DNA of 64,000 nt, from positions 43,061 through 107,060 of the forward strand of contig JBEKBH010000007.1 of the NCBI GenBank assembly GCA_050015495.1. Reading direction: 5' to 3'. The DNA is from Verrucomicrobiia bacterium. GTDB lineage: Bacteria; Verrucomicrobiota; Verrucomicrobiia; Palsa-1439. The notes beneath the pieces were generated by a model, which saw only the letters and a program-made list of their open reading frames with translations, made no database searches and had not been told where the DNA came from. This document shows positions 1-64,000 of the stretch, one piece after another; the first letter of the stretch is position 1, and every line of letters starts with the position of its first letter. Position numbers and translations under genes: made by a program.

Positions 1-1842
1 TCTCCCGCTGCTGCCGAACCAGAGCCAGCTCCAAGGAAACCCGGTTTCGCTTGACGGCTGTTCCGTGTGAACGACGGCCCTGTCCGGCCCCGAATCAATG
101 TTGATGGCGACGGCTTCGACGCTTTCGCTGGTCTTGCCATGAATGGCGGCGTTGATGACAACGGCGTTGGTGTTCCAGCCGTGGATTTCGATCCGGCCTT
201 TGACGTTGTCGACGCTGAATCGTCCGCCCGCATTGAATGGAAACGACCGCCTGGAATCCTTCCGAAACTCGCCGCTGGCGTCCTGATGAATGCCGGCTTG
301 CTGTAAATTCTGTGCGGTGACTTCCGTTGTGCGATCCCGCGCTGTCTTCAACGCCGGCAGGAACATGGCAGCCAGCAGCCCGATAACTGCAAGCACAAAT
401 GGAATCAAAACGATGCAACCCGCGACAACCGCGAAGCGCCTCCAAAAATGGTCGGGTCGTGGTGCAACCGGCGCGACGGACGCATTCGAACCGAAGGCCG
501 ATTTGACATCGTCGCGCGCGAGCACGATGAGCGCCCAGATTCCAATCGGGAAACCGATCAGGCTGCATGCCACGATGGAGATGATGCCGGCCGCAATGGC
601 CCAGGCGTAACTCCGCCGCTGCAACATTTGGAAGCCGCCGAACATGATCAGCAGCCCGGGAATTCCCCGGAATAGCACGACGCTGACAATCGCCACCGGC
701 CCCCACGAGCCCAAAAGACTTCCCAGACCGAGGAATTTACCCAGCCATCCGCTGCCACTCGCCAGGAAAGAGAGCGCAACAAACACCGAAAACAACTTCC
801 ACAACCCGGCCACCATCAAGGCCACCGCCGGCGCCGTGATTATCCCCGTGCTGGAGAGCGGCCTTCCCGCAGTAGGCGCCACCAATTGCGTCGGCGTTCC
901 GTTGATTGTTTCCACCGCCGTCTTGACCTGACTCGCCTGCTGATAGCGCCGTTGGGGTTCCTTTTCCAGCGCATGCAAAACAACTTCGTCCAATCTCACG
1001 TCCACTCGGACTTTCTTCGACGGCGGCGCGAAGCGACCGATGGGAAGTTCGCCCGTGAGCATCTGGTAGAACACGACGCCGAGCGAGTAGATGTCGGCGC
1101 GATGGTCGACGTCCTGCGGATGCTCGATCTGTTCAGGGGCCATGTAGAGCGGCGTGCCGATCACATCGCGGGCGCTGGTGATCGTCAGGTCTTTGGCTTC
1201 GAGGCCGACGAGTTTCGCCAGGCCGAAATCGGCGATCTTCACCACGCCGCTTTTGTCGATCAGGATGTTCTCGGGTTTGATATCGCGGTGAACGATGCCC
1301 TTGTCGTGCGCGTATTGCAGTGCGTCGCAAATCTGCGGCACAATCGCGAGTGCTTCTTTCGGCGCAATCTTCCCCGTGTCGAGTAGTTGGCGCAGGTTCA
1401 TACCGTCCACGAATTCCATCACGAAATAGAACAGCCCGTCGGTCTGACCGAAATCGTGGACGGAGACAATGTTGGGGTGCGTGAGCCGGGCCAGTGCCTT
1501 GGCTTCGCGGGTGAACCGCTCGGAAAACGCCGGGTCACGACTGACGTTCGGCGGCAGGATCTTCAACGCCACCAGCCGGTCGAGCCGCTTCTGGCGGGCC
1601 TTGTACACCACGCCCATCCCGCCCCGACCGACCAGTCCCAGGATTTCGAGTTCGGGGAAGAACCGGGCCAAGTCAATCGGCGATGGCGGCACGTAGTCGG
1701 TGCGCGGCTCCGGATCGTTGGACTCACCCGCGCCCGTGCTCGACGCGAATCCGCGTTTCAACAGGCAGGCGGGACAAAGTCCCTGGGGTGCGTCGGCAGC
1801 CAGAACGGCTCCGCACTGGGCACATCGTTTCTCCTCGCTCAT
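1..1842 (-). CDS. Membrane-anchored Ser/Thr protein kinase (Hanks type) with N-terminal Cys motif and C-terminal DUF4097/adhesin-like beta-repeat; 3' end runs off the window
   Basis: Not in the ORF track because it has no stop in the window. Manual translation of parts of the frame gives MSEEKRCAQCG...GLCPACLL, then GTPLYMAPEQIEHPQDVDHRADIYSLGVVFYQMLTGELP, hydrophobic helices at about 500-870, then FSVDNVKGRIEIHGWNTNAVVINAAI. Confidence 0.9.
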   Translation of the reverse strand, partial: MSEEKRCAQCGAVLAADAPQGLCPACLLKRGFASSTGAGESNDPEPRTDYVPPSPIDLARFFPELEILGLVGRGGMGVVYKARQKRLDRLVALKILPPNVSRDPAFSERFTREAKALARLTHPNIVSVHDFGQTDGLFYFVMEFVDGMNLRQLLDTGKIAPKEALAIVPQICDALQYAHDKGIVHRDIKPENILIDKSGVVKIADFGLAKLVGLEAKDLTITSARDVIGTPLYMAPEQIEHPQDVDHRADIYSLGVVFYQMLTGELPIGRFAPPSKKVRVDVRLDEVVLHALEKEPQRRYQQASQVKTAVETINGTPTQLVAPTAGRPLSSTGIITAPAVALMVAGLWKLFSVFVALSFLASGSGWLGKFLGLGSLLGSWGPVAIVSVVLFRGIPGLLIMFGGFQMLQRRSYAWAIAAGIISIVACSLIGFPIGIWALIVLARDDVKSAFGSNASVAPVAPRPDHFWRRFAVVAGCIVLIPFVLAVIGLLAAMFLPALKTARDRTTEVTAQNLQQAGIHQDASGEFRKDSRRSFPFNAGGRFSVDNVKGRIEIHGWNTNAVVINAAIHGKTSESVEAVAINIDSGPDRAVVHTEQPSSETGFPWSWLWFGSSGR

Positions 1843-1921
1843 ATCGGCGAATCCTTTCTACCTCATCGCTTCCACAAGTTACAGAAGCGAATGCGCACAA
1901 AGGTTACAATGAAAGTGCCGG

Positions 1922-2674
1922 TTACGAAGCGAAGGCCGCGAAGAGGTGGCGAATTTCCTCCTCAATCTCCGCGGGGGTGGCGACCGTGTGGGAAATCTCT
2001 TCGCGCAACAATTCGCGGTACCGCCGTCGCAAGCGGTGGACCGCCACCTTGACGGCGCCCTCGGTTGTCCCGAGCTTGGCGGCCGCCTCGGCATACGACG
2101 TCGCTCCTTTCCCTTCCGTCAACCACACCTTCAACTCGTCGAACTGCTTCTTCTTGCCGTCGGCGACAAACTCGGCTTGCAAGCGTGAGAGCACCTGGTC
2201 GAGCAACGCCAGCGCCCATTGACGATCGAGCAATTTCTCGGCGGTCAGGTCGTCGGCCGGTTCCGACCGATATCGGGTCTCCGCCGTCTGGATATCCAAG
2301 GACAGATGCGGCTGACCACCGCCGCGTTTGGCCGCGCGCGCGCGGTCCCACTCGTTGGCCAGAAAATGTTTCAACGACGCCAGCAGGAATGAGCGGAACT
2401 TCCCCTTCTCGCGGTCGACAGCCGCCAGATAATTCTTCGCCAGCAGCCGCGCGAAAAATTCCTGCGTCAGGTCTTCCGCTTCATGGGGGCTGTGACCGCG
2501 CCGTCGCACGTAGGCGTAGAGCGGGTACCAATACGCGCGGCACAATTCTTCGAGTGCACGTCCGGCCTGAGGCGACGAGCCATGCCCGGCGGTCAGCACC
2601 ACTGTCCACCGCGTGGCGGCAAAAGAACGATCGCCACCAGATCGTGTCTCCCGAGTTCGCGCGGATGTGGTCAT
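1922..2674 (-). CDS. ECF-type RNA polymerase sigma factor (kinase-associated type)
   Basis: FAATRWTVVL N-terminus, YWYPLYAYVRRRG...AEDLTQEFF (region 2) and VKVAVHRLRRRY (region 4); directly upstream of the kinase. Confidence 0.9.
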   Translation of the reverse strand: MTTSARTRETRSGGDRSFAATRWTVVLTAGHGSSPQAGRALEELCRAYWYPLYAYVRRRGHSPHEAEDLTQEFFARLLAKNYLAAVDREKGKFRSFLLASLKHFLANEWDRARAAKRGGGQPHLSLDIQTAETRYRSEPADDLTAEKLLDRQWALALLDQVLSRLQAEFVADGKKKQFDELKVWLTEGKGATSYAEAAAKLGTTEGAVKVAVHRLRRRYRELLREEISHTVATPAEIEEEIRHLFAAFAS

Positions 2675-3654
2675 GGCGATGGATGGCTGCTTTGGACGGC
2701 CTTGGCGAGATGACGCATGGCCAGTTCTTCGCCGAGGGCGAGCACGTTGTCGAAATACTCGACCATCTCCGGTTCCGTGGCGAGATCCACGATCTTGTCG
2801 CCGACGGCGGCAACCAGTCCCTTGATCTCATCCCGGCGGCGCTCGAGTTCGACCATTCGTAGCGAGACCTCGGCTGTGGGTTGGTCTTCCACACGCGCCT
2901 GGATGGCTGCCCGCTCCAAGGATTGCCCGACCAATTCGGTCACCAGATAGAACGGCCGGTCCTGCATCGCGCGCGCGACCGCCACCAGCAACGGCACGGT
3001 CGCTTTATCAATCTTTCTCTCCGCGCAGTCGCGGGCCATTGCCAGCACGGGCGTATCGGGCGTGAAACCAAGTCTTCGGGCGGAATAGGGTGAATACCCC
3101 GCCGCTTCGAGTGTATGAATCCGCGCCCGCGCGGCATCGGTGGCGTAATCACGGTATCGGATCGCCCACGATGGCGCCTTCAAGTCCGCCATGCGTTTGT
3201 TCTCGGCCAGCAACAGATTCAGTTCGACGAACCACGGGACGATATTGGCCGTGTCCCCCTTCTCGACGGCGCGCAGCAGCGGCAACGCGGTCGCGGGCTC
3301 GTGGTTGACCGCCGCCGCGCACGCGTACCGCAACGCGATCTCGAGGTTCGTCCCGCTGGCCGCCAGCGCCGACTCGAACAGGGCGCGTTTGGTCGGCCAA
3401 TCCCCGATGAGTTCCGCGGCGCCCCAGACGAGCTGGTAATCGTTGGTTCCCTGTTTCGCCACGCGTTCGACCAGTGCGCGGTCGATCTGCGTCAACTTCA
3501 ACAATTCGGCGGTTTCGAGTTGGCCGGTCGTGCGCCGCATCCGATCGACCTGCCGAAAGTCGTCGAACGTGGGCAGACCCTGTGCCCCAGAAGCCAGAAG
3601 CCAGAAGCCAGAAGTCAGGAGAACAGCGACAAAGATTGTAAGCAATCGTCTCAT
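2671..3654 (-). CDS. Exported/membrane-anchored helical hypothetical protein
   Basis: ORF 2671..3705; likely start MRRLLTIFVAVLL (signal-like) at 3654; stop overlaps the sigma start (ATGA). Confidence 0.7.
   Translation of the reverse strand: MRRLLTIFVAVLLTSGFWLLASGAQGLPTFDDFRQVDRMRRTTGQLETAELLKLTQIDRALVERVAKQGTNDYQLVWGAAELIGDWPTKRALFESALAASGTNLEIALRYACAAAVNHEPATALPLLRAVEKGDTANIVPWFVELNLLLAENKRMADLKAPSWAIRYRDYATDAARARIHTLEAAGYSPYSARRLGFTPDTPVLAMARDCAERKIDKATVPLLVAVARAMQDRPFYLVTELVGQSLERAAIQARVEDQPTAEVSLRMVELERRRDEIKGLVAAVGDKIVDLATEPEMVEYFDNVLALGEELAMRHLAKAVQSSHPSP
3587..3621 (+). repeat. Heptamer tandem repeat (CCAGAAG)x4 + TCAGGAG inside the signal-peptide coding region
   Basis: Read directly; degenerate opposite-strand heptamers (TTCTGGA TTCTGAA ...) follow at about 3654-3688. 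Confidence 0.9.
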
Positions 3655-3694
3655 TCTGGATTCTGAATTCCAGCTACTGTATTCTGTTGCTTGG

Positions 3695-6148
3695 ATGGCT
3701 GTCAAAATTCATTTGGCGAAGAAGAAAATCTCGATGAGCGTCGGCGATCTCGTGGCCGAGCCGCTGGTCAGCGACGGACGCGTGGGCGGGCTGGGGATGT
3801 GGACACGCCTGGCGATGGGGCGCGAAGCGCATGTGACCCACCAGCGGACGCAAGCGGGGTTGCACGAAGGCTATGGGCGAGAGATCGCGGTGCGTTACCA
3901 GACGACGGTCGACGAATTCGAGGTGACGATCCAAGGGCGCATCGACGGCGTCTACATGCCGCTGAATGGTGGCCCGCATGTGATCGAGGAGATCAAATCG
4001 GTGGTCGTGCCGCCGCGTGTGTTTTCCGCCCTTGACGAGAACTCCTACCCGCACTACGCCGAGCAACTGCGGCTGTATTGCTTCTTCGTCGAGCAGGAAC
4101 AGAAGACCGCGTTGGGCAGGCTCGTGTTTGTCAATGTAGCGGATGGAACGACGAAGGAAATCGAGATTCGCGGGCCGTTTGGTGATTGCGAGCGGCTGAT
4201 CGCTGACCGTGTACGCGCGTTGATTCACCAGGCGCAGGAAGAACAACGTCGTCAAGAACATCGGCGCACCCAATCGACAGTCCTCCGGTTTCCCCACGAC
4301 CGCGTCCGACCCCATCAGGATGAAATGATGGCGGCAGTCGAGCACGCGTTGAAAGAAGGGCGGCACCTGCTCGTCTCGGCTCCCGCGGGAGTCGGCAAGA
4401 CGACGGCAGCGCTTTACCCCGTGGTGCAATACGCGCTGGCGCACGATAAACGGGTGTTCTTTGTCACCGCCAAGAATACCCAGCAACAGATCGTCCTGGA
4501 AACGCTCCGACGCATGGGCCTGCGCGAATCCACACATCCCAACGCGGTGTTCTTTCGCGCGCGCGAGAGCATGTGCATCAACGACGTGTACGCCTGCCGG
4601 GAAGAGTTTTGCCCGCACCTGCGCGATTTCCGCGCAAAACTCGAGATGACGCGGGTTGCGGACCGCTTGCTGGCCGAACGGCTGATCACCCCCGATGCGA
4701 TGATGGAGGCTGGACGAGGCACGAGCCTGTGTCCATTCGAGTTGGCGTTGGTCGAGGCCGAGTTAACCGACGTGATTGTCTGCGATTACAACTATGTGTT
4801 CGATCCGCAGGTGTATTTCCGCCGGTTTTTCCTTGAGGCCGACTACTCGAATGCGATTTTGGTCATCGACGAGGCGCACAACCTCGTCCAGCGCGCCATG
4901 GATTACTATTCGCCGAGCCTGTCGCGGCAGCACATCCGCGATTTGAGCGGTAACCTGCGTCACGTCGAGCCGTCGCTGGCGAAGGAACTGCGGAAATTCC
5001 TGGGAGAGATCGACGACTTCTTCCGCAGCCAGGTTCGCACCAAGGGCGACGAATACACCCAACTCGACGAGAGCGACGTGGGACAGGACAAGTACCTGGT
5101 ACCCTCGCCGCGAGAATTCTTCGAGGGCCTCAAGCCAGCCTTTAACAAGCTGACCGTCCGTTACCTGTTGGACAAGACGACGAGCGGACGGGCGATCCCG
5201 GATGATCCCGTCGACGAGTTTTTCTCGGCGTTCGGCCAGTTCTGCGTCGTGCTGGGGATGGAAGGCGACGAATTCTCGTACATGTACGACACGACAGGGG
5301 GCGAAGCCTTGAAAATCGTGTGCAAGGATCCGTCCCGGCAATTGGCGCATCGGCTGGAAGGGTTTCACAGCGTGATTGCCATGTCGGCGACGTTGGAACC
5401 GATGGCGTTTTACCGCCAGATGCTCGGGTTCGACACCGAGCGAACGGACCAAGCAACCTTCCCATCCCCCTTTCCCAAAGAGAATCGGCGCATTATCGTG
5501 GTCCCGACCGTTTCGACCACATTTCGCGTCCGCGCAGCCCACTACGGGAGGATCGCCAATATCATCGGGACAACTGCAGAAGCCCGGCTCGGCAACTACA
5601 TGGCGTTGTTCCCCAGCTACGATTTCTTGCGAGGAGTCGCCGGACAAATACCCGAAGGCCCTTGGGAGATTCTCGTCCAGGAACCCAAAATGACCGAGCA
5701 GCAGCGGCTGACGCTTCTCGATGCTCTCCAAGAGCCCCAGCCCCCGAAGCTCATCCTCGCTGTCCAAGGCGGCCTTTTTTCGGAGGGAGTGGACTATCCG
5801 GGCGAAACGCTTTCGGGGGTCATCATCATCAGTCCCGCCCTACCCCAAGTGAGTTTCGAGCGTGAACTCATGCGACAATTCTACGAAGAACATTATGGGA
5901 AGGGGTTCGAATTCGCCTACCTCTATCCCGGCATGAACCGGGTCATTCAGTCGGTTGGCCGGCTCATTCGGAGCGAATCGGATCGTGGTGTGGCAGTGCT
6001 TGTGTGCCAGAGATTTGCGCAAACGCAGTATTCAACGCTTTTCCCTCCGGATTGGTCTGAGAGTATGGCCAGCGGCCGGGCTGGGTACAATCTGGCCGAC
6101 GAATTGGCGGATTTCTGGGGTGGTAACCCCCAGAGGTCGGTGCGGTAA
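3695..6148 (+). CDS. DinG/XPD-family Fe-S helicase with N-terminal PD-(D/E)XK (Cas4/RecB-like) nuclease domain
   Basis: GRIDG..IEEIKS..Q..Y nuclease motifs; APAGVGKT, four Fe-S Cys, DEAHNL, SAT, SEGVD, QSVGRLIRS helicase motifs. Start ATG 3695 chosen because the longer ORF overlaps the divergent gene. Confidence 0.88.
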   Translation: MAVKIHLAKKKISMSVGDLVAEPLVSDGRVGGLGMWTRLAMGREAHVTHQRTQAGLHEGYGREIAVRYQTTVDEFEVTIQGRIDGVYMPLNGGPHVIEEIKSVVVPPRVFSALDENSYPHYAEQLRLYCFFVEQEQKTALGRLVFVNVADGTTKEIEIRGPFGDCERLIADRVRALIHQAQEEQRRQEHRRTQSTVLRFPHDRVRPHQDEMMAAVEHALKEGRHLLVSAPAGVGKTTAALYPVVQYALAHDKRVFFVTAKNTQQQIVLETLRRMGLRESTHPNAVFFRARESMCINDVYACREEFCPHLRDFRAKLEMTRVADRLLAERLITPDAMMEAGRGTSLCPFELALVEAELTDVIVCDYNYVFDPQVYFRRFFLEADYSNAILVIDEAHNLVQRAMDYYSPSLSRQHIRDLSGNLRHVEPSLAKELRKFLGEIDDFFRSQVRTKGDEYTQLDESDVGQDKYLVPSPREFFEGLKPAFNKLTVRYLLDKTTSGRAIPDDPVDEFFSAFGQFCVVLGMEGDEFSYMYDTTGGEALKIVCKDPSRQLAHRLEGFHSVIAMSATLEPMAFYRQMLGFDTERTDQATFPSPFPKENRRIIVVPTVSTTFRVRAAHYGRIANIIGTTAEARLGNYMALFPSYDFLRGVAGQIPEGPWEILVQEPKMTEQQRLTLLDALQEPQPPKLILAVQGGLFSEGVDYPGETLSGVIIISPALPQVSFERELMRQFYEEHYGKGFEFAYLYPGMNRVIQSVGRLIRSESDRGVAVLVCQRFAQTQYSTLFPPDWSESMASGRAGYNLADELADFWGGNPQRSVR

Positions 6149-6225
6149 ATCCCCTTTACAATTGTGTGTCGATGGCTATATAGTTCTTAGTGCCAGAAGT
6201 TTAAGGAGGAAGTGGGCTGAGGACC

Positions 6226-8295
6226 ATGATTCAGGCAAAACAGGAGCCGTTTCTACAATCAACAGATGAGTTGGAAGCCGTTATTGCCGGAGCGCAGGAT
6301 TGGCTCTTGGGACAACAGGCTTCGGATGGCCATTGGTGTGCGGAACTCGAAGGCGACACGATCCTCGAATCCGAGTACTTGATTTACCTGCATTTTATTG
6401 ACCGCTTGGACCCGGTCATCATTCGCAAGACTGCGAACTACATCCGTTCCAAAGTGCTTCACGAAGGGGGATGGTCCATCTATCCGAACGGCCCGTTCGA
6501 TTTGAGCGCCTCCGTGAAGGCCTACCTCGCGCTGAAAATGGCGGGCGACCCGACGCATGCCCTGCACATGGCCAAGACCCGCGAAGCCATTCGTGCGGCA
6601 GGCGGAGTCACGCGCTGCAATACCTTCACGAAGATTTCGCTGGCCATGATCGGTCTGTATCCGTGGGGGGGGTGTCCGGCCATTCCGCCCGAGCTGATTC
6701 TCCTCCCGAAGTGGTTCAGCTTCAGCATTTACAACATGTCGTCCTGGTCACGGGCGATGCTGGTGCCGCTTTCGATTATCCGTTCGCGGGAACCCGTCAA
6801 GCCGCTTCCGCGAGAATGGCAGATCGATGAATTGTGGGTGGAAAGCCGTGAGAAGGCCGATATCCGTCTCCCACGCGACCAGCGCACGTTCACGTGGCAC
6901 AACTTCTTTCTCGTGGTTGATCATTTTCTGAAGTTCGTCCACCGTCATCACCCGGTTCCGTTTGTGCGGCGATTCGCCATGCGGAAAGCCGAACGCTGGG
7001 TGATCGAGCACGGACGAACCCCCGGCGGCCTCGGCGCGATCTTTCCCGCCATGGCCAACTACGTCATGGCGCTCCACGTCCTCGGGTACAGCAACGAAAG
7101 CTACCTTGTGGCCCACGGCATCCTCGAAATGGAGAAGCTCGAGATCGAAGAAGGCGACACGCTACGGCTTCAGCCGTGTTTCTCTCCCGTTTGGGACACC
7201 GCGATCAGCGTCAACGCGCTCCACGAATCGGGACTGTCAGCCGATCATTCCGCGCTCCAGGCGGCATCGCGGTGGTTGCTGGACAAGGAAGTGCGCCGTC
7301 CCGGCGACTGGCGCGTGAAACACTCGGAAAGCCATCGCTACACCGAGCCGAACAAGCCGGTGGGCGGATGGTTTTTCGAGTACGACAACGAGTTTTACCC
7401 GGATGTGGACGACACGGCGATGGTGCTCATGGCCTTGAACCGGGTCAGCACGGAATTCGACCGTGAAAAGTCGGCGGCGATTCGTCGCGGCACGCGCTGG
7501 GTGCTGGGCATGCAAGGCAAGGACGGCGGGTGGGCCAGTTTCGACAAAGACAACGACAAGTGGTTGTTCACGCAAGTCCCGTTCGCCGACCACAATGCGA
7601 TGATTGACCCAAGCACGTCGGACATCACCGCGCGCGTCCTGGAGTGCTTGGGACATTTCGGATTCACGACGGAAGACGAATGTGTCGAAAAGGCCGTCTC
7701 TTTCCTCAAACGCGACCAGTCGCCTGACGGCTCGTGGTTCGGCCGGTGGGGCGCGAATTACATTTACGGGACGTGGCAGGTATTACGCGGCTTGCGCGTG
7801 ATTGGCGAGGATATGCGCCTGCCGTACGTCCGCCGGTCCGTCGCCTGGCTGAAGTCCTCGCAGAATGCCGACGGCGGCTGGGGTGAATCACTGCGAAGCT
7901 ACGATGACCCGCAGTTTAAGGGAATCGGGCGGAGTGCAGCCTCACAAACCGCTTGGGGGATCATGGGTCTCATTTCCGCCGGGGAAGTAAACTGCCCCGA
8001 AGTCGCCCGCGGGATCAAGTACCTGATCAATCACCAAGACCTCGACGGCTCGTGGGACGAAGAGTTGTTCACCGGCACCGGTTTCCCGCGCGTGTTCTAT
8101 TTGCGGTACCACTACTATCGCAACTACTTTCCATTGATGGCCTTGGGGATGTATGCGCGCCAGATGATGCAGGGCTTCCCGCCCGTGCCGCGCGAACTCG
8201 AGAAGTCGCGCGTCATTCAGTTGTTCTTCAAACAGCCGCGGATACTTCGGAAGGTGGCCCGACTCCGCGCACTGGCGCATTTGACGGAAGTGTAG
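6226..8295 (+). CDS. shc: Squalene-hopene cyclase
   Basis: DVDDTA catalytic motif, QW repeats (QGKDGGWASFD, QSPDGSWFGRWG, QNADGGWGE), FTGTGFPRVFYLRYHYY. Confidence 0.97.
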   Translation: MIQAKQEPFLQSTDELEAVIAGAQDWLLGQQASDGHWCAELEGDTILESEYLIYLHFIDRLDPVIIRKTANYIRSKVLHEGGWSIYPNGPFDLSASVKAYLALKMAGDPTHALHMAKTREAIRAAGGVTRCNTFTKISLAMIGLYPWGGCPAIPPELILLPKWFSFSIYNMSSWSRAMLVPLSIIRSREPVKPLPREWQIDELWVESREKADIRLPRDQRTFTWHNFFLVVDHFLKFVHRHHPVPFVRRFAMRKAERWVIEHGRTPGGLGAIFPAMANYVMALHVLGYSNESYLVAHGILEMEKLEIEEGDTLRLQPCFSPVWDTAISVNALHESGLSADHSALQAASRWLLDKEVRRPGDWRVKHSESHRYTEPNKPVGGWFFEYDNEFYPDVDDTAMVLMALNRVSTEFDREKSAAIRRGTRWVLGMQGKDGGWASFDKDNDKWLFTQVPFADHNAMIDPSTSDITARVLECLGHFGFTTEDECVEKAVSFLKRDQSPDGSWFGRWGANYIYGTWQVLRGLRVIGEDMRLPYVRRSVAWLKSSQNADGGWGESLRSYDDPQFKGIGRSAASQTAWGIMGLISAGEVNCPEVARGIKYLINHQDLDGSWDEELFTGTGFPRVFYLRYHYYRNYFPLMALGMYARQMMQGFPPVPRELEKSRVIQLFFKQPRILRKVARLRALAHLTEV

Positions 8296-8325
8296 TAGGA
8301 TTGCGAAAATCAGGAGACGCAGATC

Positions 8326-9681
8326 ATGAGATTCCCATTTACGTTGTCGGCGAAGATGGCCCGATACATTATCACCCAGAAGATCAAGAAGACCGGGAAA
8401 TTCGCCATCGTGCTCCAACTGGAGCCGTTGCACACGTGCAATCTCACGTGCACGGGCTGTGGTCGCATCCGCGAGTACTCCACCAATCTCAAGGACATGA
8501 TGAGCCTGGAAGATTGCCTTGGCGCCGCCACCGAGTGCAATGCGCCGATGGTTTCCATCTGCGGCGGCGAACCCCTGATCTATCCGAAGATCGAGGAACT
8601 CGTCGACGGGCTGCTTGATCAGGGCCGGATCGTGTACGTTTGCACCAACGGTATGTTCATGCGCAAGAAGATGCGCGAGTATCTGGCGCGCAACTACACC
8701 GCGGCAGTCGAACCGAAGCTCACCGCCTTGCTGGCGCAAAGCCTCATCACCGAGAAGGAAGCCGCCGAAATCCGCAAGGGCAGGAACGACGGCCGCCCCG
8801 GCATCAAGCCGAGCAAATGGATGTACTGGAATGTCCACGTGGATGGCCTCGAATACATTCACGACCTGATCGTCGAGCGCGAAGGTGTGTTCAAGGAATG
8901 CGTCGAAGCGATCAAGATGGCCAAGATCCTCGGCTACCAGGTGGCGACCAATTGCACCGTCTACAAAGAAACGGACATGGGCGAGATCGAGAAAATGTTC
9001 GATTTCCTGTCCAATCTTGGTGTGGACGGTCACACCATCACACCGGGCTACGAATACGACGCCGCCAAGAAAGACATGATCAAACGCCTAAACAAGCAGC
9101 CTGAGGATTTCTTCCTCACGCGCAAAATGACCCGGGACAAATTCAAAAAAATCGTCGAATGGGGCCAGAAATACACGTTCTTCGGTTCGCCCATTTATTT
9201 GGAATTCCTCGCGGGCAAGCGCGACCTGCATTGCACCGCTTGGGCGATCCCGACCCGCAACGTCCGCGGCTGGAAGGCTCCCTGCTACCTGATGACCGAC
9301 GGCCATTACGAGCGGTATCAGGAGATGCTGGAGAAGGTCGATTGGGAAAAGTACGGCGTCTTTAATGGGGTCGCCCGCGATCCGCGCTGTGAAAATTGCA
9401 TGACCCATTGCGGTTATGAGCCCACGCCGTCGCTCGGCATCGACACGCAGCCCGGTGACACGTGGAAACTGATCCGCTACAACTTTGGCCGCAAGCCCGC
9501 GCCCGTGGCCAATGCGTCCCACGTGGATGCCTACAATGGCGTCACGACCGGCCGCGGCCACTTGACCGGTCAGCGTAATTCCGTTCAACAGAATATCAAG
9601 CAGGTGTTGGCCGAACGGGAAGTGTCCGCCGCTGTGGCCGCTGAAACCAACGGCCATGGCCACGACGGCTGCTGTAGTTGA
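8326..9681 (+). CDS. hpnH: Hopanoid radical-SAM adenosylhopane synthase
   Basis: LEPLHTCNLTCTGCGRI (CxxxCxxC), CTAWAIPTRNVRGWKAPCYL, CENCMTHCGYEPT; follows shc. Confidence 0.92.
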   Translation: MRFPFTLSAKMARYIITQKIKKTGKFAIVLQLEPLHTCNLTCTGCGRIREYSTNLKDMMSLEDCLGAATECNAPMVSICGGEPLIYPKIEELVDGLLDQGRIVYVCTNGMFMRKKMREYLARNYTAAVEPKLTALLAQSLITEKEAAEIRKGRNDGRPGIKPSKWMYWNVHVDGLEYIHDLIVEREGVFKECVEAIKMAKILGYQVATNCTVYKETDMGEIEKMFDFLSNLGVDGHTITPGYEYDAAKKDMIKRLNKQPEDFFLTRKMTRDKFKKIVEWGQKYTFFGSPIYLEFLAGKRDLHCTAWAIPTRNVRGWKAPCYLMTDGHYERYQEMLEKVDWEKYGVFNGVARDPRCENCMTHCGYEPTPSLGIDTQPGDTWKLIRYNFGRKPAPVANASHVDAYNGVTTGRGHLTGQRNSVQQNIKQVLAEREVSAAVAAETNGHGHDGCCS

Positions 9682-9719
9682 GCCGTCGTAAGGGCGCTCC
9701 GGGATAAGCGACGGGAACC

Positions 9720-10496
9720 ATGATTGCCATTCTCGTTGCCGTACGTCAGGAACTCCGCCCCATTCTGCACCGGGCGGACGCCAACCATGTTGTCCGCCAG
9801 GAACACCTCGATTTCCACGAAGGCACGCTTGGCGGTCAATCCGTCGCCCTGCTCGCGCTCGGCATCGGCAAGGAATGCGCCCGTATCGCTGCCGAAATGA
9901 CCATTCGCTGCTACCGCCCCGACCTCGTGATCAGCTCGGGGTTTGGCGGCGGACTGCAGCCGGACATTCGCGCGGGAGATATTGTCGTCGGCACGGAGAT
10001 TCTCGAACTGGGCCGGGACCAGGGCGACCAGATTACCTGGACGACGACCCACAAGCCGCTCCGGCCCGCCCGCATTCGTTGGGATGACGATTCGGGGATC
10101 CACGTCCATTACGGCAAAATCCTGACGACCGATGAGATGGTATTGCGGGCGGCAAACAAGGCGCGGATCGGCCGGGCCACCGGCGCCCTGGCTGTTGACA
10201 TGGAAACCAGCGCTGTCGCGGCGGTGTGTGCGGCCCGAAAGACCGATTTTCTCGCCGTCCGCGGGATCACGGACCTGGTCGATGAGGACCTACCGGATGA
10301 ATTCAACGACTTTTTCGTGCTCGGCCAGTTGCGGGCTGACCGCGTGTTCTCGAGTTGCGCGCGCGATCCGCGCGTCCTCGCCGATCTGGCCCGACTTGGC
10401 TATCGTGCCAAGCATTCCGGCGCGAAACTGGCCCGCTTTCTCGAAGCCGCCGTCGGACAATTACACCTTCCAGCGCTTGCGACGCGCCATTTGTGA
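9720..10496 (+). CDS. hpnG: Nucleoside phosphorylase-family protein (HpnG-like adenosylhopane nucleosidase)
   Basis: PNP/MTAN fold motifs (SSGFGGGL, AVDMETSAV, VRGITD); follows hpnH. Confidence 0.75.
   Translation: MIAILVAVRQELRPILHRADANHVVRQEHLDFHEGTLGGQSVALLALGIGKECARIAAEMTIRCYRPDLVISSGFGGGLQPDIRAGDIVVGTEILELGRDQGDQITWTTTHKPLRPARIRWDDDSGIHVHYGKILTTDEMVLRAANKARIGRATGALAVDMETSAVAAVCAARKTDFLAVRGITDLVDEDLPDEFNDFFVLGQLRADRVFSSCARDPRVLADLARLGYRAKHSGAKLARFLEAAVGQLHLPALATRHL
10461..10496 (+). repeat. Left copy of a 36-nt direct repeat (3' end of hpnG)
   Basis: TTACACCTTCCAGCGCTTGCGACGCGCCATTTGTGA matches 12520-12555 at 26 of the first 27 nt and 30/36 overall. Confidence 0.92.
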
Positions 10497-10571
10497 TCGC
10501 CCGCCATCCCCAGCTTCAGCGGCGGAGGGATTCGACTTGCAGAAGCTGGGCGATCTTCATACCCTGCCGCC

Positions 10572-11747
10572 GTGAAGCCGCTCAGGCTCAGAGTTCTGCT
10601 GCTAGGGATTCCGCTTCTGTCCGCTCAACTTAACACTTGCCGCGCGCAGACGGAGACAATCAATCTAAGGGCGCTCGCTAGGAAGGCCCGGCCCGCAGTC
10701 ATGCTGCTTGTCCTTTCTGATGCAAATGGCGACGAGATCGCAACTGGCACCGGCTTTCTCGTCTCCAACGATGGCAAACTCGTCACCAACTACCACGTCA
10801 TCGAAAACGCTGCCAACGGTGCTGCGAAGGCCGAGAACGGCGATTTATTCCCGATTGAAGGCGTGTTAGCGAGCGATCCGAAAGATGACCTCGCGTTGGT
10901 GAAGATCAAAGGGAACGACCTGCGGTTTCTGACACTTGGCAATAGCGAGAAGGTCGAAGTCGGCAGCCGCATCGCCGTCATCGGTAGCCCGCTCGGCTTG
11001 GAGGCTACGCTGTCTGAAGGTATTGTTTCTGCCATCCGTGGGATTAACGGGGAACCTCCCCTGCTCCAAATCACGGCAGCAATATCGCGGGGTTCCAGCG
11101 GGTCACCTGTGCTGAGCGTCGAAGGTGAGGTCATCGGCATTGCGACGCTAATGATGCAGGGAGGACAGGCGATCAATTTTGCCGTACCAGCGGCACCATG
11201 CCGCACACTCTTGGCTCTTGGGCAAAATGCATCTCCGGTCCAGCCTCTTAGTGCCCCGGTAGGAAGCGATAGAAAAAACGTTTTCGGTGATGCCGACCGT
11301 GCGAAAGCATGGTTCGCCTTGGGCGTAAACTACCGCAGCACAGACCGCGCGGACGCCTCAATCGCAGCTTTCAAACAGGCGACCCAACTCAAACCAGATT
11401 ACGCGGAGGCGTGGTACAATATGGGGTTGGCCTCTGAGAACCTAGCCGAGAAGATCGGCGCCTTCAGTCAAGCGGTCAGAATTACGCCCAACTACGGAGA
11501 CGCTTGGTATGGGCTAGGCAAGGCCTACTTATCAGTCGACCAGATGAAGGCTGTACATGCTCTGGAACAAGCCGCGAAGTACAACCCCCAAGACGCAGTA
11601 CTGTGGTGGGACCTTAGCGGTGTATACCAATCCGTAGGCCGGCTAGATGATTCGCGTGCGGCCCTCCAACGGGCCATAGCATTGAACCCGCGTAAAATTA
11701 GGGAGCTTGATCCATACCACGAAACGAGGGAATGGATGTACAGATAG
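10572..11747 (+). CDS. Trypsin-like (S1C) serine protease with C-terminal TPR repeats
   Basis: GTGFLV..LVTNYHVI (His), DLALVK (Asp), ISRGSSGSPV (Ser); AEAWYNMG/GDAWYGLG TPRs; signal-like N-terminus. Confidence 0.88.
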   Translation: MKPLRLRVLLLGIPLLSAQLNTCRAQTETINLRALARKARPAVMLLVLSDANGDEIATGTGFLVSNDGKLVTNYHVIENAANGAAKAENGDLFPIEGVLASDPKDDLALVKIKGNDLRFLTLGNSEKVEVGSRIAVIGSPLGLEATLSEGIVSAIRGINGEPPLLQITAAISRGSSGSPVLSVEGEVIGIATLMMQGGQAINFAVPAAPCRTLLALGQNASPVQPLSAPVGSDRKNVFGDADRAKAWFALGVNYRSTDRADASIAAFKQATQLKPDYAEAWYNMGLASENLAEKIGAFSQAVRITPNYGDAWYGLGKAYLSVDQMKAVHALEQAAKYNPQDAVLWWDLSGVYQSVGRLDDSRAALQRAIALNPRKIRELDPYHETREWMYR

Positions 11748-11808
11748 CGCACGCTTTCATATAGCGGAGCTTCATTCAACGCTGAGCCTTAGTCCCTATT
11801 GAACGACG

Positions 11809-12432
11809 ATGTCTCTCACGATCGCGGAACTTGAATGGGGAATCACCTTTTGGGGGCAACAACGCACGTGGCCACATGATTTCCACAATGCTTTTTACGC
11901 GCGGATGGCAGAGCAGAATCCGAATGGCCACTTTGACGAGCCATGGTGGACAACTTTTCTGCCCATTCTCAGAGCGTGGATTGCTACTCGGCCCCGTACT
12001 AACGCATACTTGACGGAACGAGCGCACGCTCGACTCCAACGCTTGAGCGTAACATGGGATGAGACTGTCGCGCTTAACCTCAATAATGACATTGCCAATG
12101 TGGAATGGCAGCAGATCGCCACATTCCCGGCACTGGTTGCCGAGATTAAGGACGTGAAATCACCAGTGTTTACGTCAAAATTCTGTCACTTGCTCGCCCC
12201 GCGCATCTTCCCGGTGGTTGACAATGCAGCGATGGGAAATCCGTTTCCAACTTACAAGTGTTATTACATCTCAGGCAGGGACGAATGGCTGGAAACCGAC
12301 CCTGCGACACAACAAGCGCTTGAGGCGAGGTTGACCGAACAAATCGATGTTCCACTCGTTGAGAATTATCCTACGAAATGTAAGCTAATTGAGCTTTGCT
12401 TGATCGGAAGACACAACAATCGACACCCTTGA
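11809..12432 (+). CDS. Hypothetical alpha-helical protein, possible HhH/glycosylase-like fold
   Basis: 207-aa ORF in a more AT-rich segment; motif EIKDVKSPVFTSKFCHLLAPRIFPVVD. Confidence 0.6.
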   Translation: MSLTIAELEWGITFWGQQRTWPHDFHNAFYARMAEQNPNGHFDEPWWTTFLPILRAWIATRPRTNAYLTERAHARLQRLSVTWDETVALNLNNDIANVEWQQIATFPALVAEIKDVKSPVFTSKFCHLLAPRIFPVVDNAAMGNPFPTYKCYYISGRDEWLETDPATQQALEARLTEQIDVPLVENYPTKCKLIELCLIGRHNNRHP

Positions 12433-12519
12433 GCAACGTTGTTCTGTTGATCCGCACGGTTCCGCCATTGTTTCGCGACCTGACACCCAAAACTAGGCGT
12501 ACCCTGTCAGCCGGATACG

Positions 12520-12555
12520 TTACACCTTCCAGCCCTTGCGACGCGCAATCTCTAG
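12520..12555 (+). repeat. Right copy of the 36-nt direct repeat (3' end of hpnN on the minus strand)
   Basis: TTACACCTTCCAGCCCTTGCGACGCGCAATCTCTAG. Confidence 0.92.
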
Positions 12556-15288
12556 CAGTGACGGCAACAGAACGAGCGCGGCCAGCAGGCAGGAGATGAC
12601 CCCGATGGTCGTCACCAAGCCGAGGCTGCGGATGCCGCGATGCGCGCCGATCAGCAGGCTGGCAAACGCGAGGGTGGTGGTCAGGGCCGAGAGAATCACC
12701 GCGCGTCCCGTGCTCTTGCCGTAAAACGTCGCTTCGTGGCTTTCCCGGAACCGTTGAACCACGTAAATCCCGTAGGCGACGCCGATGCCCACAATCAACG
12801 GCAGTACCATGATGTTGGCCGGGTTGAAATTGATTCGCACCACCACCATCGCCCCGAACATCCACGCCGTTCCGACCAATAGCGGCAGGACCGTCAGCAG
12901 CGTGGCATAGCCCCCACGGAAATCGATAAAGATGAGGACGACGATCACCAGCAGCGCCCACAGCGCCGCACGGCAATAACCCGTTTTGAGGATTTCCACA
13001 AACTCGTACAACCCCAACGGCGTGCCCGTGGCCTTTGGCGCGACCGATTGCACGTCGCGCACAAACCTCACCAGAGGCTCACGTTCCCAAATGTTCTCCT
13101 TGGGGAAGACGCGGATGAGAAACTTGCCGGTTCTTCCCACGAGCATCTGGCGCACTTCGGAGGGCACATCGTCGACACCCATCGGCCTGTCCACAATCTG
13201 GTCGGACATCAGTTGCAGTTGGGCCTGCAAGTCCGCATAGAACTGCTGCTCATACTTGGCGAGACGCTGCCGCAGATCACCGGCCTCCAGAGCTTGCAGC
13301 GTCTGCCGCGTTTGCGTGGTGGCATCGACCAGCGGTTTCAGCGCCGTCTCGGCGGCGGAATCGCCATGTTCCGTTGCCGCCCGCAATAGCTGGTTCCCCC
13401 GCAATCGCAAGGACGCCAGGGACCGCAGATCGAGTTCCGCATCCGCTGGATCGGCCGGCGGAATATCGAATTGCACCGAACCTAGTTCCTTCTGGATGCT
13501 GCGGATGATTGCGGCTTTCTGTTCCTGTTGCTCGGGGATCAACTCGGCGATGCTGTGAACGCTGGCCACGCTGGGAAGTTTGGCCAGCCGCTCCTGCAGG
13601 TCCCGGGTCTGCTGAAGATTGTCGCACACGATCGCCGCAAACAGGGTCGATTCCACGTCCGCATGCAGCAACCGCAGTTCGGTTTCCACGGACGCCAGCC
13701 CTTTCGATTGCAGGTTGAGCACGTTGTAGTCAAAGCGCACCGTCCGCGCCGCCACCAGCGCCGCCACGGTGATCACGCCAAACACGGTCAGCATCAGGTA
13801 GGGCCGGCGCAACAGGAGCCGCTCGACGCGCGTGCCCGCCGCTTGCGCGGAGACTGGCGCGGCCCCTCCCTTGCGGTGGAACAACAGCAGAAGTGCCGGC
13901 AATATGGTCATCATTCCCGCCGTGGCGATCAGCATCCCGCCGCCGGCGATGATGCCCAGCTCCGTCACGCCGCGAAACCCACTCAGCCCCATCGCGAAAA
14001 ACGCGGCGGCGTTGGTGACGCCTGCCGTGACGATGCTCGGACCGGTGTGCTTGATGGTGGACCGGACCGCATCTGCCCGTGGAAGACCACTGCTCAATTC
14101 CTCGGTGTATCGGGCAACGAATTGGATCCCAAGATCGATCCCCAATCCGAGAATCATGATCGCAAAGGTAACGGTGATCATATTGAGATGGCCCACCGTC
14201 AGCGTCGTGTATCCCATGCAGACCGCCAGCACGATTGCCATGGAGGCGATAAGCATTGCCACCAGCAGGCAGGCGACGAACAGTGAGATCCGCATCATTC
14301 GGGGGAACGTGACGGCATACAACAGGAAGAGGAGGACCGCCGTCAGCACCGTCGCCTTCGTGGCGTCGCTCTGCGATTGGCGCATCTCGTCGTAATCAAG
14401 CACGGGTTCGCCGGTGAGGTTGATGCCCACGCCCGGAAACTGATGGCGGACCTCCTTCATGATGCGCCGCAACTTCGGGATCGTGGCCGCATGATGCTCG
14501 TCCGACGTCTCCGTTCCCAATCGGGGATGGATCAGTAACAGGAACATCCTGCCTTTGCGAAACGTCTGGTAGCCCTGCCAGCGCAATTCTTCCTGGGCTT
14601 CACCCAGCATTTCCGGGCTGAAGAACGCGCTGGCCCACGGGGACAGCAGCGCGTCGCCGTCCTCGTGGCCGTTAAACGTTCCCATCTGTCCGACAATGGC
14701 GGTCAAGGTTGGCATGAACGACTCGATCTGCTTGCGTTCCGTTTCGGACGCGACATCCATTTGCGTCAGCATGCGATCCATGGAATCGAAAAAGGTGTCG
14801 AGCTTGGGCCGGTGCTGGAGAATGTCCAGGAGTTGCTTGAAATCCTTGAGCGACCCTTCGATTTGATTCAGGTCATCGATCGACAGGTAGTACAGGAACC
14901 ATTTCTTCAGCGCGTTGAGATCGGTGCGGTAGTACAGATCGTTCTGGGTGAACAACTGCGCAACCGGGGCGTCGGCTGGACCCGGATTGTTCGTGGACGA
15001 CAGCAACCTCGATACCAGCGCGTCGATGGCCGCGCGGTTCTGGAGCGGCTGGTCGCTCTCGACGACGATGATGTAATCCTCCTCCGACCGGAATTCCCGG
15101 GCGTATTCGCTGTAGAGGCGCCAGTACTCGCTGTCGCGGCCAATGAGATCGTTCTGGCTGGTTTTGAATTCGAGACGACGAACGGCGTAGAAGGAAGACG
15201 CACCCGCGAGCAGGACGCCCGCGACCAGGAACGCCAGGGGCCAACGGCACACCCAGTCGGCCAATCCGCTAAGAAACCGTTGTCGCAT
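12520..15288 (-). CDS. hpnN: MMPL/RND hopanoid transporter
   Basis: 922 aa, two TM clusters, GLGIDLGIQF and GIGVAYGIYVV RND-type motifs; in the hopanoid cluster. Confidence 0.88.
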   Translation of the reverse strand: MRQRFLSGLADWVCRWPLAFLVAGVLLAGASSFYAVRRLEFKTSQNDLIGRDSEYWRLYSEYAREFRSEEDYIIVVESDQPLQNRAAIDALVSRLLSSTNNPGPADAPVAQLFTQNDLYYRTDLNALKKWFLYYLSIDDLNQIEGSLKDFKQLLDILQHRPKLDTFFDSMDRMLTQMDVASETERKQIESFMPTLTAIVGQMGTFNGHEDGDALLSPWASAFFSPEMLGEAQEELRWQGYQTFRKGRMFLLLIHPRLGTETSDEHHAATIPKLRRIMKEVRHQFPGVGINLTGEPVLDYDEMRQSQSDATKATVLTAVLLFLLYAVTFPRMMRISLFVACLLVAMLIASMAIVLAVCMGYTTLTVGHLNMITVTFAIMILGLGIDLGIQFVARYTEELSSGLPRADAVRSTIKHTGPSIVTAGVTNAAAFFAMGLSGFRGVTELGIIAGGGMLIATAGMMTILPALLLLFHRKGGAAPVSAQAAGTRVERLLLRRPYLMLTVFGVITVAALVAARTVRFDYNVLNLQSKGLASVETELRLLHADVESTLFAAIVCDNLQQTRDLQERLAKLPSVASVHSIAELIPEQQEQKAAIIRSIQKELGSVQFDIPPADPADAELDLRSLASLRLRGNQLLRAATEHGDSAAETALKPLVDATTQTRQTLQALEAGDLRQRLAKYEQQFYADLQAQLQLMSDQIVDRPMGVDDVPSEVRQMLVGRTGKFLIRVFPKENIWEREPLVRFVRDVQSVAPKATGTPLGLYEFVEILKTGYCRAALWALLVIVVLIFIDFRGGYATLLTVLPLLVGTAWMFGAMVVVRINFNPANIMVLPLIVGIGVAYGIYVVQRFRESHEATFYGKSTGRAVILSALTTTLAFASLLIGAHRGIRSLGLVTTIGVISCLLAALVLLPSLLEIARRKGWKV

Positions 15289-15309
15289 GGTTGATGAAAC
15301 GTGCGAAGC

Positions 15310-15333
15310 GTGGGAGGGGCCTCAGCGCCCCGA
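15310..15333 (+). repeat. REP-like hairpin GTGGGAGGGGCCTCAGCGCCCCGA
   Basis: GTGG tag + GGGGC/GCCCC stem; inverted partner at 15857-15880. Confidence 0.85.
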
Positions 15334-15343
15334 TCTGTCTGTG

Positions 15344-15847
15344 TCAATCTCCCTCAAATTCCCATGGCCAAGGGCTCGACACCAGTGTTGGTTCCTGCAA
15401 GCTGCTAGCATCCCATTGCTCTGGCGTGCTTGCCAGCCCCTTTCTCACTGGATTCCATACAATGTAATCGCAAATGTAAGCAAACTGTTTTGTGGATCGG
15501 ATCCTTGTTTCGTAGTATCCATCTTGCCATCGGCACCCCGACGCGCGCAGTGCTCGCGCGGTTTTCGCGCCAACGAAACTCATAAAAGAGTGCATGAAGT
15601 CCGGCAACGTCCCCCCCTCCAAAAGGCCAATCAAACCATGCCAATGATCCGGCATCACGACAAAGGCACCTATCACGATCCGCCGTGTCCCGACGGCGTG
15701 ACGAAAAGCCGATGAGACCAACGCACGCAGTTCCACAGATAGCGCCGCCGTTCGCGGTTGGAGACATTTCGTAACAAAGAACGTATCTGGACGATCGGCG
15801 ACGCGATGCATCCGTAGGTTCTTTGAATGAGGTTCGCCTGCTTTCAC
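15344..15847 (-). mobile_element. REP-associated tyrosine transposase (RAYT, Y1 HUH family)
   Basis: FFVTKC, VVMPDHWHGLI (HUH), WQDGYYETRIR, YIVWNPVRKGL, W..SS; flanked by inverted REPs. GTG start at 15847 estimated. Confidence 0.9.
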
Positions 15848-15856
15848 GGCATACGC

Positions 15857-15880
15857 TCGGGGCACTAAGGCCCCTCCCAC
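15857..15880 (-). repeat. REP-like hairpin GTGGGAGGGGCCTTAGTGCCCCGA
   Basis: Reverse complement matches 15310-15333 at 22/24; begins 2 nt after the hpnO stop. Confidence 0.85.
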
Positions 15881-15882
15881 AT

Positions 15883-17301
15883 TCAAGCCACCACGGGTTC
15901 CCGTTCGGTTTTCTTGCCGCCCTTGTTGGCCAGCGCCGCTTTCACGAGGTTCGCCCCGAGGTCCCACATCGGTCCGGGCAGCTTGTAGCAATCGTTGAGC
16001 ACGTCGTCGAGCGCGTTGACGAAATACTGGATGTCCTCGTCCGTGATGACGAACGACGGCAACACGCGGATGATGTCGCCGTGGTTGCCGCTGACCTGCG
16101 TCAGCACATGGTGCTTCTCCAACATCGGCATCACGACCATTTGCGCGAACAAACCGTCATGCGCCGCGTGCACCATTTTCCACGCGACCTTCATCTTGAG
16201 GCCCCGCGGCTCGTGGAACTCGATGCCGACCATGCAACCCTTCCCGCGCGCCTCCATCAACACTTCGTGGCGCGCTTTCAGGCCGTTGACCGCATCCAGA
16301 AGTTTCTGACCCTGCGTGGCGCTGCGTTCGACCAACTTCTCCTCGTCGAGGATGTGCAGCGTGGCCAATCCCACCGCCATGCCGAGGTTGTTGCGACCGA
16401 AACTCGAGGAATGAACCCAGCAACGGTCCATCCGGTTGAACACCTTCTGATAGATCGAGCGGCGGGTAATCATCGCGCCGACGGGCACATATCCCCCGCT
16501 CAGCGCTTTGCTGGTCGAGATGATGTCGGGTTCCAGGTTCCAGTGCTCGAACGAAAACAGTTTGCCCGTGCGCCCGTAGCCCGTCTGCACCTCGTCGCAG
16601 AAAAACAGCGTGCCATACTTGCGGCAGAGCGCCTGCGCCGCCGGCAGGTAATCGTCGGGCGGAATCCGCACGCCCTTGCCCTGGATACATTCCACCGCCA
16701 GCGCCGCGATATCCTTCCTGGACAGGGCTTTTTCCAGCGCTTCCAGATCGCCGTAGGGCACTTCCACGCCCGGCAACATCTCGCCGAAACTTTCGCGGAA
16801 TTCTTCGTTGCCCATGATCGACAGCGACCCGAGCGATAACCCGTGCCAGCCGTGGTCGAGGTAGGCAAATTTGCTGCGCCCCGTCGCGGCGCGGGCGAAC
16901 TTCAGCGAGGCCTCGACCGCTTCGGTGCCGGAATTGCAGAAGAACACGGCTTCGAGATGCGGCGGACAGCGTTTGACGAGCGCCTCGGCCAACAGCCCCG
17001 CCAGGAACGCGCAATCCATCTGCACCATGTTGGGCAGATCGAGGTCGAGCACGTCGCGGATGACCTGCGCGACCTGCGGGTGGTTGCGGCCAATCGAGTA
17101 CACGCCGAACCCGCTCAGCATGTCGAGATAGCGGTTGCCTTCCTTGTCCCAGAGATACTGGCCTTTGGCGCGGGTATAGACCCTGTCGAAGCCGATGGTG
17201 CGAAACACCTTCACCAGCGTCGGGTTGATGTATTTCTCGTGCAACTCGTAGTTTTCCCCGAGCCGTTCGGCGACGATCTTCTTCAAATCGAGCGATGACA
17301 T
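15883..17301 (-). CDS. hpnO: Class-III PLP aminotransferase (HpnO-like aminobacteriohopanetriol synthase)
   Basis: YLDMLSGFGV, FCNSGTEAVE, DEVQTGYGRTG, SKALSGG; hopanoid context. Confidence 0.82.
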   Translation of the reverse strand: MSSLDLKKIVAERLGENYELHEKYINPTLVKVFRTIGFDRVYTRAKGQYLWDKEGNRYLDMLSGFGVYSIGRNHPQVAQVIRDVLDLDLPNMVQMDCAFLAGLLAEALVKRCPPHLEAVFFCNSGTEAVEASLKFARAATGRSKFAYLDHGWHGLSLGSLSIMGNEEFRESFGEMLPGVEVPYGDLEALEKALSRKDIAALAVECIQGKGVRIPPDDYLPAAQALCRKYGTLFFCDEVQTGYGRTGKLFSFEHWNLEPDIISTSKALSGGYVPVGAMITRRSIYQKVFNRMDRCWVHSSSFGRNNLGMAVGLATLHILDEEKLVERSATQGQKLLDAVNGLKARHEVLMEARGKGCMVGIEFHEPRGLKMKVAWKMVHAAHDGLFAQMVVMPMLEKHHVLTQVSGNHGDIIRVLPSFVITDEDIQYFVNALDDVLNDCYKLPGPMWDLGANLVKAALANKGGKKTEREPVVA

Positions 17302-17410
17302 AACGGCGTGAGTTTATCGCGCTGGCGGCGGCGGTTCAAGCCTGGAACCATCGGCCAAAATCCACGCTGGAAAGACGTTTATCTCCGTGCTAGATTTTGA
17401 GGAGATCAAT

Positions 17411-17989
17411 ATGAAGAGATGGATTGCATGGATGGCTGCGATCTCGGTGGGGTTTGCCCTCGCCGTCGACGCCCGTGCGCAGACCTTTGAGCCCGCGGCC
17501 ACAGATTCCGCTGACCAATCGCCGGCGTTGCGGAAGGTGTTTTCCGACAAGCCGTTCTTCGGCACCCAACGCGTGCTGACGCTCAATGGCAGCTATATCA
17601 ACACCCCGACAGAGAACCTCGAGCAGACCGGTTCGTGGGACGCGTGGGGCATGCCCCTGTCCCTCGACGAAATGCACGGCATGATTGGGGAAATCTCCTT
17701 TGGCGACGCCGCCAAGCAGGGCCAGTGGCAACTCTCCTATCGTTACAAGTTGATGACCATGGACAGCGAGTGGGCGGCGATTGCGGATTCGAACGGCGGC
17801 TTGACTCTCTCGGATCGCCGCTCCCAGGTGCTCAAGGCCAGCTACAATGTCCGGGACTGGTGGAAGGTCGGGCTGGCGGCGGTCGTGGAAGACCGGTCGG
17901 GTATTGACCCCACCATCGATCCGGGAACGTTCGGCTTGACCAGCCGCGAATCCCTCGGCTTCCAGATCGACGCGTTGCTGAAATTCTGA
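17411..17989 (+). CDS. Short secreted protein resembling the C-terminal half of a putative porin
   Basis: GGAG RBS, signal peptide, alternating beta-strands (WQLSYRY, VLKASYNV, WKVGLAAV) and C-terminal QIDALLKF. Confidence 0.65.
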   Translation: MKRWIAWMAAISVGFALAVDARAQTFEPAATDSADQSPALRKVFSDKPFFGTQRVLTLNGSYINTPTENLEQTGSWDAWGMPLSLDEMHGMIGEISFGDAAKQGQWQLSYRYKLMTMDSEWAAIADSNGGLTLSDRRSQVLKASYNVRDWWKVGLAAVVEDRSGIDPTIDPGTFGLTSRESLGFQIDALLKF

Positions 17990-18109
17990 CGCGGCCAGTT
18001 TCGGCCGGTCGACGATCTGCACAGTCCTTCCCGTTTTCCCAGTAATCGGTTGTCGTTTCACCATCGGCCTGTTAGAAATCGGATCCGAACGCGCGCTGAG
18101 AGAACGATC

Positions 18110-19687
18110 ATGGCGAACCTTTTCCTCGGACTGGACTGCAGCACGCAGAGTCTGTCGGCGATGGTGATCGACCACGATGCCCGGCGGATCGTTTACCACC
18201 ACTCGCTCAACTTCGATCAGGCACTGCCGCATTATAGGACGCAGAACGGCGTATTGCGCAGCCAGGACCCGCTCGTCGCCCACAGCCCGCCGCTGATGTG
18301 GGTCGAAGCGCTCGACACGCTGTTGGCGCAAATGAAAATGGACGGCGTGCCGCTAGGCGAAGTCCTGGCCGTCAGCGGCAGCGGACAACAACACGGTTCC
18401 GTGTACCTCAACCGCCGCGCGCGGGGTGCGCTGGGGCGGCTCGACGCCACAACACCGCTCGTCAAAAATCTACACGGCGTGTTCTCGCGGGCCACATCCC
18501 CGATCTGGATGGATTCCTCGACCAGCGTCGAGTGCGCCGAGATTCGCGATGCTCTTGGCGGGGTCAAAGCCACGGCACAAGCGACCGGCTCGGACGCGTT
18601 CGAGCGGTTCACGGGGCCGCAAATCCGCAAATTCTACAAGACCGAGCCTGACGGTTACGCCCGGACTGCGACGATTGCGTTGGTGAGTTCGTTCCTCGCC
18701 TCGATTATCGCGGGCAAGGTCGCGCCGATCGATCCCGGTGACGGCGCGGGTATGAACCTCATGGACGTCCGCAAAAACGCGTGGCATCCGGGGGCGTTGA
18801 GAGCGACCGCGCCACAGTTGCGGAAGAAACTTCCATCGCTCGCCCGGTCGTCGAAAGTCATCGGCAACATCAGCCCGTATTTCGTGAAGAGATATGGTTT
18901 CGATGCGAAGGCCAAGGCGCTGGTCTGGTCCGGTGACAACCCGTGCAGCGTGATCGGGCTCGGCCTCATCAAGGAAGGCACCGTGGCCATCAGCCTCGGC
19001 ACGAGCGATACGCTGTTCGGTTATATGCGACGGTGCCGCGTGGATGACCGCGGCGAAGGGCACGTGTTCGGCGCGCCCACGGGGGATTACATGAGCCTCA
19101 TCTGTTTCAAGAACGGCTCGCTGGCCCGCGAACGCGTCCGCGACATGTACCGGCTGGATTGGGACGGTTTCAACCGGGCGCTCGACGCGACCCCGCCCGG
19201 CAACAGCGGCGCGGTCATGCTGCCGTGGTTCGAGGCGGAAATCGTCCCGCGCGTCAACCGTCCCGGCATCCATCGGTTCGACCTCGATCCGAACGACGCG
19301 GCGGCGAATTGCCGGGCCGTCGTCGAGGCGCAACTGATGTCAATGCGGCTCCACTCGCAATGGATGAAAGTCCGACCGAAACAGATTTGCGCGACCGGCG
19401 GCGCATCCACCAACCGCGCGATCCTGCAAATCATGGCGGATGTGTTCGACTGTCCCGTCGTCCGCATCGAGGTCGCCAAGAGCGCCGCCCTCGGCGCAGC
19501 GCTCCGCGCGGCTCACGGCTGGCTGGCGCATTCCGGGAGGAAACCGCGGTGGCAGGATGTCGTTGCCGGGTTCACCGATCCGCTTCCCGACAGCGAGGTT
19601 CGTCCCCGCGCGACATCGGCACGGGTGTACGGTCGATTGATGGAGAAGTACGCCACGCACGAGCGGGAGGCGATCCAGGAGGGGTGA
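18110..19687 (+). CDS. xylB: FGGY-family carbohydrate kinase, xylulokinase-like
   Basis: LGLDCSTQS, SGSGQQHGSVY, ERFTGPQIRK, SGDNP, SLGTSDT, TGGAS. Confidence 0.85.
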   Translation: MANLFLGLDCSTQSLSAMVIDHDARRIVYHHSLNFDQALPHYRTQNGVLRSQDPLVAHSPPLMWVEALDTLLAQMKMDGVPLGEVLAVSGSGQQHGSVYLNRRARGALGRLDATTPLVKNLHGVFSRATSPIWMDSSTSVECAEIRDALGGVKATAQATGSDAFERFTGPQIRKFYKTEPDGYARTATIALVSSFLASIIAGKVAPIDPGDGAGMNLMDVRKNAWHPGALRATAPQLRKKLPSLARSSKVIGNISPYFVKRYGFDAKAKALVWSGDNPCSVIGLGLIKEGTVAISLGTSDTLFGYMRRCRVDDRGEGHVFGAPTGDYMSLICFKNGSLARERVRDMYRLDWDGFNRALDATPPGNSGAVMLPWFEAEIVPRVNRPGIHRFDLDPNDAAANCRAVVEAQLMSMRLHSQWMKVRPKQICATGGASTNRAILQIMADVFDCPVVRIEVAKSAALGAALRAAHGWLAHSGRKPRWQDVVAGFTDPLPDSEVRPRATSARVYGRLMEKYATHEREAIQEG

Positions 19688-19697
19688 GGCCGTTCAC

Positions 19698-19733
19698 CAC
19701 GAAGTACACGAAGCAGACACGAAGGGCACGAAG
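19698..19733 (+). repeat. Four CACGAAG units at 9-11 nt period
   Basis: Read directly; two related units occur on the minus strand at about 31581-31597. Confidence 0.85.
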
Positions 19734-19754
19734 ACGGCGAGGCCGGGGCGCTGA

Positions 19755-19782
19755 CCCGGCCTTCGCTGAAGCTACGGCGGGC
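19755..19782 (+). repeat. REP-like imperfect palindrome CCCGGCCTTCGCTGAAGCTACGGCGGGC
   Basis: Hairpin-forming intergenic motif; single copy in this window. Confidence 0.5.
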
Positions 19783-19827
19783 GATGAAGCGAGGGGGAAG
19801 AGTGAGGAGGTGGCAGGATGTCCGGAG

Positions 19828-19927
19828 GATCGCTGATACCTAGTAGTACTAGGCATCGGGCTGACGCACGATACATTGCACTGCAATGTATCGCGGGGGG
19901 GGGCGGGCAAAGCACGAGCGCGGGAGA
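19828..19927 (+). repeat. Dispersed element X, copy 1 (core palindrome CGATACATTGCA-C-TGCAATGTATCG at 19869-19893)
   Basis: Aligns by eye at roughly 80% with the reverse complement of 33776-33883. Confidence 0.88.
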
Positions 19928-20048
19928 TCATCGGCAAAGAACCGGGTGACCAATCGCAATTATAGAAGTGTGGGAGGCAGTGGGCTTATTGAGGTCTCAT
20001 CATTCACCCTGACATGCTGCAAGCGCCGCCTGAACCGTAGCCTCTCGG

Positions 20049-20354
20049 TCACTTCGGCTCGGCACGCTGCTTCCAGTAATCCGGGCGTCTCTTAGCATGG
20101 GCAATGGCTGCGATCCAAATCGCGTTGGGCCGTTGCATATAGAAGATCGAATACGGGAAGCGTTCCACCAGATACTTTCGAAATCGCGGGTCAACATGCG
20201 ATGGCCATGCTTGCGGGCTTTGTTGAATCTTCCGGAATGCCTGCTCGACACTGGCGAGGAAGTCCAATCCCAAGCCTGACACTTTGGATTCGTAGTAAGC
20301 GATCGCGCCATCCAATTCGGCTTTCGCCAACGGATGGACGAGGAGGGGTTTCAC
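20049..20354 (-). CDS. RelE/ParE-family type II toxin
   Basis: VHPLAKAELDGAIAYYE..GLGLDF..RKYLVERFPYSIFY..IAAIAHAKRRPDYW; GTG start overlaps the antitoxin stop. Confidence 0.9.
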   Translation of the reverse strand: MKPLLVHPLAKAELDGAIAYYESKVSGLGLDFLASVEQAFRKIQQSPQAWPSHVDPRFRKYLVERFPYSIFYMQRPNAIWIAAIAHAKRRPDYWKQRAEPK

Positions 20355-20581
20355 GAGTATTTGGCGCGCATTTCCCGCAGGAGTTTTTCCGCCGGCTCGC
20401 CGGTGACACGACCGCTTTGAATCTCTTCGGCCCGCCGCTTCAACTCCTCGTCCCACGCCGCGGCAACGCCCTGTTCTTCGTCGCCATCCAGCGATTCGAT
20501 GAGGAACCGAACCAGCTCCGCGCGGTCGTCGGGCGTGAGGCCCGCCAACTCCGATTTCATGCGCTCCGCTTTCGCCGTCAT
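20351..20581 (-). CDS. Addiction-module antitoxin (putative, TIGR02574-like)
   Basis: LTPDDRAELVRFLIESLD..AAWDEELKRRAEEIQSG; translationally coupled to the toxin. Confidence 0.88.
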   Translation of the reverse strand: MTAKAERMKSELAGLTPDDRAELVRFLIESLDGDEEQGVAAAWDEELKRRAEEIQSGRVTGEPAEKLLREMRAKYS

Positions 20582-20814
20582 GCCAGTAGTTTGCTCCGTT
20601 CCCCGGCTTCCGTCAACTGTGCACTGTGGTTCTTCCATGCGGTCACGTGAAGACGGATACCTTCGGTCGATTGCTGTGCGGGGTCGGGAGATTGCCGCAA
20701 AGGAACGGAGCGGCGTTTGCGACCGGGGCAAGACGTGGCCGCGTCTCGCGGACTCGGCTCCGTCGGACTCGGCTCACGCACAACCAGGCTTGCCCGTCGA
20801 ATGGGGGGTGCACT

Positions 20815-20900
20815 TTTTTTGATCTGTCATCGGAATTTTATGGACAAGTGATATACGGTAGCGTATAGTCGGGGCGTTTTGGGTTGTTTGACATAGGGGG
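20815..20900 (+). promoter_or_regulatory. Dispersed element Y, copy 1, with sigma70-like promoter TGGACA(20841)-N17-TATAGT(20864)
   Basis: About 85% identical by eye to the reverse complement of 31611-31695; hexamers and 17-nt spacing are conserved. Confidence 0.82.
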
Positions 20901-20937
20901 GGAATGCAGGAAACGACGGGCGGTGAGGCCGGGGACG

Positions 20938-20962
20938 CGGCTCGCCGGGAGGCTCGCCCTCC
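20938..20962 (+). repeat. REP-like CGGCTCGCCGGGAGGCTCGCCCTCC
   Basis: Identical 25-mer on the minus strand at 31351-31375; GGGAGG/CCTCCC stem. Confidence 0.88.
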
Positions 20963-20984
20963 CAAATGCAGCGGGGCGGCCGGT

Positions 20985-21009
20985 CCGCGTTTATGAAACG
21001 CGGCTACAA
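20985..21009 (-). repeat. GTAG-type REP hairpin TTGTAGCCGCGTTTCATAAACGCGG
   Basis: TGTAGC tag + 8-bp stem/3-nt loop; related copies at 31320 and 31555. Confidence 0.8.
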
Positions 21010-21056
21010 ATGGCGACCTCGAGGAAACAGGGTTGCGCAAAAAGGGGGAAATTGCG

Positions 21057-21155
21057 AAACGAACCCACCGATATCGGATCGAAACTACGTGTGGATGTGA
21101 TTGTGGGAGAGGTTGTTGGAAAAACACGGGTCGCGTTTTTTCGGTGGGTTCGTTT
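21057..21155. repeat. Perfect 15-bp inverted repeat AAACGAACCCACCGA / TCGGTGGGTTCGTTT around a 69-nt spacer
   Basis: Arms at 21057-21071 and 21141-21155. Confidence 0.85.
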
Positions 21156-21260
21156 GGGTTCGGTCGGCTGGTTGCCGAGGCGTTTCGGTGTGCCGGCGAT
21201 GGTTTATCACGTCATTTCTGGCGCGTTCCGGCACCGCGTCGGGCAACCGGGGGAGGCTGA

Positions 21261-22070
21261 CTAGATCGTTTGGGCGAGGAATCCGCCGTCGACGCAGATG
21301 TCCGCGCCCGTCACAAAGCTGCTGGCCTTCGCGCTGGCGAGGAACACGACCGCGCCGATCAATTCCTCGCTGTTGCCGAGTCGTCCCATCGGCGTGTGGT
21401 CGAGGATCAACCGGGCACGCGGCGTCGGCGAGCCGTCCTTGTTGAACAGGAGCGCGCGATTCTGGTCGGCGGGGAAGAATCCCGGGGTGATCGAGTTCAC
21501 GCGGACGCCGTTCCTGGCCCATTCGTGCGCGAGAAACCGCGTGAGGTTCAGCGCGGCTGCTTTCGCCGCCGAGTACGCGACCACGCGCGACAGCGGCAGG
21601 TGTCCCGAGACGCTGGCGATGTTGATGATCGATCCGCGGCCGCGTTTCGCCATCGCCGATCCGAATTCCTGGCAGGGCAGGAGTACGCCGCCGACAAGGT
21701 TGAGGTCGAACACCGCGGCCCAATTGGCGTGGGGAATGTCCTCGAACTTCAAATCGGGTGTGACGGTCGCTTTCGGGTCGTTTCCGCCGGCGGCATTCAC
21801 CAGGATCGTCGGGCACCCGAGTGAGTTGGCAATATGCTCGTGGGCAGCGCGGAGACCGTCGCGTTTCATCGCGTCGGTCGCGAAGAATCGCGCTGTTCCG
21901 CCCGATTTTTTGATGGCACGGACGCGAGCTTCCCCGCGTTCGGGATTGCGGCCAACCACGGCCACCGCAGCGCCGGCGGCGGCCAATCCTTCCGCCATGG
22001 CTCCGCCGAGCGCGCCCGTCCCTCCGATCACCACGGCGACTTCGCCGGTCAGGTCAAACAAATTTGTCAT
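21261..22070 (-). CDS. SDR-family oxidoreductase (sugar/sugar-acid dehydrogenase, UxuB/Gno-like)
   Basis: GGTGALG, NAAGG, YSAAKAA, VRVNSITPGFF. Confidence 0.88.
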   Translation of the reverse strand: MTNLFDLTGEVAVVIGGTGALGGAMAEGLAAAGAAVAVVGRNPERGEARVRAIKKSGGTARFFATDAMKRDGLRAAHEHIANSLGCPTILVNAAGGNDPKATVTPDLKFEDIPHANWAAVFDLNLVGGVLLPCQEFGSAMAKRGRGSIINIASVSGHLPLSRVVAYSAAKAAALNLTRFLAHEWARNGVRVNSITPGFFPADQNRALLFNKDGSPTPRARLILDHTPMGRLGNSEELIGAVVFLASAKASSFVTGADICVDGGFLAQTI

Positions 22071-22176
22071 GGCATCATTCTCGTTTCACGATCAAGCGGC
22101 ACTCGTCCACGCAACGCCCGCGCGGCACAAATTGTCTTCTTGCCTCGCGCCCGGCGAGTCCGTAAGGTTTCGCCCG

Positions 22177-22875
22177 ATGCGCGTGGCGCTCTTCATCCCC
22201 TGCTTCATCGACCAACTCTTCCCCAACGTGGGAATCGCGATGGTCACCGTGCTCCGTCGGCTACAGGTCGAGGTGGATTATCCACCCGACCAAACCTGCT
22301 GCGGTCAACCGGCATTCAACACGGGCTATTGGGACGAGGCCCGCGCGCTCGCGAAGCGGTATTGTGAAATTTTCGCCGATGCCGATGCTATCGTCAGCCC
22401 GTCCGGTTCGTGCACGGCCATGGTTCGAAACTTCTACCCCGAACTCCTCGGCAAAGCAACGAAAACGACGGCGCATACCTACGAGTTTGCCGAGTTCCTC
22501 GTCAAGAAGCTGGGGGTAACGGACGTGGGCGCGAAGTTTCCCGGGCGCGTGACCTATCATGACTCCTGCCACGCGCTCCGCGAACTCCGCTTGAAAGACG
22601 AGCCGCGCCAACTGCTGCGGCGCGTGCAGGGCCTCGAATTGGTCGAAATGGACCAGGCGGAGACCTGTTGCGGGTTTGGCGGAACGTTTTCGGTAAAATT
22701 CCCGATGATCTCGTATGCGATGGACGAAGTGAAGGTCACCTCGATCCAGAAAACCGGGGCCGAGTACGTCGTCTCGACGGATTCGAGTTGCCTGATGCAA
22801 ATTGACGGCTACCTGCGGCGCCAGAATCTGCCGATCAAAACCATCTCGCTGGCGGAGGTATTGGCGGCGACATGA
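22177..22875 (+). CDS. lutA: Lactate utilization Fe-S protein A (CCG domains)
   Basis: QTCCGQPAFNTG, YHDSCH, CCGFGGTFSVK. Confidence 0.9.
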   Translation: MRVALFIPCFIDQLFPNVGIAMVTVLRRLQVEVDYPPDQTCCGQPAFNTGYWDEARALAKRYCEIFADADAIVSPSGSCTAMVRNFYPELLGKATKTTAHTYEFAEFLVKKLGVTDVGAKFPGRVTYHDSCHALRELRLKDEPRQLLRRVQGLELVEMDQAETCCGFGGTFSVKFPMISYAMDEVKVTSIQKTGAEYVVSTDSSCLMQIDGYLRRQNLPIKTISLAEVLAAT

Positions 22876-24266
22876 CGACGGCGGCCCGGTTGCAATTCGA
22901 GCACGACGCGACGGTCAAGACCGGCGACCTGCGGCATCGCGCTGTCATCCAGAAGAACATCGGCACGTACGAAATCGCGGTGGCGAAAGGCAAGACGCGA
23001 TTTGCTGACTGGGAGAACGCCCGCTCGCACGCCGCCGCCATCAAATGGGAAACGATCAATCATCTCGACCGTTACCTCGAACAATTCGAGCGGAACGTGC
23101 TGGCGAACGGCGGCCATGTGTTCTGGGCGGAGACGGCCGAGGACGCGCGCGGTCACGTGTTGGAATTGGCGCACCGCCATGGCGTCCAGAAGGTCGTCAA
23201 ATCCAAGTCGATGACGACCGAGGAGATCCATCTCAACGCGGCGCTCGAGGCCGCGGGCATTCGTTCGATCGAGACCGATCTTGGCGAGTACATCTGCCAG
23301 ATCCGCGGCGAACATCCCTACCACATCGTCACGCCAGTCATGCACCTGACGAAGGCGGATATCGCCCAGACGTTCCAAGAGAAACTGGGCACGCCGCTTA
23401 CCGAGAGCGCCGAGGAATTGACCATGATCGCCCGCGCGAAGTTGCGGCGGGAGTTTATGACGGCGGACATGGGCATTACCGGAGGCAATTTCGCAATTGC
23501 CGACACCGGAATGATCGCGCTGACCGAGAACGAGGGCAACGCGCGCCTGAGTTTTTCGCTGCCGCGCGTGCACGTGGCCATCGTGGGCATCGAGAAATTG
23601 ATCCCGTGCCTGGAAGACCTGGCGTTGCTCTGGCCGTTGCTCGCGGCCAGCGCCACGGGACAGGCGATCACGGCGTACAGCTCGCTGATCGGCGGCCCGC
23701 GGGGGGAACGCGAAGCGGACGGTCCACAGGAGTTTCACGTCATCCTGCTCGACAACGGCCGCACGCGGCTGCTGGCCGACGTGGAACAGCGCGACGCGCT
23801 CCATTGCATCCGTTGCGGCGCATGCCTGAACGCGTGCCCGGTTTACAAGAACATCGGCGGCCATGCGTACGGCACGACGTATCAGGGGCCCATCGGCTCG
23901 GTGATCACGCCGCACCTGCGCGATGCGCAGGAGTGGTCCCATCTGCCGTACGCCAGTTCGTTGTGCGGCGCGTGTACGGACGTGTGCCCCGTGCGGATCG
24001 ATTTGCACCATCACCTGCTCCACAACCGGCGCAACGCGGTCCGGAGCGGGTTTGACAGCCTTGTCCAGCGTTTCGGTTTTCGCGTCTGGTTGTGGGCCAT
24101 GCAATCCCCGGGGCGCTACGCCATCGCGGCGAAGCTCGGCAACTTCGCGTTGCGACGGGGCATGGCGGGACGCCTGTTGAAACCGTGGACCGCCCGCCGC
24201 GATTTTCCCGTCCCGACCAAACAGAGCTTCAAAGAGTATTGGAGGCAGCATGGACGTCGCGCGTGA
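22872..24266 (+). CDS. lutB: Lactate utilization Fe-S protein B
   Basis: KSKSMTTEE, ETDLGEY, CIRCGACLNACPVY, SSLCGACTDVCPV. Confidence 0.93.
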   Translation: MTTAARLQFEHDATVKTGDLRHRAVIQKNIGTYEIAVAKGKTRFADWENARSHAAAIKWETINHLDRYLEQFERNVLANGGHVFWAETAEDARGHVLELAHRHGVQKVVKSKSMTTEEIHLNAALEAAGIRSIETDLGEYICQIRGEHPYHIVTPVMHLTKADIAQTFQEKLGTPLTESAEELTMIARAKLRREFMTADMGITGGNFAIADTGMIALTENEGNARLSFSLPRVHVAIVGIEKLIPCLEDLALLWPLLAASATGQAITAYSSLIGGPRGEREADGPQEFHVILLDNGRTRLLADVEQRDALHCIRCGACLNACPVYKNIGGHAYGTTYQGPIGSVITPHLRDAQEWSHLPYASSLCGACTDVCPVRIDLHHHLLHNRRNAVRSGFDSLVQRFGFRVWLWAMQSPGRYAIAAKLGNFALRRGMAGRLLKPWTARRDFPVPTKQSFKEYWRQHGRRA

Positions 24267-24828
24267 AAATATTCTTCGGCGCGTTCGTGCCGGGTTGGCT
24301 GTCGAGGCGCATCGACCGCTTCCGCCTACGGACGCGCCCGTTTTCCCGGCGGTCGCCGACGTTGAGAGCCGGTTCCGTGCGGAATTTGCAGCGGTGCGCG
24401 GCGAGATCATCGAGGATGACGCGGCGTTGCGCACGTTCTTGAATGGTTTTGCGAAAATCGCCACGGATGGCGGGGAATTGACGACCAAAGCCGTCGGTGA
24501 GCCAAACGCCAGTGTTCGCGAGTGTGATCTCGGGGTAACGGGGTGCGACTGCCTCGTGGCGCAAACCGGCTCGATTGTCGTCTCGACGCTCTCGGCGGGT
24601 GGTCGAGCGTTGTCGGTACTGCCGCCAACCCACCTCGTCATCGCCCGGCAAGAGCAGATTGTTCCCGATTTGTCATCGGCCTTGGCGCTGCTGCACAAAC
24701 GCTACGACAGACACTGGCCGAGCGCGCTTTCCGTGATTACCGGACCGAGCCGCACGGCCGACATCGAGAAGATCCTGGTAATGGGTGCCCACGGCCCGAA
24801 GCGGTTGGCGCTTTACTTTGCGGATTGA
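24250..24828 (+). CDS. lutC: Lactate utilization protein C (LUD domain)
   Basis: ITGPSRTADIEKILVMGAHGP. Confidence 0.92.
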   Translation: MDVARENILRRVRAGLAVEAHRPLPPTDAPVFPAVADVESRFRAEFAAVRGEIIEDDAALRTFLNGFAKIATDGGELTTKAVGEPNASVRECDLGVTGCDCLVAQTGSIVVSTLSAGGRALSVLPPTHLVIARQEQIVPDLSSALALLHKRYDRHWPSALSVITGPSRTADIEKILVMGAHGPKRLALYFAD

Positions 24829-25919
24829 GCGGGCTCGAGCAGGTCAACGTCCACGATGCGCTCGGGCTGTTCCGGTTTGTGTGAGGTCGGCGATTTGGGA
24901 TTCTGTATCGGCTCGCGTTTGCGCCACCGGGGCGCAAAATAAAAGCCGAGCACCAATGCCGCCGCAATCAACTGCGCCAGGATCGTCTCGGTGGTCGGGA
25001 AGACGGAGAACCAGACTCCCATCCACGCGGGGATGACATCGACCAGCGGGCGAATCGGGGTGGCTGGAATCCAATGGGCCAGTTGCATCTCCTGGGCTTG
25101 TTCGCCAACCATGACGAGCAACACAAAGCCGAGCATGATCCCGGTTAACACGAGCATTCTTCGATAGGGCAGTTGTCGATGCGCAACGAACGTGAGGACC
25201 GCAACGATGCCGGTGAATAACAGCCCGAGCAGCGCCCCTTCGAGCACGAGTTTCCCGCCCATTCGCAGATAGTAGCTTTGCAGGAAGAGCACCACTTCAA
25301 ATCCCTCGCGATACAGCGAGGCGAATCCCAGCAGGCACAACCCGCGCAGGAGACGAGCTCGGGATATCTGCGCGCGGCCGGCGTTGAGGAGCAGCTTCTT
25401 CTTCGTCTTGTTGTGCATGGAGATCCAACCACCCCAGTAGACCTTGTGGAAGAACCAATTCATAACGACCAACAGGACGACGACCGCCAGCAACCCGGTC
25501 GCGGCCTGAAGGTTCAGCGCCGAGATGCTTGAGGACAGATCATTGACAACCGTCACAGCAATAAGCCAGGTGGCGAGCGTCGCCATAAACCCGATTCCCG
25601 CGCCAACGGCAATCGGACGCCGATAGGCCTGCTGGCCGCCCACCATACTGGCCGTGATTGCGGAGAGCACCAAAATGCACTCCAGTCCCTCGCGGAACAC
25701 GAGTACCCCAATGTCGAGCAACGCAACCGTCGGGCTGAGGTGCGGAGCGGTAGGGTCCGGGTTGCCCCTGGCCGTGACCCCCTGCCAGATCAGGACGCCG
25801 GCCACAAGCGCCGCGCCGGCCAACAAAAGAAAGCGAAGACCCGCGCGTTTTCGCCTGGCCCTGAACCACGTCACGGGCCGGGGCAAACCGACTGCTTCCT
25901 GGATTGAAGATTTTCCCAT
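24813..25919 (-). CDS. FTR1-family iron permease
   Basis: Two REGxE motifs (FREGLE, YREGFE); multiple TM helices. Confidence 0.9.
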   Translation of the reverse strand: MGKSSIQEAVGLPRPVTWFRARRKRAGLRFLLLAGAALVAGVLIWQGVTARGNPDPTAPHLSPTVALLDIGVLVFREGLECILVLSAITASMVGGQQAYRRPIAVGAGIGFMATLATWLIAVTVVNDLSSSISALNLQAATGLLAVVVLLVVMNWFFHKVYWGGWISMHNKTKKKLLLNAGRAQISRARLLRGLCLLGFASLYREGFEVVLFLQSYYLRMGGKLVLEGALLGLLFTGIVAVLTFVAHRQLPYRRMLVLTGIMLGFVLLVMVGEQAQEMQLAHWIPATPIRPLVDVIPAWMGVWFSVFPTTETILAQLIAAALVLGFYFAPRWRKREPIQNPKSPTSHKPEQPERIVDVDLLEPAQSAK

Positions 25920-25948
25920 CGTGAACCTGTGTTACCTGCCTACTTTCA

Positions 25949-26368
25949 TCACTCCAACAGGGCTGCGATCTCCTGAACGTGTTCCGTCTCCACGCTGATC
26001 TGTTTGCGGATGAAATCCTCGAGCATCGTATCGCCGGTCACACGCGGTAACACTTCCTTGTACGCGTCCAGTGCCTGGCGTTCGACCTCCAGCATCTCGG
26101 CGAGCGCGTCCTGCAAATTCGTCGGGCCGCCGCGCAACTCCAACTCGATCTTGATCTGCGGGATATGGCCGAGCACGCGAATCTGTTTGGCAATCGCCTC
26201 GGCGTGCTCCAGCGTCTCACGCGTGCCTTCGTCGAACAACTTCTCCGCCGCCAACCGATCGACCCCGCGCAGGCGGTATTTCATCTGAAAGTAACGGAGA
26301 AACGCCTCCAATTCCTCCGCCATCAGGCGATTCAAGTCCTCGACAATTTCGCTGCGGTCCGTCTTCAT
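25949..26368 (-). CDS. Ferritin-like (bacterioferritin-type) di-iron protein
   Basis: EELEAFLRY..ETLEHAE..EVERQALDAY..ETEHVQE pattern; ATGA overlap with the regulator. Confidence 0.82.
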   Translation of the reverse strand: MKTDRSEIVEDLNRLMAEELEAFLRYFQMKYRLRGVDRLAAEKLFDEGTRETLEHAEAIAKQIRVLGHIPQIKIELELRGGPTNLQDALAEMLEVERQALDAYKEVLPRVTGDTMLEDFIRKQISVETEHVQEIAALLE

Positions 26369-26895
26369 AGGCTCGCGTGCTGCAATTCCTCGATCAGGCA
26401 ATGGCCGTGGCACACTTCGCACGTCTTGCTATCGGGGCATTGATCGTGAAAATCCCTGAATCGCGCGAGCACCTGCTTCGCGAGCGGATCCCCCGAAATA
26501 AGGAACCTCATGAAATGGACCAGTTGTTCGCCTGTGGGCTGGCTGATCAGATGCTCGACCTTGCAACTGTCGATTTCCGCCTGCGGTTCGGGAACGTTGA
26601 GGACATTACTTAGAAATGCTTTCACGACGGCCTTCTTGGCCATCACGGTTTGCACGGCTTTCTGGCCTTTCGGGGAAAGCTTCACCATGTGGTGCTCGTC
26701 GGTATCGACCCATCCGCGTTTCTTGAGCGCCCGCAAGTTGATGGACACGCTGCCGCGCGTGATGCTCAACTCGCGGGCGATGTCGGAGACGCGAGCCCAG
26801 CCGCCGTATTCGAGACCGACCTCGTAAATGGCGAGGAGATGATGAGCGGCGCTGTGAGTCAGCTCATTGGCCTCGAATTCCTTCCACGTTTCCAT
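26365..26895 (-). CDS. DtxR/MntR-family metal-dependent repressor with Cys-rich tail
   Basis: SAAHHLLAIY, ARVSDIARELSITRGSVS (HTH), DSCKVEHLIS; C-terminal CPDSKTCEVCHGHC. Confidence 0.88.
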   Translation of the reverse strand: METWKEFEANELTHSAAHHLLAIYEVGLEYGGWARVSDIARELSITRGSVSINLRALKKRGWVDTDEHHMVKLSPKGQKAVQTVMAKKAVVKAFLSNVLNVPEPQAEIDSCKVEHLISQPTGEQLVHFMRFLISGDPLAKQVLARFRDFHDQCPDSKTCEVCHGHCLIEELQHASL

Positions 26896-26919
26896 GACTG
26901 ATGGATTTATACGACACTT

Positions 26920-26935
26920 GTTTGGCATGTCAAAC
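26920..26935. promoter_or_regulatory. Candidate DtxR/MntR-type operator GTTTG-GCATGT-CAAAC
   Basis: Palindrome 25 nt upstream of the regulator start; 10/14 match to the box at 39695. Confidence 0.5.
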
Positions 26936-27047
26936 AGAAAACGGATAATTTTTGTCCGCTTATGATTTGGCACTCGCCGCTTCACAAATCACTTCCCCAA
27001 ATATGGACGACCCAGTATATTGCGCTCAACCGTAAGGAGGTTGTGGG

Positions 27048-27944
27048 GTGGAGCAACTGATCGATGCTTTTCTCGATCATCTGACCGTCGAGCGCGGACT
27101 CGCGTCCAACACGCGCGCCGCCTATCGCGCTGATCTTGCCCAGTTTGCCGATTTCCTCCATCGCCGCGGCGTCGAACATCTGAACGACGCCCAGCGCCAA
27201 CTCATCACGGAGTATTTGCTGCACCGGCGCAAAGGCGGCCTGAGCCCACGGAGTCTTTCCCGCCACCTCGCCGCGATCCGCACGTTTTGCCGGTTCCTTT
27301 CCCGCGAAAAGCTTCTCGTTGCCGATCCCACACAGACGATCAATTCGCCCAAGCTGTGGCGCACCCTTCCCCACTCGCTCGATTACGAAGAGGTCGGGCG
27401 GCTGCTGGCCGCGCCCGACACGCGCACCAAGCTCGGTGTGCGCGACAAGGCGATGCTGGAATTCATGTACGCCACGGGATTGCGCGTCAGCGAAGTTACC
27501 CACATCAAGCTCAGCGACATCAATTTCGAGGCCGGCTTCCTGCGTTCGCTTGGCAAAGGCAGCAAGGAACGCATCGTCCCCATCGGGAAACAAGCCATTG
27601 ACTGGACGCAGCGTTATCTCCACGAAGCGCGCGGATCGTTTGCCGGGGCCGACAGTATCGGCGAAGTGTTTCTCTCGACTCGCGGCCGGCCGCTCAGCCG
27701 AAAAACCATCTGGGTGCTCATCAAAAAATATGCGCGCCGGGCCGGCATCTCGAAAAACATCACGCCGCACACGTTGCGGCATAGCTTTGCCACCCACCTC
27801 CTCGACAACGGCGGCGACCTGCGCGTCATCCAAGAAATGCTCGGCCACGCCGACATCTCGACCACGCAAATCTACACGCACGTCGACCAGCAGCGCCTGA
27901 AAGAGACACACTACCGTTTCCATCCCCGTTCGGGGCGACGGTAA
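27048..27944 (+). CDS. xerD: Site-specific tyrosine recombinase XerD
   Basis: AAGGAGG RBS; YATGLRVSE, GKGSKERIVP, PHTLRHSFATHLL, MLGHADISTTQIYTHV. Confidence 0.93.
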   Translation: MEQLIDAFLDHLTVERGLASNTRAAYRADLAQFADFLHRRGVEHLNDAQRQLITEYLLHRRKGGLSPRSLSRHLAAIRTFCRFLSREKLLVADPTQTINSPKLWRTLPHSLDYEEVGRLLAAPDTRTKLGVRDKAMLEFMYATGLRVSEVTHIKLSDINFEAGFLRSLGKGSKERIVPIGKQAIDWTQRYLHEARGSFAGADSIGEVFLSTRGRPLSRKTIWVLIKKYARRAGISKNITPHTLRHSFATHLLDNGGDLRVIQEMLGHADISTTQIYTHVDQQRLKETHYRFHPRSGRR

Positions 27945-28082
27945 AATCGCCCAAAATTAACGCTCGATTTTTGGAAAGCCGTTCGGTAGGCTTGCTGTCG
28001 CAGCAGTTGGATTTTGCGCCCTGAACAGCAAGGTGGTTCGGGGCGGCAACATCCCCCTGCACGCGAAGGCGACGCGGCAATC

Positions 28083-28802
28083 ATGCATTCTCAAAAGTTG
28101 CAGAAGATTATCGGCCACGAGTTCAAGGATTACGAGCTGCTCGTGGAGGCTCTCACCCATCCGTCCATTGCGCACGAGCGCGGGAGCGAGTGCAACCATC
28201 ACAACCAGCGGCTGGAATTCCTCGGCGACGCGGTCTTGCAACTCGTGCTCACCGACCGCATCTACAAGCTCTACCCGGACCTGCCCGAGGGCAAGCTCAC
28301 GCAAATCCGCGCCCATCTGGCCAATCGCCACACGCTGTTTCAGCGCGCCCAAGCCATCGATCTGGGCAGCCACCTGATGCTCGGCAAGGGTGAGGAAGCC
28401 AGCGGCGGTCGCGAGCGGCTGTCCAACCTGGCGGACGCCTACGAGGCCCTGCTCGGTGCGATCTATCTCGACGGCGGGCTGCGCGCCGCCCGTAAATTTA
28501 TCTTCGCGCAGTTTGCCGAGGAGTTTTTGAATATCAAGCAAACGACCCCGCGCCAGAACCCCAAAGGCCGATTGCAGGAATTACTTCAGGCCCATTCCTC
28601 GAATGGTCCCATTTACCGCGTCGTCCACGAATCGGGGCCGGACCACAGCAAGTATTTCGAGGTCGCCGTGGAATGGGAGGGGCGCGAGATCGGTCGGGGA
28701 AATGGTTCCAGCAAGAAGCAGGCGGAAACGGTCGCTGCGGAAGCAGCCTTGGCGGCGTTGCCGGAGATCATGGCGGGTACCAATGCGCCCGCGCTCCCCT
28801 GA
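28083..28802 (+). CDS. rnc: Ribonuclease III
   Basis: NQRLEFLGDAVL signature, ADAYEALLGAIYLDGG, dsRBD (NPKGRLQE..GSSKKQAE). Confidence 0.96.
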   Translation: MHSQKLQKIIGHEFKDYELLVEALTHPSIAHERGSECNHHNQRLEFLGDAVLQLVLTDRIYKLYPDLPEGKLTQIRAHLANRHTLFQRAQAIDLGSHLMLGKGEEASGGRERLSNLADAYEALLGAIYLDGGLRAARKFIFAQFAEEFLNIKQTTPRQNPKGRLQELLQAHSSNGPIYRVVHESGPDHSKYFEVAVEWEGREIGRGNGSSKKQAETVAAEAALAALPEIMAGTNAPALP

Positions 28803-28804
28803 AC

Positions 28805-29182
28805 CTACGGCCGCGGCGGTTGAGCCGACGATGCCGTCGGCGCGACCTGCAGGCCATGCTTCGCGAGCAGCCCCATCAACTCCGGCTTCCCGGAGCTGTA
28901 CTGAACCAACGCCTTGACCAGAGAATCCACGGAATGTTCATTGGCTTCCAATCGCGCGATCTGACGTTCGTGAAGAGCCATCCCCGCAACAAGGTTGCGG
29001 TTTTGCTTGTAGACAAACGCCGTTAACGCCAGGCTCACAACCAGCAGCCCAATCCCCAACCCGCAGACCAGGTTGCGCAATTGATCGATCGCCGTCGCGA
29101 CATCGATCCGCGCTTCAACCGCAGGCGTCGCCCTCAAGCTGGTTTCGGTCGATTGGCTCTCCATCTCCTCACGTGTGCTCAT
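28805..29182 (-). CDS. Small single-TM hypothetical protein
   Basis: TM LVCGLGIGLLVVSLALTAFVY + coiled coil; start estimated. Confidence 0.6.
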   Translation of the reverse strand: MSTREEMESQSTETSLRATPAVEARIDVATAIDQLRNLVCGLGIGLLVVSLALTAFVYKQNRNLVAGMALHERQIARLEANEHSVDSLVKALVQYSSGKPELMGLLAKHGLQVAPTASSAQPPRP

Positions 29183-29192
29183 CGAATTCCTC

Positions 29193-29516
29193 TCATGGTT
29201 GCGCGGGCTTGCGGGCCGCCGCAGCCGCCGATGCGTTGGCTGCCTGGGTTTGTGCCTGGGCTTGCCTGAATATCTGTGTGATCTGCGGGTCTGTATTGGC
29301 CCGCACGGCGAAGTCCTGAAGAAGTCCCTGGATGGCTTGCCCTCGCAGCTCCAGTTGCTGAACCTGCATGTCGGCACGCATGGCGTCGCGGTAAACCTCC
29401 ACGTAGTGCATCACGACGTAAATATTGAATATCACCGAGATCCCCAGCACGATGCTCCCGTACTGGACCGCCGTCTGAAAAGTTTTCTCTTTCACTTGCG
29501 CTCCTCTCCCGCCCAT
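29193..29516 (-). CDS. Small single-TM hypothetical protein, probable paralogue of the downstream gene
   Basis: TM YGSIVLGISVIFNIYVV + coiled coil; start uncertain (possibly GTG about 29495). Confidence 0.55.
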   Translation of the reverse strand: MGGRGAQVKEKTFQTAVQYGSIVLGISVIFNIYVVMHYVEVYRDAMRADMQVQQLELRGQAIQGLLQDFAVRANTDPQITQIFRQAQAQTQAANASAAAAARKPAQP

Positions 29517-29926
29517 CGCTCCAACAATTCAAACAATTCGGACACGTTAAACGGCTTCTCCATAAACGCTGCCGCCCCCTCCCGCATCATCTCCTCCCGC
29601 GTCACGCCCAACGACCGGTACTCCCCGGACATCAGCAACACCCGCTTGGCCGACTTGGCCCCGAGGATCGCCTTCATCGCGTCCACTCCGTTCATCCGCG
29701 GCATCGAGATATCCATCACCACCACGTCCGGCTGCAATTCCTTGGCCAGCGAAACGGCTTCCATCCCGTCCCTGGCCTTGCCAACGATTTCATGGCCGGC
29801 GTACGCGATCGTGTCGGCCACCACGTCGCACACCGTAGGTTGGTCGTCCACCACCAGCACACGCAACTTGTTGCCGTCGGCTGACACCCCTGTTTCCTCC
29901 CGTGAAGCTCCCGTATCTATTCCCAT
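29492..29926 (-). CDS. Stand-alone CheY-like response regulator
   Basis: VLVVDDQP, VMDISMPRMNG, MSG, EKPF. Confidence 0.88.
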   Translation of the reverse strand: MGIDTGASREETGVSADGNKLRVLVVDDQPTVCDVVADTIAYAGHEIVGKARDGMEAVSLAKELQPDVVVMDISMPRMNGVDAMKAILGAKSAKRVLLMSGEYRSLGVTREEMMREGAAAFMEKPFNVSELFELLERWAGEERK

Positions 29927-30105
29927 AGGTCCTTTTCGCGGGCGCAATCTACCGATTCGCCACGCGCATTGCAAGCCCGCGATTCTGCCTTCGGCCCCCA
30001 ATGTTGTCCACAAGAATACTTGACACCCCGCACCCCATGCTTGCCAACCATCGCCCCTTGTTCTATCCTCCGACCGCGTGGTTCGTTCACCCGCGGGAGG
30101 TCAAT

Positions 30106-31311
30106 ATGAAGATCCTGATCGCCGACAAGTTTTCCGAGAACCACCTCGATCGCCTCAAGAAACTCGGCTGCGATGTCACCTACAACGCCTCCGCCAAGGC
30201 CGAAGACCTTCCCAAGCTGGTCGGTTCCAGCAAAATCCTCGTCGTCCGCAGCAAACAGGTCAACGCCGACACCATCCAGGCCGGCGATCAACTCGCCGTC
30301 ATCCTCCGCGCCGGCGCGGGCGTCAACACCATCGACGTCAAAGCCGCCAGCGCCCGCGGCGTGTACGTCACGAATTGCCCCGGCAAAAATTCCGTGGCCG
30401 TCGCCGAACTCGCGTTTGCCCTCCTGCTGGCCATCGACCGCCGCGTCCCCGACAACGTCGCCGCCCTTCGTGCCCATAAATGGAACAAGAAAGAATTCAG
30501 CAAAGCCGACGGCATCCACGGCAAGACGCTCGGCGTCATCGGCATCGGCCAGGTCGGCCGCGAGGTCGTCAAACGCGCCCATGCCTTCGGCCTCCGCGTC
30601 ATGGCTTGGTCGCGCTCGCTCAACCTGCCCAAGGCCCGCGAACTCAACGTCGAGTATTGCCCTGATCTCGACACCATTTTCCGCCGCGCCGACATCATTT
30701 CCCTGCACGTCGCGCTCAAGCCCGACACGAAAAAGCTCGTCAGCGCCGACCGCATCGCGATGATGAAACCCAACGCCATCCTCATCAACACCGCCCGCGG
30801 CGAGGTCGTCGACCAGACCGCCCTGCGCGCCGCGCTCGAAGCGAAACGGATTCGGGCCGGCCTCGATGTCTTCGATCCCGAACCCGCCGAAGCCACCGCC
30901 GAGTTCTCCGACCCGATTCTCGACCTGCCGAACCTCTACGGCACGCACCACATCGGCGCGTCCACCGAACAGGCCCAGGACGCCATCGCCGAGGAAGCCC
31001 TGCGAGTCATCGAGACCTACCTCAAAACCGGCGTCGTGCTCAACTGCGTGAACCTCGCCACGCGCACCCCCGCCAAATGGCAACTCATCGTCCGCCATTA
31101 CGACCGCGTCGGCGTGCTCGCCTTCGTCATGGACCAGATCCGCCGCGCCAATACCAACATCGAGGAAGTCCAGAACATCATCTTCGACGGCGCCACCGCC
31201 GCCTGTTGCCGTATCCAACTCGACATCGAACCCGGGGCAAAACTTCTCGCCGCCATCAAGGACGGCAACCCCGACATCATCAGCGTCGAATCCCTGCGCA
31301 TCGGGGAGTGA
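30106..31311 (+). CDS. serA: D-3-phosphoglycerate dehydrogenase-like D-2-hydroxyacid dehydrogenase with ACT-like C-terminus
   Basis: GGAGG RBS; RAGAGVNTID, GVIGIGQVG, INTARGEVVD, HHIGASTEQAQ. Confidence 0.8.
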   Translation: MKILIADKFSENHLDRLKKLGCDVTYNASAKAEDLPKLVGSSKILVVRSKQVNADTIQAGDQLAVILRAGAGVNTIDVKAASARGVYVTNCPGKNSVAVAELAFALLLAIDRRVPDNVAALRAHKWNKKEFSKADGIHGKTLGVIGIGQVGREVVKRAHAFGLRVMAWSRSLNLPKARELNVEYCPDLDTIFRRADIISLHVALKPDTKKLVSADRIAMMKPNAILINTARGEVVDQTALRAALEAKRIRAGLDVFDPEPAEATAEFSDPILDLPNLYGTHHIGASTEQAQDAIAEEALRVIETYLKTGVVLNCVNLATRTPAKWQLIVRHYDRVGVLAFVMDQIRRANTNIEEVQNIIFDGATAACCRIQLDIEPGAKLLAAIKDGNPDIISVESLRIGE

Positions 31312-31319
31312 CCCCACCG

Positions 31320-31344
31320 TTGTAGCCGCGAATCTCATTCGCGG
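31320..31344 (+). repeat. GTAG-type REP hairpin TTGTAGCCGCGAATCTCATTCGCGG
   Basis: 8-bp stem/3-nt loop. Confidence 0.8.
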
Positions 31345-31350
31345 AGCATT

Positions 31351-31375
31351 GGAGGGCGAGCCTCCCGGCGAGCCG
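31351..31375 (-). repeat. REP-like copy identical to 20938-20962
   Basis: GGAGGGCGAGCCTCCCGGCGAGCCG on the plus strand. Confidence 0.88.
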
Positions 31376-31456
31376 AAATTCTGCGTCAAATGACCCACAA
31401 AACACCCTTCAGCCTGCGTCCAGCGCCGCCCATCGCGCCCTGCACCACCCCCCAAT

Positions 31457-31530
31457 TTGGGTTCGTTTTTGGCTTTGTTTTGGTAACTTTTCCACGCCGG
31501 CTTGATTAGAAATGGGTTCGTTTCGCAAAA
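31457..31530 (-). repeat. Two direct AAACGAACCCA motifs about 55 nt apart
   Basis: TGGGTTCGTTT at about 31458 and about 31513 on the plus strand; same motif as at 21057. Confidence 0.75.
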
Positions 31531-31554
31531 ACACCCTTTTTTGTGAAGTCCCCT

Positions 31555-31580
31555 TTGTAGCCACGGCACTGCGTGCCGTG
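31555..31580 (+). repeat. GTAG-type REP hairpin TTGTAGCCACGGCACTGCGTGCCGTG
   Basis: Same tag and stem/loop geometry, different stem sequence. Confidence 0.75.
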
Positions 31581-31610
31581 CTTCGTGCCCTTCGTGGTTC
31601 AATCCCCTTC

Positions 31611-31695
31611 CCCTCATATCAAACAACCCAAGCCGCCCCGACTATACCCTGTCGCATACCACTTGTCCATCAAATTCCGATGACAGGTCAAAAAA
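31611..31695 (-). promoter_or_regulatory. Dispersed element Y, copy 2, with TGGACA-N17-TATAGT
   Basis: TGTCCA at 31664-31669 and ACTATA at 31641-31646 on the plus strand. Confidence 0.82.
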
Positions 31696-31744
31696 CGTCC
31701 CACGCCGTCTCCGCTGCAGCCGCGGGCGCTGAACACAGCCCCGC

Positions 31745-32025
31745 CTCTCCCACCCGAATTGTAGGCCTTGTCCGCCTCAGGCGGATTGCCAGCCTCCGGC
31801 GGGGCAACCGACCCGGTCGCCGTCGTGGTCGCCCCTCCGTCTCTCCGAATTGTAGGGCCGCCAAGCCCGCAGGGGTTCGCGCCGAACCACTGCCCTCGTC
31901 GCAATCCCCGCCCTGAGCTTGCCGAATGGGTCGAACGGGTTCCTCCCCTGCCTGCTCCGAGCGGAGTCGAAGAGCCCGCTTTGTGCGCGACATCGCCAGC
32001 GCAGCCTCCTGACTCCTGAATTCTG
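31745..32025. repeat. Cluster of additional palindromic/REP-like motifs (CCGAATTGTAGG x2, CCCTGAGCTTGCCGAATGGG, CTCCTGA heptamers)
   Basis: Read directly in a roughly 550-nt non-coding stretch. Confidence 0.6.
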
Positions 32026-32253
32026 TTCCCCCTCTGTCTGCCGTAGCGTATCCGGCTGATGGCCTACGTCTTTGAGGTTGGTTCTTGAGCGGATGGCTCG
32101 AACGAAGATAGCAATGCCGAAGATTTCTTGGAGCGACGGCAAAGGCTCAGAATCGGCTTGTCGGCATTGTCAACGGTGATACTGTAAGCGCTCGTCCGAC
32201 TGAATGGTCGGCAATAGTGCGGGGCGTAGGCCATATGGGAACTGTCGGCTAAG

Positions 32254-33759
32254 ATGGAATCCCAAACCAAGGCACGAAGTTTTACGTCGGAACTTTTCCG
32301 CTTCCGTCGACAGTGGATTGTGGGTGCGGGTGTAACCACAGTGAACCCAGCATGGCAGAGCCTGGATCTGTCGAGCGGACACACGTTAACTTACCATCCA
32401 GACGTGAGGATCTCTGCCCGTCGGGAGGGCAACAGGCAAATTGTGGTCCTGGGCGTTGCGACACACACGGCAGCAAGTCAAACACCACCTTTGTCAGTCA
32501 TTGACAAACTGGACCGCGAGTCGATTGTTCGGTGGCTTCTTCGCTTGGCCGGTCGGTATGTCGTACTTTTCTCGGAAGGTGAGAATCTGTATCTTTACAC
32601 GGACCCGGCAGGGATGATGGGGATTTTTCATACGTGCGCCAAAGCGGCCTCTACCCCAAGTCTCCTCCTTCGAGGAGAGGATCAAGAGATTGCCGATACT
32701 GGCATCCGCCGGGAACTTGAAGAAAACTTCTTTCCTGGGACGATGTGCGCGCATAGCGGCGTGGACGCTCTGATGGCCAACCACGAACTCCACCTGAATA
32801 GTGGCGTTACGCGGCGCTTTTGGTCACCGTCCCCCGGCCCGAGAGGCGACAAACCACCGATTGACGAAATGTGCGACTTACTACAGCGAATCGTAGATGG
32901 ATTTCGCTCATCGGGTCAATTGTTGGTCTCTTTGAGTGGTGGAAGAGATAGTCGTGTCATCTTGGCGGCAGTACGAGCGTTCGCTGCCGAGGTGCGATTC
33001 TTCACGATTCAGAAGCCTCATTCCAACAACAGGGATGCAAGATACAGCAGACAACTTGCTGTCACCTTCCAATTGAACCACGAGGTCCTACGGTCACTGT
33101 CGCCGCCCCAATGGGTAACATCAGCTTATGACGAGATCGGAAGCGGAATGCTACGCGCCCGGTCGCGCCCCGAGCTTGATGGGCTTCGGAAAATCAACAC
33201 CTCAGGTTGTGTTCATGTCGGGGGAGTCGGTGGCGAAGTGCTCAGGGCCCACCTATGGCCATCCCAACGACCCAAAAGAGCGGACACCATGAAGCTGACC
33301 CGCCAAGCGTTTTCCTGCGCGCCACCTTCTGTCCTCGATGCGGTCGGCCAATGGCGGAGAAGCCTGCCCCTCGACACGTCGCCTCCCACGGTGTTTGACT
33401 TATTCGAATTCGAACAGCGGAGCGGTCGCTCCGCCGGGATTGTTGAGGCGTGCTCGAGCCTCTTCCACGAAACCGCACCGCCCTTCAATAGCCGCGAACT
33501 CTTCGAGTTGATACAGTGCGTCCCATTGGAAATGAGATATGCGGGCAAGTTGAATGCCGCCCTCATCCGAACCATGTGGCCACAGCTATTGGAGGTGCCC
33601 CTTACCCAACGCGGGAGGCCCTGGTGGAAATCGTTGCCAAAGCCGGTGAAGGCTGCCGTGAAGAGATTACGCTGGTTCTCTGTTCGAAGTCGTCCATCAG
33701 GCTCCCCGTTCATTCATTATCGCAACGAACGACGTATTGCGTCCGGGGTCAGACACTGA
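32254..33759 (+). CDS. Asparagine-synthase-related (PP-loop) protein, orphan cargo gene
   Basis: SLSGGRDSRVIL PP-loop, GGVGGEVLR, PPFNSRELFE; N-terminal GATase-like remnant without an N-terminal Cys; appears lower in GC than its flanks. Confidence 0.72.
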   Translation: MESQTKARSFTSELFRFRRQWIVGAGVTTVNPAWQSLDLSSGHTLTYHPDVRISARREGNRQIVVLGVATHTAASQTPPLSVIDKLDRESIVRWLLRLAGRYVVLFSEGENLYLYTDPAGMMGIFHTCAKAASTPSLLLRGEDQEIADTGIRRELEENFFPGTMCAHSGVDALMANHELHLNSGVTRRFWSPSPGPRGDKPPIDEMCDLLQRIVDGFRSSGQLLVSLSGGRDSRVILAAVRAFAAEVRFFTIQKPHSNNRDARYSRQLAVTFQLNHEVLRSLSPPQWVTSAYDEIGSGMLRARSRPELDGLRKINTSGCVHVGGVGGEVLRAHLWPSQRPKRADTMKLTRQAFSCAPPSVLDAVGQWRRSLPLDTSPPTVFDLFEFEQRSGRSAGIVEACSSLFHETAPPFNSRELFELIQCVPLEMRYAGKLNAALIRTMWPQLLEVPLTQRGRPWWKSLPKPVKAAVKRLRWFSVRSRPSGSPFIHYRNERRIASGVRH

Positions 33760-33775
33760 CTCTTGGCATTATTTC

Positions 33776-33883
33776 CCCGCGCTCGCGCTTTGCCTACACT
33801 CCCCACGCGATACATTGTAGTACAATGTATTGTGCGTCAGCCCAACGCCTCCTACTACCAGATATTCAGATATTAGCGATTCC
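33776..33883 (-). repeat. Dispersed element X, copy 2 (core palindrome CGATACATTGTA-G-TACAATGTATTG at 33808-33832)
   Basis: Inverted homologue of 19828-19927 with a compensatory change in the palindrome. Confidence 0.88.
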
Positions 33884-33916
33884 GCTCCGTCCTCTGTCTT
33901 CGGGCGTCCGTCCTCC

Positions 33917-34309
33917 TCACTTCCCCACCATCGGCGACGCCCGGTTCACCAGTTGGACGGCGAACCCCCACGGATCACGCAGCATGGCCAACGCATCCCC
34001 GCTATCGGTCACGGTGATCTCCCCTTCCGCCGTCGCCCCGGCCTGCAACAACCGCGTCCGGGTCGCCCGCACATCATCCACGGCAAACGCCACGTGCAAG
34101 ATGAGTGGGTTCATTTTGGCATACTCCGGCACCGGCGCTTTGGGGTTGCTGTAAATCTCCAGGATCGTCTGCCCGGTCGCGTCCGCCACGAACCGCGCAT
34201 GGTTTGGCGGACCGAAACTCCGCACCGTGCGCATCCCCAGATTGGCCTCGTACCACGCCGCCATCGCGACCGGATCGGCCACGTTGAACGCCACATGTTC
34301 GAGTTTCAT
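33917..34309 (-). CDS. VOC/glyoxalase-family protein
   Basis: MKLEHVAFNV..WYEANLGM..LHVAFAVDDV..MLRDPWGFAVQLV; ATGA overlap with the upstream gene. Confidence 0.88.
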   Translation of the reverse strand: MKLEHVAFNVADPVAMAAWYEANLGMRTVRSFGPPNHARFVADATGQTILEIYSNPKAPVPEYAKMNPLILHVAFAVDDVRATRTRLLQAGATAEGEITVTDSGDALAMLRDPWGFAVQLVNRASPMVGK

Positions 34310-35550
34310 ATTGCCTTGCGCTTCTTCAATTCCTTGTCCAGCGCGCCAAGCTCCGGCGCAATATGGATCGGCGTGCCGGCGGTCTCGATGGCGGCCTTGA
34401 TGTCCTTCAGGCCGTTGCCGGTAATGACGGCGCAAACGCTCTCGGTTTTCTTGACGATCCCATCGGCAATCGCCCGTTTCACGCCCGCCACGCTCGCCGC
34501 GCCGCTCGGTTCGCCAAACACCGCGCTCAACCGCGCCGTCTTGTTCATCGCTTCCATGATCTCGTCGTCCGACACGGCGACGATCTCCCCCTTCGACTCG
34601 CGCAGGGCGTGGACCGCTTTCCGCCAGTTGCGCGGCGTGCCGCAATTGATACTGTCGGCGCGCGTCACGCCATCGACGGTCACGAGGTCCTTGCCCGAGT
34701 GAAACGCGTCGGCCACGGGTTTGCAGCCCGCCGCCTGCACGCCCAGCATCCGCGGCAGTTTCTTGATGAACCCGAGATGAAACATCTCGCGGATCCCCTT
34801 CCACACGCCCGCGATCGTGCACCCGTCCCCGACGCTCAGGCACACCCAGTCCGGCATCATATCGGCGAATTGCTCGGCGATTTCCAGCCCGCATGTCTTC
34901 TTGCCTTCCACGAGATACGAGTTGATCGCGCAATTGCGGTTGTACCAACCGTACGTCGTGCACGCCTCCATGCAAAAATCATACGCCGCGTCATACGTCC
35001 CCTTCACCTTGATGACCGTCGCGCCGAACACGAGCAGTTGCGCGATCTTCGGCTCGGGCGCTTTTTCCGGCACGAAGATGACTGATGGCATCCCCACCGC
35101 GGCGGCAAAACACGCCAGCGACGATGCCGCGTTGCCCGTTGATGCCGCGGCGATGGTCTGGACGCGGTATTCGATGGCCTTCATCACGCCCACCGAGCTG
35201 GCCCGGTCCTTGAATGACGCGCTCGGGTTGCGCCCGTCGTCTTTCACGTACAGGTCGCGCACGCCGACCCATTCGGAGAGCCGGTCGGCGTGGTACACGG
35301 GCGTCCATCCCAATTGCAGCGACGGCAGGGGCAGCGAGAAATCGACCGGGATCAGCTCCTCGTACCGCCAATGCCACTGCGCCCGTTGCGCCAGCGCATG
35401 CCGCGTCAGCGTCTTGGCGACCTTGTCGTAGTCGTACTCGACGTCCAGGATCCCCTCGACGCCGCATTTGTCGCAGGTGTAGCGGTTGTCGGCGGGATAC
35501 GCCGTGCCGCAAATGACGCACCGTAATTGGGAAATGTGTTGGATGGCCAT
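34306..35550 (-). CDS. thrC: Threonine synthase-like PLP enzyme
   Basis: N-terminal CVICG..CDKC, NPSASFKDR, ASTGNAASS, EGKKT, ITGNGLKD. Confidence 0.8.
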   Translation of the reverse strand: MAIQHISQLRCVICGTAYPADNRYTCDKCGVEGILDVEYDYDKVAKTLTRHALAQRAQWHWRYEELIPVDFSLPLPSLQLGWTPVYHADRLSEWVGVRDLYVKDDGRNPSASFKDRASSVGVMKAIEYRVQTIAAASTGNAASSLACFAAAVGMPSVIFVPEKAPEPKIAQLLVFGATVIKVKGTYDAAYDFCMEACTTYGWYNRNCAINSYLVEGKKTCGLEIAEQFADMMPDWVCLSVGDGCTIAGVWKGIREMFHLGFIKKLPRMLGVQAAGCKPVADAFHSGKDLVTVDGVTRADSINCGTPRNWRKAVHALRESKGEIVAVSDDEIMEAMNKTARLSAVFGEPSGAASVAGVKRAIADGIVKKTESVCAVITGNGLKDIKAAIETAGTPIHIAPELGALDKELKKRKAI

Positions 35551-35593
35551 AAACCAGCATGGTATCGTCGCCGCCGCGCAAAATCAACCCGCC

Positions 35594-36955
35594 ATGAACC
35601 TGCTCATCAAGAACGGCCACGTCATCCGCTGGAACGCAAACCACCGGGTCGAGCAGCTCGAAGCTCATCACGTCCTGATCGAAGACCGTCGCATCCGCGA
35701 TGTCGTCGCCACCATCCCGAAGGATTTCGAGCCGGACGAAACCATCGACGCGACGAATTGCGCGGTCATCCCCGGGCTGATCAACACGCACCATCATCTT
35801 TACCAATCGCTCACGCGCTGTTTGAAGCCCGTGCAGGACGCCAAGCTCTTCGACTGGTTGCTCGGCCTCTACGAAGTCTGGCGGCGCGTCGATTTCGACG
35901 CCGTCAAGCTCGGCTCGCAAATCTCGATGGCGGAAATGTTGCTCTCGGGCTGCACCACCACCAACGACATGTTCTACGTGTACCCGCGCGAATCCGACGT
36001 GAAAGCCGAGGCGGTCATCGAGGGCGCGGCGGAACTCGGCATGCGCATCCATGCCGGACGCGGCTCGATGTCCCTCGGTCGCAGTCGGGGCGGGCTGCCT
36101 CCCGATGATGTTGTGCAGGATGAGAACGTCATCCTGAAAGATTGCGAACGCGTCATCGAAAAGTTCCACGACGCGAAACCGTATGCGATGACGCGCGTCG
36201 ATCTGATGCCGTGCTCCCCCTTCTCGATCACGTTCGACCTGCTCAAGGACACGCGCGCGCTCGCCAAATCGCGGAAGGTTCTCTGCCACACCCACGTCGC
36301 CGAAACCGAGGACGAAAACAAGTTTTGCATCGAGAAATTCGGCAAACGGCCCGCCGATTACATGGCCGATGCGGACTGGGTCGGGCCTGATGTGTCGTGG
36401 GCGCATTGCGTGTGCCTGAACTCCGCCGAGATCAAGCTCCTCGCGAAGACGAAAACCGCCGTCGCGCATTGCCCGTCATCCAACATGCTCCTCGGCTCTG
36501 GCGTCCCGCCCGTGTGCGAGATGCTGCGCGCCAATGCCACGGTCGGCCTTGGCGTGGACGGTTCTTCCAGCAACAACGGCGCGCATGTGCTGGCCGAAGC
36601 CCGGCAGGCGCTGTTGCTCCAGCGGGTGAAGAATGGTGCGGACAGCTTCACCGCCGAAGACGCGTTGCGCATCGCCACGCTCGGCGGCGCGCGATTGTTG
36701 AACCGCGAGAAGGAACTCGGCAATATCGCTCCCGGTTTCGCCGCCGATATCACGATCTACGACCTCAATACCGTCGAGTTCGCCGGTGCCGCCGTTCAGG
36801 ACCCACTCGGCGCGCTTCTGCTCTGCCATTCCCCCCGCGCCAAATTCGTCCTCGTCAACGGCCAGCCCGTCGTCAAATACGGCCAACTCGCCACTGTCTA
36901 CCTCCAGGGCCTGGTGGCGAAGATGAATGATCTGGTGACGAGACGGTTTCGTTGA
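35594..36955 (+). CDS. Metal-dependent amidohydrolase, 8-oxoguanine deaminase/AtzB/SsnA-like
   Basis: PGLINTHHHLYQ, HTHVAET, WAHCV, HCPSSN, GLGVDGSSSN. Confidence 0.85.
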   Translation: MNLLIKNGHVIRWNANHRVEQLEAHHVLIEDRRIRDVVATIPKDFEPDETIDATNCAVIPGLINTHHHLYQSLTRCLKPVQDAKLFDWLLGLYEVWRRVDFDAVKLGSQISMAEMLLSGCTTTNDMFYVYPRESDVKAEAVIEGAAELGMRIHAGRGSMSLGRSRGGLPPDDVVQDENVILKDCERVIEKFHDAKPYAMTRVDLMPCSPFSITFDLLKDTRALAKSRKVLCHTHVAETEDENKFCIEKFGKRPADYMADADWVGPDVSWAHCVCLNSAEIKLLAKTKTAVAHCPSSNMLLGSGVPPVCEMLRANATVGLGVDGSSSNNGAHVLAEARQALLLQRVKNGADSFTAEDALRIATLGGARLLNREKELGNIAPGFAADITIYDLNTVEFAGAAVQDPLGALLLCHSPRAKFVLVNGQPVVKYGQLATVYLQGLVAKMNDLVTRRFR

Positions 36956-36986
36956 GCGCAGGCCCGGTGCCTGTTGTGTGACAGGA

Positions 36987-37859
36987 TCAGAACCTCACCG
37001 TGATGCCCGTAAAGGCGTTCACGTCATCGGCGGCAGTGGTGACGCCGACATTGCAGCCGCAATCGAGTTGCACATTCTCGGTCACCAAATATTCGAGTCC
37101 GACGTCCACCGTGCCAACCCAACCCGGTCCGCCCTCCGTGCTGAGATCGCTGAAGAATTCGCAATAGCCGCTGAGTTTACCAACGATGGCGTGATCGAAT
37201 GTAATCGACTGGATGAATTCCGCGTGGTAGCCGGAGCCCGTAGCGTTTCGGAAACAGCTCGCGGCTGCCTCCAATCCCATGTCCCAATCCGCGGGAAGCT
37301 TCACGGACAACGGGAGAATCATCCCGCCTTCGACGGCATCGTTGCCGAGTCGATCCGTATTCACCGGGAACTTGACGAATGGCAGTAACGCGAACGCGGT
37401 CTTACCTCCGTCGTTCCCCCATAGATTGATCTTCAGCCTCGGCGTTAGATCTCCAAATCCCGACTGCGTCATGGTCCCGAGCCGGTCTTCCGTGCGCACA
37501 TGGACGTAGTTGTCGTAAATGAACTGCAAATCGACGTTGTTGAGCAACCCGACTTTCAGATTCGCGGGCGCGACGTTCCAAGTCTCGGTACGCACCCCAG
37601 CCGTATCGTCGTGCGTGAAAGTCGCGAAATCCATTTCCACCATGAAATGCCCGGCATCCAGCGTGTACGGACTCTCCGTCTTGTCCGGTCGGTCCGGCGA
37701 CAGCTCGCGCATCGCTTCGTCCGGTGTCGGATTCAGAAGATTGTAACCGCTCTTATCCGGCAGTGTTTTGTCCGAAGCATCGTCCGAGGCTCGTGCCGCT
37801 CCCGCCAGCCAGCACGAGGCGAGTACCAAGGCAGCGAAACGCGCGCGAGCGTGTCTCAT
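36987..37859 (-). CDS. Outer-membrane protein, putative MetA-pathway/transporter family
   Basis: Signal peptide, DRPDKTESPYTLDAGHF, GFGDLTPRLKINLWG, C-terminal ITVRF. Confidence 0.78.
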   Translation of the reverse strand: MRHARARFAALVLASCWLAGAARASDDASDKTLPDKSGYNLLNPTPDEAMRELSPDRPDKTESPYTLDAGHFMVEMDFATFTHDDTAGVRTETWNVAPANLKVGLLNNVDLQFIYDNYVHVRTEDRLGTMTQSGFGDLTPRLKINLWGNDGGKTAFALLPFVKFPVNTDRLGNDAVEGGMILPLSVKLPADWDMGLEAAASCFRNATGSGYHAEFIQSITFDHAIVGKLSGYCEFFSDLSTEGGPGWVGTVDVGLEYLVTENVQLDCGCNVGVTTAADDVNAFTGITVRF

Positions 37860-38272
37860 TTGGCGCGAAGGAGCAGGACCGGCACGCTGATGCTGTGGCG
37901 CACGCGACGGGACGTGGATCCCAGGAACAGGTCGGCAATGAATCGGTGTCCATGCGTGCTCATCGCGACCAGATCGCAACCCTTTTTCTCGACCCACTTG
38001 ATGATTTCATCGGCGGGCTCACCAAACGCCAACTCGGCGTCGGCGTGGATGCCCGCGGACTGGAACTCCGACTGGACTTCCGCCAAGTACGCCTTGTCTT
38101 CCGCGACTTCGGGGCTTACGGCGTCGGCGCCATAGGTTCTGGCGGCCCAACCATCGGCCACGTGCAGCAGCGCGACCCGGCTGTGCATCATCTTCGCCAG
38201 GTCCTTCACGTGCTCGATGATCGCCCGGTCCGTCGGCGTGGCGTCCAGCGTTACCAGGATCTTGTTGTACAT
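37856..38272 (-). CDS. Universal stress protein
   Basis: YNKILVTLD, DLVAMSTHGH, GSTSRRV..PVLLL. Confidence 0.9.
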   Translation of the reverse strand: MYNKILVTLDATPTDRAIIEHVKDLAKMMHSRVALLHVADGWAARTYGADAVSPEVAEDKAYLAEVQSEFQSAGIHADAELAFGEPADEIIKWVEKKGCDLVAMSTHGHRFIADLFLGSTSRRVRHSISVPVLLLRAK

Positions 38273-38289
38273 GGCAATCGCTCCTCTCT

Positions 38290-39702
38290 TCAATGGCCGA
38301 CGATGACAGCCCACGCGTCCTTCAGCGCGTCGGGCAGGCTGTAAATGTCCATGGCCGTGATCAGAATGGCAGTACCCCAGCCGGTGATCAACAAGAACCA
38401 GCCGTTGCGCCATTTGCCCATGCGTTTCCTCGAACTGGTGAAATGCAGCAGCGGGAACATCGCCAGCGGCAACTCCAAACACAGAACAACCTGGCTGAGG
38501 TTGACCAGGTCGGTCACGCTGCCATTGCCGCGGACGCTGATGATCAGGATCGCCGGCAACACCGCCAGCGTCCGGGTGATCAGCCGGCGCAACCACGGCC
38601 TGATCCGCCAATGCATGAACCCCTCCATCACCACCTGTCCGGCGATCGTGCCGGTGATCGTGCTGCTTTGACCGCTCGCCAGCAGCGCCACGGCGAACAG
38701 CGTGCTGGCCAGCGTCTTCCCCAGCAGCGGCGCCAGTGTCAGGTAGGCGACGCGGATCCAATCGCTGTCCGGACTGAACGTGACCGTTTGGCCGCCCGCC
38801 ACCGTGACGCTGGTCTTCCCGTAGAACACGATCGCCGCCAGCACCAGGATGGCCGCGTTGACGAAGAAGGCGATGGTCAATGCCACGGTCGTGTCGATGG
38901 TGTTAAACCGGATCGCGCGGCGAATGGACGGCTCATCTTGCTGTAGCTTGCGGGTTTGTACCAACGCCGTGTGGAGGTAGAGGTTATGGGGCATGACAGT
39001 CGCCCCGATGATGCCAATCGCCACCACGAGCATGCCGGCCTGTGCGAAGTCGGGCCGCACCATCGCCTGACCCATTTCCAGGAAATCGGGCCGGGTCTGC
39101 GCGAATCCGAAAATCTCGATCCCGTAACAGACACCAATGGTCAACACGAACACCGCGACCACCGCTTCGATCAGCCTCATGCCAAACCCCTGCAACGCCA
39201 GCAGCAGCAACACGTCGAACGCCGTGATGACGATCGCCCACTGGATCGGGATGTGAAACAACAGGTTCAACGCGACCGCGCTGCCCAGCGCCTCGGCGAG
39301 GTCGGTCATGCCGATGGCAATTTCCATCGTCAACCAATTGGGCCATCGGGTCCACTTCGGGTACCAGTCGCGGCAGGCCTGGGCCAGGTCCTTGCCGGTG
39401 GCCACACCGAGACGGGCGGCAATGACCTGCAGGAAAACGGCCATCAGGCTGGCGAGGCCAACGACCCACAACAGCCCGTACTTGAACTGCGCGCCGCCCT
39501 GCAAGTCCGTGCCCCAATTGCCCGGGTCCATGTAGCCGACACTGATGAGAATCGCCGGGCCGACAAACGCCCGCCATTGCCGCCAGAACCCGGCCTGGTG
39601 GTGCGGCACATCCACCGTGCCGTGCATGCCTTCGAGGGACAGGTGGCCACCGTGCGGGGCCACACCTGTATCCGTTGTCGCATCCTTTGAAAGATTAGGC
39701 AT
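38290..39702 (-). CDS. mntH: Nramp-family divalent metal (Mn2+) transporter
   Basis: GYMDPGNW and GATVMPHNLYLH signatures. Confidence 0.95.
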   Translation of the reverse strand: MPNLSKDATTDTGVAPHGGHLSLEGMHGTVDVPHHQAGFWRQWRAFVGPAILISVGYMDPGNWGTDLQGGAQFKYGLLWVVGLASLMAVFLQVIAARLGVATGKDLAQACRDWYPKWTRWPNWLTMEIAIGMTDLAEALGSAVALNLLFHIPIQWAIVITAFDVLLLLALQGFGMRLIEAVVAVFVLTIGVCYGIEIFGFAQTRPDFLEMGQAMVRPDFAQAGMLVVAIGIIGATVMPHNLYLHTALVQTRKLQQDEPSIRRAIRFNTIDTTVALTIAFFVNAAILVLAAIVFYGKTSVTVAGGQTVTFSPDSDWIRVAYLTLAPLLGKTLASTLFAVALLASGQSSTITGTIAGQVVMEGFMHWRIRPWLRRLITRTLAVLPAILIISVRGNGSVTDLVNLSQVVLCLELPLAMFPLLHFTSSRKRMGKWRNGWFLLITGWGTAILITAMDIYSLPDALKDAWAVIVGH

Positions 39703-39708
39703 ACCTAA
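39695..39708. promoter_or_regulatory. Candidate DtxR/MntR/SloR-type operator TTAGG-CATA-CCTAA overlapping the mntH start codon
   Basis: Perfect 5-bp arms resembling TTAGG..CCTAA boxes of this family. Confidence 0.62.
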
Positions 39709-39818
39709 CTTTATTGTGTGTGACTATATCGGAATCCCACGCGCTGTCAACCGGAATCTTTCCTTCCTTGTCATCCAGAGAGCCCCCGGCTATTCTGTCC
39801 TCGTACAGGAGGGTCGCC

Positions 39819-39995
39819 ATGTATGGATTGTTTGGGTTGATCGTGTTGGCGTTGGACATCATCGCGATAGTGGATGTCGCCAAGGGCAGCGGTGATATCG
39901 GCAAGAAGATTCTCTGGATTGTGCTGATCCTGGTATTGCCATTGGTCGGCATGATTCTCTACTTCCTGCTGGGACGTTCCAAAGCCGGCGCCTGA
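39819..39995 (+). CDS. Small two-TM protein, PLDc N-terminal domain-like
   Basis: AGGAGG RBS; KKILWIVLILVLPLVGMILYFLLG. Confidence 0.82.
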   Translation: MYGLFGLIVLALDIIAIVDVAKGSGDIGKKILWIVLILVLPLVGMILYFLLGRSKAGA

Positions 39996-40156
39996 TTGGA
40001 TCGCCCTGGCAGCCGTGGCCAGCCGCCGCGGGTTTGGGGTTGGCGGGTGGCCCGTCTCTACTCAACGGGGTCGTGGCCTCAATCAGGGCGCATTCGGCGC
40101 TCCGGCTGAATCTCCCGTTGATTTCTGTCGCGGTTTCCAGTTTATTCCCTCTTACT

Positions 40157-41494
40157 TTGCCCGCGAACGATCCAATTCCAACGGCGGAACGCACCGAGCC
40201 GACGATTGCCACCGTGCCGGCCGACACGGTGGCGCAGCCGCGGTCTGTCGTCGCGGGCCGAATCAGTTGGCGAAAAACGTTTTCCGCCTTTCGCCACCGC
40301 AACTACCGCCTGTTCTTCTCGGGTCAACTCATCTCCGTCATCGGCACGTGGATGCAACAGGTCGCCCTCGGCTGGCTCGTGTACACGCTGAGCAACTCCG
40401 CCTTTACGCTCGGCGCGGTCCGCTTTCTGTCGGCGATCCCGGTCACGCTCTTCACCCTCGTCGGCGGCGCGATGGCCGACCGATTCGAGAAGCGCCGCAT
40501 TGTCATCCTGACCGAAAGCACCGCCATGGTGCTCGCCTTCGCGCTCGCGGCCCTCGTCTATTTCGGGGTCATCAAAATCTGGCAGATCGCCCTGGTCGGT
40601 TTTCTGGATGGAATGACCGATGCATTCGACATCCCCACCCGCCAAAGTTTCGTCATCGAAATGGTCGGCAAGGACGATCTGATGAATGCCATCGCGCTGA
40701 ATTCTTCCCTCTTCAACGGCGCCCGCGTGTTCGGCCCCGCGCTGGCGGGCGTGCTGATCGGCATCATCGGCCTGACGGGCTGTTTTTTCGTGAACGGCCT
40801 TTCCTACCTCGCCATTGTGGTCGCCTACTTCGCCATGCGCCTGCCCGCCGCGACTACACGCGCGGAACGGCAACCGGTCTGGCATGAAACGGTCGAAGCC
40901 TTGCGCTACGTTCGCGGCCACCGAACGATCCGCGCCGTCATTTCCCTGATCACTATTGTGAGCCTGTTCGGTTGGCCGTACAGCGTCCTGATGCCCGTGT
41001 TTGCCCGCGACGTGCTGCATGTCCAGGTCAGTGGCTACGGTTATCTTATGGCGGCGAACGGCATGGGCGCGCTGTTCGGGGCGTTGACCCTCGCCTCCAT
41101 CGGCGACTCCGTGGCCCGGCGAAAATTGTTCTATGGCGGACTCTTTGGCTTCTGCATCATGCTTGCCGTGTTCGCCCTCTCGCGCGTCTACTGGCTCTCC
41201 GCCGTGGCCCTCGCCGGGTCGGGTTTCTTCATGATCATCTTCTTCGCCACGGCCAACACTGCCGTCCAAACACGCGTGCCCGACGAACTTCGCGGGCGTG
41301 TCATGGGCATCTATGCCCTCGCGTTCCTCGGCCTGACACCCTTTGGCAGCCTCCTCGCGGGTGCCATCGCCAGAATTACCAGCGCCTCGTTCGCCGTGTC
41401 GCTCGGCGCGGTCATTTGCCTGATCGCCGGCCTCGTCGTCATGCGCCTGACACGGTCGCCCCCACCCGTTTCGCAGCCGTCTCCCGTGTCGTGA
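40157..41494 (+). CDS. MFS transporter
   Basis: AFRHRNYRLFFSGQLIS, GAMADRFEKRR, VPDELRGRVM; start uncertain. Confidence 0.88.
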   Translation: MPANDPIPTAERTEPTIATVPADTVAQPRSVVAGRISWRKTFSAFRHRNYRLFFSGQLISVIGTWMQQVALGWLVYTLSNSAFTLGAVRFLSAIPVTLFTLVGGAMADRFEKRRIVILTESTAMVLAFALAALVYFGVIKIWQIALVGFLDGMTDAFDIPTRQSFVIEMVGKDDLMNAIALNSSLFNGARVFGPALAGVLIGIIGLTGCFFVNGLSYLAIVVAYFAMRLPAATTRAERQPVWHETVEALRYVRGHRTIRAVISLITIVSLFGWPYSVLMPVFARDVLHVQVSGYGYLMAANGMGALFGALTLASIGDSVARRKLFYGGLFGFCIMLAVFALSRVYWLSAVALAGSGFFMIIFFATANTAVQTRVPDELRGRVMGIYALAFLGLTPFGSLLAGAIARITSASFAVSLGAVICLIAGLVVMRLTRSPPPVSQPSPVS

Positions 41495-41641
41495 TCGTCG
41501 ATCAGAAAGACGCCAGCCGAACCCGCCACCACGTTTCGTAACTGCGTTACACGGGCGTTGCAGAATCCGCGCGCGACGGGTATCATTCAAGGTAATGATA
41601 GAAATCAACGCCCGCGCCGAAAGTCCGCACGGAGGCACTCA

Positions 41642-42460
41642 ATGACCACCCAGGATTCCAACGCCACCATGGCGGTATTCCTCGATTTGGAGAACATTGC
41701 GCTCGGAGCCATGGACGCCAATTATCCGCAGTTCGACATCCAAAAGGTGCTCGAACGTCTCCTACTCAAGGGACACATCGTGGTCAAGAAGGCGTACTGC
41801 GATTTCGACCGCGGCAAAGCGTTCAAGCGCGACCTGCACGAGGCGGCGTTCGAATTGATCGAGATCCCGCACGTGCGCCAGTCGGGGAAAAACTCCGCCG
41901 ACATTCGTATGGTCGTCGACGCCCTGGATCTCTGTTATACCAAGAGCCACGTCGATACCTTTGTGATCGTCAGCGGCGACTCCGATTTCTCCCCGTTGGT
42001 GAGCAAGCTCCGCGAGAATGCCAAGACCGTTATTGGCGTTGGCGTGAAGAACTCGACCGCCGATTTGTTCATCAACAATTGCGATGAATTCATCTACTAC
42101 GATGACCTCGTGCGCGCGGCGCCATCCAAACCTCGGCACCGTGGCACGGCCCCGGCCGCACCGGTTGCGGCGGCGAAGAGCCCCGAGGGCGAGGCCAAAG
42201 GCAAGGGCCCCGCGATGGCCGACGCGTTCGATCTGGTGCTGAAAACGCTGGAGGCCATTTCTTCGGAGCGTGGCGCGAACGATCCGACCTACGGATCCAT
42301 GATCAAACAGGCGATCAAGCGCCGCCATCCCGGGTTCAATGAACGCGCCCACGGGTTCCGCTCCTTCAATGATCTGCTGCTGGAAATGCAGAACCGCAGC
42401 CTTCTGAAAATCGAGCCTGACAAGAAGTCCGGCGGGTATATCGTCCAGACCATGGAATAG
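41642..42460 (+). CDS. NYN (LabA/DUF88) ribonuclease-like protein with OST-HTH/LOTUS domain
   Basis: VFLDLENI, GKNSADIRMVVDA, SGDSDF; C-terminal GFNERAHGFRSFNDLL. Confidence 0.9.
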   Translation: MTTQDSNATMAVFLDLENIALGAMDANYPQFDIQKVLERLLLKGHIVVKKAYCDFDRGKAFKRDLHEAAFELIEIPHVRQSGKNSADIRMVVDALDLCYTKSHVDTFVIVSGDSDFSPLVSKLRENAKTVIGVGVKNSTADLFINNCDEFIYYDDLVRAAPSKPRHRGTAPAAPVAAAKSPEGEAKGKGPAMADAFDLVLKTLEAISSERGANDPTYGSMIKQAIKRRHPGFNERAHGFRSFNDLLLEMQNRSLLKIEPDKKSGGYIVQTME

Positions 42461-42575
42461 TCGTTGGTCTCGTGCTACATTGGCCTCGTTCGCAGGTGGC
42501 GGGACGTCCGTTTTTTTGTCCCGACAACTCTGTCTCAGGCACAAATCCTGCCTCGTTGACATGCTGGAATACGCC

Positions 42576-43259
42576 ATGCCCAAATGGAATGACATCGCCA
42601 AACTATCGGATCGCGAGGAGAAAACGCGCGAAGCGGCATTTGAGGCCGAAATGCTGGCGTTGTTGGCGACGGACAAGCCGAAGCCGTCCGCCGCCTCGTC
42701 CCCGCCACCGACCGGCCCTGCGCCAGCACCAACCATTGCGCCCCGCGATGCCGTCCAAATCTGCGTCACTGAGAACGGTCAGACCGCAGTGTACGCTTTG
42801 GCATCCACTCCCGAGCCGGTGCGGGAGCAAATCGGCAATGCGTGGGGGCTCTCTCCAAGGTCCAACGTTCCCCCGGTAATCGCGCTCGTCCCCGCGACCG
42901 CTGCCCCGGCAACATCGACTCCGCGTCCCCGGACACTGCGGTTTGCGATGACCCTGAATCTGTTCGTGCCGGGCGCAGGCCAATTCTACCTCGGCCAACG
43001 CACCTCCGGCCTTTTCTACGCGGGCGGGTTCTGCGTGTGCCTGGTGACGATGCTCGTCCTGTTCGTTCGAGCGTATTCTCAGTACATGCAACTCGCCACC
43101 AACGGCGATATTCTGGAGGGCGGCAACCTGGAAACATTGGCCGGCGCATTCCCGGTCAGAACACTCTTGGGGTTGTCGGTCGTCGGCACCCTTATCTACA
43201 TCGTCTCGGCGATCCATCTCGCCGTCGCCCGCGACCACCAGCAGCGTCCACCGCCGTAA
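42576..43259 (+). CDS. Hypothetical membrane protein
   Basis: Pro-rich linker, LNLFVPGAGQFYLG motif, TM helices. Confidence 0.6.
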   Translation: MPKWNDIAKLSDREEKTREAAFEAEMLALLATDKPKPSAASSPPPTGPAPAPTIAPRDAVQICVTENGQTAVYALASTPEPVREQIGNAWGLSPRSNVPPVIALVPATAAPATSTPRPRTLRFAMTLNLFVPGAGQFYLGQRTSGLFYAGGFCVCLVTMLVLFVRAYSQYMQLATNGDILEGGNLETLAGAFPVRTLLGLSVVGTLIYIVSAIHLAVARDHQQRPPP

Positions 43260-43275
43260 CACCGGCGCGTGCCGA

Positions 43276-43941
43276 CTAGAATTTCACCGACTTCACGAAT
43301 TGCAGGAAAGATTCCTTTTGCGCGCCCACCAATGGCGCGTCGCCGGTCATCTTGAAGAACCATGAATTACCTGCGTTCGGGACCGTGACCACGATCATCC
43401 GCGGCGGTTGCGTCTTCCCCGGGGGAGCGGTGTCCGCCTTGAAATCCACGACGGTCGCTTTCGTCCCGTTGACGTTCAGGTCCGAGGTGATTCCCGCGAT
43501 CTCATCGGGCGCAACCGGGCCGAGGCCGATTTGGCCGCGCCACCGATTGATGTTCGCCATCAATCCGCCCACGTCTCCCGGAAACACCGAAACCGCGATC
43601 TCGGCGGTCTGCCCGTCCGCGCCCGTCACCAAAAACGTCGCCCGGCGCATCGACGAAGGATTGCCCGGCTTCCAATCCGCAGGGACCGACCATTGTGGGT
43701 TCGGCGCATCCGACGCCGAGCCGGGCGGCAAACTCTGCCCACTCATGCTGCTGATATCCGGATGCCCCGGAGGCAATGCCGGCGTTGGCGCGGCGGCTAC
43801 CGACGACGAAACCGGCGCGGTCGCTTGAGCCGGCGCCGGCGTTGGCGCCGGTGGTGGTTGCGAAACGTCTTCGGACCGATTACAGCCAGCCCCGACCAGG
43901 GCCACTGCGACAAACAAACAAAAGATCAATCGTGTTTTCAT
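43276..43941 (-). CDS. Hypothetical lipoprotein
   Basis: Lipobox GAGC, Pro-rich linker, LMANINRWRGQIGL, WFFKMTG. Confidence 0.75.
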   Translation of the reverse strand: MKTRLIFCLFVAVALVGAGCNRSEDVSQPPPAPTPAPAQATAPVSSSVAAAPTPALPPGHPDISSMSGQSLPPGSASDAPNPQWSVPADWKPGNPSSMRRATFLVTGADGQTAEIAVSVFPGDVGGLMANINRWRGQIGLGPVAPDEIAGITSDLNVNGTKATVVDFKADTAPPGKTQPPRMIVVTVPNAGNSWFFKMTGDAPLVGAQKESFLQFVKSVKF

Positions 43942-44019
43942 CGTCACCTTGACTCACAGCTTGATTCCCCTGCGACTCCAAGTCAAGCGCCCGTCTCGCC
44001 TTGCTCCTTTGCGACGAAA

Positions 44020-45384
44020 TCAAAAGCCCCTCGCCTTCGCGAGTTTCTTGTCGATGTCGGCGGTCTTGGCCTGCTCTTTCAACCAGAAATCTGGATTCGC
44101 CAGCGCGCGGAGTTCATTGATCCCCTTCCCTTGCTGCTCGACCCATGTGTAGTACTTCTGGTTGTGCCAGCGCGACCGATGGAACTTCGTGCCTTCCTGC
44201 ACCCAATCGCTCACATCGGTCTTGCGGAATATGTCCACGCGCCGTTTCGCTTCGTCCTTCGTCATCTTGCCCATGGTCTTGTTGAGCCGCTGCATCACGG
44301 ACGGATACCGGTCGAAACCATCGGTTGCAATGGTGACGACGTTCTGTCCCTTGCCTGCCTGGATGACCTTCGCCGTCTTGATCGCGCCGAGGATATTGCA
44401 GACCGAGCTGATGCCAAACGTGTCCACGAACGCCTCCGCCACCTCCGGCTTCACCCCTTCGCCGAGAAGCACGTCAGTCCCTTCTTGCAGGAGTTGCAGC
44501 CCCTTCAAACATTGCTGGTCGTCGATGCAAATCAGCCAGTCCATGTTCAACACGTTGTGAATCCACGTGACGTGCTTGTCGCCGATGCCTTCGATGGCGT
44601 GCGCGCCAAACCCCGCGTCGTACAACGTCGGGCATTGGATCGGCTCCAACCCGACGATCCGGCAATCGGGGAACTGTTGCTTCAGGAAATCGCCCGCGGC
44701 AATCGTCCCCGCCGATCCCATCGCCGACACGAACGCCGCCACCTTGCCGTTGCCGACCCCCTTTACCACTTCCTGCGCCGCGTGACCGGTCACGTCGTAA
44801 TGGAACCGATAATTGCCGAACTCGGCGAACTGGTTGAGAATTTTGTTCTTCGCGTCGCGCCGGAGTTCGTTGACCTTGTCGTAAATCTCTTTGACGTTGC
44901 TCTCGCTGCCCGGCGTCTTGACGACTTGCGCGCCGTACGACTCGATCTTCTGGAACCGCTCGGCGCTCATCTCGGCGGGAAGCACTACCAGCGAGTCGTA
45001 GTTCATCCGCGGCCCGACCCACGCGCCGCCGATGCCGTAATTGCCCGTCGACGGGAACACGAGCCGATCGCGTCCCGGCTGCAATTCGCCCGCAAGCTGC
45101 TTTTCGATGAGGCAACTGTACGCCGGGCCGACCTTGTGCGCGCCCGTCGGGAAATGCCGCGCGATCATCACCACGATATTCGCGTCCACGCCCGTCAACT
45201 CGCGCGGCAACACCAGATGCGGGATGCCGAAGTCGTCCTGTTTCCACGTGATGTTGAACAGATTGACCGGATGCAGCGGGTCCTTCCGCTTTTTCTCCAA
45301 CGCTTGCTTGCGCACGTCCGCCTTGATCCGTGACGGATCACGCATCTCGGCAAACGTCGGTCCATAAACGAAGTCGGTTCTCAT
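44020..45384 (-). CDS. Fold-type II PLP-dependent enzyme (cysteine-synthase-like, ygfK-cluster type)
   Basis: FPTGAHKVGPAY (PLP Lys), PSTGNYG, GSAGT, EGIGDKH. Confidence 0.8.
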   Translation of the reverse strand: MRTDFVYGPTFAEMRDPSRIKADVRKQALEKKRKDPLHPVNLFNITWKQDDFGIPHLVLPRELTGVDANIVVMIARHFPTGAHKVGPAYSCLIEKQLAGELQPGRDRLVFPSTGNYGIGGAWVGPRMNYDSLVVLPAEMSAERFQKIESYGAQVVKTPGSESNVKEIYDKVNELRRDAKNKILNQFAEFGNYRFHYDVTGHAAQEVVKGVGNGKVAAFVSAMGSAGTIAAGDFLKQQFPDCRIVGLEPIQCPTLYDAGFGAHAIEGIGDKHVTWIHNVLNMDWLICIDDQQCLKGLQLLQEGTDVLLGEGVKPEVAEAFVDTFGISSVCNILGAIKTAKVIQAGKGQNVVTIATDGFDRYPSVMQRLNKTMGKMTKDEAKRRVDIFRKTDVSDWVQEGTKFHRSRWHNQKYYTWVEQQGKGINELRALANPDFWLKEQAKTADIDKKLAKARGF

Positions 45385-45512
45385 AGAAATTTTCCCAGTG
45401 TCCGCAAGCCCGGTGTCCATAAGTTGAGTCGGGCAACGTCAAGAACTTCACACCAAGTTTACGCTAGACTACGGCAGGGGAAACCGTAAAGTCAATTGAC
45501 AGAATCGACCCT

Positions 45513-47513
45513 ATGGCGGATTTGCATTCAGTGCCGTTTTCCGATCTCGTCAAACGCATGTTCCTCGAACCGGAACGGCAGGAGACCATCTTCGATCTGC
45601 CATTGAAGAAGTGTTACCGGCCCGATCCGACCCTGGACACGAGCGTCAAGTTTCACGGGAGAGTCGCGGCCACACCCGTTGGTCCCGCCGCCGGTCCACA
45701 AACGCAGATGGCGCAAAACATCGTCCTCAGTTGGCTCGGCGGGTCGCGCATCCTCGAATTGAAAACCGTCCAGATCGACGACCACTTGGTCATCAATCGC
45801 CCGTGCATCGACATGACCAATGTGGGCTACAACATTGAATTCTCGCAGGAACTGCGGTTGCACGAGTCCATCCACGAGTACGTGGCCGGGATGATGCTCG
45901 TCGAAATGCTCAAGGCCAGCAACCTCCTGGAGTTCGCTCCGAGCCGGTTCGACAAGACGTCGACGATCTACGATTTCAGCCTCGGGTACGATCTGGCCGG
46001 GATTTCCAGCAAATCTATCCGCGCGTTCATCGCCAGTCTGCGCAATGCCAAAAAGCATATCGACAAGTTGCGCATGGAAATCCCCGACCGCTGGAAACAG
46101 TACCGGGACCTGCCCTACCCCGACGAGATTTCCCGGACCGTCACACTTTCGACGTTCCACAACTGCCCGCCGACCGAAATCGAAAAGATCTGTAATTTTC
46201 TACTGACCGAGATCGGGATGGATGTGGTGGTGAAGATGAATCCCACGATGCTCGGCCTCGATGAATTGAATCACCTGTTGCACGAGCGGCTCGGGTTCCA
46301 AGACATTCAGGTCAACAAGAAGGCCATCGACGCCGGCCTGAAATTTGATGAAGGCATGGAGATGATGCGCCGGTTGCAAGAGACGGGACGGAAACTTGGT
46401 CTGGGTGTCGGCGTGAAGTTCAGCAATACGCTCGAAGTCGTTAATCACAAGACGTTCTTCCCCAAAGACCAGATCATGTATCTCAGCGGCGCGCCGCTGC
46501 ACGTGATCACCCTGCGGCTCGTCGAGCGCTGGCGGCAAAAGTTCGGCCCCGATTGCCCGATTAGCTTTTCGGCGGGCGTGGACAAACATAATTTCGCCAA
46601 TTGCGTAGCCTGTGGATTTGTTCCCATCACCACATGCTCTGACCTCTTGAAAGTCGGGGGGTACGGCCGGCTCTTCGAGTATCTGAAGAACCTTGAACAG
46701 GAGATGAAGACGCTCGGGGTCGCCAACATCGGCGAGTTCATCCTGAAACGCGAAGGGAATGAGCAGGCCGCGTTGGAACACGCGAAGGGTCATCGCGACG
46801 TCGCCATCAGCCACGCCGGCCTTCTCAACACCGGCTCGATCTGGAGCCGCACCGTGACGGATCAGCGCTACACCTTCGACAAGAACCGGGCGGTCCCCAG
46901 GCGGATCGACTCGCACTTGTGGTTGTACGACTGCATCAGTTGCGATAAGTGCATTCCCGTCTGCCCGAACGACGCGAATTTCTATTACGAAGTCGAGCCG
47001 ACCACCATCGAGTTCACCAATTACACCTGGACTACGGGCGGCCTGAAGCCCGACGACAGCGGCACGTTGAAGATCGAGCAGAAACACCAGATTGCCAATT
47101 TCGCCGATTGGTGCAACGAGTGCGGCAACTGCGATACGTTCTGCCCCGAGTATGGCGGGCCGTTCATTCAGAAGCCGAACTTCTTCATCGACCGCGTCAC
47201 GTGGCTCGACAACGCCAAGCGCGACGGATTCTACATCACGAAGACCAACGGACTCTCCCAGATTGTGGGTCGGATCGAGGGCAAGGTCTACTCGCTGGTT
47301 GTCGATGAGCACCATGGCCGGGCCGTCTACAACGACGGGGCATTGGAGGTGAGTTTTGACACGGGCACGCACAAAATTGTGAACGTGAAGCCGCTGGCGA
47401 CCGACGTTCCCACTCACCGGATCGACCTCAAAAACTACCATACCCTGCGCATTTTGCTGGCCGGCATGCTGAATCCGAGCCGCATTCATCCTGTAAACGC
47501 CGCGCATTTATGA
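45513..47513 (+). CDS. Short YgfK-like Fe-S oxidoreductase subunit (N-terminal barrel + 2x[4Fe-4S], no GltD-like FAD/NAD(P) module)
   Basis: GPAAGPQTQMAQNI, ELKTVQ, PCID, GVKFSNT; CISCDKCIPVCPN and CNECGNCDTFCP; no GxGxxG module visible. Confidence 0.78.
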   Translation: MADLHSVPFSDLVKRMFLEPERQETIFDLPLKKCYRPDPTLDTSVKFHGRVAATPVGPAAGPQTQMAQNIVLSWLGGSRILELKTVQIDDHLVINRPCIDMTNVGYNIEFSQELRLHESIHEYVAGMMLVEMLKASNLLEFAPSRFDKTSTIYDFSLGYDLAGISSKSIRAFIASLRNAKKHIDKLRMEIPDRWKQYRDLPYPDEISRTVTLSTFHNCPPTEIEKICNFLLTEIGMDVVVKMNPTMLGLDELNHLLHERLGFQDIQVNKKAIDAGLKFDEGMEMMRRLQETGRKLGLGVGVKFSNTLEVVNHKTFFPKDQIMYLSGAPLHVITLRLVERWRQKFGPDCPISFSAGVDKHNFANCVACGFVPITTCSDLLKVGGYGRLFEYLKNLEQEMKTLGVANIGEFILKREGNEQAALEHAKGHRDVAISHAGLLNTGSIWSRTVTDQRYTFDKNRAVPRRIDSHLWLYDCISCDKCIPVCPNDANFYYEVEPTTIEFTNYTWTTGGLKPDDSGTLKIEQKHQIANFADWCNECGNCDTFCPEYGGPFIQKPNFFIDRVTWLDNAKRDGFYITKTNGLSQIVGRIEGKVYSLVVDEHHGRAVYNDGALEVSFDTGTHKIVNVKPLATDVPTHRIDLKNYHTLRILLAGMLNPSRIHPVNAAHL

Positions 47514-47571
47514 ACAACGGCTGGATTTCAAGCATGGGACTTGCTATTTCTTACGGGGTCACGCGCGAACT

Positions 47572-48852
47572 ATGAAAAAGATTGAGGGTACTGTTGCGGT
47601 TGTCGGCCTCGGCTATGTCGGCCTGCCGTTGGCCGTGTCGCTCGCTCGCCACATTCCCGTGGTCGGGTTCGACATCAACACGCGCCGCGTCGAGGAACTT
47701 CAACGGGGAATCGATCGCACGGGCGAGACCCTCGGAGGCGACCTCAAGTCGCCGAATATCCGGTTCACGACGGACGCGAAACAACTGCGCGGGTGCAAGT
47801 ACATCGTCGTCGCCGTTCCGACGCCTGTGGACCGCGCGAACGTCCCTGACCTCGAACCGGTCATCAGCGCCACGCGCATCGTGGGTGAAAACCTGGGCAA
47901 AGGTTCCATCGTCATTTTTGAAAGCACGGTCTACCCGGGCGTCACCGAGGAAGTCTGCCTGCCCATTCTCGAAGAAAAGTCCGGGCTCAAGCTCGGCGAT
48001 TTCAAAATCGGCTACTCGCCGGAGCGGATCAACCCCGGCGATCACGAGCACACTGTCGACAAGGTCGTGAAGATCGTCAGCGGCTGCGACGCCGAGACAT
48101 TGGAAGAAGTCAGCGCGCTGTATTCGCTCGTCGCCAAGAGCGTGTTTCACGCGTCCAGCATCGCCACCGCCGAGGCCGCCAAGGTCATCGAAAACATCCA
48201 GCGCGACCTGAACATCGCGCTCATGAACGAGCTGTCCCTGATCTTCTCGCGTCTTGGCCTCAACACCGACGAGGTCCTCGCCGCGGCGGGCACGAAGTGG
48301 AACTTCCACAAGTATCATCCCGGCCTCGTGGGCGGGCATTGTATCGGCGTCGACCCGTACTACCTCACCTATCGCGCCCAGCAATTCGGTTATCACCCAC
48401 AGGTCATCCTGGCGGGGCGGCAGATTAACGATTCCATGCCGATTCACGTTGGCGAGATGGTCATCAAGGGCATCAGCCACGTCGGCAAACCGATCAAGGG
48501 CGCGACGGTGGTGATCCTCGGGCTGACATTCAAGGAGAACGTGCCCGACATTCGCAACAGCAAGGTCCACGACACGATCACGTACCTTCAGGGGTTCGGC
48601 ATCAAAGTGCTCGGTTGCGACCCGTTGCTGTCGGCCGACATCGTCCGCAAGTATTTCGGTATCGAAAACGTCGAGTTCGACAAGGTGCCGAAATGCGACT
48701 GCGTCCTCGTCGCGAACAAGCACAGCGCCTTTCGCTCGCTCACGATCGATCAACTCAAGGCCAGGATGTCACCGCCCGTCCTGATCGACATCAAGAACCT
48801 CTTTGACCGCAAAGCCGCCGAGAGCGCCGGGTTCTATTACCGGAGTTTGTAA
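47572..48852 (+). CDS. Nucleotide-sugar dehydrogenase (UDP-GlcNAc/GalNAc, WbpO/TviB-like)
   Basis: VVGLGYVG, ESTVYPG, YSPERINPG, PGLVGGHCIGVDP. Confidence 0.92.
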   Translation: MKKIEGTVAVVGLGYVGLPLAVSLARHIPVVGFDINTRRVEELQRGIDRTGETLGGDLKSPNIRFTTDAKQLRGCKYIVVAVPTPVDRANVPDLEPVISATRIVGENLGKGSIVIFESTVYPGVTEEVCLPILEEKSGLKLGDFKIGYSPERINPGDHEHTVDKVVKIVSGCDAETLEEVSALYSLVAKSVFHASSIATAEAAKVIENIQRDLNIALMNELSLIFSRLGLNTDEVLAAAGTKWNFHKYHPGLVGGHCIGVDPYYLTYRAQQFGYHPQVILAGRQINDSMPIHVGEMVIKGISHVGKPIKGATVVILGLTFKENVPDIRNSKVHDTITYLQGFGIKVLGCDPLLSADIVRKYFGIENVEFDKVPKCDCVLVANKHSAFRSLTIDQLKARMSPPVLIDIKNLFDRKAAESAGFYYRSL

Positions 48853-48897
48853 GGCGCTGGTCGCAACCCCGTCTGTCTTCTGCTAAAATCGCCTCGT

Positions 48898-49671
48898 ATG
48901 GGCGAATTGGCGACCAATCCTACCCGACGCTTTTCCAGTCGCGTCGAGAATTACATCAAGTACCGCCCGGGCTATCCGTCGGCGGTGATTGACACGCTGG
49001 CGAGCGAATGCGGGCTGATGAAGAAATCCGTCATCGCCGACGTCGGATCGGGGACGGGTATCCTGAGCGAGTTGTTCCTGAAACACGGGAATCCCGTGTT
49101 CGGGGTCGAGCCGAATCGCGAGATGCGCGAGGCGGGCGAACGATTGCTGAAACAATATCCCAACTTCACGAGTGTCAACGGCGCCGCGGAGGCGACGACG
49201 CTGGCGGATCGTTCGGTGGACTTTATCACGGCGGGCCAGGCGTTCCATTGGTTCGACCGCGGACCGACACGCAACGAGTTCGCGCGCATTTTACGGACGG
49301 ACGGCTGGGTCGTGCTGATCTGGAACGACCGACAAACCGACGCGTCCCCGTTCCTGCGCGAGTACGAGGAATTGCTCCAGAAGTACGGTACGGACTACAA
49401 ACAGGTGAACCACCGAAACATCGACATCGAGGCGATCACTGCGTTCTTCGCTCCGCAGTCATTCACACGGCGGGAATTCGAGAGTCAGCAGGTCTTTGAC
49501 CTGGAAGGACTGACGGGCCGTCTGCTGTCCTCGTCCTATGCGCCCGAGCCGGGCCACCCGAACCATCCGCCCATGATCGATGCCGTGCGCGCCATTTTCG
49601 ACAAACATCAGATCGACGGTCGGGTGGAATTCACGTATACGACGATGATGTACTTCGGACATCTTCGCTAA
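48898..49671 (+). CDS. Class I SAM-dependent methyltransferase
   Basis: YIKYRPGYP, ADVGSGTG, AGQAFHWF. Confidence 0.9.
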   Translation: MGELATNPTRRFSSRVENYIKYRPGYPSAVIDTLASECGLMKKSVIADVGSGTGILSELFLKHGNPVFGVEPNREMREAGERLLKQYPNFTSVNGAAEATTLADRSVDFITAGQAFHWFDRGPTRNEFARILRTDGWVVLIWNDRQTDASPFLREYEELLQKYGTDYKQVNHRNIDIEAITAFFAPQSFTRREFESQQVFDLEGLTGRLLSSSYAPEPGHPNHPPMIDAVRAIFDKHQIDGRVEFTYTTMMYFGHLR

Positions 49672-49683
49672 CGCGAGCTACTC

Positions 49684-50373
49684 CTACATCTTGTAGCGCG
49701 ATGGACGGTGGGCAATCTTGTCGGGCGCCTTCGGCAGCGGCACGCCATCGCGCACGATGGTTTCGAGCACGGTGATGCGTTCCTCCGCCAACTTGGCCTG
49801 TTTCGTGCCGGGAACTTTCTCGCGCAATTGTCTCATCACGTCCAGCGCTCGCGCCGGGTCCTGCAGGGTAAGCTGGTAGAAATCGGCCAATCGCCCCGCC
49901 GCAAGCGCCGTGGAATCTTCTCCCCGGCCCTTCCCGAGCGCCGAGAGCAATTCGAGTTCGGCGAGTTTCACGTCGTTCAGGTGTTTGACCGCCAGCTCCG
50001 CGATGCGCAAGTGCGGATAAATATCGTCGGGATGTTTAGTGATCACCTTGCGATATTCGTCGATGGCCTCTTGATACCTACCCTTCTTGGCTTGCGCCTC
50101 GGCCGTGCTGTATTCGGGCACGATTTGAAAATTTGCGTCGCTCGGCATGAAAAGGGAATTTCCAATTCTCTCGCCGAAGCTCCCGATAAGCGGCCAGCCA
50201 AACAGACCAAACAGGATAAGGGCGTAGAATATCACGACTGCCATCTGAAAGAACCTGTCCAACGCGGAAAACCCTTGGCCACCGCCCGGGAAAGCGAATC
50301 TCAATAGAAAAAAGCCCAGGATAAGCGCGATCGCTATCCGAATCGCCACACTGACCCATCGTTTGAGTTCCAT
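49684..50373 (-). CDS. Membrane-anchored TPR protein
   Basis: Two N-terminal TMs, AEAQAKKGRYQEAIDEY TPR-like helices. Confidence 0.7.
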   Translation of the reverse strand: MELKRWVSVAIRIAIALILGFFLLRFAFPGGGQGFSALDRFFQMAVVIFYALILFGLFGWPLIGSFGERIGNSLFMPSDANFQIVPEYSTAEAQAKKGRYQEAIDEYRKVITKHPDDIYPHLRIAELAVKHLNDVKLAELELLSALGKGRGEDSTALAAGRLADFYQLTLQDPARALDVMRQLREKVPGTKQAKLAEERITVLETIVRDGVPLPKAPDKIAHRPSRYKM

Positions 50374-50386
50374 CGGTGGTCTCCTC

Positions 50387-51181
50387 TCAAGGTAGTTGAA
50401 ACAATTGGCGGGCGTTCTCCGTCGTCGTGCGCGCCACTTCTTCGACGGTCACGCCTTTCACTTCCGCCAGCACCTGGGCGATGAGCGGCACGTAGGCCGG
50501 CTCGTTACGTTTCCCGCGATGCGGCACGGGCGCGAGGTACGGCGCATCGGTCTCCAACATCACACAGTCGAGAGACACTTTCTTGGCCACCTCGCGCAGC
50601 GGAGCGGCGTTCTTGAAGGTCAGGATGCCCGTGTAACTGATTAGCAGCCCGATCTCGATACAATCGAACGCGAATTTCTCGCTGCCGGAAAAGCAATGCA
50701 TCACGCCCCACGGATGACGGTCCTTGGGCAAGCCTTCGGCGTGCGCCCGGAGGATTTCGAGAATGTCCTGCTCGGCGGAACGATTGTGAATGACCACGGG
50801 CAAGTGCCGCTGTTTCGCCAACGCAAGCTGCGCCCAGAAGAGGTCGGCCTGCTGCTGACGCAACGCCATGTCGGTCTGCGCCTCCCGAAAATAATCCAAG
50901 CCCGTCTCACCGATGGCCACGACCTTGGGCTCGACCGCCAGCAGGGACAGTTCTTTCATGTCGCAAAGGGTGACTTTCGGCACCTCGCCGGGATGCAGGC
51001 CGACGGCGGCGTGAACCCCGTCGAATTGGCGGGCGATATCCAGGGTCTTCCGCGCCGACTCCAGATCCGTCGCGATGCTGACGATCTGGGTGACCCGGGC
51101 GGCCTGCGCGCGCTCGACCACCTGCGGGAGTTCCTCACCGAAGTCGGGATAACACAGATGCGCGTGCGTATCGATGAACAT
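50387..51181 (-). CDS. tatD: TatD-family nuclease/hydrolase
   Basis: DTHAHL, AIGETGLDY, IHNR, MHCF, ETDAPYLAP. Confidence 0.95.
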   Translation of the reverse strand: MFIDTHAHLCYPDFGEELPQVVERAQAARVTQIVSIATDLESARKTLDIARQFDGVHAAVGLHPGEVPKVTLCDMKELSLLAVEPKVVAIGETGLDYFREAQTDMALRQQQADLFWAQLALAKQRHLPVVIHNRSAEQDILEILRAHAEGLPKDRHPWGVMHCFSGSEKFAFDCIEIGLLISYTGILTFKNAAPLREVAKKVSLDCVMLETDAPYLAPVPHRGKRNEPAYVPLIAQVLAEVKGVTVEEVARTTTENARQLFQLP

Positions 51182-51269
51182 GATGCTCGAAACGGCTCCG
51201 CTGCTTGTTTATCACTCGCGCGACAGCGAGTCCAACGCGAATTGCACGGGGAATCGGCATCGTGGTCGG

Positions 51270-51833
51270 CTAGAACTGCACTTTCGGCGCTTCGCGTTCG
51301 GCGCCGGGCGGCACACCGAAGAATTCACGGGACTGGAACTTGAACAAGGTCGCCACGGTATTGGCGGGGAACACTTGCAAGGCGTTGTTGAGGGCGAGCA
51401 CGGCGTCGTTGTATTGCGAGCGGCACTGGGCGATGTAGTCCTCGGTGGTGGCCAACTCGGTCTGAAGCGACAGGAAGCCCTGATTAGCCTTGAGTTCGGG
51501 GTAGGCCTCGGCAATGGCGAATACGGACTTGATCGCGCCGGTGAGCGCGTTTTCGGCTTGCATCCGGGCTTGCGGTCCCACCGCATTCATGGCGGCATTG
51601 CGCGCCTTCACAGTATTTTCGAACGTTTGTCGCTCGTGGGTCGCGTAGCCTTTTACGGTCTCGACGAGGTTGGGAATCAAATCGCTGCGGCGTTTCAGTT
51701 GGGTGTCGGTCTGAGCCCAGGCGTTATCGACCAGATTGCGGGTCGAGACCAGGCCGTTGTAGACGCTCACCACCCACAAGGGCACGCCGAGCAGGATTAC
51801 CGCCAGAATTAGCAATGGTAGTATCACATTCAC
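51270..51833 (-). CDS. lemA: LemA-family protein
   Basis: YNGLV..QLKRRSDLIPNLVETVKGYA, EAYPELKAN, YNDAV; start estimated. Confidence 0.93.
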   Translation of the reverse strand: MNVILPLLILAVILLGVPLWVVSVYNGLVSTRNLVDNAWAQTDTQLKRRSDLIPNLVETVKGYATHERQTFENTVKARNAAMNAVGPQARMQAENALTGAIKSVFAIAEAYPELKANQGFLSLQTELATTEDYIAQCRSQYNDAVLALNNALQVFPANTVATLFKFQSREFFGVPPGAEREAPKVQF

Positions 51834-51881
51834 AGGAGCTTGCCCGTCGACGCGACCTGATAACAAAGGCGCAGGGGCTTG

Positions 51882-53585
51882 TCACTTCTTTTCCGGTTGG
51901 CCAGTTTCCTTGGGCGGCGGGGCTGTCAACTCATCAATCCTGGACTGGAAGGACTTCACTTTCGCATCGTCACCAAGCGCACCCGCCAGGTCGCGAGCGT
52001 GGGTGCAGAACGCCACCACGTTGTGGTTCGACGGATAGGATGAGACGAGGTTTTCGTACACGGCCAATGCGTGGAGGATCTGACGGTTTGCTTCATAGGC
52101 GGCAGCCACCTTGGTGGCCACTCGAATGTGATGGTAGGGGTTACCCATTTTCTCGTCGGCTTGGGAGTACGCTTCGACGGCGCCCGTTTCCTGGTGCGCG
52201 GCGTGCAGCAGGTCGCCCAGTTTTTCAAAGAGAACCTCGCTGTGCAATGTCTTCGCTTTGGACCGGCAAAGGTCCTCGGCCATTGAGGATTGGCTCTGGG
52301 TCATCAGCAGGTTCACCTTGCGCAGGTACGCCCATTCGATGTCCGGCTGGTGGTCGGCCTCGAGACGCTGGATCTGCTCGTCCAATGACGCGGCAAAGGG
52401 ACGATAGAGCGGATCGCCGACGAACGTCGTCTGCCAACTCAGCGCAGGCTCGCTGTAATAGCCGGCTTCCAAGAACGTCGCGCCGTCCAGCAATCGCTGA
52501 AAGAACATATCGATGTGCGGTGTGAGTCCAAGATACGGCTCGAAGACGTTGCCCATGGTAGCCGCCGCGCCCTTGGCCAGCAATGGCCCGACCCAATATG
52601 CCGTCCGCGTCCGCACGCTCGCGCCGCTGGACGAGTGGAGGTGGTACGCGAGTGCCCCGGTGCGGAAATGAAAATCCGGGCGGACAAATGGACCGCAAAC
52701 GTTGGGCGCGTACCAGCCCGCGTAAATGGCGACGTCGGTCATGGGATAATCCTGATCGAATGTCTCGGGTCGATCGTCATAATCACATTCGTACCCCGCA
52801 TCGCGACAGGCGCGATACGCCCCACGAATCCAATCGTCCCCTTCCACGTACACACTGTCATGCGTGCCCCTCCAATCGAAGTAGGCGCGACCGTGCACGC
52901 CGTATCGCTCGGCGGTCAACGCGTCATCGATCATCCGACGCACGGTTTGCGGATCGGGGCCATCCAAGCGACCGACCAGCAACATCGTCCTGTTGAGAGG
53001 CGCTTCGAAGCGCGTCGAGGCGCTTCCGAAGAATGGGTTCTTCAAGAACCCGGTAATGGGCGCGCCGGGGTTCGGCAACGTCGCCAGTTCGCTTTCGACG
53101 GAGGCGTCGTTGCGACGAAATCCCTCGGGTGCATTCTCGGGCACGCTCTCCGCCACGTTCGGATCGTTCTCGATCCGCAGCGGCACGCCGTACATCAGCA
53201 CGATACAGGACACTTTTGTGCTGACTGTTCCCAAACCCGGAATTTTTCCAAGGACTGAATCGAAAATCGTCTTGGGTTCCTGGTGGATCAACCCTCCGCG
53301 AACCAGGAACTCCCCGATCGGGTCGCGGATCTTCTGGTTGTATTCGGCGCGTGTGATTGTTTCGGACGCGCGGACGTCGATTTCACAGATTTGGCTGCTG
53401 GGCACACCCCGTCTCAGCGCGTAATAATCGGCCAGCGGCCGGCTGTCGGGGTCTTCCACGTTGTAGACGATCACCACGGCCTTCGCCGCGTCGTCGTTGG
53501 CCCGCACAGCGCGAACGGCCGCCAGAAGCGCCGCCGCTACCAGGAATCCGATTCTCGCTTCACGCCAGGAGGCGCACATCGCCAT
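51882..53585 (-). CDS. TIGR03790-like exported protein with TPR tail
   Basis: LADYYALRRG, LMYGVPLRI, ASVESEL, LVGRLDGP, YAGWY, ALAYHLHS, MGNVFEPYL, GDPLYRPF. Confidence 0.82.
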   Translation of the reverse strand: MAMCASWREARIGFLVAAALLAAVRAVRANDDAAKAVVIVYNVEDPDSRPLADYYALRRGVPSSQICEIDVRASETITRAEYNQKIRDPIGEFLVRGGLIHQEPKTIFDSVLGKIPGLGTVSTKVSCIVLMYGVPLRIENDPNVAESVPENAPEGFRRNDASVESELATLPNPGAPITGFLKNPFFGSASTRFEAPLNRTMLLVGRLDGPDPQTVRRMIDDALTAERYGVHGRAYFDWRGTHDSVYVEGDDWIRGAYRACRDAGYECDYDDRPETFDQDYPMTDVAIYAGWYAPNVCGPFVRPDFHFRTGALAYHLHSSSGASVRTRTAYWVGPLLAKGAAATMGNVFEPYLGLTPHIDMFFQRLLDGATFLEAGYYSEPALSWQTTFVGDPLYRPFAASLDEQIQRLEADHQPDIEWAYLRKVNLLMTQSQSSMAEDLCRSKAKTLHSEVLFEKLGDLLHAAHQETGAVEAYSQADEKMGNPYHHIRVATKVAAAYEANRQILHALAVYENLVSSYPSNHNVVAFCTHARDLAGALGDDAKVKSFQSRIDELTAPPPKETGQPEKK

Positions 53586-54354
53586 GGATCACCTCAACCT
53601 GCATTCCGTCGTGCGCCACGCGCACATGCGGCGGCAACCTGTTTTCGACGGCTTCGTGCTCCGCCTCGTGGCACAGATGCGTCAAGAGCGTCAATTTCGC
53701 GCCCACTTGTTCCGCCACGCCACGCGCCTCGTCAATCGTCAGGTGTGTCGGGTGTTCACGATCCCGCAGCGCATCCAGCACAAGGACCGGGACACCGCGA
53801 ACCGCCTCCACAACATCCGTCGGCACCGTCTTGCAATCGGTGATATAGGCCACATCCCGCGCCAACAGAAACCCAAACACGGTCATCCGGCCATGCGCCA
53901 CCGGCAGGGCGCGAATTGGCGTCGGCGGAACTTCAAACGACTGATAGGCCTGCACGGTGTGGAGTTCAAAACTCGGCACGCCCGGCCATTCCGGTCTGTC
54001 CACACAAGCGTAGGGAAACATACGCCGAATGGTTTCGACCGAATGCGACGAACCGTAAATCGGCATCTTCCCGCCGGTGCGCTGGCAGAACACGCGCAAA
54101 TCGTCCAGCCCGAGCATGTGGTCGGCGTGGGTGTGCGTCATGAGCACGGCGTCCACGCGCCGGATGTTGGCCCGGAGCGCCTGGGTGCGGAAATCCGGGG
54201 TGGCATCGATCAGGAGGCGCTGGTCGCCATTCTCGACGTAAACCGAAGGCCGCAGCCGTTTGTTGCGCGGATTCTCCGAGCGGCACACCGGGCAGTCGCA
54301 CCCGATCATCGGGATTCCGTGACTGGTGCCGGTGCCCAAAAACGTGACGCGCAT
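53560..54354 (-). CDS. MBL-fold metallo-hydrolase (PhnP-like)
   Basis: GTGTSHGIP.IGCDC.VC, THTHADH, YITDC, THLCH. Confidence 0.9.
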   Translation of the reverse strand: MRVTFLGTGTSHGIPMIGCDCPVCRSENPRNKRLRPSVYVENGDQRLLIDATPDFRTQALRANIRRVDAVLMTHTHADHMLGLDDLRVFCQRTGGKMPIYGSSHSVETIRRMFPYACVDRPEWPGVPSFELHTVQAYQSFEVPPTPIRALPVAHGRMTVFGFLLARDVAYITDCKTVPTDVVEAVRGVPVLVLDALRDREHPTHLTIDEARGVAEQVGAKLTLLTHLCHEAEHEAVENRLPPHVRVAHDGMQVEVIHGDVRLLA

Positions 54355-54398
54355 GCGTCCATCATCGGTGAGCCGCGCGGTGCGGTCAAGTCCGCCAC

Positions 54399-55022
54399 TT
54401 AGTGAATCGAGAAATTTCGCACGTGCCAGCGGTTCGTCGGCTGCCAGCCCAACAGATAGATGTAAAACGCGTTGTAGGGGACAACGGCGCCACCGGAACC
54501 ATAGGCCTGCCCGTCGACCGCGATGTCCAAGCCGTCTCTTGTCACCTCATACCTCATGTGATGCCAACTGCCGGGCTTGATGGACAGTGGAGAGCGCGAC
54601 CAACTCTTGTACTTTTGGGTCGGCCAGCGCTGGAATCGTTCCTGCACGGAAATAGCGTCTCCCTGCTGGTCGTAGAGGAGCGATACCTGCACGTGATGCT
54701 CCGGCTCACGGTCAACGGCCTGCGTTGCGGGAACAAACTCGCACGTCAACGCCCCGTTGTCGGCAACGCGGTCTTCCAGCATCGCGTCGAACTCAACTGT
54801 AATTGGGGCCGAATAGGAATGCTGCGTCCGGATGTTCTGCCCGCGCAAGACCAAATCCTCACCCTGGATAACAGGCGCTTGACGCGGCGCGCCGGACCAA
54901 TCATCGTCTTTCATGGTCACAACATCCCAGGCCAACTGGCCCGGCGGCAATTGCGTGGCACAGCCACCTCCCAATAATGCGGGGACGGCTAGTACCAGTA
55001 AAATCTCAAGGATTCGCCGCAT
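54399..55022 (-). CDS. Hypothetical lipoprotein, beta-sandwich (lectin-like?)
   Basis: Lipobox GGGC; beta-rich, PGSWHHMRYEV. Confidence 0.65.
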   Translation of the reverse strand: MRRILEILLVLAVPALLGGGCATQLPPGQLAWDVVTMKDDDWSGAPRQAPVIQGEDLVLRGQNIRTQHSYSAPITVEFDAMLEDRVADNGALTCEFVPATQAVDREPEHHVQVSLLYDQQGDAISVQERFQRWPTQKYKSWSRSPLSIKPGSWHHMRYEVTRDGLDIAVDGQAYGSGGAVVPYNAFYIYLLGWQPTNRWHVRNFSIH

Positions 55023-55121
55023 GGATGGAGATTACTTCAACCACCTTTGCCGTGCAATCTCGATGAAAAGAAACCGGGGCGCAGGTTCGCTGCGCCCCGG
55101 CACAAACAACGATGAGAAGCC

Positions 55122-57698
55122 CTAGGCTTTCTCGAATTCCTGTTCCATCTGCGCCATTTCCGGCGAGTCCGTCTTCGACTTGCCGACAGCCCAAACGATC
55201 GCCGCCAGGGCCAGTGCGGCAACAATAACGGCAATGGCATACGGAGACTTGCCGCTGTCGCTGACGCCTTCGACGACATGGAACTTGAGCACAAGCGGCA
55301 ACAACAGCAAGCTCACCATGTTCATGACTTTGATGAGCGGGTTGATGGCCGGGCCCGCCGTGTCCTTCAACGGATCGCCAACGGTATCGCCGGTCACCGC
55401 CGCCTTGTGGCGTTCGGAACCCTTGCCGGTGTTCTTCTCGATGCTCCGCGGCTCATCTTCAATCAGCTTCTTCGCGTTGTCCCACGCTCCACCAGCATTG
55501 GCCATGAACACGGCCAACAACTGCCCGACGAGAATCATGCCGGCGAGAAATCCCGCCAGCGCCAGCGGCCCGAGCAGGAAGCCAACCGCCAGTGGCGCCA
55601 TGATCGCCAACAGACCGGGGCCGATGAGTTCCTTTTGCGCCGCCGAGGTGCAGATACCGACGACGCGGGCGTAATCGGGCTTCTTCGTACCGGCCCAGAT
55701 TTCTTTGTCACGGAACTGGAGGCGGCATTCTTTCACGATCAAGAACGCCGCGCGGCCGACCGCGCGAATTGTCATCGAGCTGAACAGAAACGGCACCGCG
55801 CCGCCGATGAGCAAGCCGATAAACAACGTCGGGTTGGCCACCGTGAGCAGGCCTGCCACGCCGTTGTACTGCGCCGTGGTCATTTGGCTGATCCGCTCTT
55901 CGCTGCCCATCGCCATCACCGCGATGAAGCTCGCAAACAGCGAGACCGCGGCAATGACCGCCGAGCCAATGGCAATCCCCTTGGTTTCCGCCTTGGTGGT
56001 GTTGCCCACGGAGTCGAGGTCGGCCAGAATCTGCCGGGCTTGCTTGTATTTCTGTTCGCCCATCTCGGCCTTGTCGTAGCCCATTTCACCAATCCCGTTC
56101 GCGTTATCCGCCACGGGGCCGAACACGTCCATCGAGATCGTATTGCCGGTCAGCGTCAACATGCCGATGCCGCACATGGCCACGCCGTACGCCACAAAGA
56201 TTGGCGATGTGCCGGAGTAGATGCCGACGGACGCGCCGATGGCGATGGCAATAATGATCACCGCCCACACGGTGGATTCATAACCCACCGCGATTCCCTG
56301 GATAATATTCGTCGCATGACCGGTCTGGCACGCCTTGACCATCGACTTGACCGGGGCGTGCGTCGTGTGCGTGAAATAGCTGGTGCATTTGTTCAACGCC
56401 ACCGCCAGGAAGACACCAATCAGGCACGTCCAGGCCGGGCGCAAATCCAAGCCCGGCTGCCCCAGGTTGATCCAGGACGGCAGCGCATCCACACCGCCCG
56501 GATACCCTGCCGCCGCCTGGTGGTACTGCGCCAGATACTCAACGCTAAACCGCAGGTAAAACCACCCGACCACGAAGAAGCCCACCACACTGATCACCGA
56601 GCCGATCAAGAAACCGCGGTGCACCGATGCCAGCGCCGCATCTCCCGAATCGCCTTCCTTCGAGCGCACACTGTAGGTACTGATGATCGATCCGATCACG
56701 CCGACGGCGCGCACCAGCAATGGGAAAATGACGCCCTTGTGTCCAAACGAGGCGTAGCCGAGGATCATCGCGGCAACGATGGTGACTTCGTACGACTCGA
56801 AAATGTCCGCCGCCATACCCGCGCAGTCCCCGACGTTGTCGCCGACATTGTCCGCGATGGTCGCCGCATTTCGCGGGTCATCTTCCGGGATGTCTTTCTC
56901 GACCTTGCCGACCAGATCGGCGCCGACGTCCGCCGCCTTCGTGTAGATGCCGCCACCCACGCGCATAAACAGCGCGATCAGCGTGCCGCCAAATCCGAAT
57001 CCGAGCAATACTTCATACGCCTTGTCGCCGTACGCCATGAAAATCAGCGTGCCGCCGAGCAACCCCAGCCCATCTGTCAACATCCCCGTGATCGTGCCCG
57101 TGCGGTACCCGACCTGCAATGCGTTGGCAAATGATGTCCGGGCCGCCGCTGCCACCCGGAGATTGCCGAGCGTCGCGAACCGCATCCCGACAAACCCCAC
57201 GCAAAAGCTGAATAGTGACCCCATCAGAAATGCGCCCGCGCGACCCAGCGCAACAGGCATCGGCGAGTTCACCGCCGTGAAGTACAGCGCGAGCGTCAGA
57301 ATCACAATGAGCATGACGATCTTCTTGAATTGTTGCGCCAGGTAGGCATTGGCGCCCGCGCGCACCGCGTCCGCTACCGCCTGCATCTTCGGCGTGCCCG
57401 TGTCGGCGCTCTTGACTTCGTCGATCAACATCATCGCGTACGCGAGACCCAAAAAGGCCACCCCGAGCACGCACCACAACGCCACGCGTTCATACGTGGC
57501 GTAATGCGAACTGGTCATGAACGAGAAGAATTGAAACTGTTCCTGGGCCCCCGTTGCAACCTGCTCGGCTGCGTCCCTGGCCCGCGCCCAATTCGCCGCC
57601 AACAGCGTCACGGCGCAAAGCGCCATGGTGATGAACAACTTGCGCCGCGGATTCCCCTTGGTGATCCGTTGCATGGCGCGATTCATTGATGCCGTCAT
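55122..57698 (-). CDS. hppA: Membrane-bound H+-translocating pyrophosphatase, K+-independent type
   Basis: KAADVGADLVGKVE, EDDPRN..IADNVGDNVGDCAG; GNTTKA (Lys at the K+-dependence position). Confidence 0.94.
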   Translation of the reverse strand: MTASMNRAMQRITKGNPRRKLFITMALCAVTLLAANWARARDAAEQVATGAQEQFQFFSFMTSSHYATYERVALWCVLGVAFLGLAYAMMLIDEVKSADTGTPKMQAVADAVRAGANAYLAQQFKKIVMLIVILTLALYFTAVNSPMPVALGRAGAFLMGSLFSFCVGFVGMRFATLGNLRVAAAARTSFANALQVGYRTGTITGMLTDGLGLLGGTLIFMAYGDKAYEVLLGFGFGGTLIALFMRVGGGIYTKAADVGADLVGKVEKDIPEDDPRNAATIADNVGDNVGDCAGMAADIFESYEVTIVAAMILGYASFGHKGVIFPLLVRAVGVIGSIISTYSVRSKEGDSGDAALASVHRGFLIGSVISVVGFFVVGWFYLRFSVEYLAQYHQAAAGYPGGVDALPSWINLGQPGLDLRPAWTCLIGVFLAVALNKCTSYFTHTTHAPVKSMVKACQTGHATNIIQGIAVGYESTVWAVIIIAIAIGASVGIYSGTSPIFVAYGVAMCGIGMLTLTGNTISMDVFGPVADNANGIGEMGYDKAEMGEQKYKQARQILADLDSVGNTTKAETKGIAIGSAVIAAVSLFASFIAVMAMGSEERISQMTTAQYNGVAGLLTVANPTLFIGLLIGGAVPFLFSSMTIRAVGRAAFLIVKECRLQFRDKEIWAGTKKPDYARVVGICTSAAQKELIGPGLLAIMAPLAVGFLLGPLALAGFLAGMILVGQLLAVFMANAGGAWDNAKKLIEDEPRSIEKNTGKGSERHKAAVTGDTVGDPLKDTAGPAINPLIKVMNMVSLLLLPLVLKFHVVEGVSDSGKSPYAIAVIVAALALAAIVWAVGKSKTDSPEMAQMEQEFEKA

Positions 57699-57954
57699 AA
57701 GACTATAGTTCTCCTAATACGCTTCTAGCTACGGGGTGGGTCGCAGGAACCCTACAAAACCTCCGCCCCGTTGAAAAGAGAAAAAATCGCCCGTGACTCC
57801 TCCGCGACGTAGCACCAGAACTCATATTCTCGGCAGGATGCACGGTTGCGCGTTAAGTGTTTGTAAATCAATCCGATAGATATTTTCGGCCGAGTGAGCG
57901 ATCTGAGTTCGTTTGGCAGAGACCCTGCAATTCCCCACCCCCCTCGGCGTTGCG

Positions 57955-58347
57955 TCAATAGCCGAGACTGAGTGTGTACCGCAAGATGTTGTGGCAATGG
58001 ACCGAATCGATGGTGGTGCGGCTGCGCCAGCCCTGGCAAACCACTTCCCCGCTCACGGAACTGCGTCGCTCGGAAACGGCTTTGGCGAGTTCGTTACTCA
58101 AATCAAAATCTCCGCGGATGCACTCGTCGTTCAGGCAGTTAAACCGGAAAACCGACTTCGCGTTGGCCAGATTGACCTCGTACTTGACCTGCTTGCTCTT
58201 CACGACGCCCTGAGGATCGGAATACTCCAAATTGACCGTCAACCGTTTCAGTTTCTGAAACACCTCGCCCAGAGTGGCCGACTCCTTGACTCGCTGGCCT
58301 TCCTCCTGCCGATATTCAGCCCGAGGGCCGTGCTTCTGCTGGTGCAT
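57955..58347 (-). CDS. Small hypothetical protein with four Cys
   Basis: 130 aa; FNCLNDECIRGDFDL and VCQGW..HC. Confidence 0.65.
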   Translation of the reverse strand: MHQQKHGPRAEYRQEEGQRVKESATLGEVFQKLKRLTVNLEYSDPQGVVKSKQVKYEVNLANAKSVFRFNCLNDECIRGDFDLSNELAKAVSERRSSVSGEVVCQGWRSRTTIDSVHCHNILRYTLSLGY

Positions 58348-58376
58348 GAGATATCTCGACTCTGTTTACAACCCCA

Positions 58377-58396
58377 TTTGTATTGTATCATACAAA
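58377..58396. promoter_or_regulatory. Palindrome TTTGTAT-N6-ATACAAA overlapping a TACAAT -10-like hexamer upstream of 57955..58347
   Basis: Read directly. Confidence 0.4.
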
Positions 58397-58917
58397 CTCC
58401 TCCCCGTCGCCAAAAAAGCGCGCCCGGCCAAAGGCACTCGCCCCGCTCCAAGCCGCGACGGATGACCCCCCATCGACCAGGTGAATGTAGTCGGTCGTCA
58501 AAATCTTGGACTGGCAACCCCAAATGCGTCTGCATTCCTCGCTGCAGTCGTTGTCTGCTATTCCGAGCTTGTCCAGAAATCTCCGTCGCCCTAGAGTTCG
58601 CTTGTATGAACTCCCTCTCACCGACAACGCGCCTTGATTACATACTGGATGTACCGCCTGACATGCGAAACGAAAACATTGTGGAGTCCTCTCGGGTTGG
58701 GTAGAATCCTGTCATGGCGAAAACAGCAACCGGAGTCAGACCGTTGTCACACGTCGACGACCGCACCACCCATTGCCCCAGCAATTCGGCACGCCCGAAC
58801 AATCGGCACGACGACTGCGAGGACTTCAACTGCCTCGGAGGGCTCAAACTGCCTTCTTTTATGAGCCAGAAACGCTATGGGATGCCTCTAGTAAATGGAC
58901 GCTGAGCAGGAATCAAC

Positions 58918-60084
58918 ATGATCGTCTCAAAGATTATCCTGAAGAACTGGCGGAACTTTTCGGCAGCCAACGTTGAACTATTTGAGCGCATGTTTTTGGT
59001 GGGCCCCAATGCTGCTGGAAAATCCAACTTCCTAGACGTTTTCAAGTTTCTACGGGATTTATCTCTACCAGGAGGCGGTCTACAGAAAGCGATCGCTGAC
59101 CGGGGAGGCGTTCCGCAAATCCGCTGTCTTTCCGCACGGAAAGAATCCGACATTGCCATAACTGTAGAATTGAAGGTACCCGAAGCTCAAGCCTTCAAGT
59201 GGAAATACGAAATCGGCATCAAACTTCAGGTGCGCGGCGAAAGGGAGCCTTATCTGCTTCATGAAAAAGTCTGGCGCAATGGCGAAGCCGACCCGTTCAT
59301 CAACCGTCCTGACGAGCATGATAACCAAGATGCAAAAAAACGAACCCAAACTTACCTTGAGCAAATCAGCGCCAATGCAGAATTTCGCGAGGTAAGCACT
59401 TTTTTTCAAGAGATTGAGTACCTGCACCTTGTTCCCCAATTGATCAAGTTTCCTGAAGCATTCCGCGGGAAGAAGTTGACGGGCGATCCGTACGGGCTCG
59501 ACTTCTTGGAAAGCGTGGCAGGAACCACACCTAAGACGCGGGACGCCCGATTGCGAAAGATTAGCCAAGCGCTGACTCTGGCTGTGCCTCAACTTGGGGA
59601 ACTTGGCTACAAGCCCGACGCGACGTTTGGTATTCCGCACTTGGAAGCAACATTTAAGCACTGGCGTCCCGGGGCAGGAAAGCAACGAGAGAATCAGTTT
59701 TCGGATGGCACCTTGCGATTAATCGGACTCCTCTGGTCGTTGTTAAGCGGAGACTCATTGTTGCTACTGGAAGAACCCGAGCTCTCTTTGCACACTGGAA
59801 TAGTCAGTCAATTGGCACCTCTCATTCATCGACTGCAACGGGGGAAAAACGGCAAGAGGCAAGTCATTCTCAGCACGCATAGCGAAGCACTCTTGGCAAA
59901 TCGCAGCATTGACCCCAGAGAAGTATTAATGCTGATCCCAGATAAGGATGGAAGCACGCGCGTGGAACCGGCGTCAACTGACCAGCAGATTGGCGCCCTG
60001 TTGGCTGGAGGAATGAATATTGCGGAAGCGGTCATTCCCAGAACAAACGCCAAAAATGCAGGCCAGCTGCTCTTAAACTTTTGA
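58918..60084 (+). CDS. ABC-type (AAA_21/OLD-like) ATPase
   Basis: Walker A GPNAAGKS, signature FSDGTLRL, Walker B LLLLEEPE, H-loop STHS; visibly lower GC. Confidence 0.9.
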   Translation: MIVSKIILKNWRNFSAANVELFERMFLVGPNAAGKSNFLDVFKFLRDLSLPGGGLQKAIADRGGVPQIRCLSARKESDIAITVELKVPEAQAFKWKYEIGIKLQVRGEREPYLLHEKVWRNGEADPFINRPDEHDNQDAKKRTQTYLEQISANAEFREVSTFFQEIEYLHLVPQLIKFPEAFRGKKLTGDPYGLDFLESVAGTTPKTRDARLRKISQALTLAVPQLGELGYKPDATFGIPHLEATFKHWRPGAGKQRENQFSDGTLRLIGLLWSLLSGDSLLLLEEPELSLHTGIVSQLAPLIHRLQRGKNGKRQVILSTHSEALLANRSIDPREVLMLIPDKDGSTRVEPASTDQQIGALLAGGMNIAEAVIPRTNAKNAGQLLLNF

Positions 60085-60737
60085 TGCGAGGCCCGATTCC
60101 TATTAATCTGGCTGTTGAGGACGAGCTAAGCGAGCAGATGCTTCGCGTGCTTCTCCAAAAGTGCGGTAACGCTTATGAAGTCGGTGCCGTTTATCGAAAG
60201 GGCGGTAACAACTACCTAAAATCAAAGCTCTCTGGCTTCAACAGGGCAGCCAGGGGGATGCCATATCTCATATTGACAGATCTTGATGATAAGCCGTGTG
60301 CCGCAGATCTGATCGAAGAATGGTTTGCTTGTAAGATAAAAGACTACCCGACAAGGCGCAACCACAACCTGCTCTTCTTCATTGCCGTGCGAGAGGTCGA
60401 GGCTTGGCTGCTGGCGGACCGTGAGTCGTTCGCCGCGTTCCTAAGAATAAAGCTGGATGAGATCCCCTTGGAGCCGGATCGAATCGCTGATCCTAAAAAG
60501 GAACTCCTCGAGCTGGTTCGAAAAACAAAAAATCGACGTCTTCGCGAAGACATTGTACCCCGCGACACTTCAGCAACACGGATCGGCCCAGATTATAATG
60601 GAAGACTTACAGAGTTCCTCCTGCATAAGTGGAGATTGGATGCGGCCGAAGCCCGTTCGCCCAGTTTGCTTCGCGCAAAGAAAATTCTAAAATCGTTTCT
60701 ACCGAAGTCCGAAAGCAAAAAGCGCGCGCAGCAGTAG
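60084..60737 (+). CDS. TOPRIM-like protein (DUF4276-like)
   Basis: AVED, TDLD, EVEAWLLAD, DPK; TGATG overlap with the ATPase stop. Confidence 0.8.
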   Translation: MRGPIPINLAVEDELSEQMLRVLLQKCGNAYEVGAVYRKGGNNYLKSKLSGFNRAARGMPYLILTDLDDKPCAADLIEEWFACKIKDYPTRRNHNLLFFIAVREVEAWLLADRESFAAFLRIKLDEIPLEPDRIADPKKELLELVRKTKNRRLREDIVPRDTSATRIGPDYNGRLTEFLLHKWRLDAAEARSPSLLRAKKILKSFLPKSESKKRAQQ

Positions 60738-60901
60738 CGTGTATGTTCAGCCAACACACAGCCCTATTCGTTTGGCTATCGCTCTCATCCCACATCTCGC
60801 ACTAGTCGCCTAGGCCGTCAGCGCACCAACCCCACCGCTCCACAAACGTATAGCGTCCCAACGCCTGTGATCTGCCGTGGCCGGTGACAGATTCGCTCGC
60901 C

Positions 60902-61216
60902 TCACATCGCCACTTGCTCCGGCACTTCATGCGGTACGTCGTCCGTCTCCTGCTCCGTCTCGGTGTCCGTCTCGAGCGGCCGGAACCGCTCGGCCTTGAA
61001 GCCGCGTTCCGGATACGGGGGCATGTCACTGCACGGATTGATCAGCTCCACCAGGTACACGCACATCTCCCCGGCTTCGCCGACGGGATCGATGCCCGGC
61101 ACCAGGTCGCGGATCGTGTACGTCACGCCCTTGACGGGAAGTTTCCAGTAGAATTTCTTGATGGCGTCCGGGAATACATCGTTGACGCACACCACTTTTT
61201 GCCCGGGCAAGAACAT
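60902..61216 (-). CDS. Small hypothetical protein (SH3-like, phage-type)
   Basis: MFLPGQKVVCV..KGVTYTIR..ERFRPL; GC3-biased codons. Confidence 0.65.
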   Translation of the reverse strand: MFLPGQKVVCVNDVFPDAIKKFYWKLPVKGVTYTIRDLVPGIDPVGEAGEMCVYLVELINPCSDMPPYPERGFKAERFRPLETDTETEQETDDVPHEVPEQVAM

Positions 61217-61320
61217 TCGTCCCGTACGATAATCGGATCGGCAGATTCTGACAATCGAGAAGCGCCGGTGATTTCACGCCTTGCATTGCCTGCGCAACGT
61301 GGCAGACTGCCGCCTCACCC

Positions 61321-61806
61321 ATGGCGATTTCCAAACGCATCCTCGTGCAGCGGATCATCGAGCAGCTTTCCGAACAGCTCGCCACGCTGGCGCAAGCGTC
61401 GCGCGCCATGCACGCCGATGCCTCCGACGAACAAAACAAGGCCGAGGACAAATACGACACGCGCGGCCTGGAGACCGCCTACCTCGCCAGCTCACAAGCC
61501 CGGCTGGCAACGGAAATCGAGCAGGCCCGCGCCGTCTATCAAAACCTCGAACTCCGAAAGTTCGGGGAAGGCGCCACGATCGACGTCACCGCGCTGGTGG
61601 AATTGGAGGCCAACGGCGCGCATACACTCTATTTCCTCGGCCCGAAAGCCGGCGGCATGGAAATCAGCCACCGCGGTTCGGAAATCCTGGTCATCACCAC
61701 GGAATCTCCCTTGGGACAGCAACTCGTCGGAAAGAAAGCCGGCGATCACGTCAACCTGCAAACCCGCGGCCCGTCCCAGGAATTCCAGGTGATCTCCGTC
61801 CGCTAG
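61321..61806 (+). CDS. GreA/GreB-family transcription factor-like protein
   Basis: AEDKYDTRGLETAYLA, ITTESPLGQQLVGKKAGD. Confidence 0.85.
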   Translation: MAISKRILVQRIIEQLSEQLATLAQASRAMHADASDEQNKAEDKYDTRGLETAYLASSQARLATEIEQARAVYQNLELRKFGEGATIDVTALVELEANGAHTLYFLGPKAGGMEISHRGSEILVITTESPLGQQLVGKKAGDHVNLQTRGPSQEFQVISVR

Positions 61807-61983
61807 GATGGCGCGCTACGCTTGATTTGATGGCGAATTACCGGTCAGCATGAAGAACCCTCACCCTGACCCTCTCCCTTACACAACAAGGGAGAGGGAA
61901 GTTTCCTCTCCCCTTCGGGGGAGAGGATTAAGGTGAGGGGGCAGTCGTTAAATCAGTCGTGTCGCAACACTAGGATGGCGCGC
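61803..61983 (+). repeat. 14-bp direct repeat CTAGGATGGCGCGC (61803-61816, 61970-61983) bracketing a double-hairpin REP-like element (61858-61941)
   Basis: Outer CCCTCACC/GGTGAGGG; inner stems CCCTCTCCCTT/AAGGGAGAGGG and CCTCTCCCC-TTCG-GGGGAGAGG. Confidence 0.88.
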
Positions 61984-62009
61984 CACCGGGCGCCCCCGAC
62001 CCATCCCGG

Positions 62010-62144
62010 TCAAAACTTCACGGCGAGGACGATACTGTGCTTGTACTTGAACAGTGGCGACGACCGTCGCACTTCCTTCTTCGTGAGATCGAAGGCTTTG
62101 ATCACATCTTCGTCCTCGGTCACGATCACCGCTTCCGCGTTCAC
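62010..62144 (-). CDS. Possible 44-aa small protein or gene remnant
   Basis: GTG AAC GCG..AAG TTT TGA; VNAEAVIVTEDEDVIKAFDLTKKEVRRSSPLFKYKHSIVLAVKF; coding-like GC3; below the ORF-track cutoff. Confidence 0.4.
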   Translation of the reverse strand: MNAEAVIVTEDEDVIKAFDLTKKEVRRSSPLFKYKHSIVLAVKF

Positions 62145-62153
62145 TTCCGCGCG

Positions 62154-63854
62154 TCACTGACTGCCGGTCACCAAGGGCGGGGGCGGCACAAAGTTGTGGG
62201 GCTTTATCTCCACCCACGGCCGCACGTCCGTGCCGTAATTACTGCCGATCGATACCCCGATCTGGATCTCGTCGTTGGTAAGCCCGGGGGACGGAAAACC
62301 AAACCCGCCAACCGATATGGCGAACGTGTTCTTCGTAATATTAAACTGCGCCGAAACGTTCTCTTTGCTGGACGCCGACGTAGCGATCTGTCCTTTCGCG
62401 TTCACCGAGCCATTGCGCCACTTCCAGCCGGGAAAGTCCGGCGTCAGGGTCGCGGAAAACGGATTGGACGGGTCGCCCAAGGTCAACACCATCACATCGT
62501 TGCTGCTGAACGTCCGGTCGGATTCGCTGTTGAACGCAAACGTGCCGGTCACACTGATGCGGCTGCCTTTCGCTGTCGTTGTACCGGCATCCACGAACGA
62601 TCCCTTCAGGGGCACAATGGTCATGGTCGGCGTCGCGCTCCGGGGCAGAACGTTGAGCACGAACGCTTGCGTGTCCGTCGACTGATTGGCGGCGCTCACG
62701 CCGAAAAGCAGGTTCACAATCCCTGTGAGTGTCACGTCAGGGCTGAACCATATCCGGCCCGTGCGTTTGTCCTCGCTGGCGATCATATTCGTCGGAAACA
62801 CTCCGGTGGCAGTATCCACAAGCGTGAAGAACGTCGGCTTGCCGTCAATGTCGGTGGCCGTCGCGATGAACGACGTGGCCACGTCCTGCGTGACGGTTGC
62901 ACCGGCGGGAATCGGCCCCAAAAACGGCGGCGAATTGTCGGTGTTAGTGACCACATTGACCTGAAAGGTCTGCATGGCGACCTGGTTCTCAGCGTTCGTC
63001 GCGCTCACCGTCACCGTCACCGCACCGAGGAATTTCGGCGGCGCCGTCAACCGCAACACCGCATCCTGCGAATTGGTAATCACGGTCACCGAATTCATGA
63101 CCACGTTGGTGAACGGCTGGTCGTTACTGCTATTGACGGGCGTCGACATGAGTTTCGACAACACGTCGAAGCCGCTCGTCAATTGCCCAAAAATGGGTTG
63201 CAAGAAGTTCAAATACTGCGGTGACGTGTCCGCCGGATTGTTCACCGACATGTTCACATCGGTAATGAAAAACTGGGATTCGTTGGAATCATGGGCTGTC
63301 GGCGCCCGATTGGCCATGCCCAGTTGGCCAAAACCGTCATAAGTGAGTGACGCCACGTACTCATCGTCGATGGTCAGCCCTGATTCGTAATTGACATTGG
63401 TTGCCGCACCGCCCCCCTGTGCCACGAAACCCTCGATCACCCGCTGGAACACGAGCCCATTGTAGAAATTGCTGTTGACGAGGCTGATGATGCGGGCCGT
63501 GGTCAGCGGCGTGAGATCCTCAAAAAGCTGCAAGACCAGATTCCCCGTGAACGGATTGTTATTCGAGTCCACGCCGCTCACATTGATCAGGACGCTGCGG
63601 TTCGTGCTGGGCGCGAATACCGCCGTCAACTTCTTGTTGCTGACCGTCGCGGCGAAATGCAGCGGTTGCCCGTCGGGATCGGAAGCGGTAATCGGCATCT
63701 GAAACGTCCGACTCTCTGGCAGGACAATGTTGTTCGTCCACACGGTCAGGCTCGGCACCGCCCGCGCCGGACCGGCCAACAGCACCAATCCACAGGCCCC
63801 GATGGCCGCACACGTCAGTATTTGTAGAGTTCTGGAGAACATGCGGAATCTCAA
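62154..63854 (-). CDS. Secreted cyclophilin-type peptidyl-prolyl isomerase with Ig-like flanking domains
   Basis: Signal peptide; FYNGLVFQRVIEGFVAQGG, GQLGMAN, SQFFIT, IFGQLTSGFDV; DPDG/DIDG Ig-like motifs. Confidence 0.85.
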   Translation of the reverse strand: MRFRMFSRTLQILTCAAIGACGLVLLAGPARAVPSLTVWTNNIVLPESRTFQMPITASDPDGQPLHFAATVSNKKLTAVFAPSTNRSVLINVSGVDSNNNPFTGNLVLQLFEDLTPLTTARIISLVNSNFYNGLVFQRVIEGFVAQGGGAATNVNYESGLTIDDEYVASLTYDGFGQLGMANRAPTAHDSNESQFFITDVNMSVNNPADTSPQYLNFLQPIFGQLTSGFDVLSKLMSTPVNSSNDQPFTNVVMNSVTVITNSQDAVLRLTAPPKFLGAVTVTVSATNAENQVAMQTFQVNVVTNTDNSPPFLGPIPAGATVTQDVATSFIATATDIDGKPTFFTLVDTATGVFPTNMIASEDKRTGRIWFSPDVTLTGIVNLLFGVSAANQSTDTQAFVLNVLPRSATPTMTIVPLKGSFVDAGTTTAKGSRISVTGTFAFNSESDRTFSSNDVMVLTLGDPSNPFSATLTPDFPGWKWRNGSVNAKGQIATSASSKENVSAQFNITKNTFAISVGGFGFPSPGLTNDEIQIGVSIGSNYGTDVRPWVEIKPHNFVPPPPLVTGSQ

Positions 63855-64000
63855 CTGCTGTACCTTGCCCTACGAATCAGCCCTCGTCAAACCCGAAACC
63901 GATCTCCGTTGCGAAACCACAGCTACATCGCGCCCCCGTGGCGAAATTGCCGGTGATGTCCGCGTTCCGTCATTCAACAAATCCATCCGCCACCGATCAC

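Follow-up and report, generated by a model that had tools for sequence, protein, structure and literature searches.

Bacterial genomes commonly contain small hot spots of gene turnover between core genes, usually without a known defining feature. Among the described systems closest to the loci reported here, REP/BIME elements are imperfect palindromes of 20–40 nt with a GTAG head, have a high copy number in genomes that carry a RAYT gene and are mobilised by RAYT Y1 transposases, and pdif modules are each flanked by 28-bp XerC–spacer–XerD sites in alternating orientation. Integron arrays lacking an integrase are known as CALINs, defined by two or more same-strand sites that are separated by less than 4 kb and each lie 3′ of an open reading frame (ORF) (PMC4889954).

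We analysed a 64-kb window (contig JBEKBH010000007.1 of assembly GCA_050015495.1, positions 43,061–107,060, forward strand) from an uncultured peat Verrucomicrobiia bacterium (GTDB lineage Bacteria; Verrucomicrobiota; Verrucomicrobiia; Palsa-1439); coordinates are positions within this window, 1 being its first letter. Comparisons were made with related Verrucomicrobiia contigs (labelled L0xx or L1xx; 807 kb of related sequence for the count of X copies), all of them from metagenome-assembled genomes, in which repeats can be misassembled. Two loci, A between an FGGY kinase gene (xylB) and an SDR gene, and B between a 2-hydroxyacid dehydrogenase gene (serA) and a VOC/glyoxalase-family gene, had been described in an initial annotation as sharing an X–cargo–Y architecture in inverted orientation. 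That description held: the window contains exactly two copies of X and two of Y, in this order and orientation and at about 85% identity, and the X and Y pairs are the two longest inverted repeats of the entire window. The cargoes are likewise accessory genes unrelated to each other (a ParE–antitoxin pair versus an AsnB-like gene), with a G+C content of 55–58% versus 60–66% in the flanks. The features of the two loci, including a further module, Z, and REP-type repeats, are as follows.

19690–19790, no strand assigned: REP-type repeats (cacgaag units plus a GC hairpin) lying 3′ of the xylB stop and before X_A, read directly; locus B and relatives have repeats of the same types
19813–19982, + strand: X_A, double-palindrome module with a G-rich tail (covariance-model match, 123.9 bits; tail HMM match); hairpin 1 at about 19832–19859 and hairpin 2 at 19869–19893
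20049–20354, − strand: ParE-family toxin gene, cargo A (PF05016; gene call in L133)
20351–20581, − strand: Unstab_antitox antitoxin gene, cargo A (PF09720, TIGR02574)
20812–20900, + strand: Y_A, promoter module (inverted-repeat pair with Y_B; promoter match), predicted to fire toward the SDR gene; T-tract, −35 TGGACA (20841–20846), 17-nt spacer, −10 TATAGT (20864–20869) and conserved start region GGGTTGTTTGA
20915–21010, no strand assigned: REPs separating Y_A from Z_A, among them one hairpin whose head is GGCTACAA (GTAG-type)
21054–21163, + strand: Z_A, M2 type; GCGAAACGAACCC, 79 nt and GGGTTCGTTTGGGTTCGG, forming a 16-bp inverted repeat
31312–31380, no strand assigned: REPs adjoining the serA stop
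31440–31545, − strand: Z_B, M1 type; two direct AAACGAACCC motifs flanking the invariant core CAAGCCGGCGTGGAAA
31610–31698, − strand: Y_B, promoter module as in Y_A (−35 at 31669–31664, −10 at 31646–31641), predicted to fire toward serA
32254–33759, + strand: AsnB-like (asparagine-synthase-related) gene, cargo B; last 27 codons in the X tail
33715–33885, − strand: X_B, double-palindrome module with tail (covariance-model match, 124.2 bits; tail HMM match); hairpin 2 at about 33810–33832

Module X is a unit of 130–190 nt built from a pair of related GATAC-NNN-GTAGTAC-NNN-GTATC palindromes, both with GTAG in the loop, and a conserved tail. The two window copies pair as inverted repeats at 19836–19900/33801–33865 (65 nt, 85%) and 19896–19924/33776–33804 (83%); the covariance model spans 19813–19949 and 33751–33885, with the tail continuing to about 19982 and about 33715, and the core pattern has two exact matches in the window versus 0.01 expected. 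Full copies numbered eight in the 807 kb of related sequence and two in the 64-kb window, with 75–90% identity among copies across at least 130 nt. The consensus fold of eight copies consists of two separate hairpins (X_A pairing, 93.4%) with covariation at paired positions (0 of 500 shuffles); both strands were folded and their free energies were much alike, so structure cannot tell action as DNA, single-stranded DNA or RNA apart. All eight copies lie 3′ of an opposite-strand accessory gene in a single orientation, and in one relative (L016) gene and X alternate in a tandem array of three such units (X at 16286–16418, 18236–18368 and 19852–19967, all on the − strand, each after a + strand ORF). 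X had earlier been placed just 3′ of the cargo stop; it adjoins the cargo 3′ end, but at locus B its tail reaches about 33715, so that the AsnB-like stop codon (33757–33759) falls inside X. Homology of this gene to its nearest relative ends 81 nt short of the stop codon, at the start of the X tail.

Y had been read as the opposite end of the element, with a promoter facing away from the cargo. The promoter was borne out (TGGACA–17 nt–TATAGT, so oriented in both copies), and Y_A and Y_B form an 89-nt inverted repeat (20812–20900/31610–31698, 85%) whose core pattern has two exact matches in the window versus 0.00 expected; as an element end, however, Y had to be given up, because it is the internal promoter of a Y–Z unit that extends to the core gene. 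Judged by its sequence, Y is a sigma-70 promoter, predicted to be strong and directed outward through Z. Z is a cluster of AAACGAA(C/G)CC motifs in one of two forms: M1, in which two direct motif copies flank an invariant core about 35 nt long, and M2, in which a spacer of fixed length (79–80 nt) is enclosed by a 16-bp inverted repeat. The AAACGAACCC motif occurs five times in the window versus 0.14 expected, four of these within loci A and B. Paired positions of M2 co-vary (1 of 500 shuffles); a conserved fold was looked for in M1 and none was seen. A strict promoter match lies upstream of Z at only 4 of 9 loci. Four genomic sites have Z or Z–Y next to a core gene and bordering variable blocks: the 3′ end of serA (six genomes) and the xylB/SDR, PPDK/proB and PALP/Fer4 junctions. 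An Rfam covariance-model search of the window gave no match at gathering score, and loci A and B yielded only chance-level hits (E ≥ 0.1).

Cargo A is a parDE-like type II toxin–antitoxin system in which the toxin gene, first called at 20000–20311 and corrected here to 20049–20354 on the basis of the PF05016 match, overlaps the upstream antitoxin gene by 4 nt. Both loci are, as proposed, insertions or variable blocks between conserved genes, and empty-site alleles were found for locus A and one block at serA. In three relatives (L013, L011 and L033) xylB and the SDR gene are 15 nt apart, with X, the toxin–antitoxin pair, Y and Z all absent; at serA, L011 has only REPs before the next gene, where L013 has Z, Y′, IS110, IS630, BACON and X before that same gene. 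The window is itself the empty site for a block in L131. Breakpoints coincide with module edges: the flanks of L017 and L018 are 97% identical, and the stretch in which they differ has both its boundaries precisely at the edges of the X palindrome pair, X being replaced in L018 by a 3.9-kb gene that no X flanks. The modules are separable and recur at several loci, with X present without Y or Z in L017 and Y–Z with cargo but without X in L014, L015, L125 and L131. In the last two, the ParE–antitoxin pair (88% nucleotide identity) lies beside Z at two other sites; with locus A, this same pair adjoins Z at three different loci, joined to Z types M2, M1 and M2, its homology block stopping within about 50 nt of the genes. 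An AsnB-like gene (86% nucleotide identity) occurs without X, Y or Z in L119. The annotation had proposed to test whether X and Y co-occur in fixed orientation around diverse cargo, and had named independent occurrence of X and Y, or the same cargo without X/Y at orthologous loci in relatives, as evidence to the contrary. Both of these were borne out in part: the modules do recur around other variable genes in related genomes, but they are not obligate partners and also occur apart, and the same cargoes are found without X (L119, L125 and L131). X and Y–Z were found together at five loci, four of which represent one orthologous serA site, so that about two independent cases underlie their fixed order.

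Consistent with the initial annotation, which saw no transposase or integrase at either locus, the gene map of the whole window shows none except a housekeeping XerD, encoded between the two loci. This protein, the only tyrosine recombinase in the window and its flanks, scored 378 bits against the XerD equivalog model (cut-off 329.6) and 144 bits against the integron-integrase model (cut-off 265), and the gene maps of window and flanks contained no IntI-type gene. Near the modules in the window and relatives, the only recombinase genes found were an IS630-type gene and an ordinary IS110, both within a single block (L013), and no protein partner or excision product was seen for the modules. Searches for direct or inverted repeats of at least 8 nt at block edges, for target duplications and terminal repeats of the islets, for terminal inverted repeats in the X alignment and for similarity between the X and Z edges all returned nothing; the M2 form of Z has 16-bp inverted termini, with no evident duplication. 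No tns genes were found across the loci examined.

Together, these results lead us to favour, tentatively, a reading of loci A and B as flexible-genome islets of three separable, clade-specific non-coding modules, not one two-ended transposon. The boundary modules of these islets are real and previously undescribed, and X, Y and Z appear to be reusable modules that bound hot spots of gene turnover. For the functions of X and the Y–Z transcript, and for the mechanism of recombination, we infer the following. The islets would be small blocks of accessory genes sitting between conserved genes in this peat Verrucomicrobiia lineage. Y and Z would act as one unit, with Y at the inner side firing outward through Z and the unit halting against the core gene; it is most likely a source of non-coding RNA, a protein-bound edge element or both. 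X, directly 3′ of individual accessory genes in constant orientation and repeatable once per gene, may be the target of a sequence-specific, trans-acting factor and may mark places of DNA exchange, and genes would be gained, lost and replaced via recombination at or beside the modules.

Several described systems share parts of this organisation. Regulatory small RNAs of the CsrB/RsmZ and CrcZ type likewise combine a strong stand-alone promoter, a non-coding transcript and several short A/C-rich motif copies (all predicted here), but the Z motif also occurs inverted as a 16-bp helix, and Y–Z lies at variable-block edges at four sites rather than at one conserved locus. The pdif modules of Acinetobacter plasmids are also small, often toxin–antitoxin modules with short palindromic recombination sites on which housekeeping Xer proteins act in trans, and XerD is encoded between loci A and B; the X palindromes, however, are odd-centred, unlike dif arms, each module has one X with a different element at its other boundary, and the Escherichia coli-type dif core, whose consensus may differ from the dif of this lineage, had no match in the window at up to three mismatches. 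L016 resembles Tn7-like ends in that a short-motif array with 21–22-bp spacing lies beside the serA 3′ end with variable cargo behind it, but Tn7-like transposons carry inverted transposase-binding repeats at both ends, whereas Z motifs occur at the core-gene end only, with no tnsABC, terminal TGT or 5-bp duplication, and the loci were not assigned to this class. Nor were they assigned to the IS200/IS605-derived PATEs, which have similar subterminal hairpins at both ends and a Y1 TnpA encoded in the genome, whereas here X-type hairpins occur at one edge only and the X and Z edges are dissimilar.

It is also conceivable, though we consider it rather unlikely, that X, Y, Z and the REPs are unrelated REP/BIME- or MITE-like intergenic repeats that pile up between convergent genes, where insertions are tolerated, with no role in gene capture and with the X–cargo–Y order reflecting coincidence and shared ancestry of the serA site. 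X resembles REP/BIME elements in its intergenic palindromes with GTAG loops, its preferred location between convergent genes and the presence of canonical GTAG-headed REPs in the same islets; indeed, the REP head TTGTAGCCRCG occurs only within loci A and B (three exact occurrences in 64 kb), and co-occurrence of X and Y–Z could partly reflect a shared permissive site, since the islets also gather ordinary REPs. The separability of the modules, the cargo homologues without X and the variability of the serA and SDR junctions even in relatives without X, Y or Z (L015 at locus A, L018 and L019–L026) fit this account as well. MITE-like repeats (Correia/NEMIS, ERIC, RUP and BOX) are also intergenic, clade-specific, 100–200 nt long and may carry promoters or terminator-like hairpins, and M2, with inverted termini around an interior of fixed length, resembles them. 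X differs from REPs in its greater length (130–190 nt), its long conserved non-palindromic parts, its apparently low copy number (2 in 64 kb) and its link, always in one direction, to accessory genes. Against an origin as unrelated repeats, it keeps one orientation, beside stop codons, in 8 of 8 copies, including one per gene in the array, a strictness unexpected for MITEs. X lacks the terminal inverted repeats, target duplication and edge repeats (at least 8 nt) of a MITE and was not classed as one. Its sequence conservation far exceeds what a simple hairpin would need, the L017/L018 breakpoints coincide exactly with the X core, and Z recurs beside the same ParE–antitoxin pair.

An integron-like system, in which X would be a per-cassette recombination site (an attC analogue) that folds or is bound by a recombinase encoded elsewhere and Y–Z a fixed platform on which cassettes stack, appears improbable. 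As in integrons and CALINs, a structured site of about 60–140 nt lies directly 3′ of each ORF, units of gene and site stand in same-strand tandem (the three X of L016 satisfy CALIN spacing, their intervals being below 2 kb), X hairpin positions co-vary, unrelated cargoes include toxin–antitoxin pairs, ends are conserved around a variable middle across genomes and arrays may have no neighbouring integrase. Yet attC is one long imperfect R″–L″…L′–R′ hairpin, whereas X has two hairpins and a tail; GTTRRRY is absent from X_A and occurs once in X_B at a position that is not conserved, and thus X has no conserved R-box (GTTRRRY/RYYYAAC). The nearby recombinase is a XerD equivalog, with neither IntI nor attI present, the gaps between X and the following ORF are 340–375 nt, the Y promoter points away from the cassettes, cargo lies beside Y–Z without X in four relatives, and the gene in place of X in L018 has no flanking X.

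The element originally proposed, a single non-autonomous transposon with X and Y as its two different ends, moved as a unit in trans, now seems very improbable: its variable blocks, unrelated cargoes and the L016 array stand, order and strand are identical at A and B, and all of locus A is missing at the orthologous site in three relatives, but X and Y are found separately, Y is internal, neither target duplications nor terminal or edge repeats were found, and the ParE–antitoxin block is joined to differing Z types. Finally, that the Y–Z transcript is a bridge-RNA- or omega-RNA-like guide for an RNA-guided recombinase such as the L013 IS110, directing cargo exchange at X, is scarcely credible: the predicted transcript reads outward to the block edge and an IS110-family RNA-guided transposase directly adjoins Z in L013, but this is one of nine Z loci, complementarity between the Y–Z transcript and X never exceeds 9 nt in five loci, M1 is unstructured and no Rfam match was obtained.

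On the reading of loci A and B as islets of separable modules, these hot spots bear recognisable conserved non-coding modules: Y–Z at the block edge, with its predicted outward promoter, and X after individual accessory genes. If the modules are mere passengers, they still represent a new family of repeats, together with a candidate small-RNA locus, that current annotation overlooks, and if the integron-like reading were true, Verrucomicrobiia would have a previously undescribed cassette system, a functional integron analogue assembled from unrelated parts and unlinked to an integrase. If the modules act in gene exchange, they would represent a second, integron-independent way of organising single-gene cassettes and would provide a sequence handle on the flexible genes of uncultured soil and peat Verrucomicrobia.

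Two loci in the window, A (about 19.7-21.26 kb, with a ParE-antitoxin pair as cargo) and B (about 31.3-33.9 kb, with an AsnB-like gene), had been described in the initial annotation as sharing two repeats, X (here resolved as a double-palindrome module with a tail) and Y (here a sigma-70 promoter module), with the Y promoter facing away from the cargo. This pattern proved real and non-trivial: X and Y each occur exactly twice and are the two longest inverted repeats, both within 18-36 kb and across the whole window. Low-stringency BLAST added no other copies in the window, and the X and Y core patterns had two exact matches apiece (expected ≤0.01). The flanking housekeeping genes were likewise as described: locus A lies between an FGGY kinase (xylB) and an SDR gene, locus B between a serA-like 2-hydroxyacid dehydrogenase and a VOC/glyoxalase gene. 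The main features are as follows.

19836-19900 and 33801-33865, inverted: X repeat, 65 nt, 85%, extending further at 19896-19924 and 33776-33804
20812-20900 and 31610-31698, inverted: Y repeat, 89 nt, 85%, with TGGACA-17-TATAGT in both copies directed away from the cargo
20049-20354, minus strand: ParE-family toxin gene, overlapping the antitoxin gene by 4 nt
20351-20581, minus strand: antitoxin gene, overlapping the ParE-family gene by 4 nt

The motif AAACGAACCC was observed five times in the window (0.14 expected), with four of the five matches within loci A and B; the fifth (position 59338) is probably a chance match inside an AAA_15/AAA_21 ATPase gene. After that ATPase (388 aa) comes a DUF4276 protein (217 aa; 58918-60737 together); the two resemble an anti-phage defence module and have no X, Y or Z (the AAACGAA(C/G)CC motif cluster) nearby. 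In the precomputed gene table, a metallo-beta-lactamase-fold gene at 53560-54354 has an additional match to Pfam family PF23023 (Anti-Pycsar Apyc1).

The window belongs to a 128-kb contig from an ENA metagenome assembly. Its RNase III is 89-97% identical to that of Verrucomicrobiia metagenome-assembled genomes (MAGs) from peat, bog and palsa, and the comparison drew on 25 syntenic loci of such relatives (L010-L034), all on MAG contigs. X and Y-Z occurred together at five loci, four of which are one orthologous site. Within the species, every contig whose SDR or serA protein was identical carried the same insertions. Empty-site alleles, which the initial annotation had proposed looking for, were found both for locus A, where the xylB and SDR stop codons lie 15 nt apart in L013, L011 and L033 (1.56 kb in the window), and for the serA block of L013. 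There, serA is followed by both Z forms (M1, then M2), a promoter, IS110, an IS630 fragment, BACON-domain genes, X and a 188-aa gene; in L011, REPs lie between serA and the same 188-aa gene. The IS110-family RNA-guided transposase gene (L013:14265-15314; NF033542, 209 bits) adjoins the Z/promoter module downstream of serA, and is followed at 16458-17081 by a DDE_3 gene of the IS630 type (207 aa). For the inserted block in L131, the empty site corresponds to window 45431-45463. L131 has two copies (13706-13771 and 16796-16861) of the 66-nt promoter region (window 45465-45530) that precedes the neighbouring Fer4 gene, and between them lies a second insertion, coding for an 827-aa oxidoreductase.

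Related loci also showed the modules to be separable. The X-cargo-Y unit of the initial annotation stands as a pattern, with the full unit being X-cargo-Y-Z and its parts modular: X is present without Y or Z in L017; Y-Z and cargo are present without X in L014 (a TPR protein) and L015 (MazF and a TIR-like gene); and Z and the ParE-antitoxin pair are present without X in L125 and L131. A single transposon with two different ends, mobilised in trans, is weakened by this separability and by the lack of direct or inverted repeats of at least 8 nt at block edges, and we consider it very improbable.

Using an HMM and a covariance model over 807 kb of related DNA, we counted eight full X copies, two of them in the window, three in L016 and single ones in L010, L013 and L017, along with a degenerate copy in L012. 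X spans 130 nt (reaching 190 nt in L016) and comprises two hairpins of one design, followed by a conserved G-rich tail.

X, first hairpin: GATAC-CTA-GTAGTAC-TAG-GCATC
X, second hairpin: GATAC-ATT-GTAGTAC-AAT-GTATC

Across the eight copies, hairpin pairing was kept in 93.4% of cells, with two-sided changes at two positions of the second hairpin (T:A in four copies versus G:C in four; and C:G, T:A or T:G), and none of 500 shuffles reached the observed score. On one strand, G-U pairs outnumbered A-C mismatches (15 versus 2); assignment of a strand of action from this excess was dropped because the minimum free energies of both strands are similar, and we therefore make no call between duplex DNA, folded single-stranded DNA and RNA. 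The placement of X was consistent: in 8 of 8 cases, it comes directly after an accessory gene's stop codon, with the gene and X on opposite strands, and in L016 an X follows each of three consecutive genes (encoding an apiosidase-like glycosidase, a beta-lactamase-fold protein and a collagen-repeat protein). A lone second hairpin (L026:15318-15341) precedes a low-G+C gene between serA and glnE (13560-15000, minus strand), which, from its sequence as read by eye, may encode a KAP-type P-loop NTPase.

The conserved span of Y runs from a T-tract at about -60 through about +20, and Z lies downstream, with REPs inserted between them. Z takes two forms.

M1 (window locus B, L010, L013, L015, L125): two to three direct motifs around invariant AAACGAACCCAAGTTT..TCAAGCCGGCGTGGAAA, with no conserved fold found
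M2 (window locus A, L013, L014, L016, L131): GCGAAACGAA(C/G)CC, 79-80 nt, GG(C/G)TTCGTTT, with a spacer constant in length and not in sequence

The 16-bp helix of M2 co-varies (C:G in the window, G:C elsewhere; 1 of 500 shuffles matched the score). A strict promoter match precedes Z at both window loci and in L010 and L015; L013, L014 and L016 have weaker hexamer pairs only, judged by eye, and no convincing promoter was found ahead of Z in L125 or L131. At four sites in the genomes, Z, with or without Y, directly borders a core gene. In L016 (13400-13700, read on the minus strand), an iteron-like array of six tandem (A)AACGAACCCGAGAAT at 21-22-nt spacing lies between serA and M2. Same-species Logan short-read contigs end inside the locus A Z at the M2 stem (L135/L136; window about 21138) or start at the REP between the locus B Y and Z (L002/L003; about 31567), as expected if these are repeated or strong-hairpin sequences.

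Cargo blocks had defined edges. The ParE-antitoxin block (88% nucleotide identity), which adjoins M2, M1 and M2 at its three respective loci, begins about 50 nt before the ATG, takes in a TTGACG box of its own and ends 3-10 nt past the stop codon. L125 and L010 come from one MAG; in L125, some 5 kb away from the block formed by Z and the ParE-antitoxin pair, 15215-18658 holds genes for a TrwC-type relaxase (912 aa) and an excisionase-like HTH_17 protein, which may represent a mobilisable element that has integrated. The nearest relative of the AsnB-like gene (85% amino acid and 86% nucleotide identity) occupies a different locus without X, Y or Z; homology is limited to window 32252-33678, which implies that the final 27 codons of the window's gene derive from the X tail. 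Between L017 and L018, which are 97% identical on both sides of a replaced segment, about 75 nt with both X hairpins are exchanged for 3.9 kb encoding an astacin-type metalloprotease, with the X tail kept and the other junction at GATC. That exchange breakpoints coincide with X edges is part of the best-supported reading.

Searches for wider occurrence were largely negative. The exact Y pattern had no matches in 185,579 species genomes and, in JGI metagenomes, recovered only the same locus (L005), five other matches being chance. Among viral contigs, the X hairpin scan returned nothing and the Z doublet scan returned 26 loci, each an unrelated repeat of iteron-like or coding type. Five unrelated low-G+C phage contigs (L093, L099, L110, L112 and L097) carry three to four copies of AACGAACCCAATTTTGGAGGGT at 22-nt spacing, probably replication iterons with a 9-mer common by chance. 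No Rfam family matched in gathering or E-value mode, and literal motif searches of papers gave one unrelated primer and no relevant match.

Loci A and B are best read as flexible islets. X would act as a boundary element, specific in sequence and placed 3' of single accessory genes, and Y-Z as a non-coding unit that lies at the edge of the islet and fires outward. That X is instead a passenger repeat seems less likely. In favour of this alternative, serA and SDR junctions also vary in relatives without X, Y and Z, and are thus hot spots independent of the modules, and REPs with a TTGTAGCC head are confined, within the window, to loci A and B, so these sites also gather ordinary repeats; against it, X directly follows individual genes. 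Less probable still is an integron-like reading with X as a true recombination site; X has no attC R-box. Tail-only remnants of X beside cargo lacking X were absent (bar a weak one in L018), and the window has no match to the E. coli-type dif core within 3 mismatches. The initial annotation held that neither locus encodes a transposase or integrase, and indeed the entire window has none; its sole tyrosine recombinase, between the loci, was rejected as an integron integrase, being a XerD equivalog. A bridge-RNA or guide idea was also discarded, X-Z complementarity being no longer than 8-9-mers.

The islet pattern does not match the defining features of integrons, MITEs, IS200/IS605 derivatives or Tn7-like elements, and those of REP/BIME elements and pdif modules also appear not to fit. 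We file it with structured intergenic repeats and cassette-like islets, as a variant of these.

Follow-up and report, generated by a model that had tools for sequence, protein, structure and literature searches.

The window analysed here (64,000 nt, part of a 128-kb contig of the peat metagenome assembly ERZ27249977) contains two inverted copies of a short intergenic element, designated X, each of which includes a palindrome. The question raised by this locus is what the palindrome represents. A sequence-only reading of the window had proposed either an operator for a dimeric protein or a hairpin formed by single-stranded DNA (ssDNA) or RNA, and had interpreted a paired difference between the copies, C-G in one and T-A in the other, as a compensatory change that keeps the symmetry. 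The results presented below favour the former possibility: with a probability that we estimate at roughly 0.6, element X is a dispersed repeat carrying putative operators of two paralogous PadR repressors.

Structure of element X and its setting in the window

The two copies of X, each of approximately 90-100 nt, are separated by 13.9 kb (Table 1) and share 83% identity over 90 nt (19836-19924 versus 33865-33776, E = 3e-20). Common to both is a 23-bp palindrome, HP1 (GATACATTG-N5-CAATGTATY), contained in the sequence ...CGCGATACATTGCAGTGCAATGTATCGTGCGTCAGCCC... on the minus strand of copy 1 and ...CGCGATACATTGTAGTACAATGTATTGTGCGTCAGCCC... on the plus strand of copy 2. The pattern ATACATTGNANTNCAATGTAT has two matches in the window, compared with 0.00 expected (100 shuffles). 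In copy 1 HP1 forms a perfect 11+3+11 palindrome (19869-19893). Inspection of both copies bore out several features of the sequence-only reading, namely (i) the inverted orientation and the symmetric C-G to T-A difference, (ii) the G.T mismatch of copy 2, the single one in its arms, which is located at the outer pair (GATAC...GTATT), and (iii) the conserved flanks around the palindrome. That reading had overlooked approximately 60 nt of further similarity on the cargo side, as well as a second palindrome, HP2, placed within the very interval that it described.

Table 1. Positions of element X, its parts and the adjacent cargo genes in the window
Feature	Position	Strand	Description
X copy 1	19822-19921	-	nhmmer profile built from layout-type-A copies, 85.8 bits, E = 1e-24
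HP2 of copy 1	19835-19857		GATACCTAGTAGTACTAGGCATC (GATGCCTAGTACTACTAGGTATC on the minus strand); matches the HP2 pattern exactly; candidate operator for a PadR repressor of type B
HP2-HP1 spacer of copy 1	19858-19869		12 nt, GGGCTGACGCAC
HP1 of copy 1	19870-19892		GATACATTGCACTGCAATGTATC; putative operator of a type-A PadR repressor
TA cargo of copy 1	20049-20731	-	neighbouring context, outside X
501-aa cargo gene of copy 2	32254-33759	+	weak asparagine-synthase-type domain (PF00733, E = 1.2e-6); outside X
X copy 2	33778-33880	+	nhmmer, 69.7 bits; inverted relative to copy 1
HP1 of copy 2	33809-33831		GATACATTGTAGTACAATGTATT; inner pair T-A, outer pair G.T
Decayed HP2 of copy 2	33844-33866	+	AACGCCTCCTACTACCAGATATT; more than 3 mismatches to the HP2 pattern

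Copy 1 consists of a TTGCCCGC-type left arm, HP1, the spacer, HP2 and the motif AGCGAT, and its weak likeness to other copies continues to about position 19965. The centres of HP1 and HP2 are 35 bp apart. The two palindromes have a common frame (GAT, 5 nt, GYASTRC, 5 nt, ATC) and different arms, i.e. ACATT/AATGT in HP1 and GCCTR/YAGGT in HP2. The left arm of copy 2 extends from about 33742, across the stop codon of the gene upstream. The decay of its HP2 suggests that copy 2 has ceased to be maintained, and an 8-bp sequence (CAGATATT) is duplicated in tandem there, at 33859-33866 and 33867-33874.

At each copy the neighbouring genes converge, and X follows the 3' end of an accessory gene that has the same orientation. 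Copy 1 is placed between the 3' end of a xylulokinase-type FGGY gene (18050-19687, plus strand) and that of a toxin-antitoxin (TA) pair encoded on the minus strand. The antitoxin ORF (20351-20731) belongs to Unstab_antitox (Pfam PF09720, E = 1.4e-14), and the toxin ORF (20049-20456, whose start is likely to be later) is termed RelE/ParE-like on the appearance of its sequence only, since Pfam gave no match. The toxin stop codon is about 125 nt from copy 1, with X on the 3' side. Copy 2 starts at the stop codon of the 501-aa gene and faces the 3' end of a gene of the glyoxalase family.

Scans of both window copies detected no promoter and no intrinsic terminator, i.e. no GC-rich stem with a T/U tract behind it, which agrees with the earlier remark that the stem has no U-tract. 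A promoter inside X, suggested by TACAAT/TGCAAT in HP1 on both strands, was rejected, as in layout-type-A copies the DNA at the place of the -35 box is C-rich, unlike that of PadR loci. In Rfam no family reached the gathering score for X, the one match being a partial one to MH_s15 (17 bits). Metatranscriptome contigs, available from one sparse dataset, were found within the 501-aa cargo gene and none of them spans X.

Several other features of the window were noted. A XerC/D-like gene (27048-27944) is situated between the inverted copies. A gene for a RAYT-type Y1 transposase with visible HxH and Y motifs (15344-15811, minus strand) is flanked by 24-nt inverted GTGG-type REPs (15310-15880) that are unrelated to X. 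Runs of short CTTCGTG-type repeats (cttcgtgcccttcgtg...) occur at 19690-19760 and 31575-31600, and also downstream of HP1 in locus L010; in these genomes such runs are intergenic and accompany GTAG-type REP hairpins. A 58-nt repeat of the window (20717-20774) is also present in loci L055 (1930-1987) and L161, and a 39-nt repeat (61902-61940) occurs twice in locus L173.

Element X is a dispersed repeat of peat-bog Verrucomicrobiia

A scan of one genome per species with the pattern GATACATTG-N5-CAATGTATNG identified 48 loci. Of these HP1 matches, 28 are found in six metagenome-assembled genomes (MAGs) of peat-bog Verrucomicrobiia (SPRUCE 370, SPRUCE 575, MFD01223.bin.2.30, MFD00082.bin.2.52, CRr3G3H3I bin_98 and bog_1451), the four best represented of which have 4-7 matches each. 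Many more HP1 matches were obtained in a metagenome scan, and the scan of viral contigs gave 0. In the literature, sequence words of the element matched only eukaryotic entries and primers.

Using a profile of the whole unit, we detected full-length copies (>65 bits) in at least 12 unrelated intergenic gene contexts in MAGs and metagenomes of peat Verrucomicrobiia. The genes neighbouring X include those for a Gfo/Idh/MocA oxidoreductase, pirin, a CDGSH protein and cytosine deaminase. The majority of the MAG loci have layout type A, comprised of the TTGCCCGC motif, HP1, 12 nt, HP2 and AGCGAT; in an alignment of 20 copies of this type, the spacer measures 12 nt in 15. In layout type B, HP2 is placed ahead of HP1 and the unit follows a gene for an Mrr-like nuclease. 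Further layouts contain HP1 singly or in tandem.

Element X is thus a dispersed intergenic repeat of about 100-150 bp, present in a clade of peat-bog Verrucomicrobiia, which has conserved flanks at non-homologous loci and whose presence varies between relatives. Since both the flanks and the spacer are kept at non-homologous sites, the copies arose by duplication of a unit of at least 100 nt, and not as binding sites that evolved independently of one another. Alignments of the flanks revealed neither terminal inverted repeats nor target-site duplications, and likewise yielded no clean pair of empty and filled sites.

Two additional observations concern the surroundings of X. The gene that regularly precedes layout type B (HP2, about 20 nt, HP1) encodes an Mrr-type endonuclease domain with a topoisomerase-type zinc ribbon (L051:1281-2243, with relatives in L078, L099 and L139). 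A third type of palindrome, TTATGGAT-N6-ATCCATAA, which may be the operator of yet another regulator, occurs near X in L107 (1910-1935), L015 (2745-2772) and L075 (about 2000-2030).

The paired positions of the palindromes do not covary

The proposal of a compensatory change was examined with 20 non-redundant layout-type-A copies, which were aligned and in which the pairs of both hairpins were counted. The eight arm positions of HP1 had been set by the search pattern, so their invariance among the collected copies follows from the way in which these were found, and the informative pairs are the inner and outer pairs and those of HP2. The mean covariation score of the shuffles was 0.117, whereas the alignment itself scored 0.106; of the 500 shuffles, 455 equalled or exceeded that value. 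Similarly, the proportion of paired cells (88.4%) did not exceed the shuffle mean (88.6%).

The pair singled out in the sequence-only reading is T-A (U-A) in 10 of the 20 copies, C-G in three and unpaired in seven; all seven unpaired copies read C/A on the cargo-sense strand, and none reads U.G. No significant association was found between the two positions of this pair (Fisher two-sided about 0.21). The most variable pair of HP2 is unpaired in 9/20 copies. The G.T pairs, which favour the cargo-sense strand, are offset by the C/A states, which favour the other strand. Given this balance and the absence of covariation, selection for a hairpin is not supported, and the compensatory interpretation of the C-G to T-A difference did not hold. 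Within the family the inner edge of the half-sites varies freely; the difference is therefore best read as a pair of ordinary transitions, each half-site changing from TTGC to TTGT. When two copies of a palindrome differ by a symmetric double change, this should be regarded with caution, as it constitutes weak evidence for a hairpin.

Palindromes of the X type are associated with genes of PadR repressors

PadR proteins are winged-helix homodimeric repressors which bind inverted repeats in their own promoters (PMC4534193, PMC3506622, PMC5728393); a promoter may contain one or several such sites (PMC4534193). Palindromes of the HP1 type were found 0-25 nt ahead of, or overlapping, the starts of PadR (PF03551) genes in at least seven lineages belonging to several phyla. 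Outside Verrucomicrobia, the assignment of the encoded proteins to PF03551 has E values of 1e-20 to 1e-25. Loci of this kind are present in (i) Acidobacteriaceae (L023) and the similar metagenome contigs L147 and L109, (ii) Planctomycetota (L026 and L034), (iii) Salinibacterium (L035), (iv) an organism with a G+C content of 35% (L132) and (v) peat contigs that resemble the window in composition (L055, L052 and L118; tetranucleotide r 0.97-0.98). In L055, HP1 ends 4 nt before the GTG start codon of the PadR gene. The orthologous locus L073 contains a second PadR paralogue, whose ATG lies 2 nt past the end of a palindrome of the HP2 type.

The correspondence between paralogue and palindrome was analysed in nine genes, eight of which had been fetched by protein similarity and one (L055) by its palindrome. 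It is complete (9/9): the genes of PadR-A are accompanied by HP1-type sites (4/4) and those of PadR-B by HP2-type sites (5/5). PadR-A (..NWQDGTIYPVLRHLE..; recognition region ..GIRKRIFEQSKGTLNWQDGTIYPVLRHLE..) is encoded in L173, L180, L182 and L055, and the sites at its genes have the form GATACAT[T/G/A]G-N5-C[A/C/G]ATGTATC. PadR-B (..RWH[Q/E]GT[L/V]YPVLH[R/H]LE..) is encoded in L169, L176, L179, L181 and L073, with sites of the form GAT[A/G]CCTAG-N5-CTAGG[C/T]ATC. In all nine genes a site is located 0-5 nt from the start codon, and another is often found past the stop codon. L173 originates from the same assembly as the window (ERZ27249977), has a tetranucleotide r of 0.958 with the window and shares the 39-nt repeat mentioned above, and L169 is on the MAG contig that also carries the X copies L005 and L029. 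The PadR-A gene of L173 occupies 4001-4360 and the PadR-B gene of L169 occupies 4001-4333. Among solved structures, PadR-A is most closely related to single-domain proteins of the LmrR type (3f8b and 8qdf, E about 1e-15).

The PadR genes were also seen to be bracketed by their own palindromes, at the start codon and shortly past the stop codon, with more copies nearby (L173:2693, 3974 and 4366; L181:674, 1086, 1315 and 1576; L176:3977 and 4457). L073 and L055 contain tandem, partly degenerate copies of PadR genes, with palindromes at each of them.

On the basis of this position and of the co-variation of paralogue and site, HP1 and HP2 may be considered the cognate operators of PadR-A and PadR-B, respectively, both of which would be single-domain LmrR-like repressors. 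At its own gene each repressor would act at a palindrome that abuts or overlaps the start codon, a homodimer being expected to occupy the palindrome with one winged helix per half-site; the symmetry of the palindrome would then be due to the binding of a homodimer. We infer that the same proteins bind X. Of the two possibilities raised in the sequence-only reading, the operator is favoured by the link between palindromes and PadR genes, and the ssDNA/RNA hairpin is disfavoured by the lack of covariation.

Some properties of X differ from those expected of a PadR operator. The canonical PadR motif, ATGT-N8-10-ACAT (PMC3506622), is absent: HP1 contains the same tetramers in reversed order (ACAT-N11-ATGT) and HP2 contains neither. 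The central 5 bp of HP1 are more palindromic in Verrucomicrobia (YASTR) than in the PadR operators of other phyla, and this extra central symmetry is not explained by an operator alone. None of the X copies examined adjoins a PadR gene and no PadR remnant was found in the window; the idea that X is the leftover of a deleted PadR gene was abandoned, as there is no coding trace. A human-gut locus with HP1 arms, recurrent in the metagenome scan, does not adjoin a PadR start and was taken as unrelated.

Located between convergent genes, the window copies would, as classical operators, have no gene to repress. Their local effect could be that of a protein roadblock, the titration of repressor, or nothing. 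If PadR-A and PadR-B do bind X, dozens of double operators are scattered genome-wide in these uncultured peat bacteria, often beside recently acquired genes, and a regulon, or a network of repressor sinks and roadblocks, would have been built by a repeat and not by point mutation. The difference between HP1 and HP2 also offers a testable operator code for two paralogues of the PadR family, in which the specificity for DNA has been little mapped. Phenolics and other toxic compounds, the typical signals sensed by PadR proteins, abound in peat.

Variable segments adjoining X and alternative explanations

The DNA segments next to X vary between related loci. In L185, which has orthologous flanks on both sides and a xylulokinase with 84% identity, X and the TA pair are absent from the gap between the xylulokinase and LutA genes: the window contains in this gap (19678-22128) X, the TA pair, element Y, REPs and an SDR gene, and L185 (6569-7471) a single alpha/beta-hydrolase gene. 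The gap appears as a hotspot of replacement. Locus L018 is syntenic with the window between 25.9 and 31.3 kb (about 94% protein identity) and has X where copy 2 stands (similarity over 33742-33862), with other DNA in place of the 501-aa gene. The segments adjoining X also differ between L014 and L015, L020 and L030, and L025 and L029. In the peat contig Ga0326728_10007421 (L107:560-2460), three copies of X alternate with a gene for a PEP-CTERM-like protein of 194 aa and one for a lipoprotein of 62 aa, and the array is followed by a 450-aa gene on the opposite strand and pirin. The end of each small gene directly adjoins the left arm of the X that follows it, so that the array resembles an integron, although it has no integrase.

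A gene for a Ser/Thr protein kinase (PF00069) and a 152-aa gene whose family is unassigned are found in L029 (4816-6299) between X and the next conserved block, and are missing at the matching place in L025; they may represent a defence-type pair. The interpretation of L025, L029 and L019 as attL, attB and attR was dropped, as the shared flanks are partly the repeat itself and the difference consists of the 2.4-kb kinase segment.

Because X is often placed 3' of co-oriented accessory genes, adjoins variable segments and forms the array of L107, we keep a cassette-like role in consideration. According to this proposal, which seems to us unlikely, X would serve as the 3' part of gene cassettes that move without an integrase in peat Verrucomicrobiia. 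The accessory genes, i.e. those for TA pairs, kinases and small secreted proteins, would travel with a unit of approximately 150-190 nt that carries one operator for each PadR paralogue, and arrays (gene-X-gene-X-X, as in L107) would arise by recombination at X. The PadR pair would then silence or insulate new genes, constituting a dedicated xenogeneic-silencing circuit wired by a mobile double operator.

It is also improbable that X is a REP/REPIN-like or IS200/IS605-type element, in which HP1 and HP2 would act as ssDNA hairpins, the substrates of a HUH (Y1) transposase such as RAYT. X is indeed dispersed, intergenic, capable of forming hairpins and often located at the 3' ends of genes, its different stems share a frame and a loop, GTAG-type REPs abound in the genomes concerned, and a RAYT gene is present in the window. 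However, the stems do not covary and their variable positions are unpaired in about 35-50% of the copies; the GTAG/GGAG tag is absent 5' of HP1 and HP2, GTAG being present only in the loop and on one strand. The REPs that flank the RAYT gene of the window are of another type, and tblastn with this RAYT found no relative in the approximately 165 loci holding HP1. Moreover, the same palindromes are placed on the start codons of PadR genes in phyla that lack the repeat.

A role of X as a recombination site of gene cassettes (attC or Xer pdif-like), at whose palindromes a tyrosine recombinase would swap cassettes, is quite unlikely. Such a role would be consistent with the repeated arrangement of an accessory gene followed by a co-oriented X (the TA pair and the 501-aa gene of the window, the kinase pair of L029 and the array of L107), with the differing segments in L014/L015, L020/L030, L025/L029, window/L018 and window/L185, and with the XerC/D-like gene between the window copies. 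That gene, however, is syntenic in L018 only and absent from all other X loci, and the breakpoints of the replacement between L014 and L015 fall at no fixed point in X. X folds into two separate short hairpins instead of one long attC-like hairpin, and has no conserved R''/R' (RYYYAAC/GTTRRRY) pair, GCCCAAC being found in copy 2 only. It is also present in divergent promoter regions without cargo. The specific identities that we considered were rejected on similar grounds: an integron attC for want of a long hairpin and conserved core sites, and a dif/pdif site on account of the single-base symmetry centre, the differing arms of HP1 and HP2 and the absence of a linked recombinase.

We regard as very unlikely the view that X acts in the 3' UTR as an RNA stem-loop which stabilises, processes or terminates the upstream cargo transcript. 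In its favour, a co-oriented gene directly precedes each window copy, folding predicts the HP1 hairpin in both (z = -4.1 for the region of copy 1), and the G.U pairs at the base of the stem suit the cargo-sense strand; but the C/A state of the inner pair, present in 7/20 copies, favours the other strand, copy 2 folds no better than shuffled sequences (z = -0.45), and a T-tract or terminator pattern, an Rfam match at the gathering score and covariation are all absent.

That X is the operator of the neighbouring TA pair, or the leftover of a TA promoter, can practically be dismissed. TA antitoxins do bind palindromes and copy 1 lies beside a TA pair, but X is 3' of the toxin gene and away from the TA promoter, no TA genes surround copy 2 or about 20 further copies, and the HP1-like site upstream of a MazE-like gene in L031, an unrelated acidobacterium, is at chance level. 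The antitoxin suggested in the sequence-only reading as a binder of the palindrome is disfavoured for the same reasons. The outcome by which that reading would have been refuted, a standard TA promoter remnant, was not borne out either: most other copies are without nearby TA genes.

Comparison of element X with known systems

Integron cassettes with their attC sites (e.g. the VCRs of Vibrio) resemble X in that a palindromic element of 100-150 nt stands behind each of the small accessory genes, TA pairs among them; the likeness extends to direct arrays, as seen in L107. In contrast to integrons, X has no attC architecture, integron integrase, attI or fixed crossover point. Single copies and both orientations are also found, and the only recombinase gene linked to X is the syntenic XerC/D-like one.

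REP/BIME and REPIN elements, which are associated with RAYT, are, like X, short palindromic intergenic units that form mosaics and are often found at the 3' ends of genes, and true GTAG-type REPs coexist with X in these genomes. Unlike them, X is AT-rich in its arms and lacks a GTAG tag, a linked Y1 transposase and covariation of its stems, and its palindromes coincide with putative operators of a regulator.

Binding sites of IHF occur in the BIME/RIP elements of Escherichia coli and in the Correia elements of Neisseria. These elements, like X, are mobile or duplicated non-coding units that spread a binding site for a host protein. Terminal inverted repeats or target duplications were not identified in X. 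The sites in BIME/RIP and Correia elements are those of one general nucleoid protein, whereas X contains two putative sites for two specific, paralogous repressors of the ligand type.

A parallel in terms of the proposed protein-DNA interaction is provided by the autoregulatory operators of PadR proteins (LmrR, PadR of Bacillus subtilis, bcPadR1/2), in which a small winged-helix homodimer binds an inverted repeat overlapping its own promoter. In comparison with these, the tetramers of HP1 are set within a longer palindrome of 23-27 bp and the arms of HP2 are different. The sites of X are, in addition, found away from PadR genes, where they are paired on a dispersed repeat.
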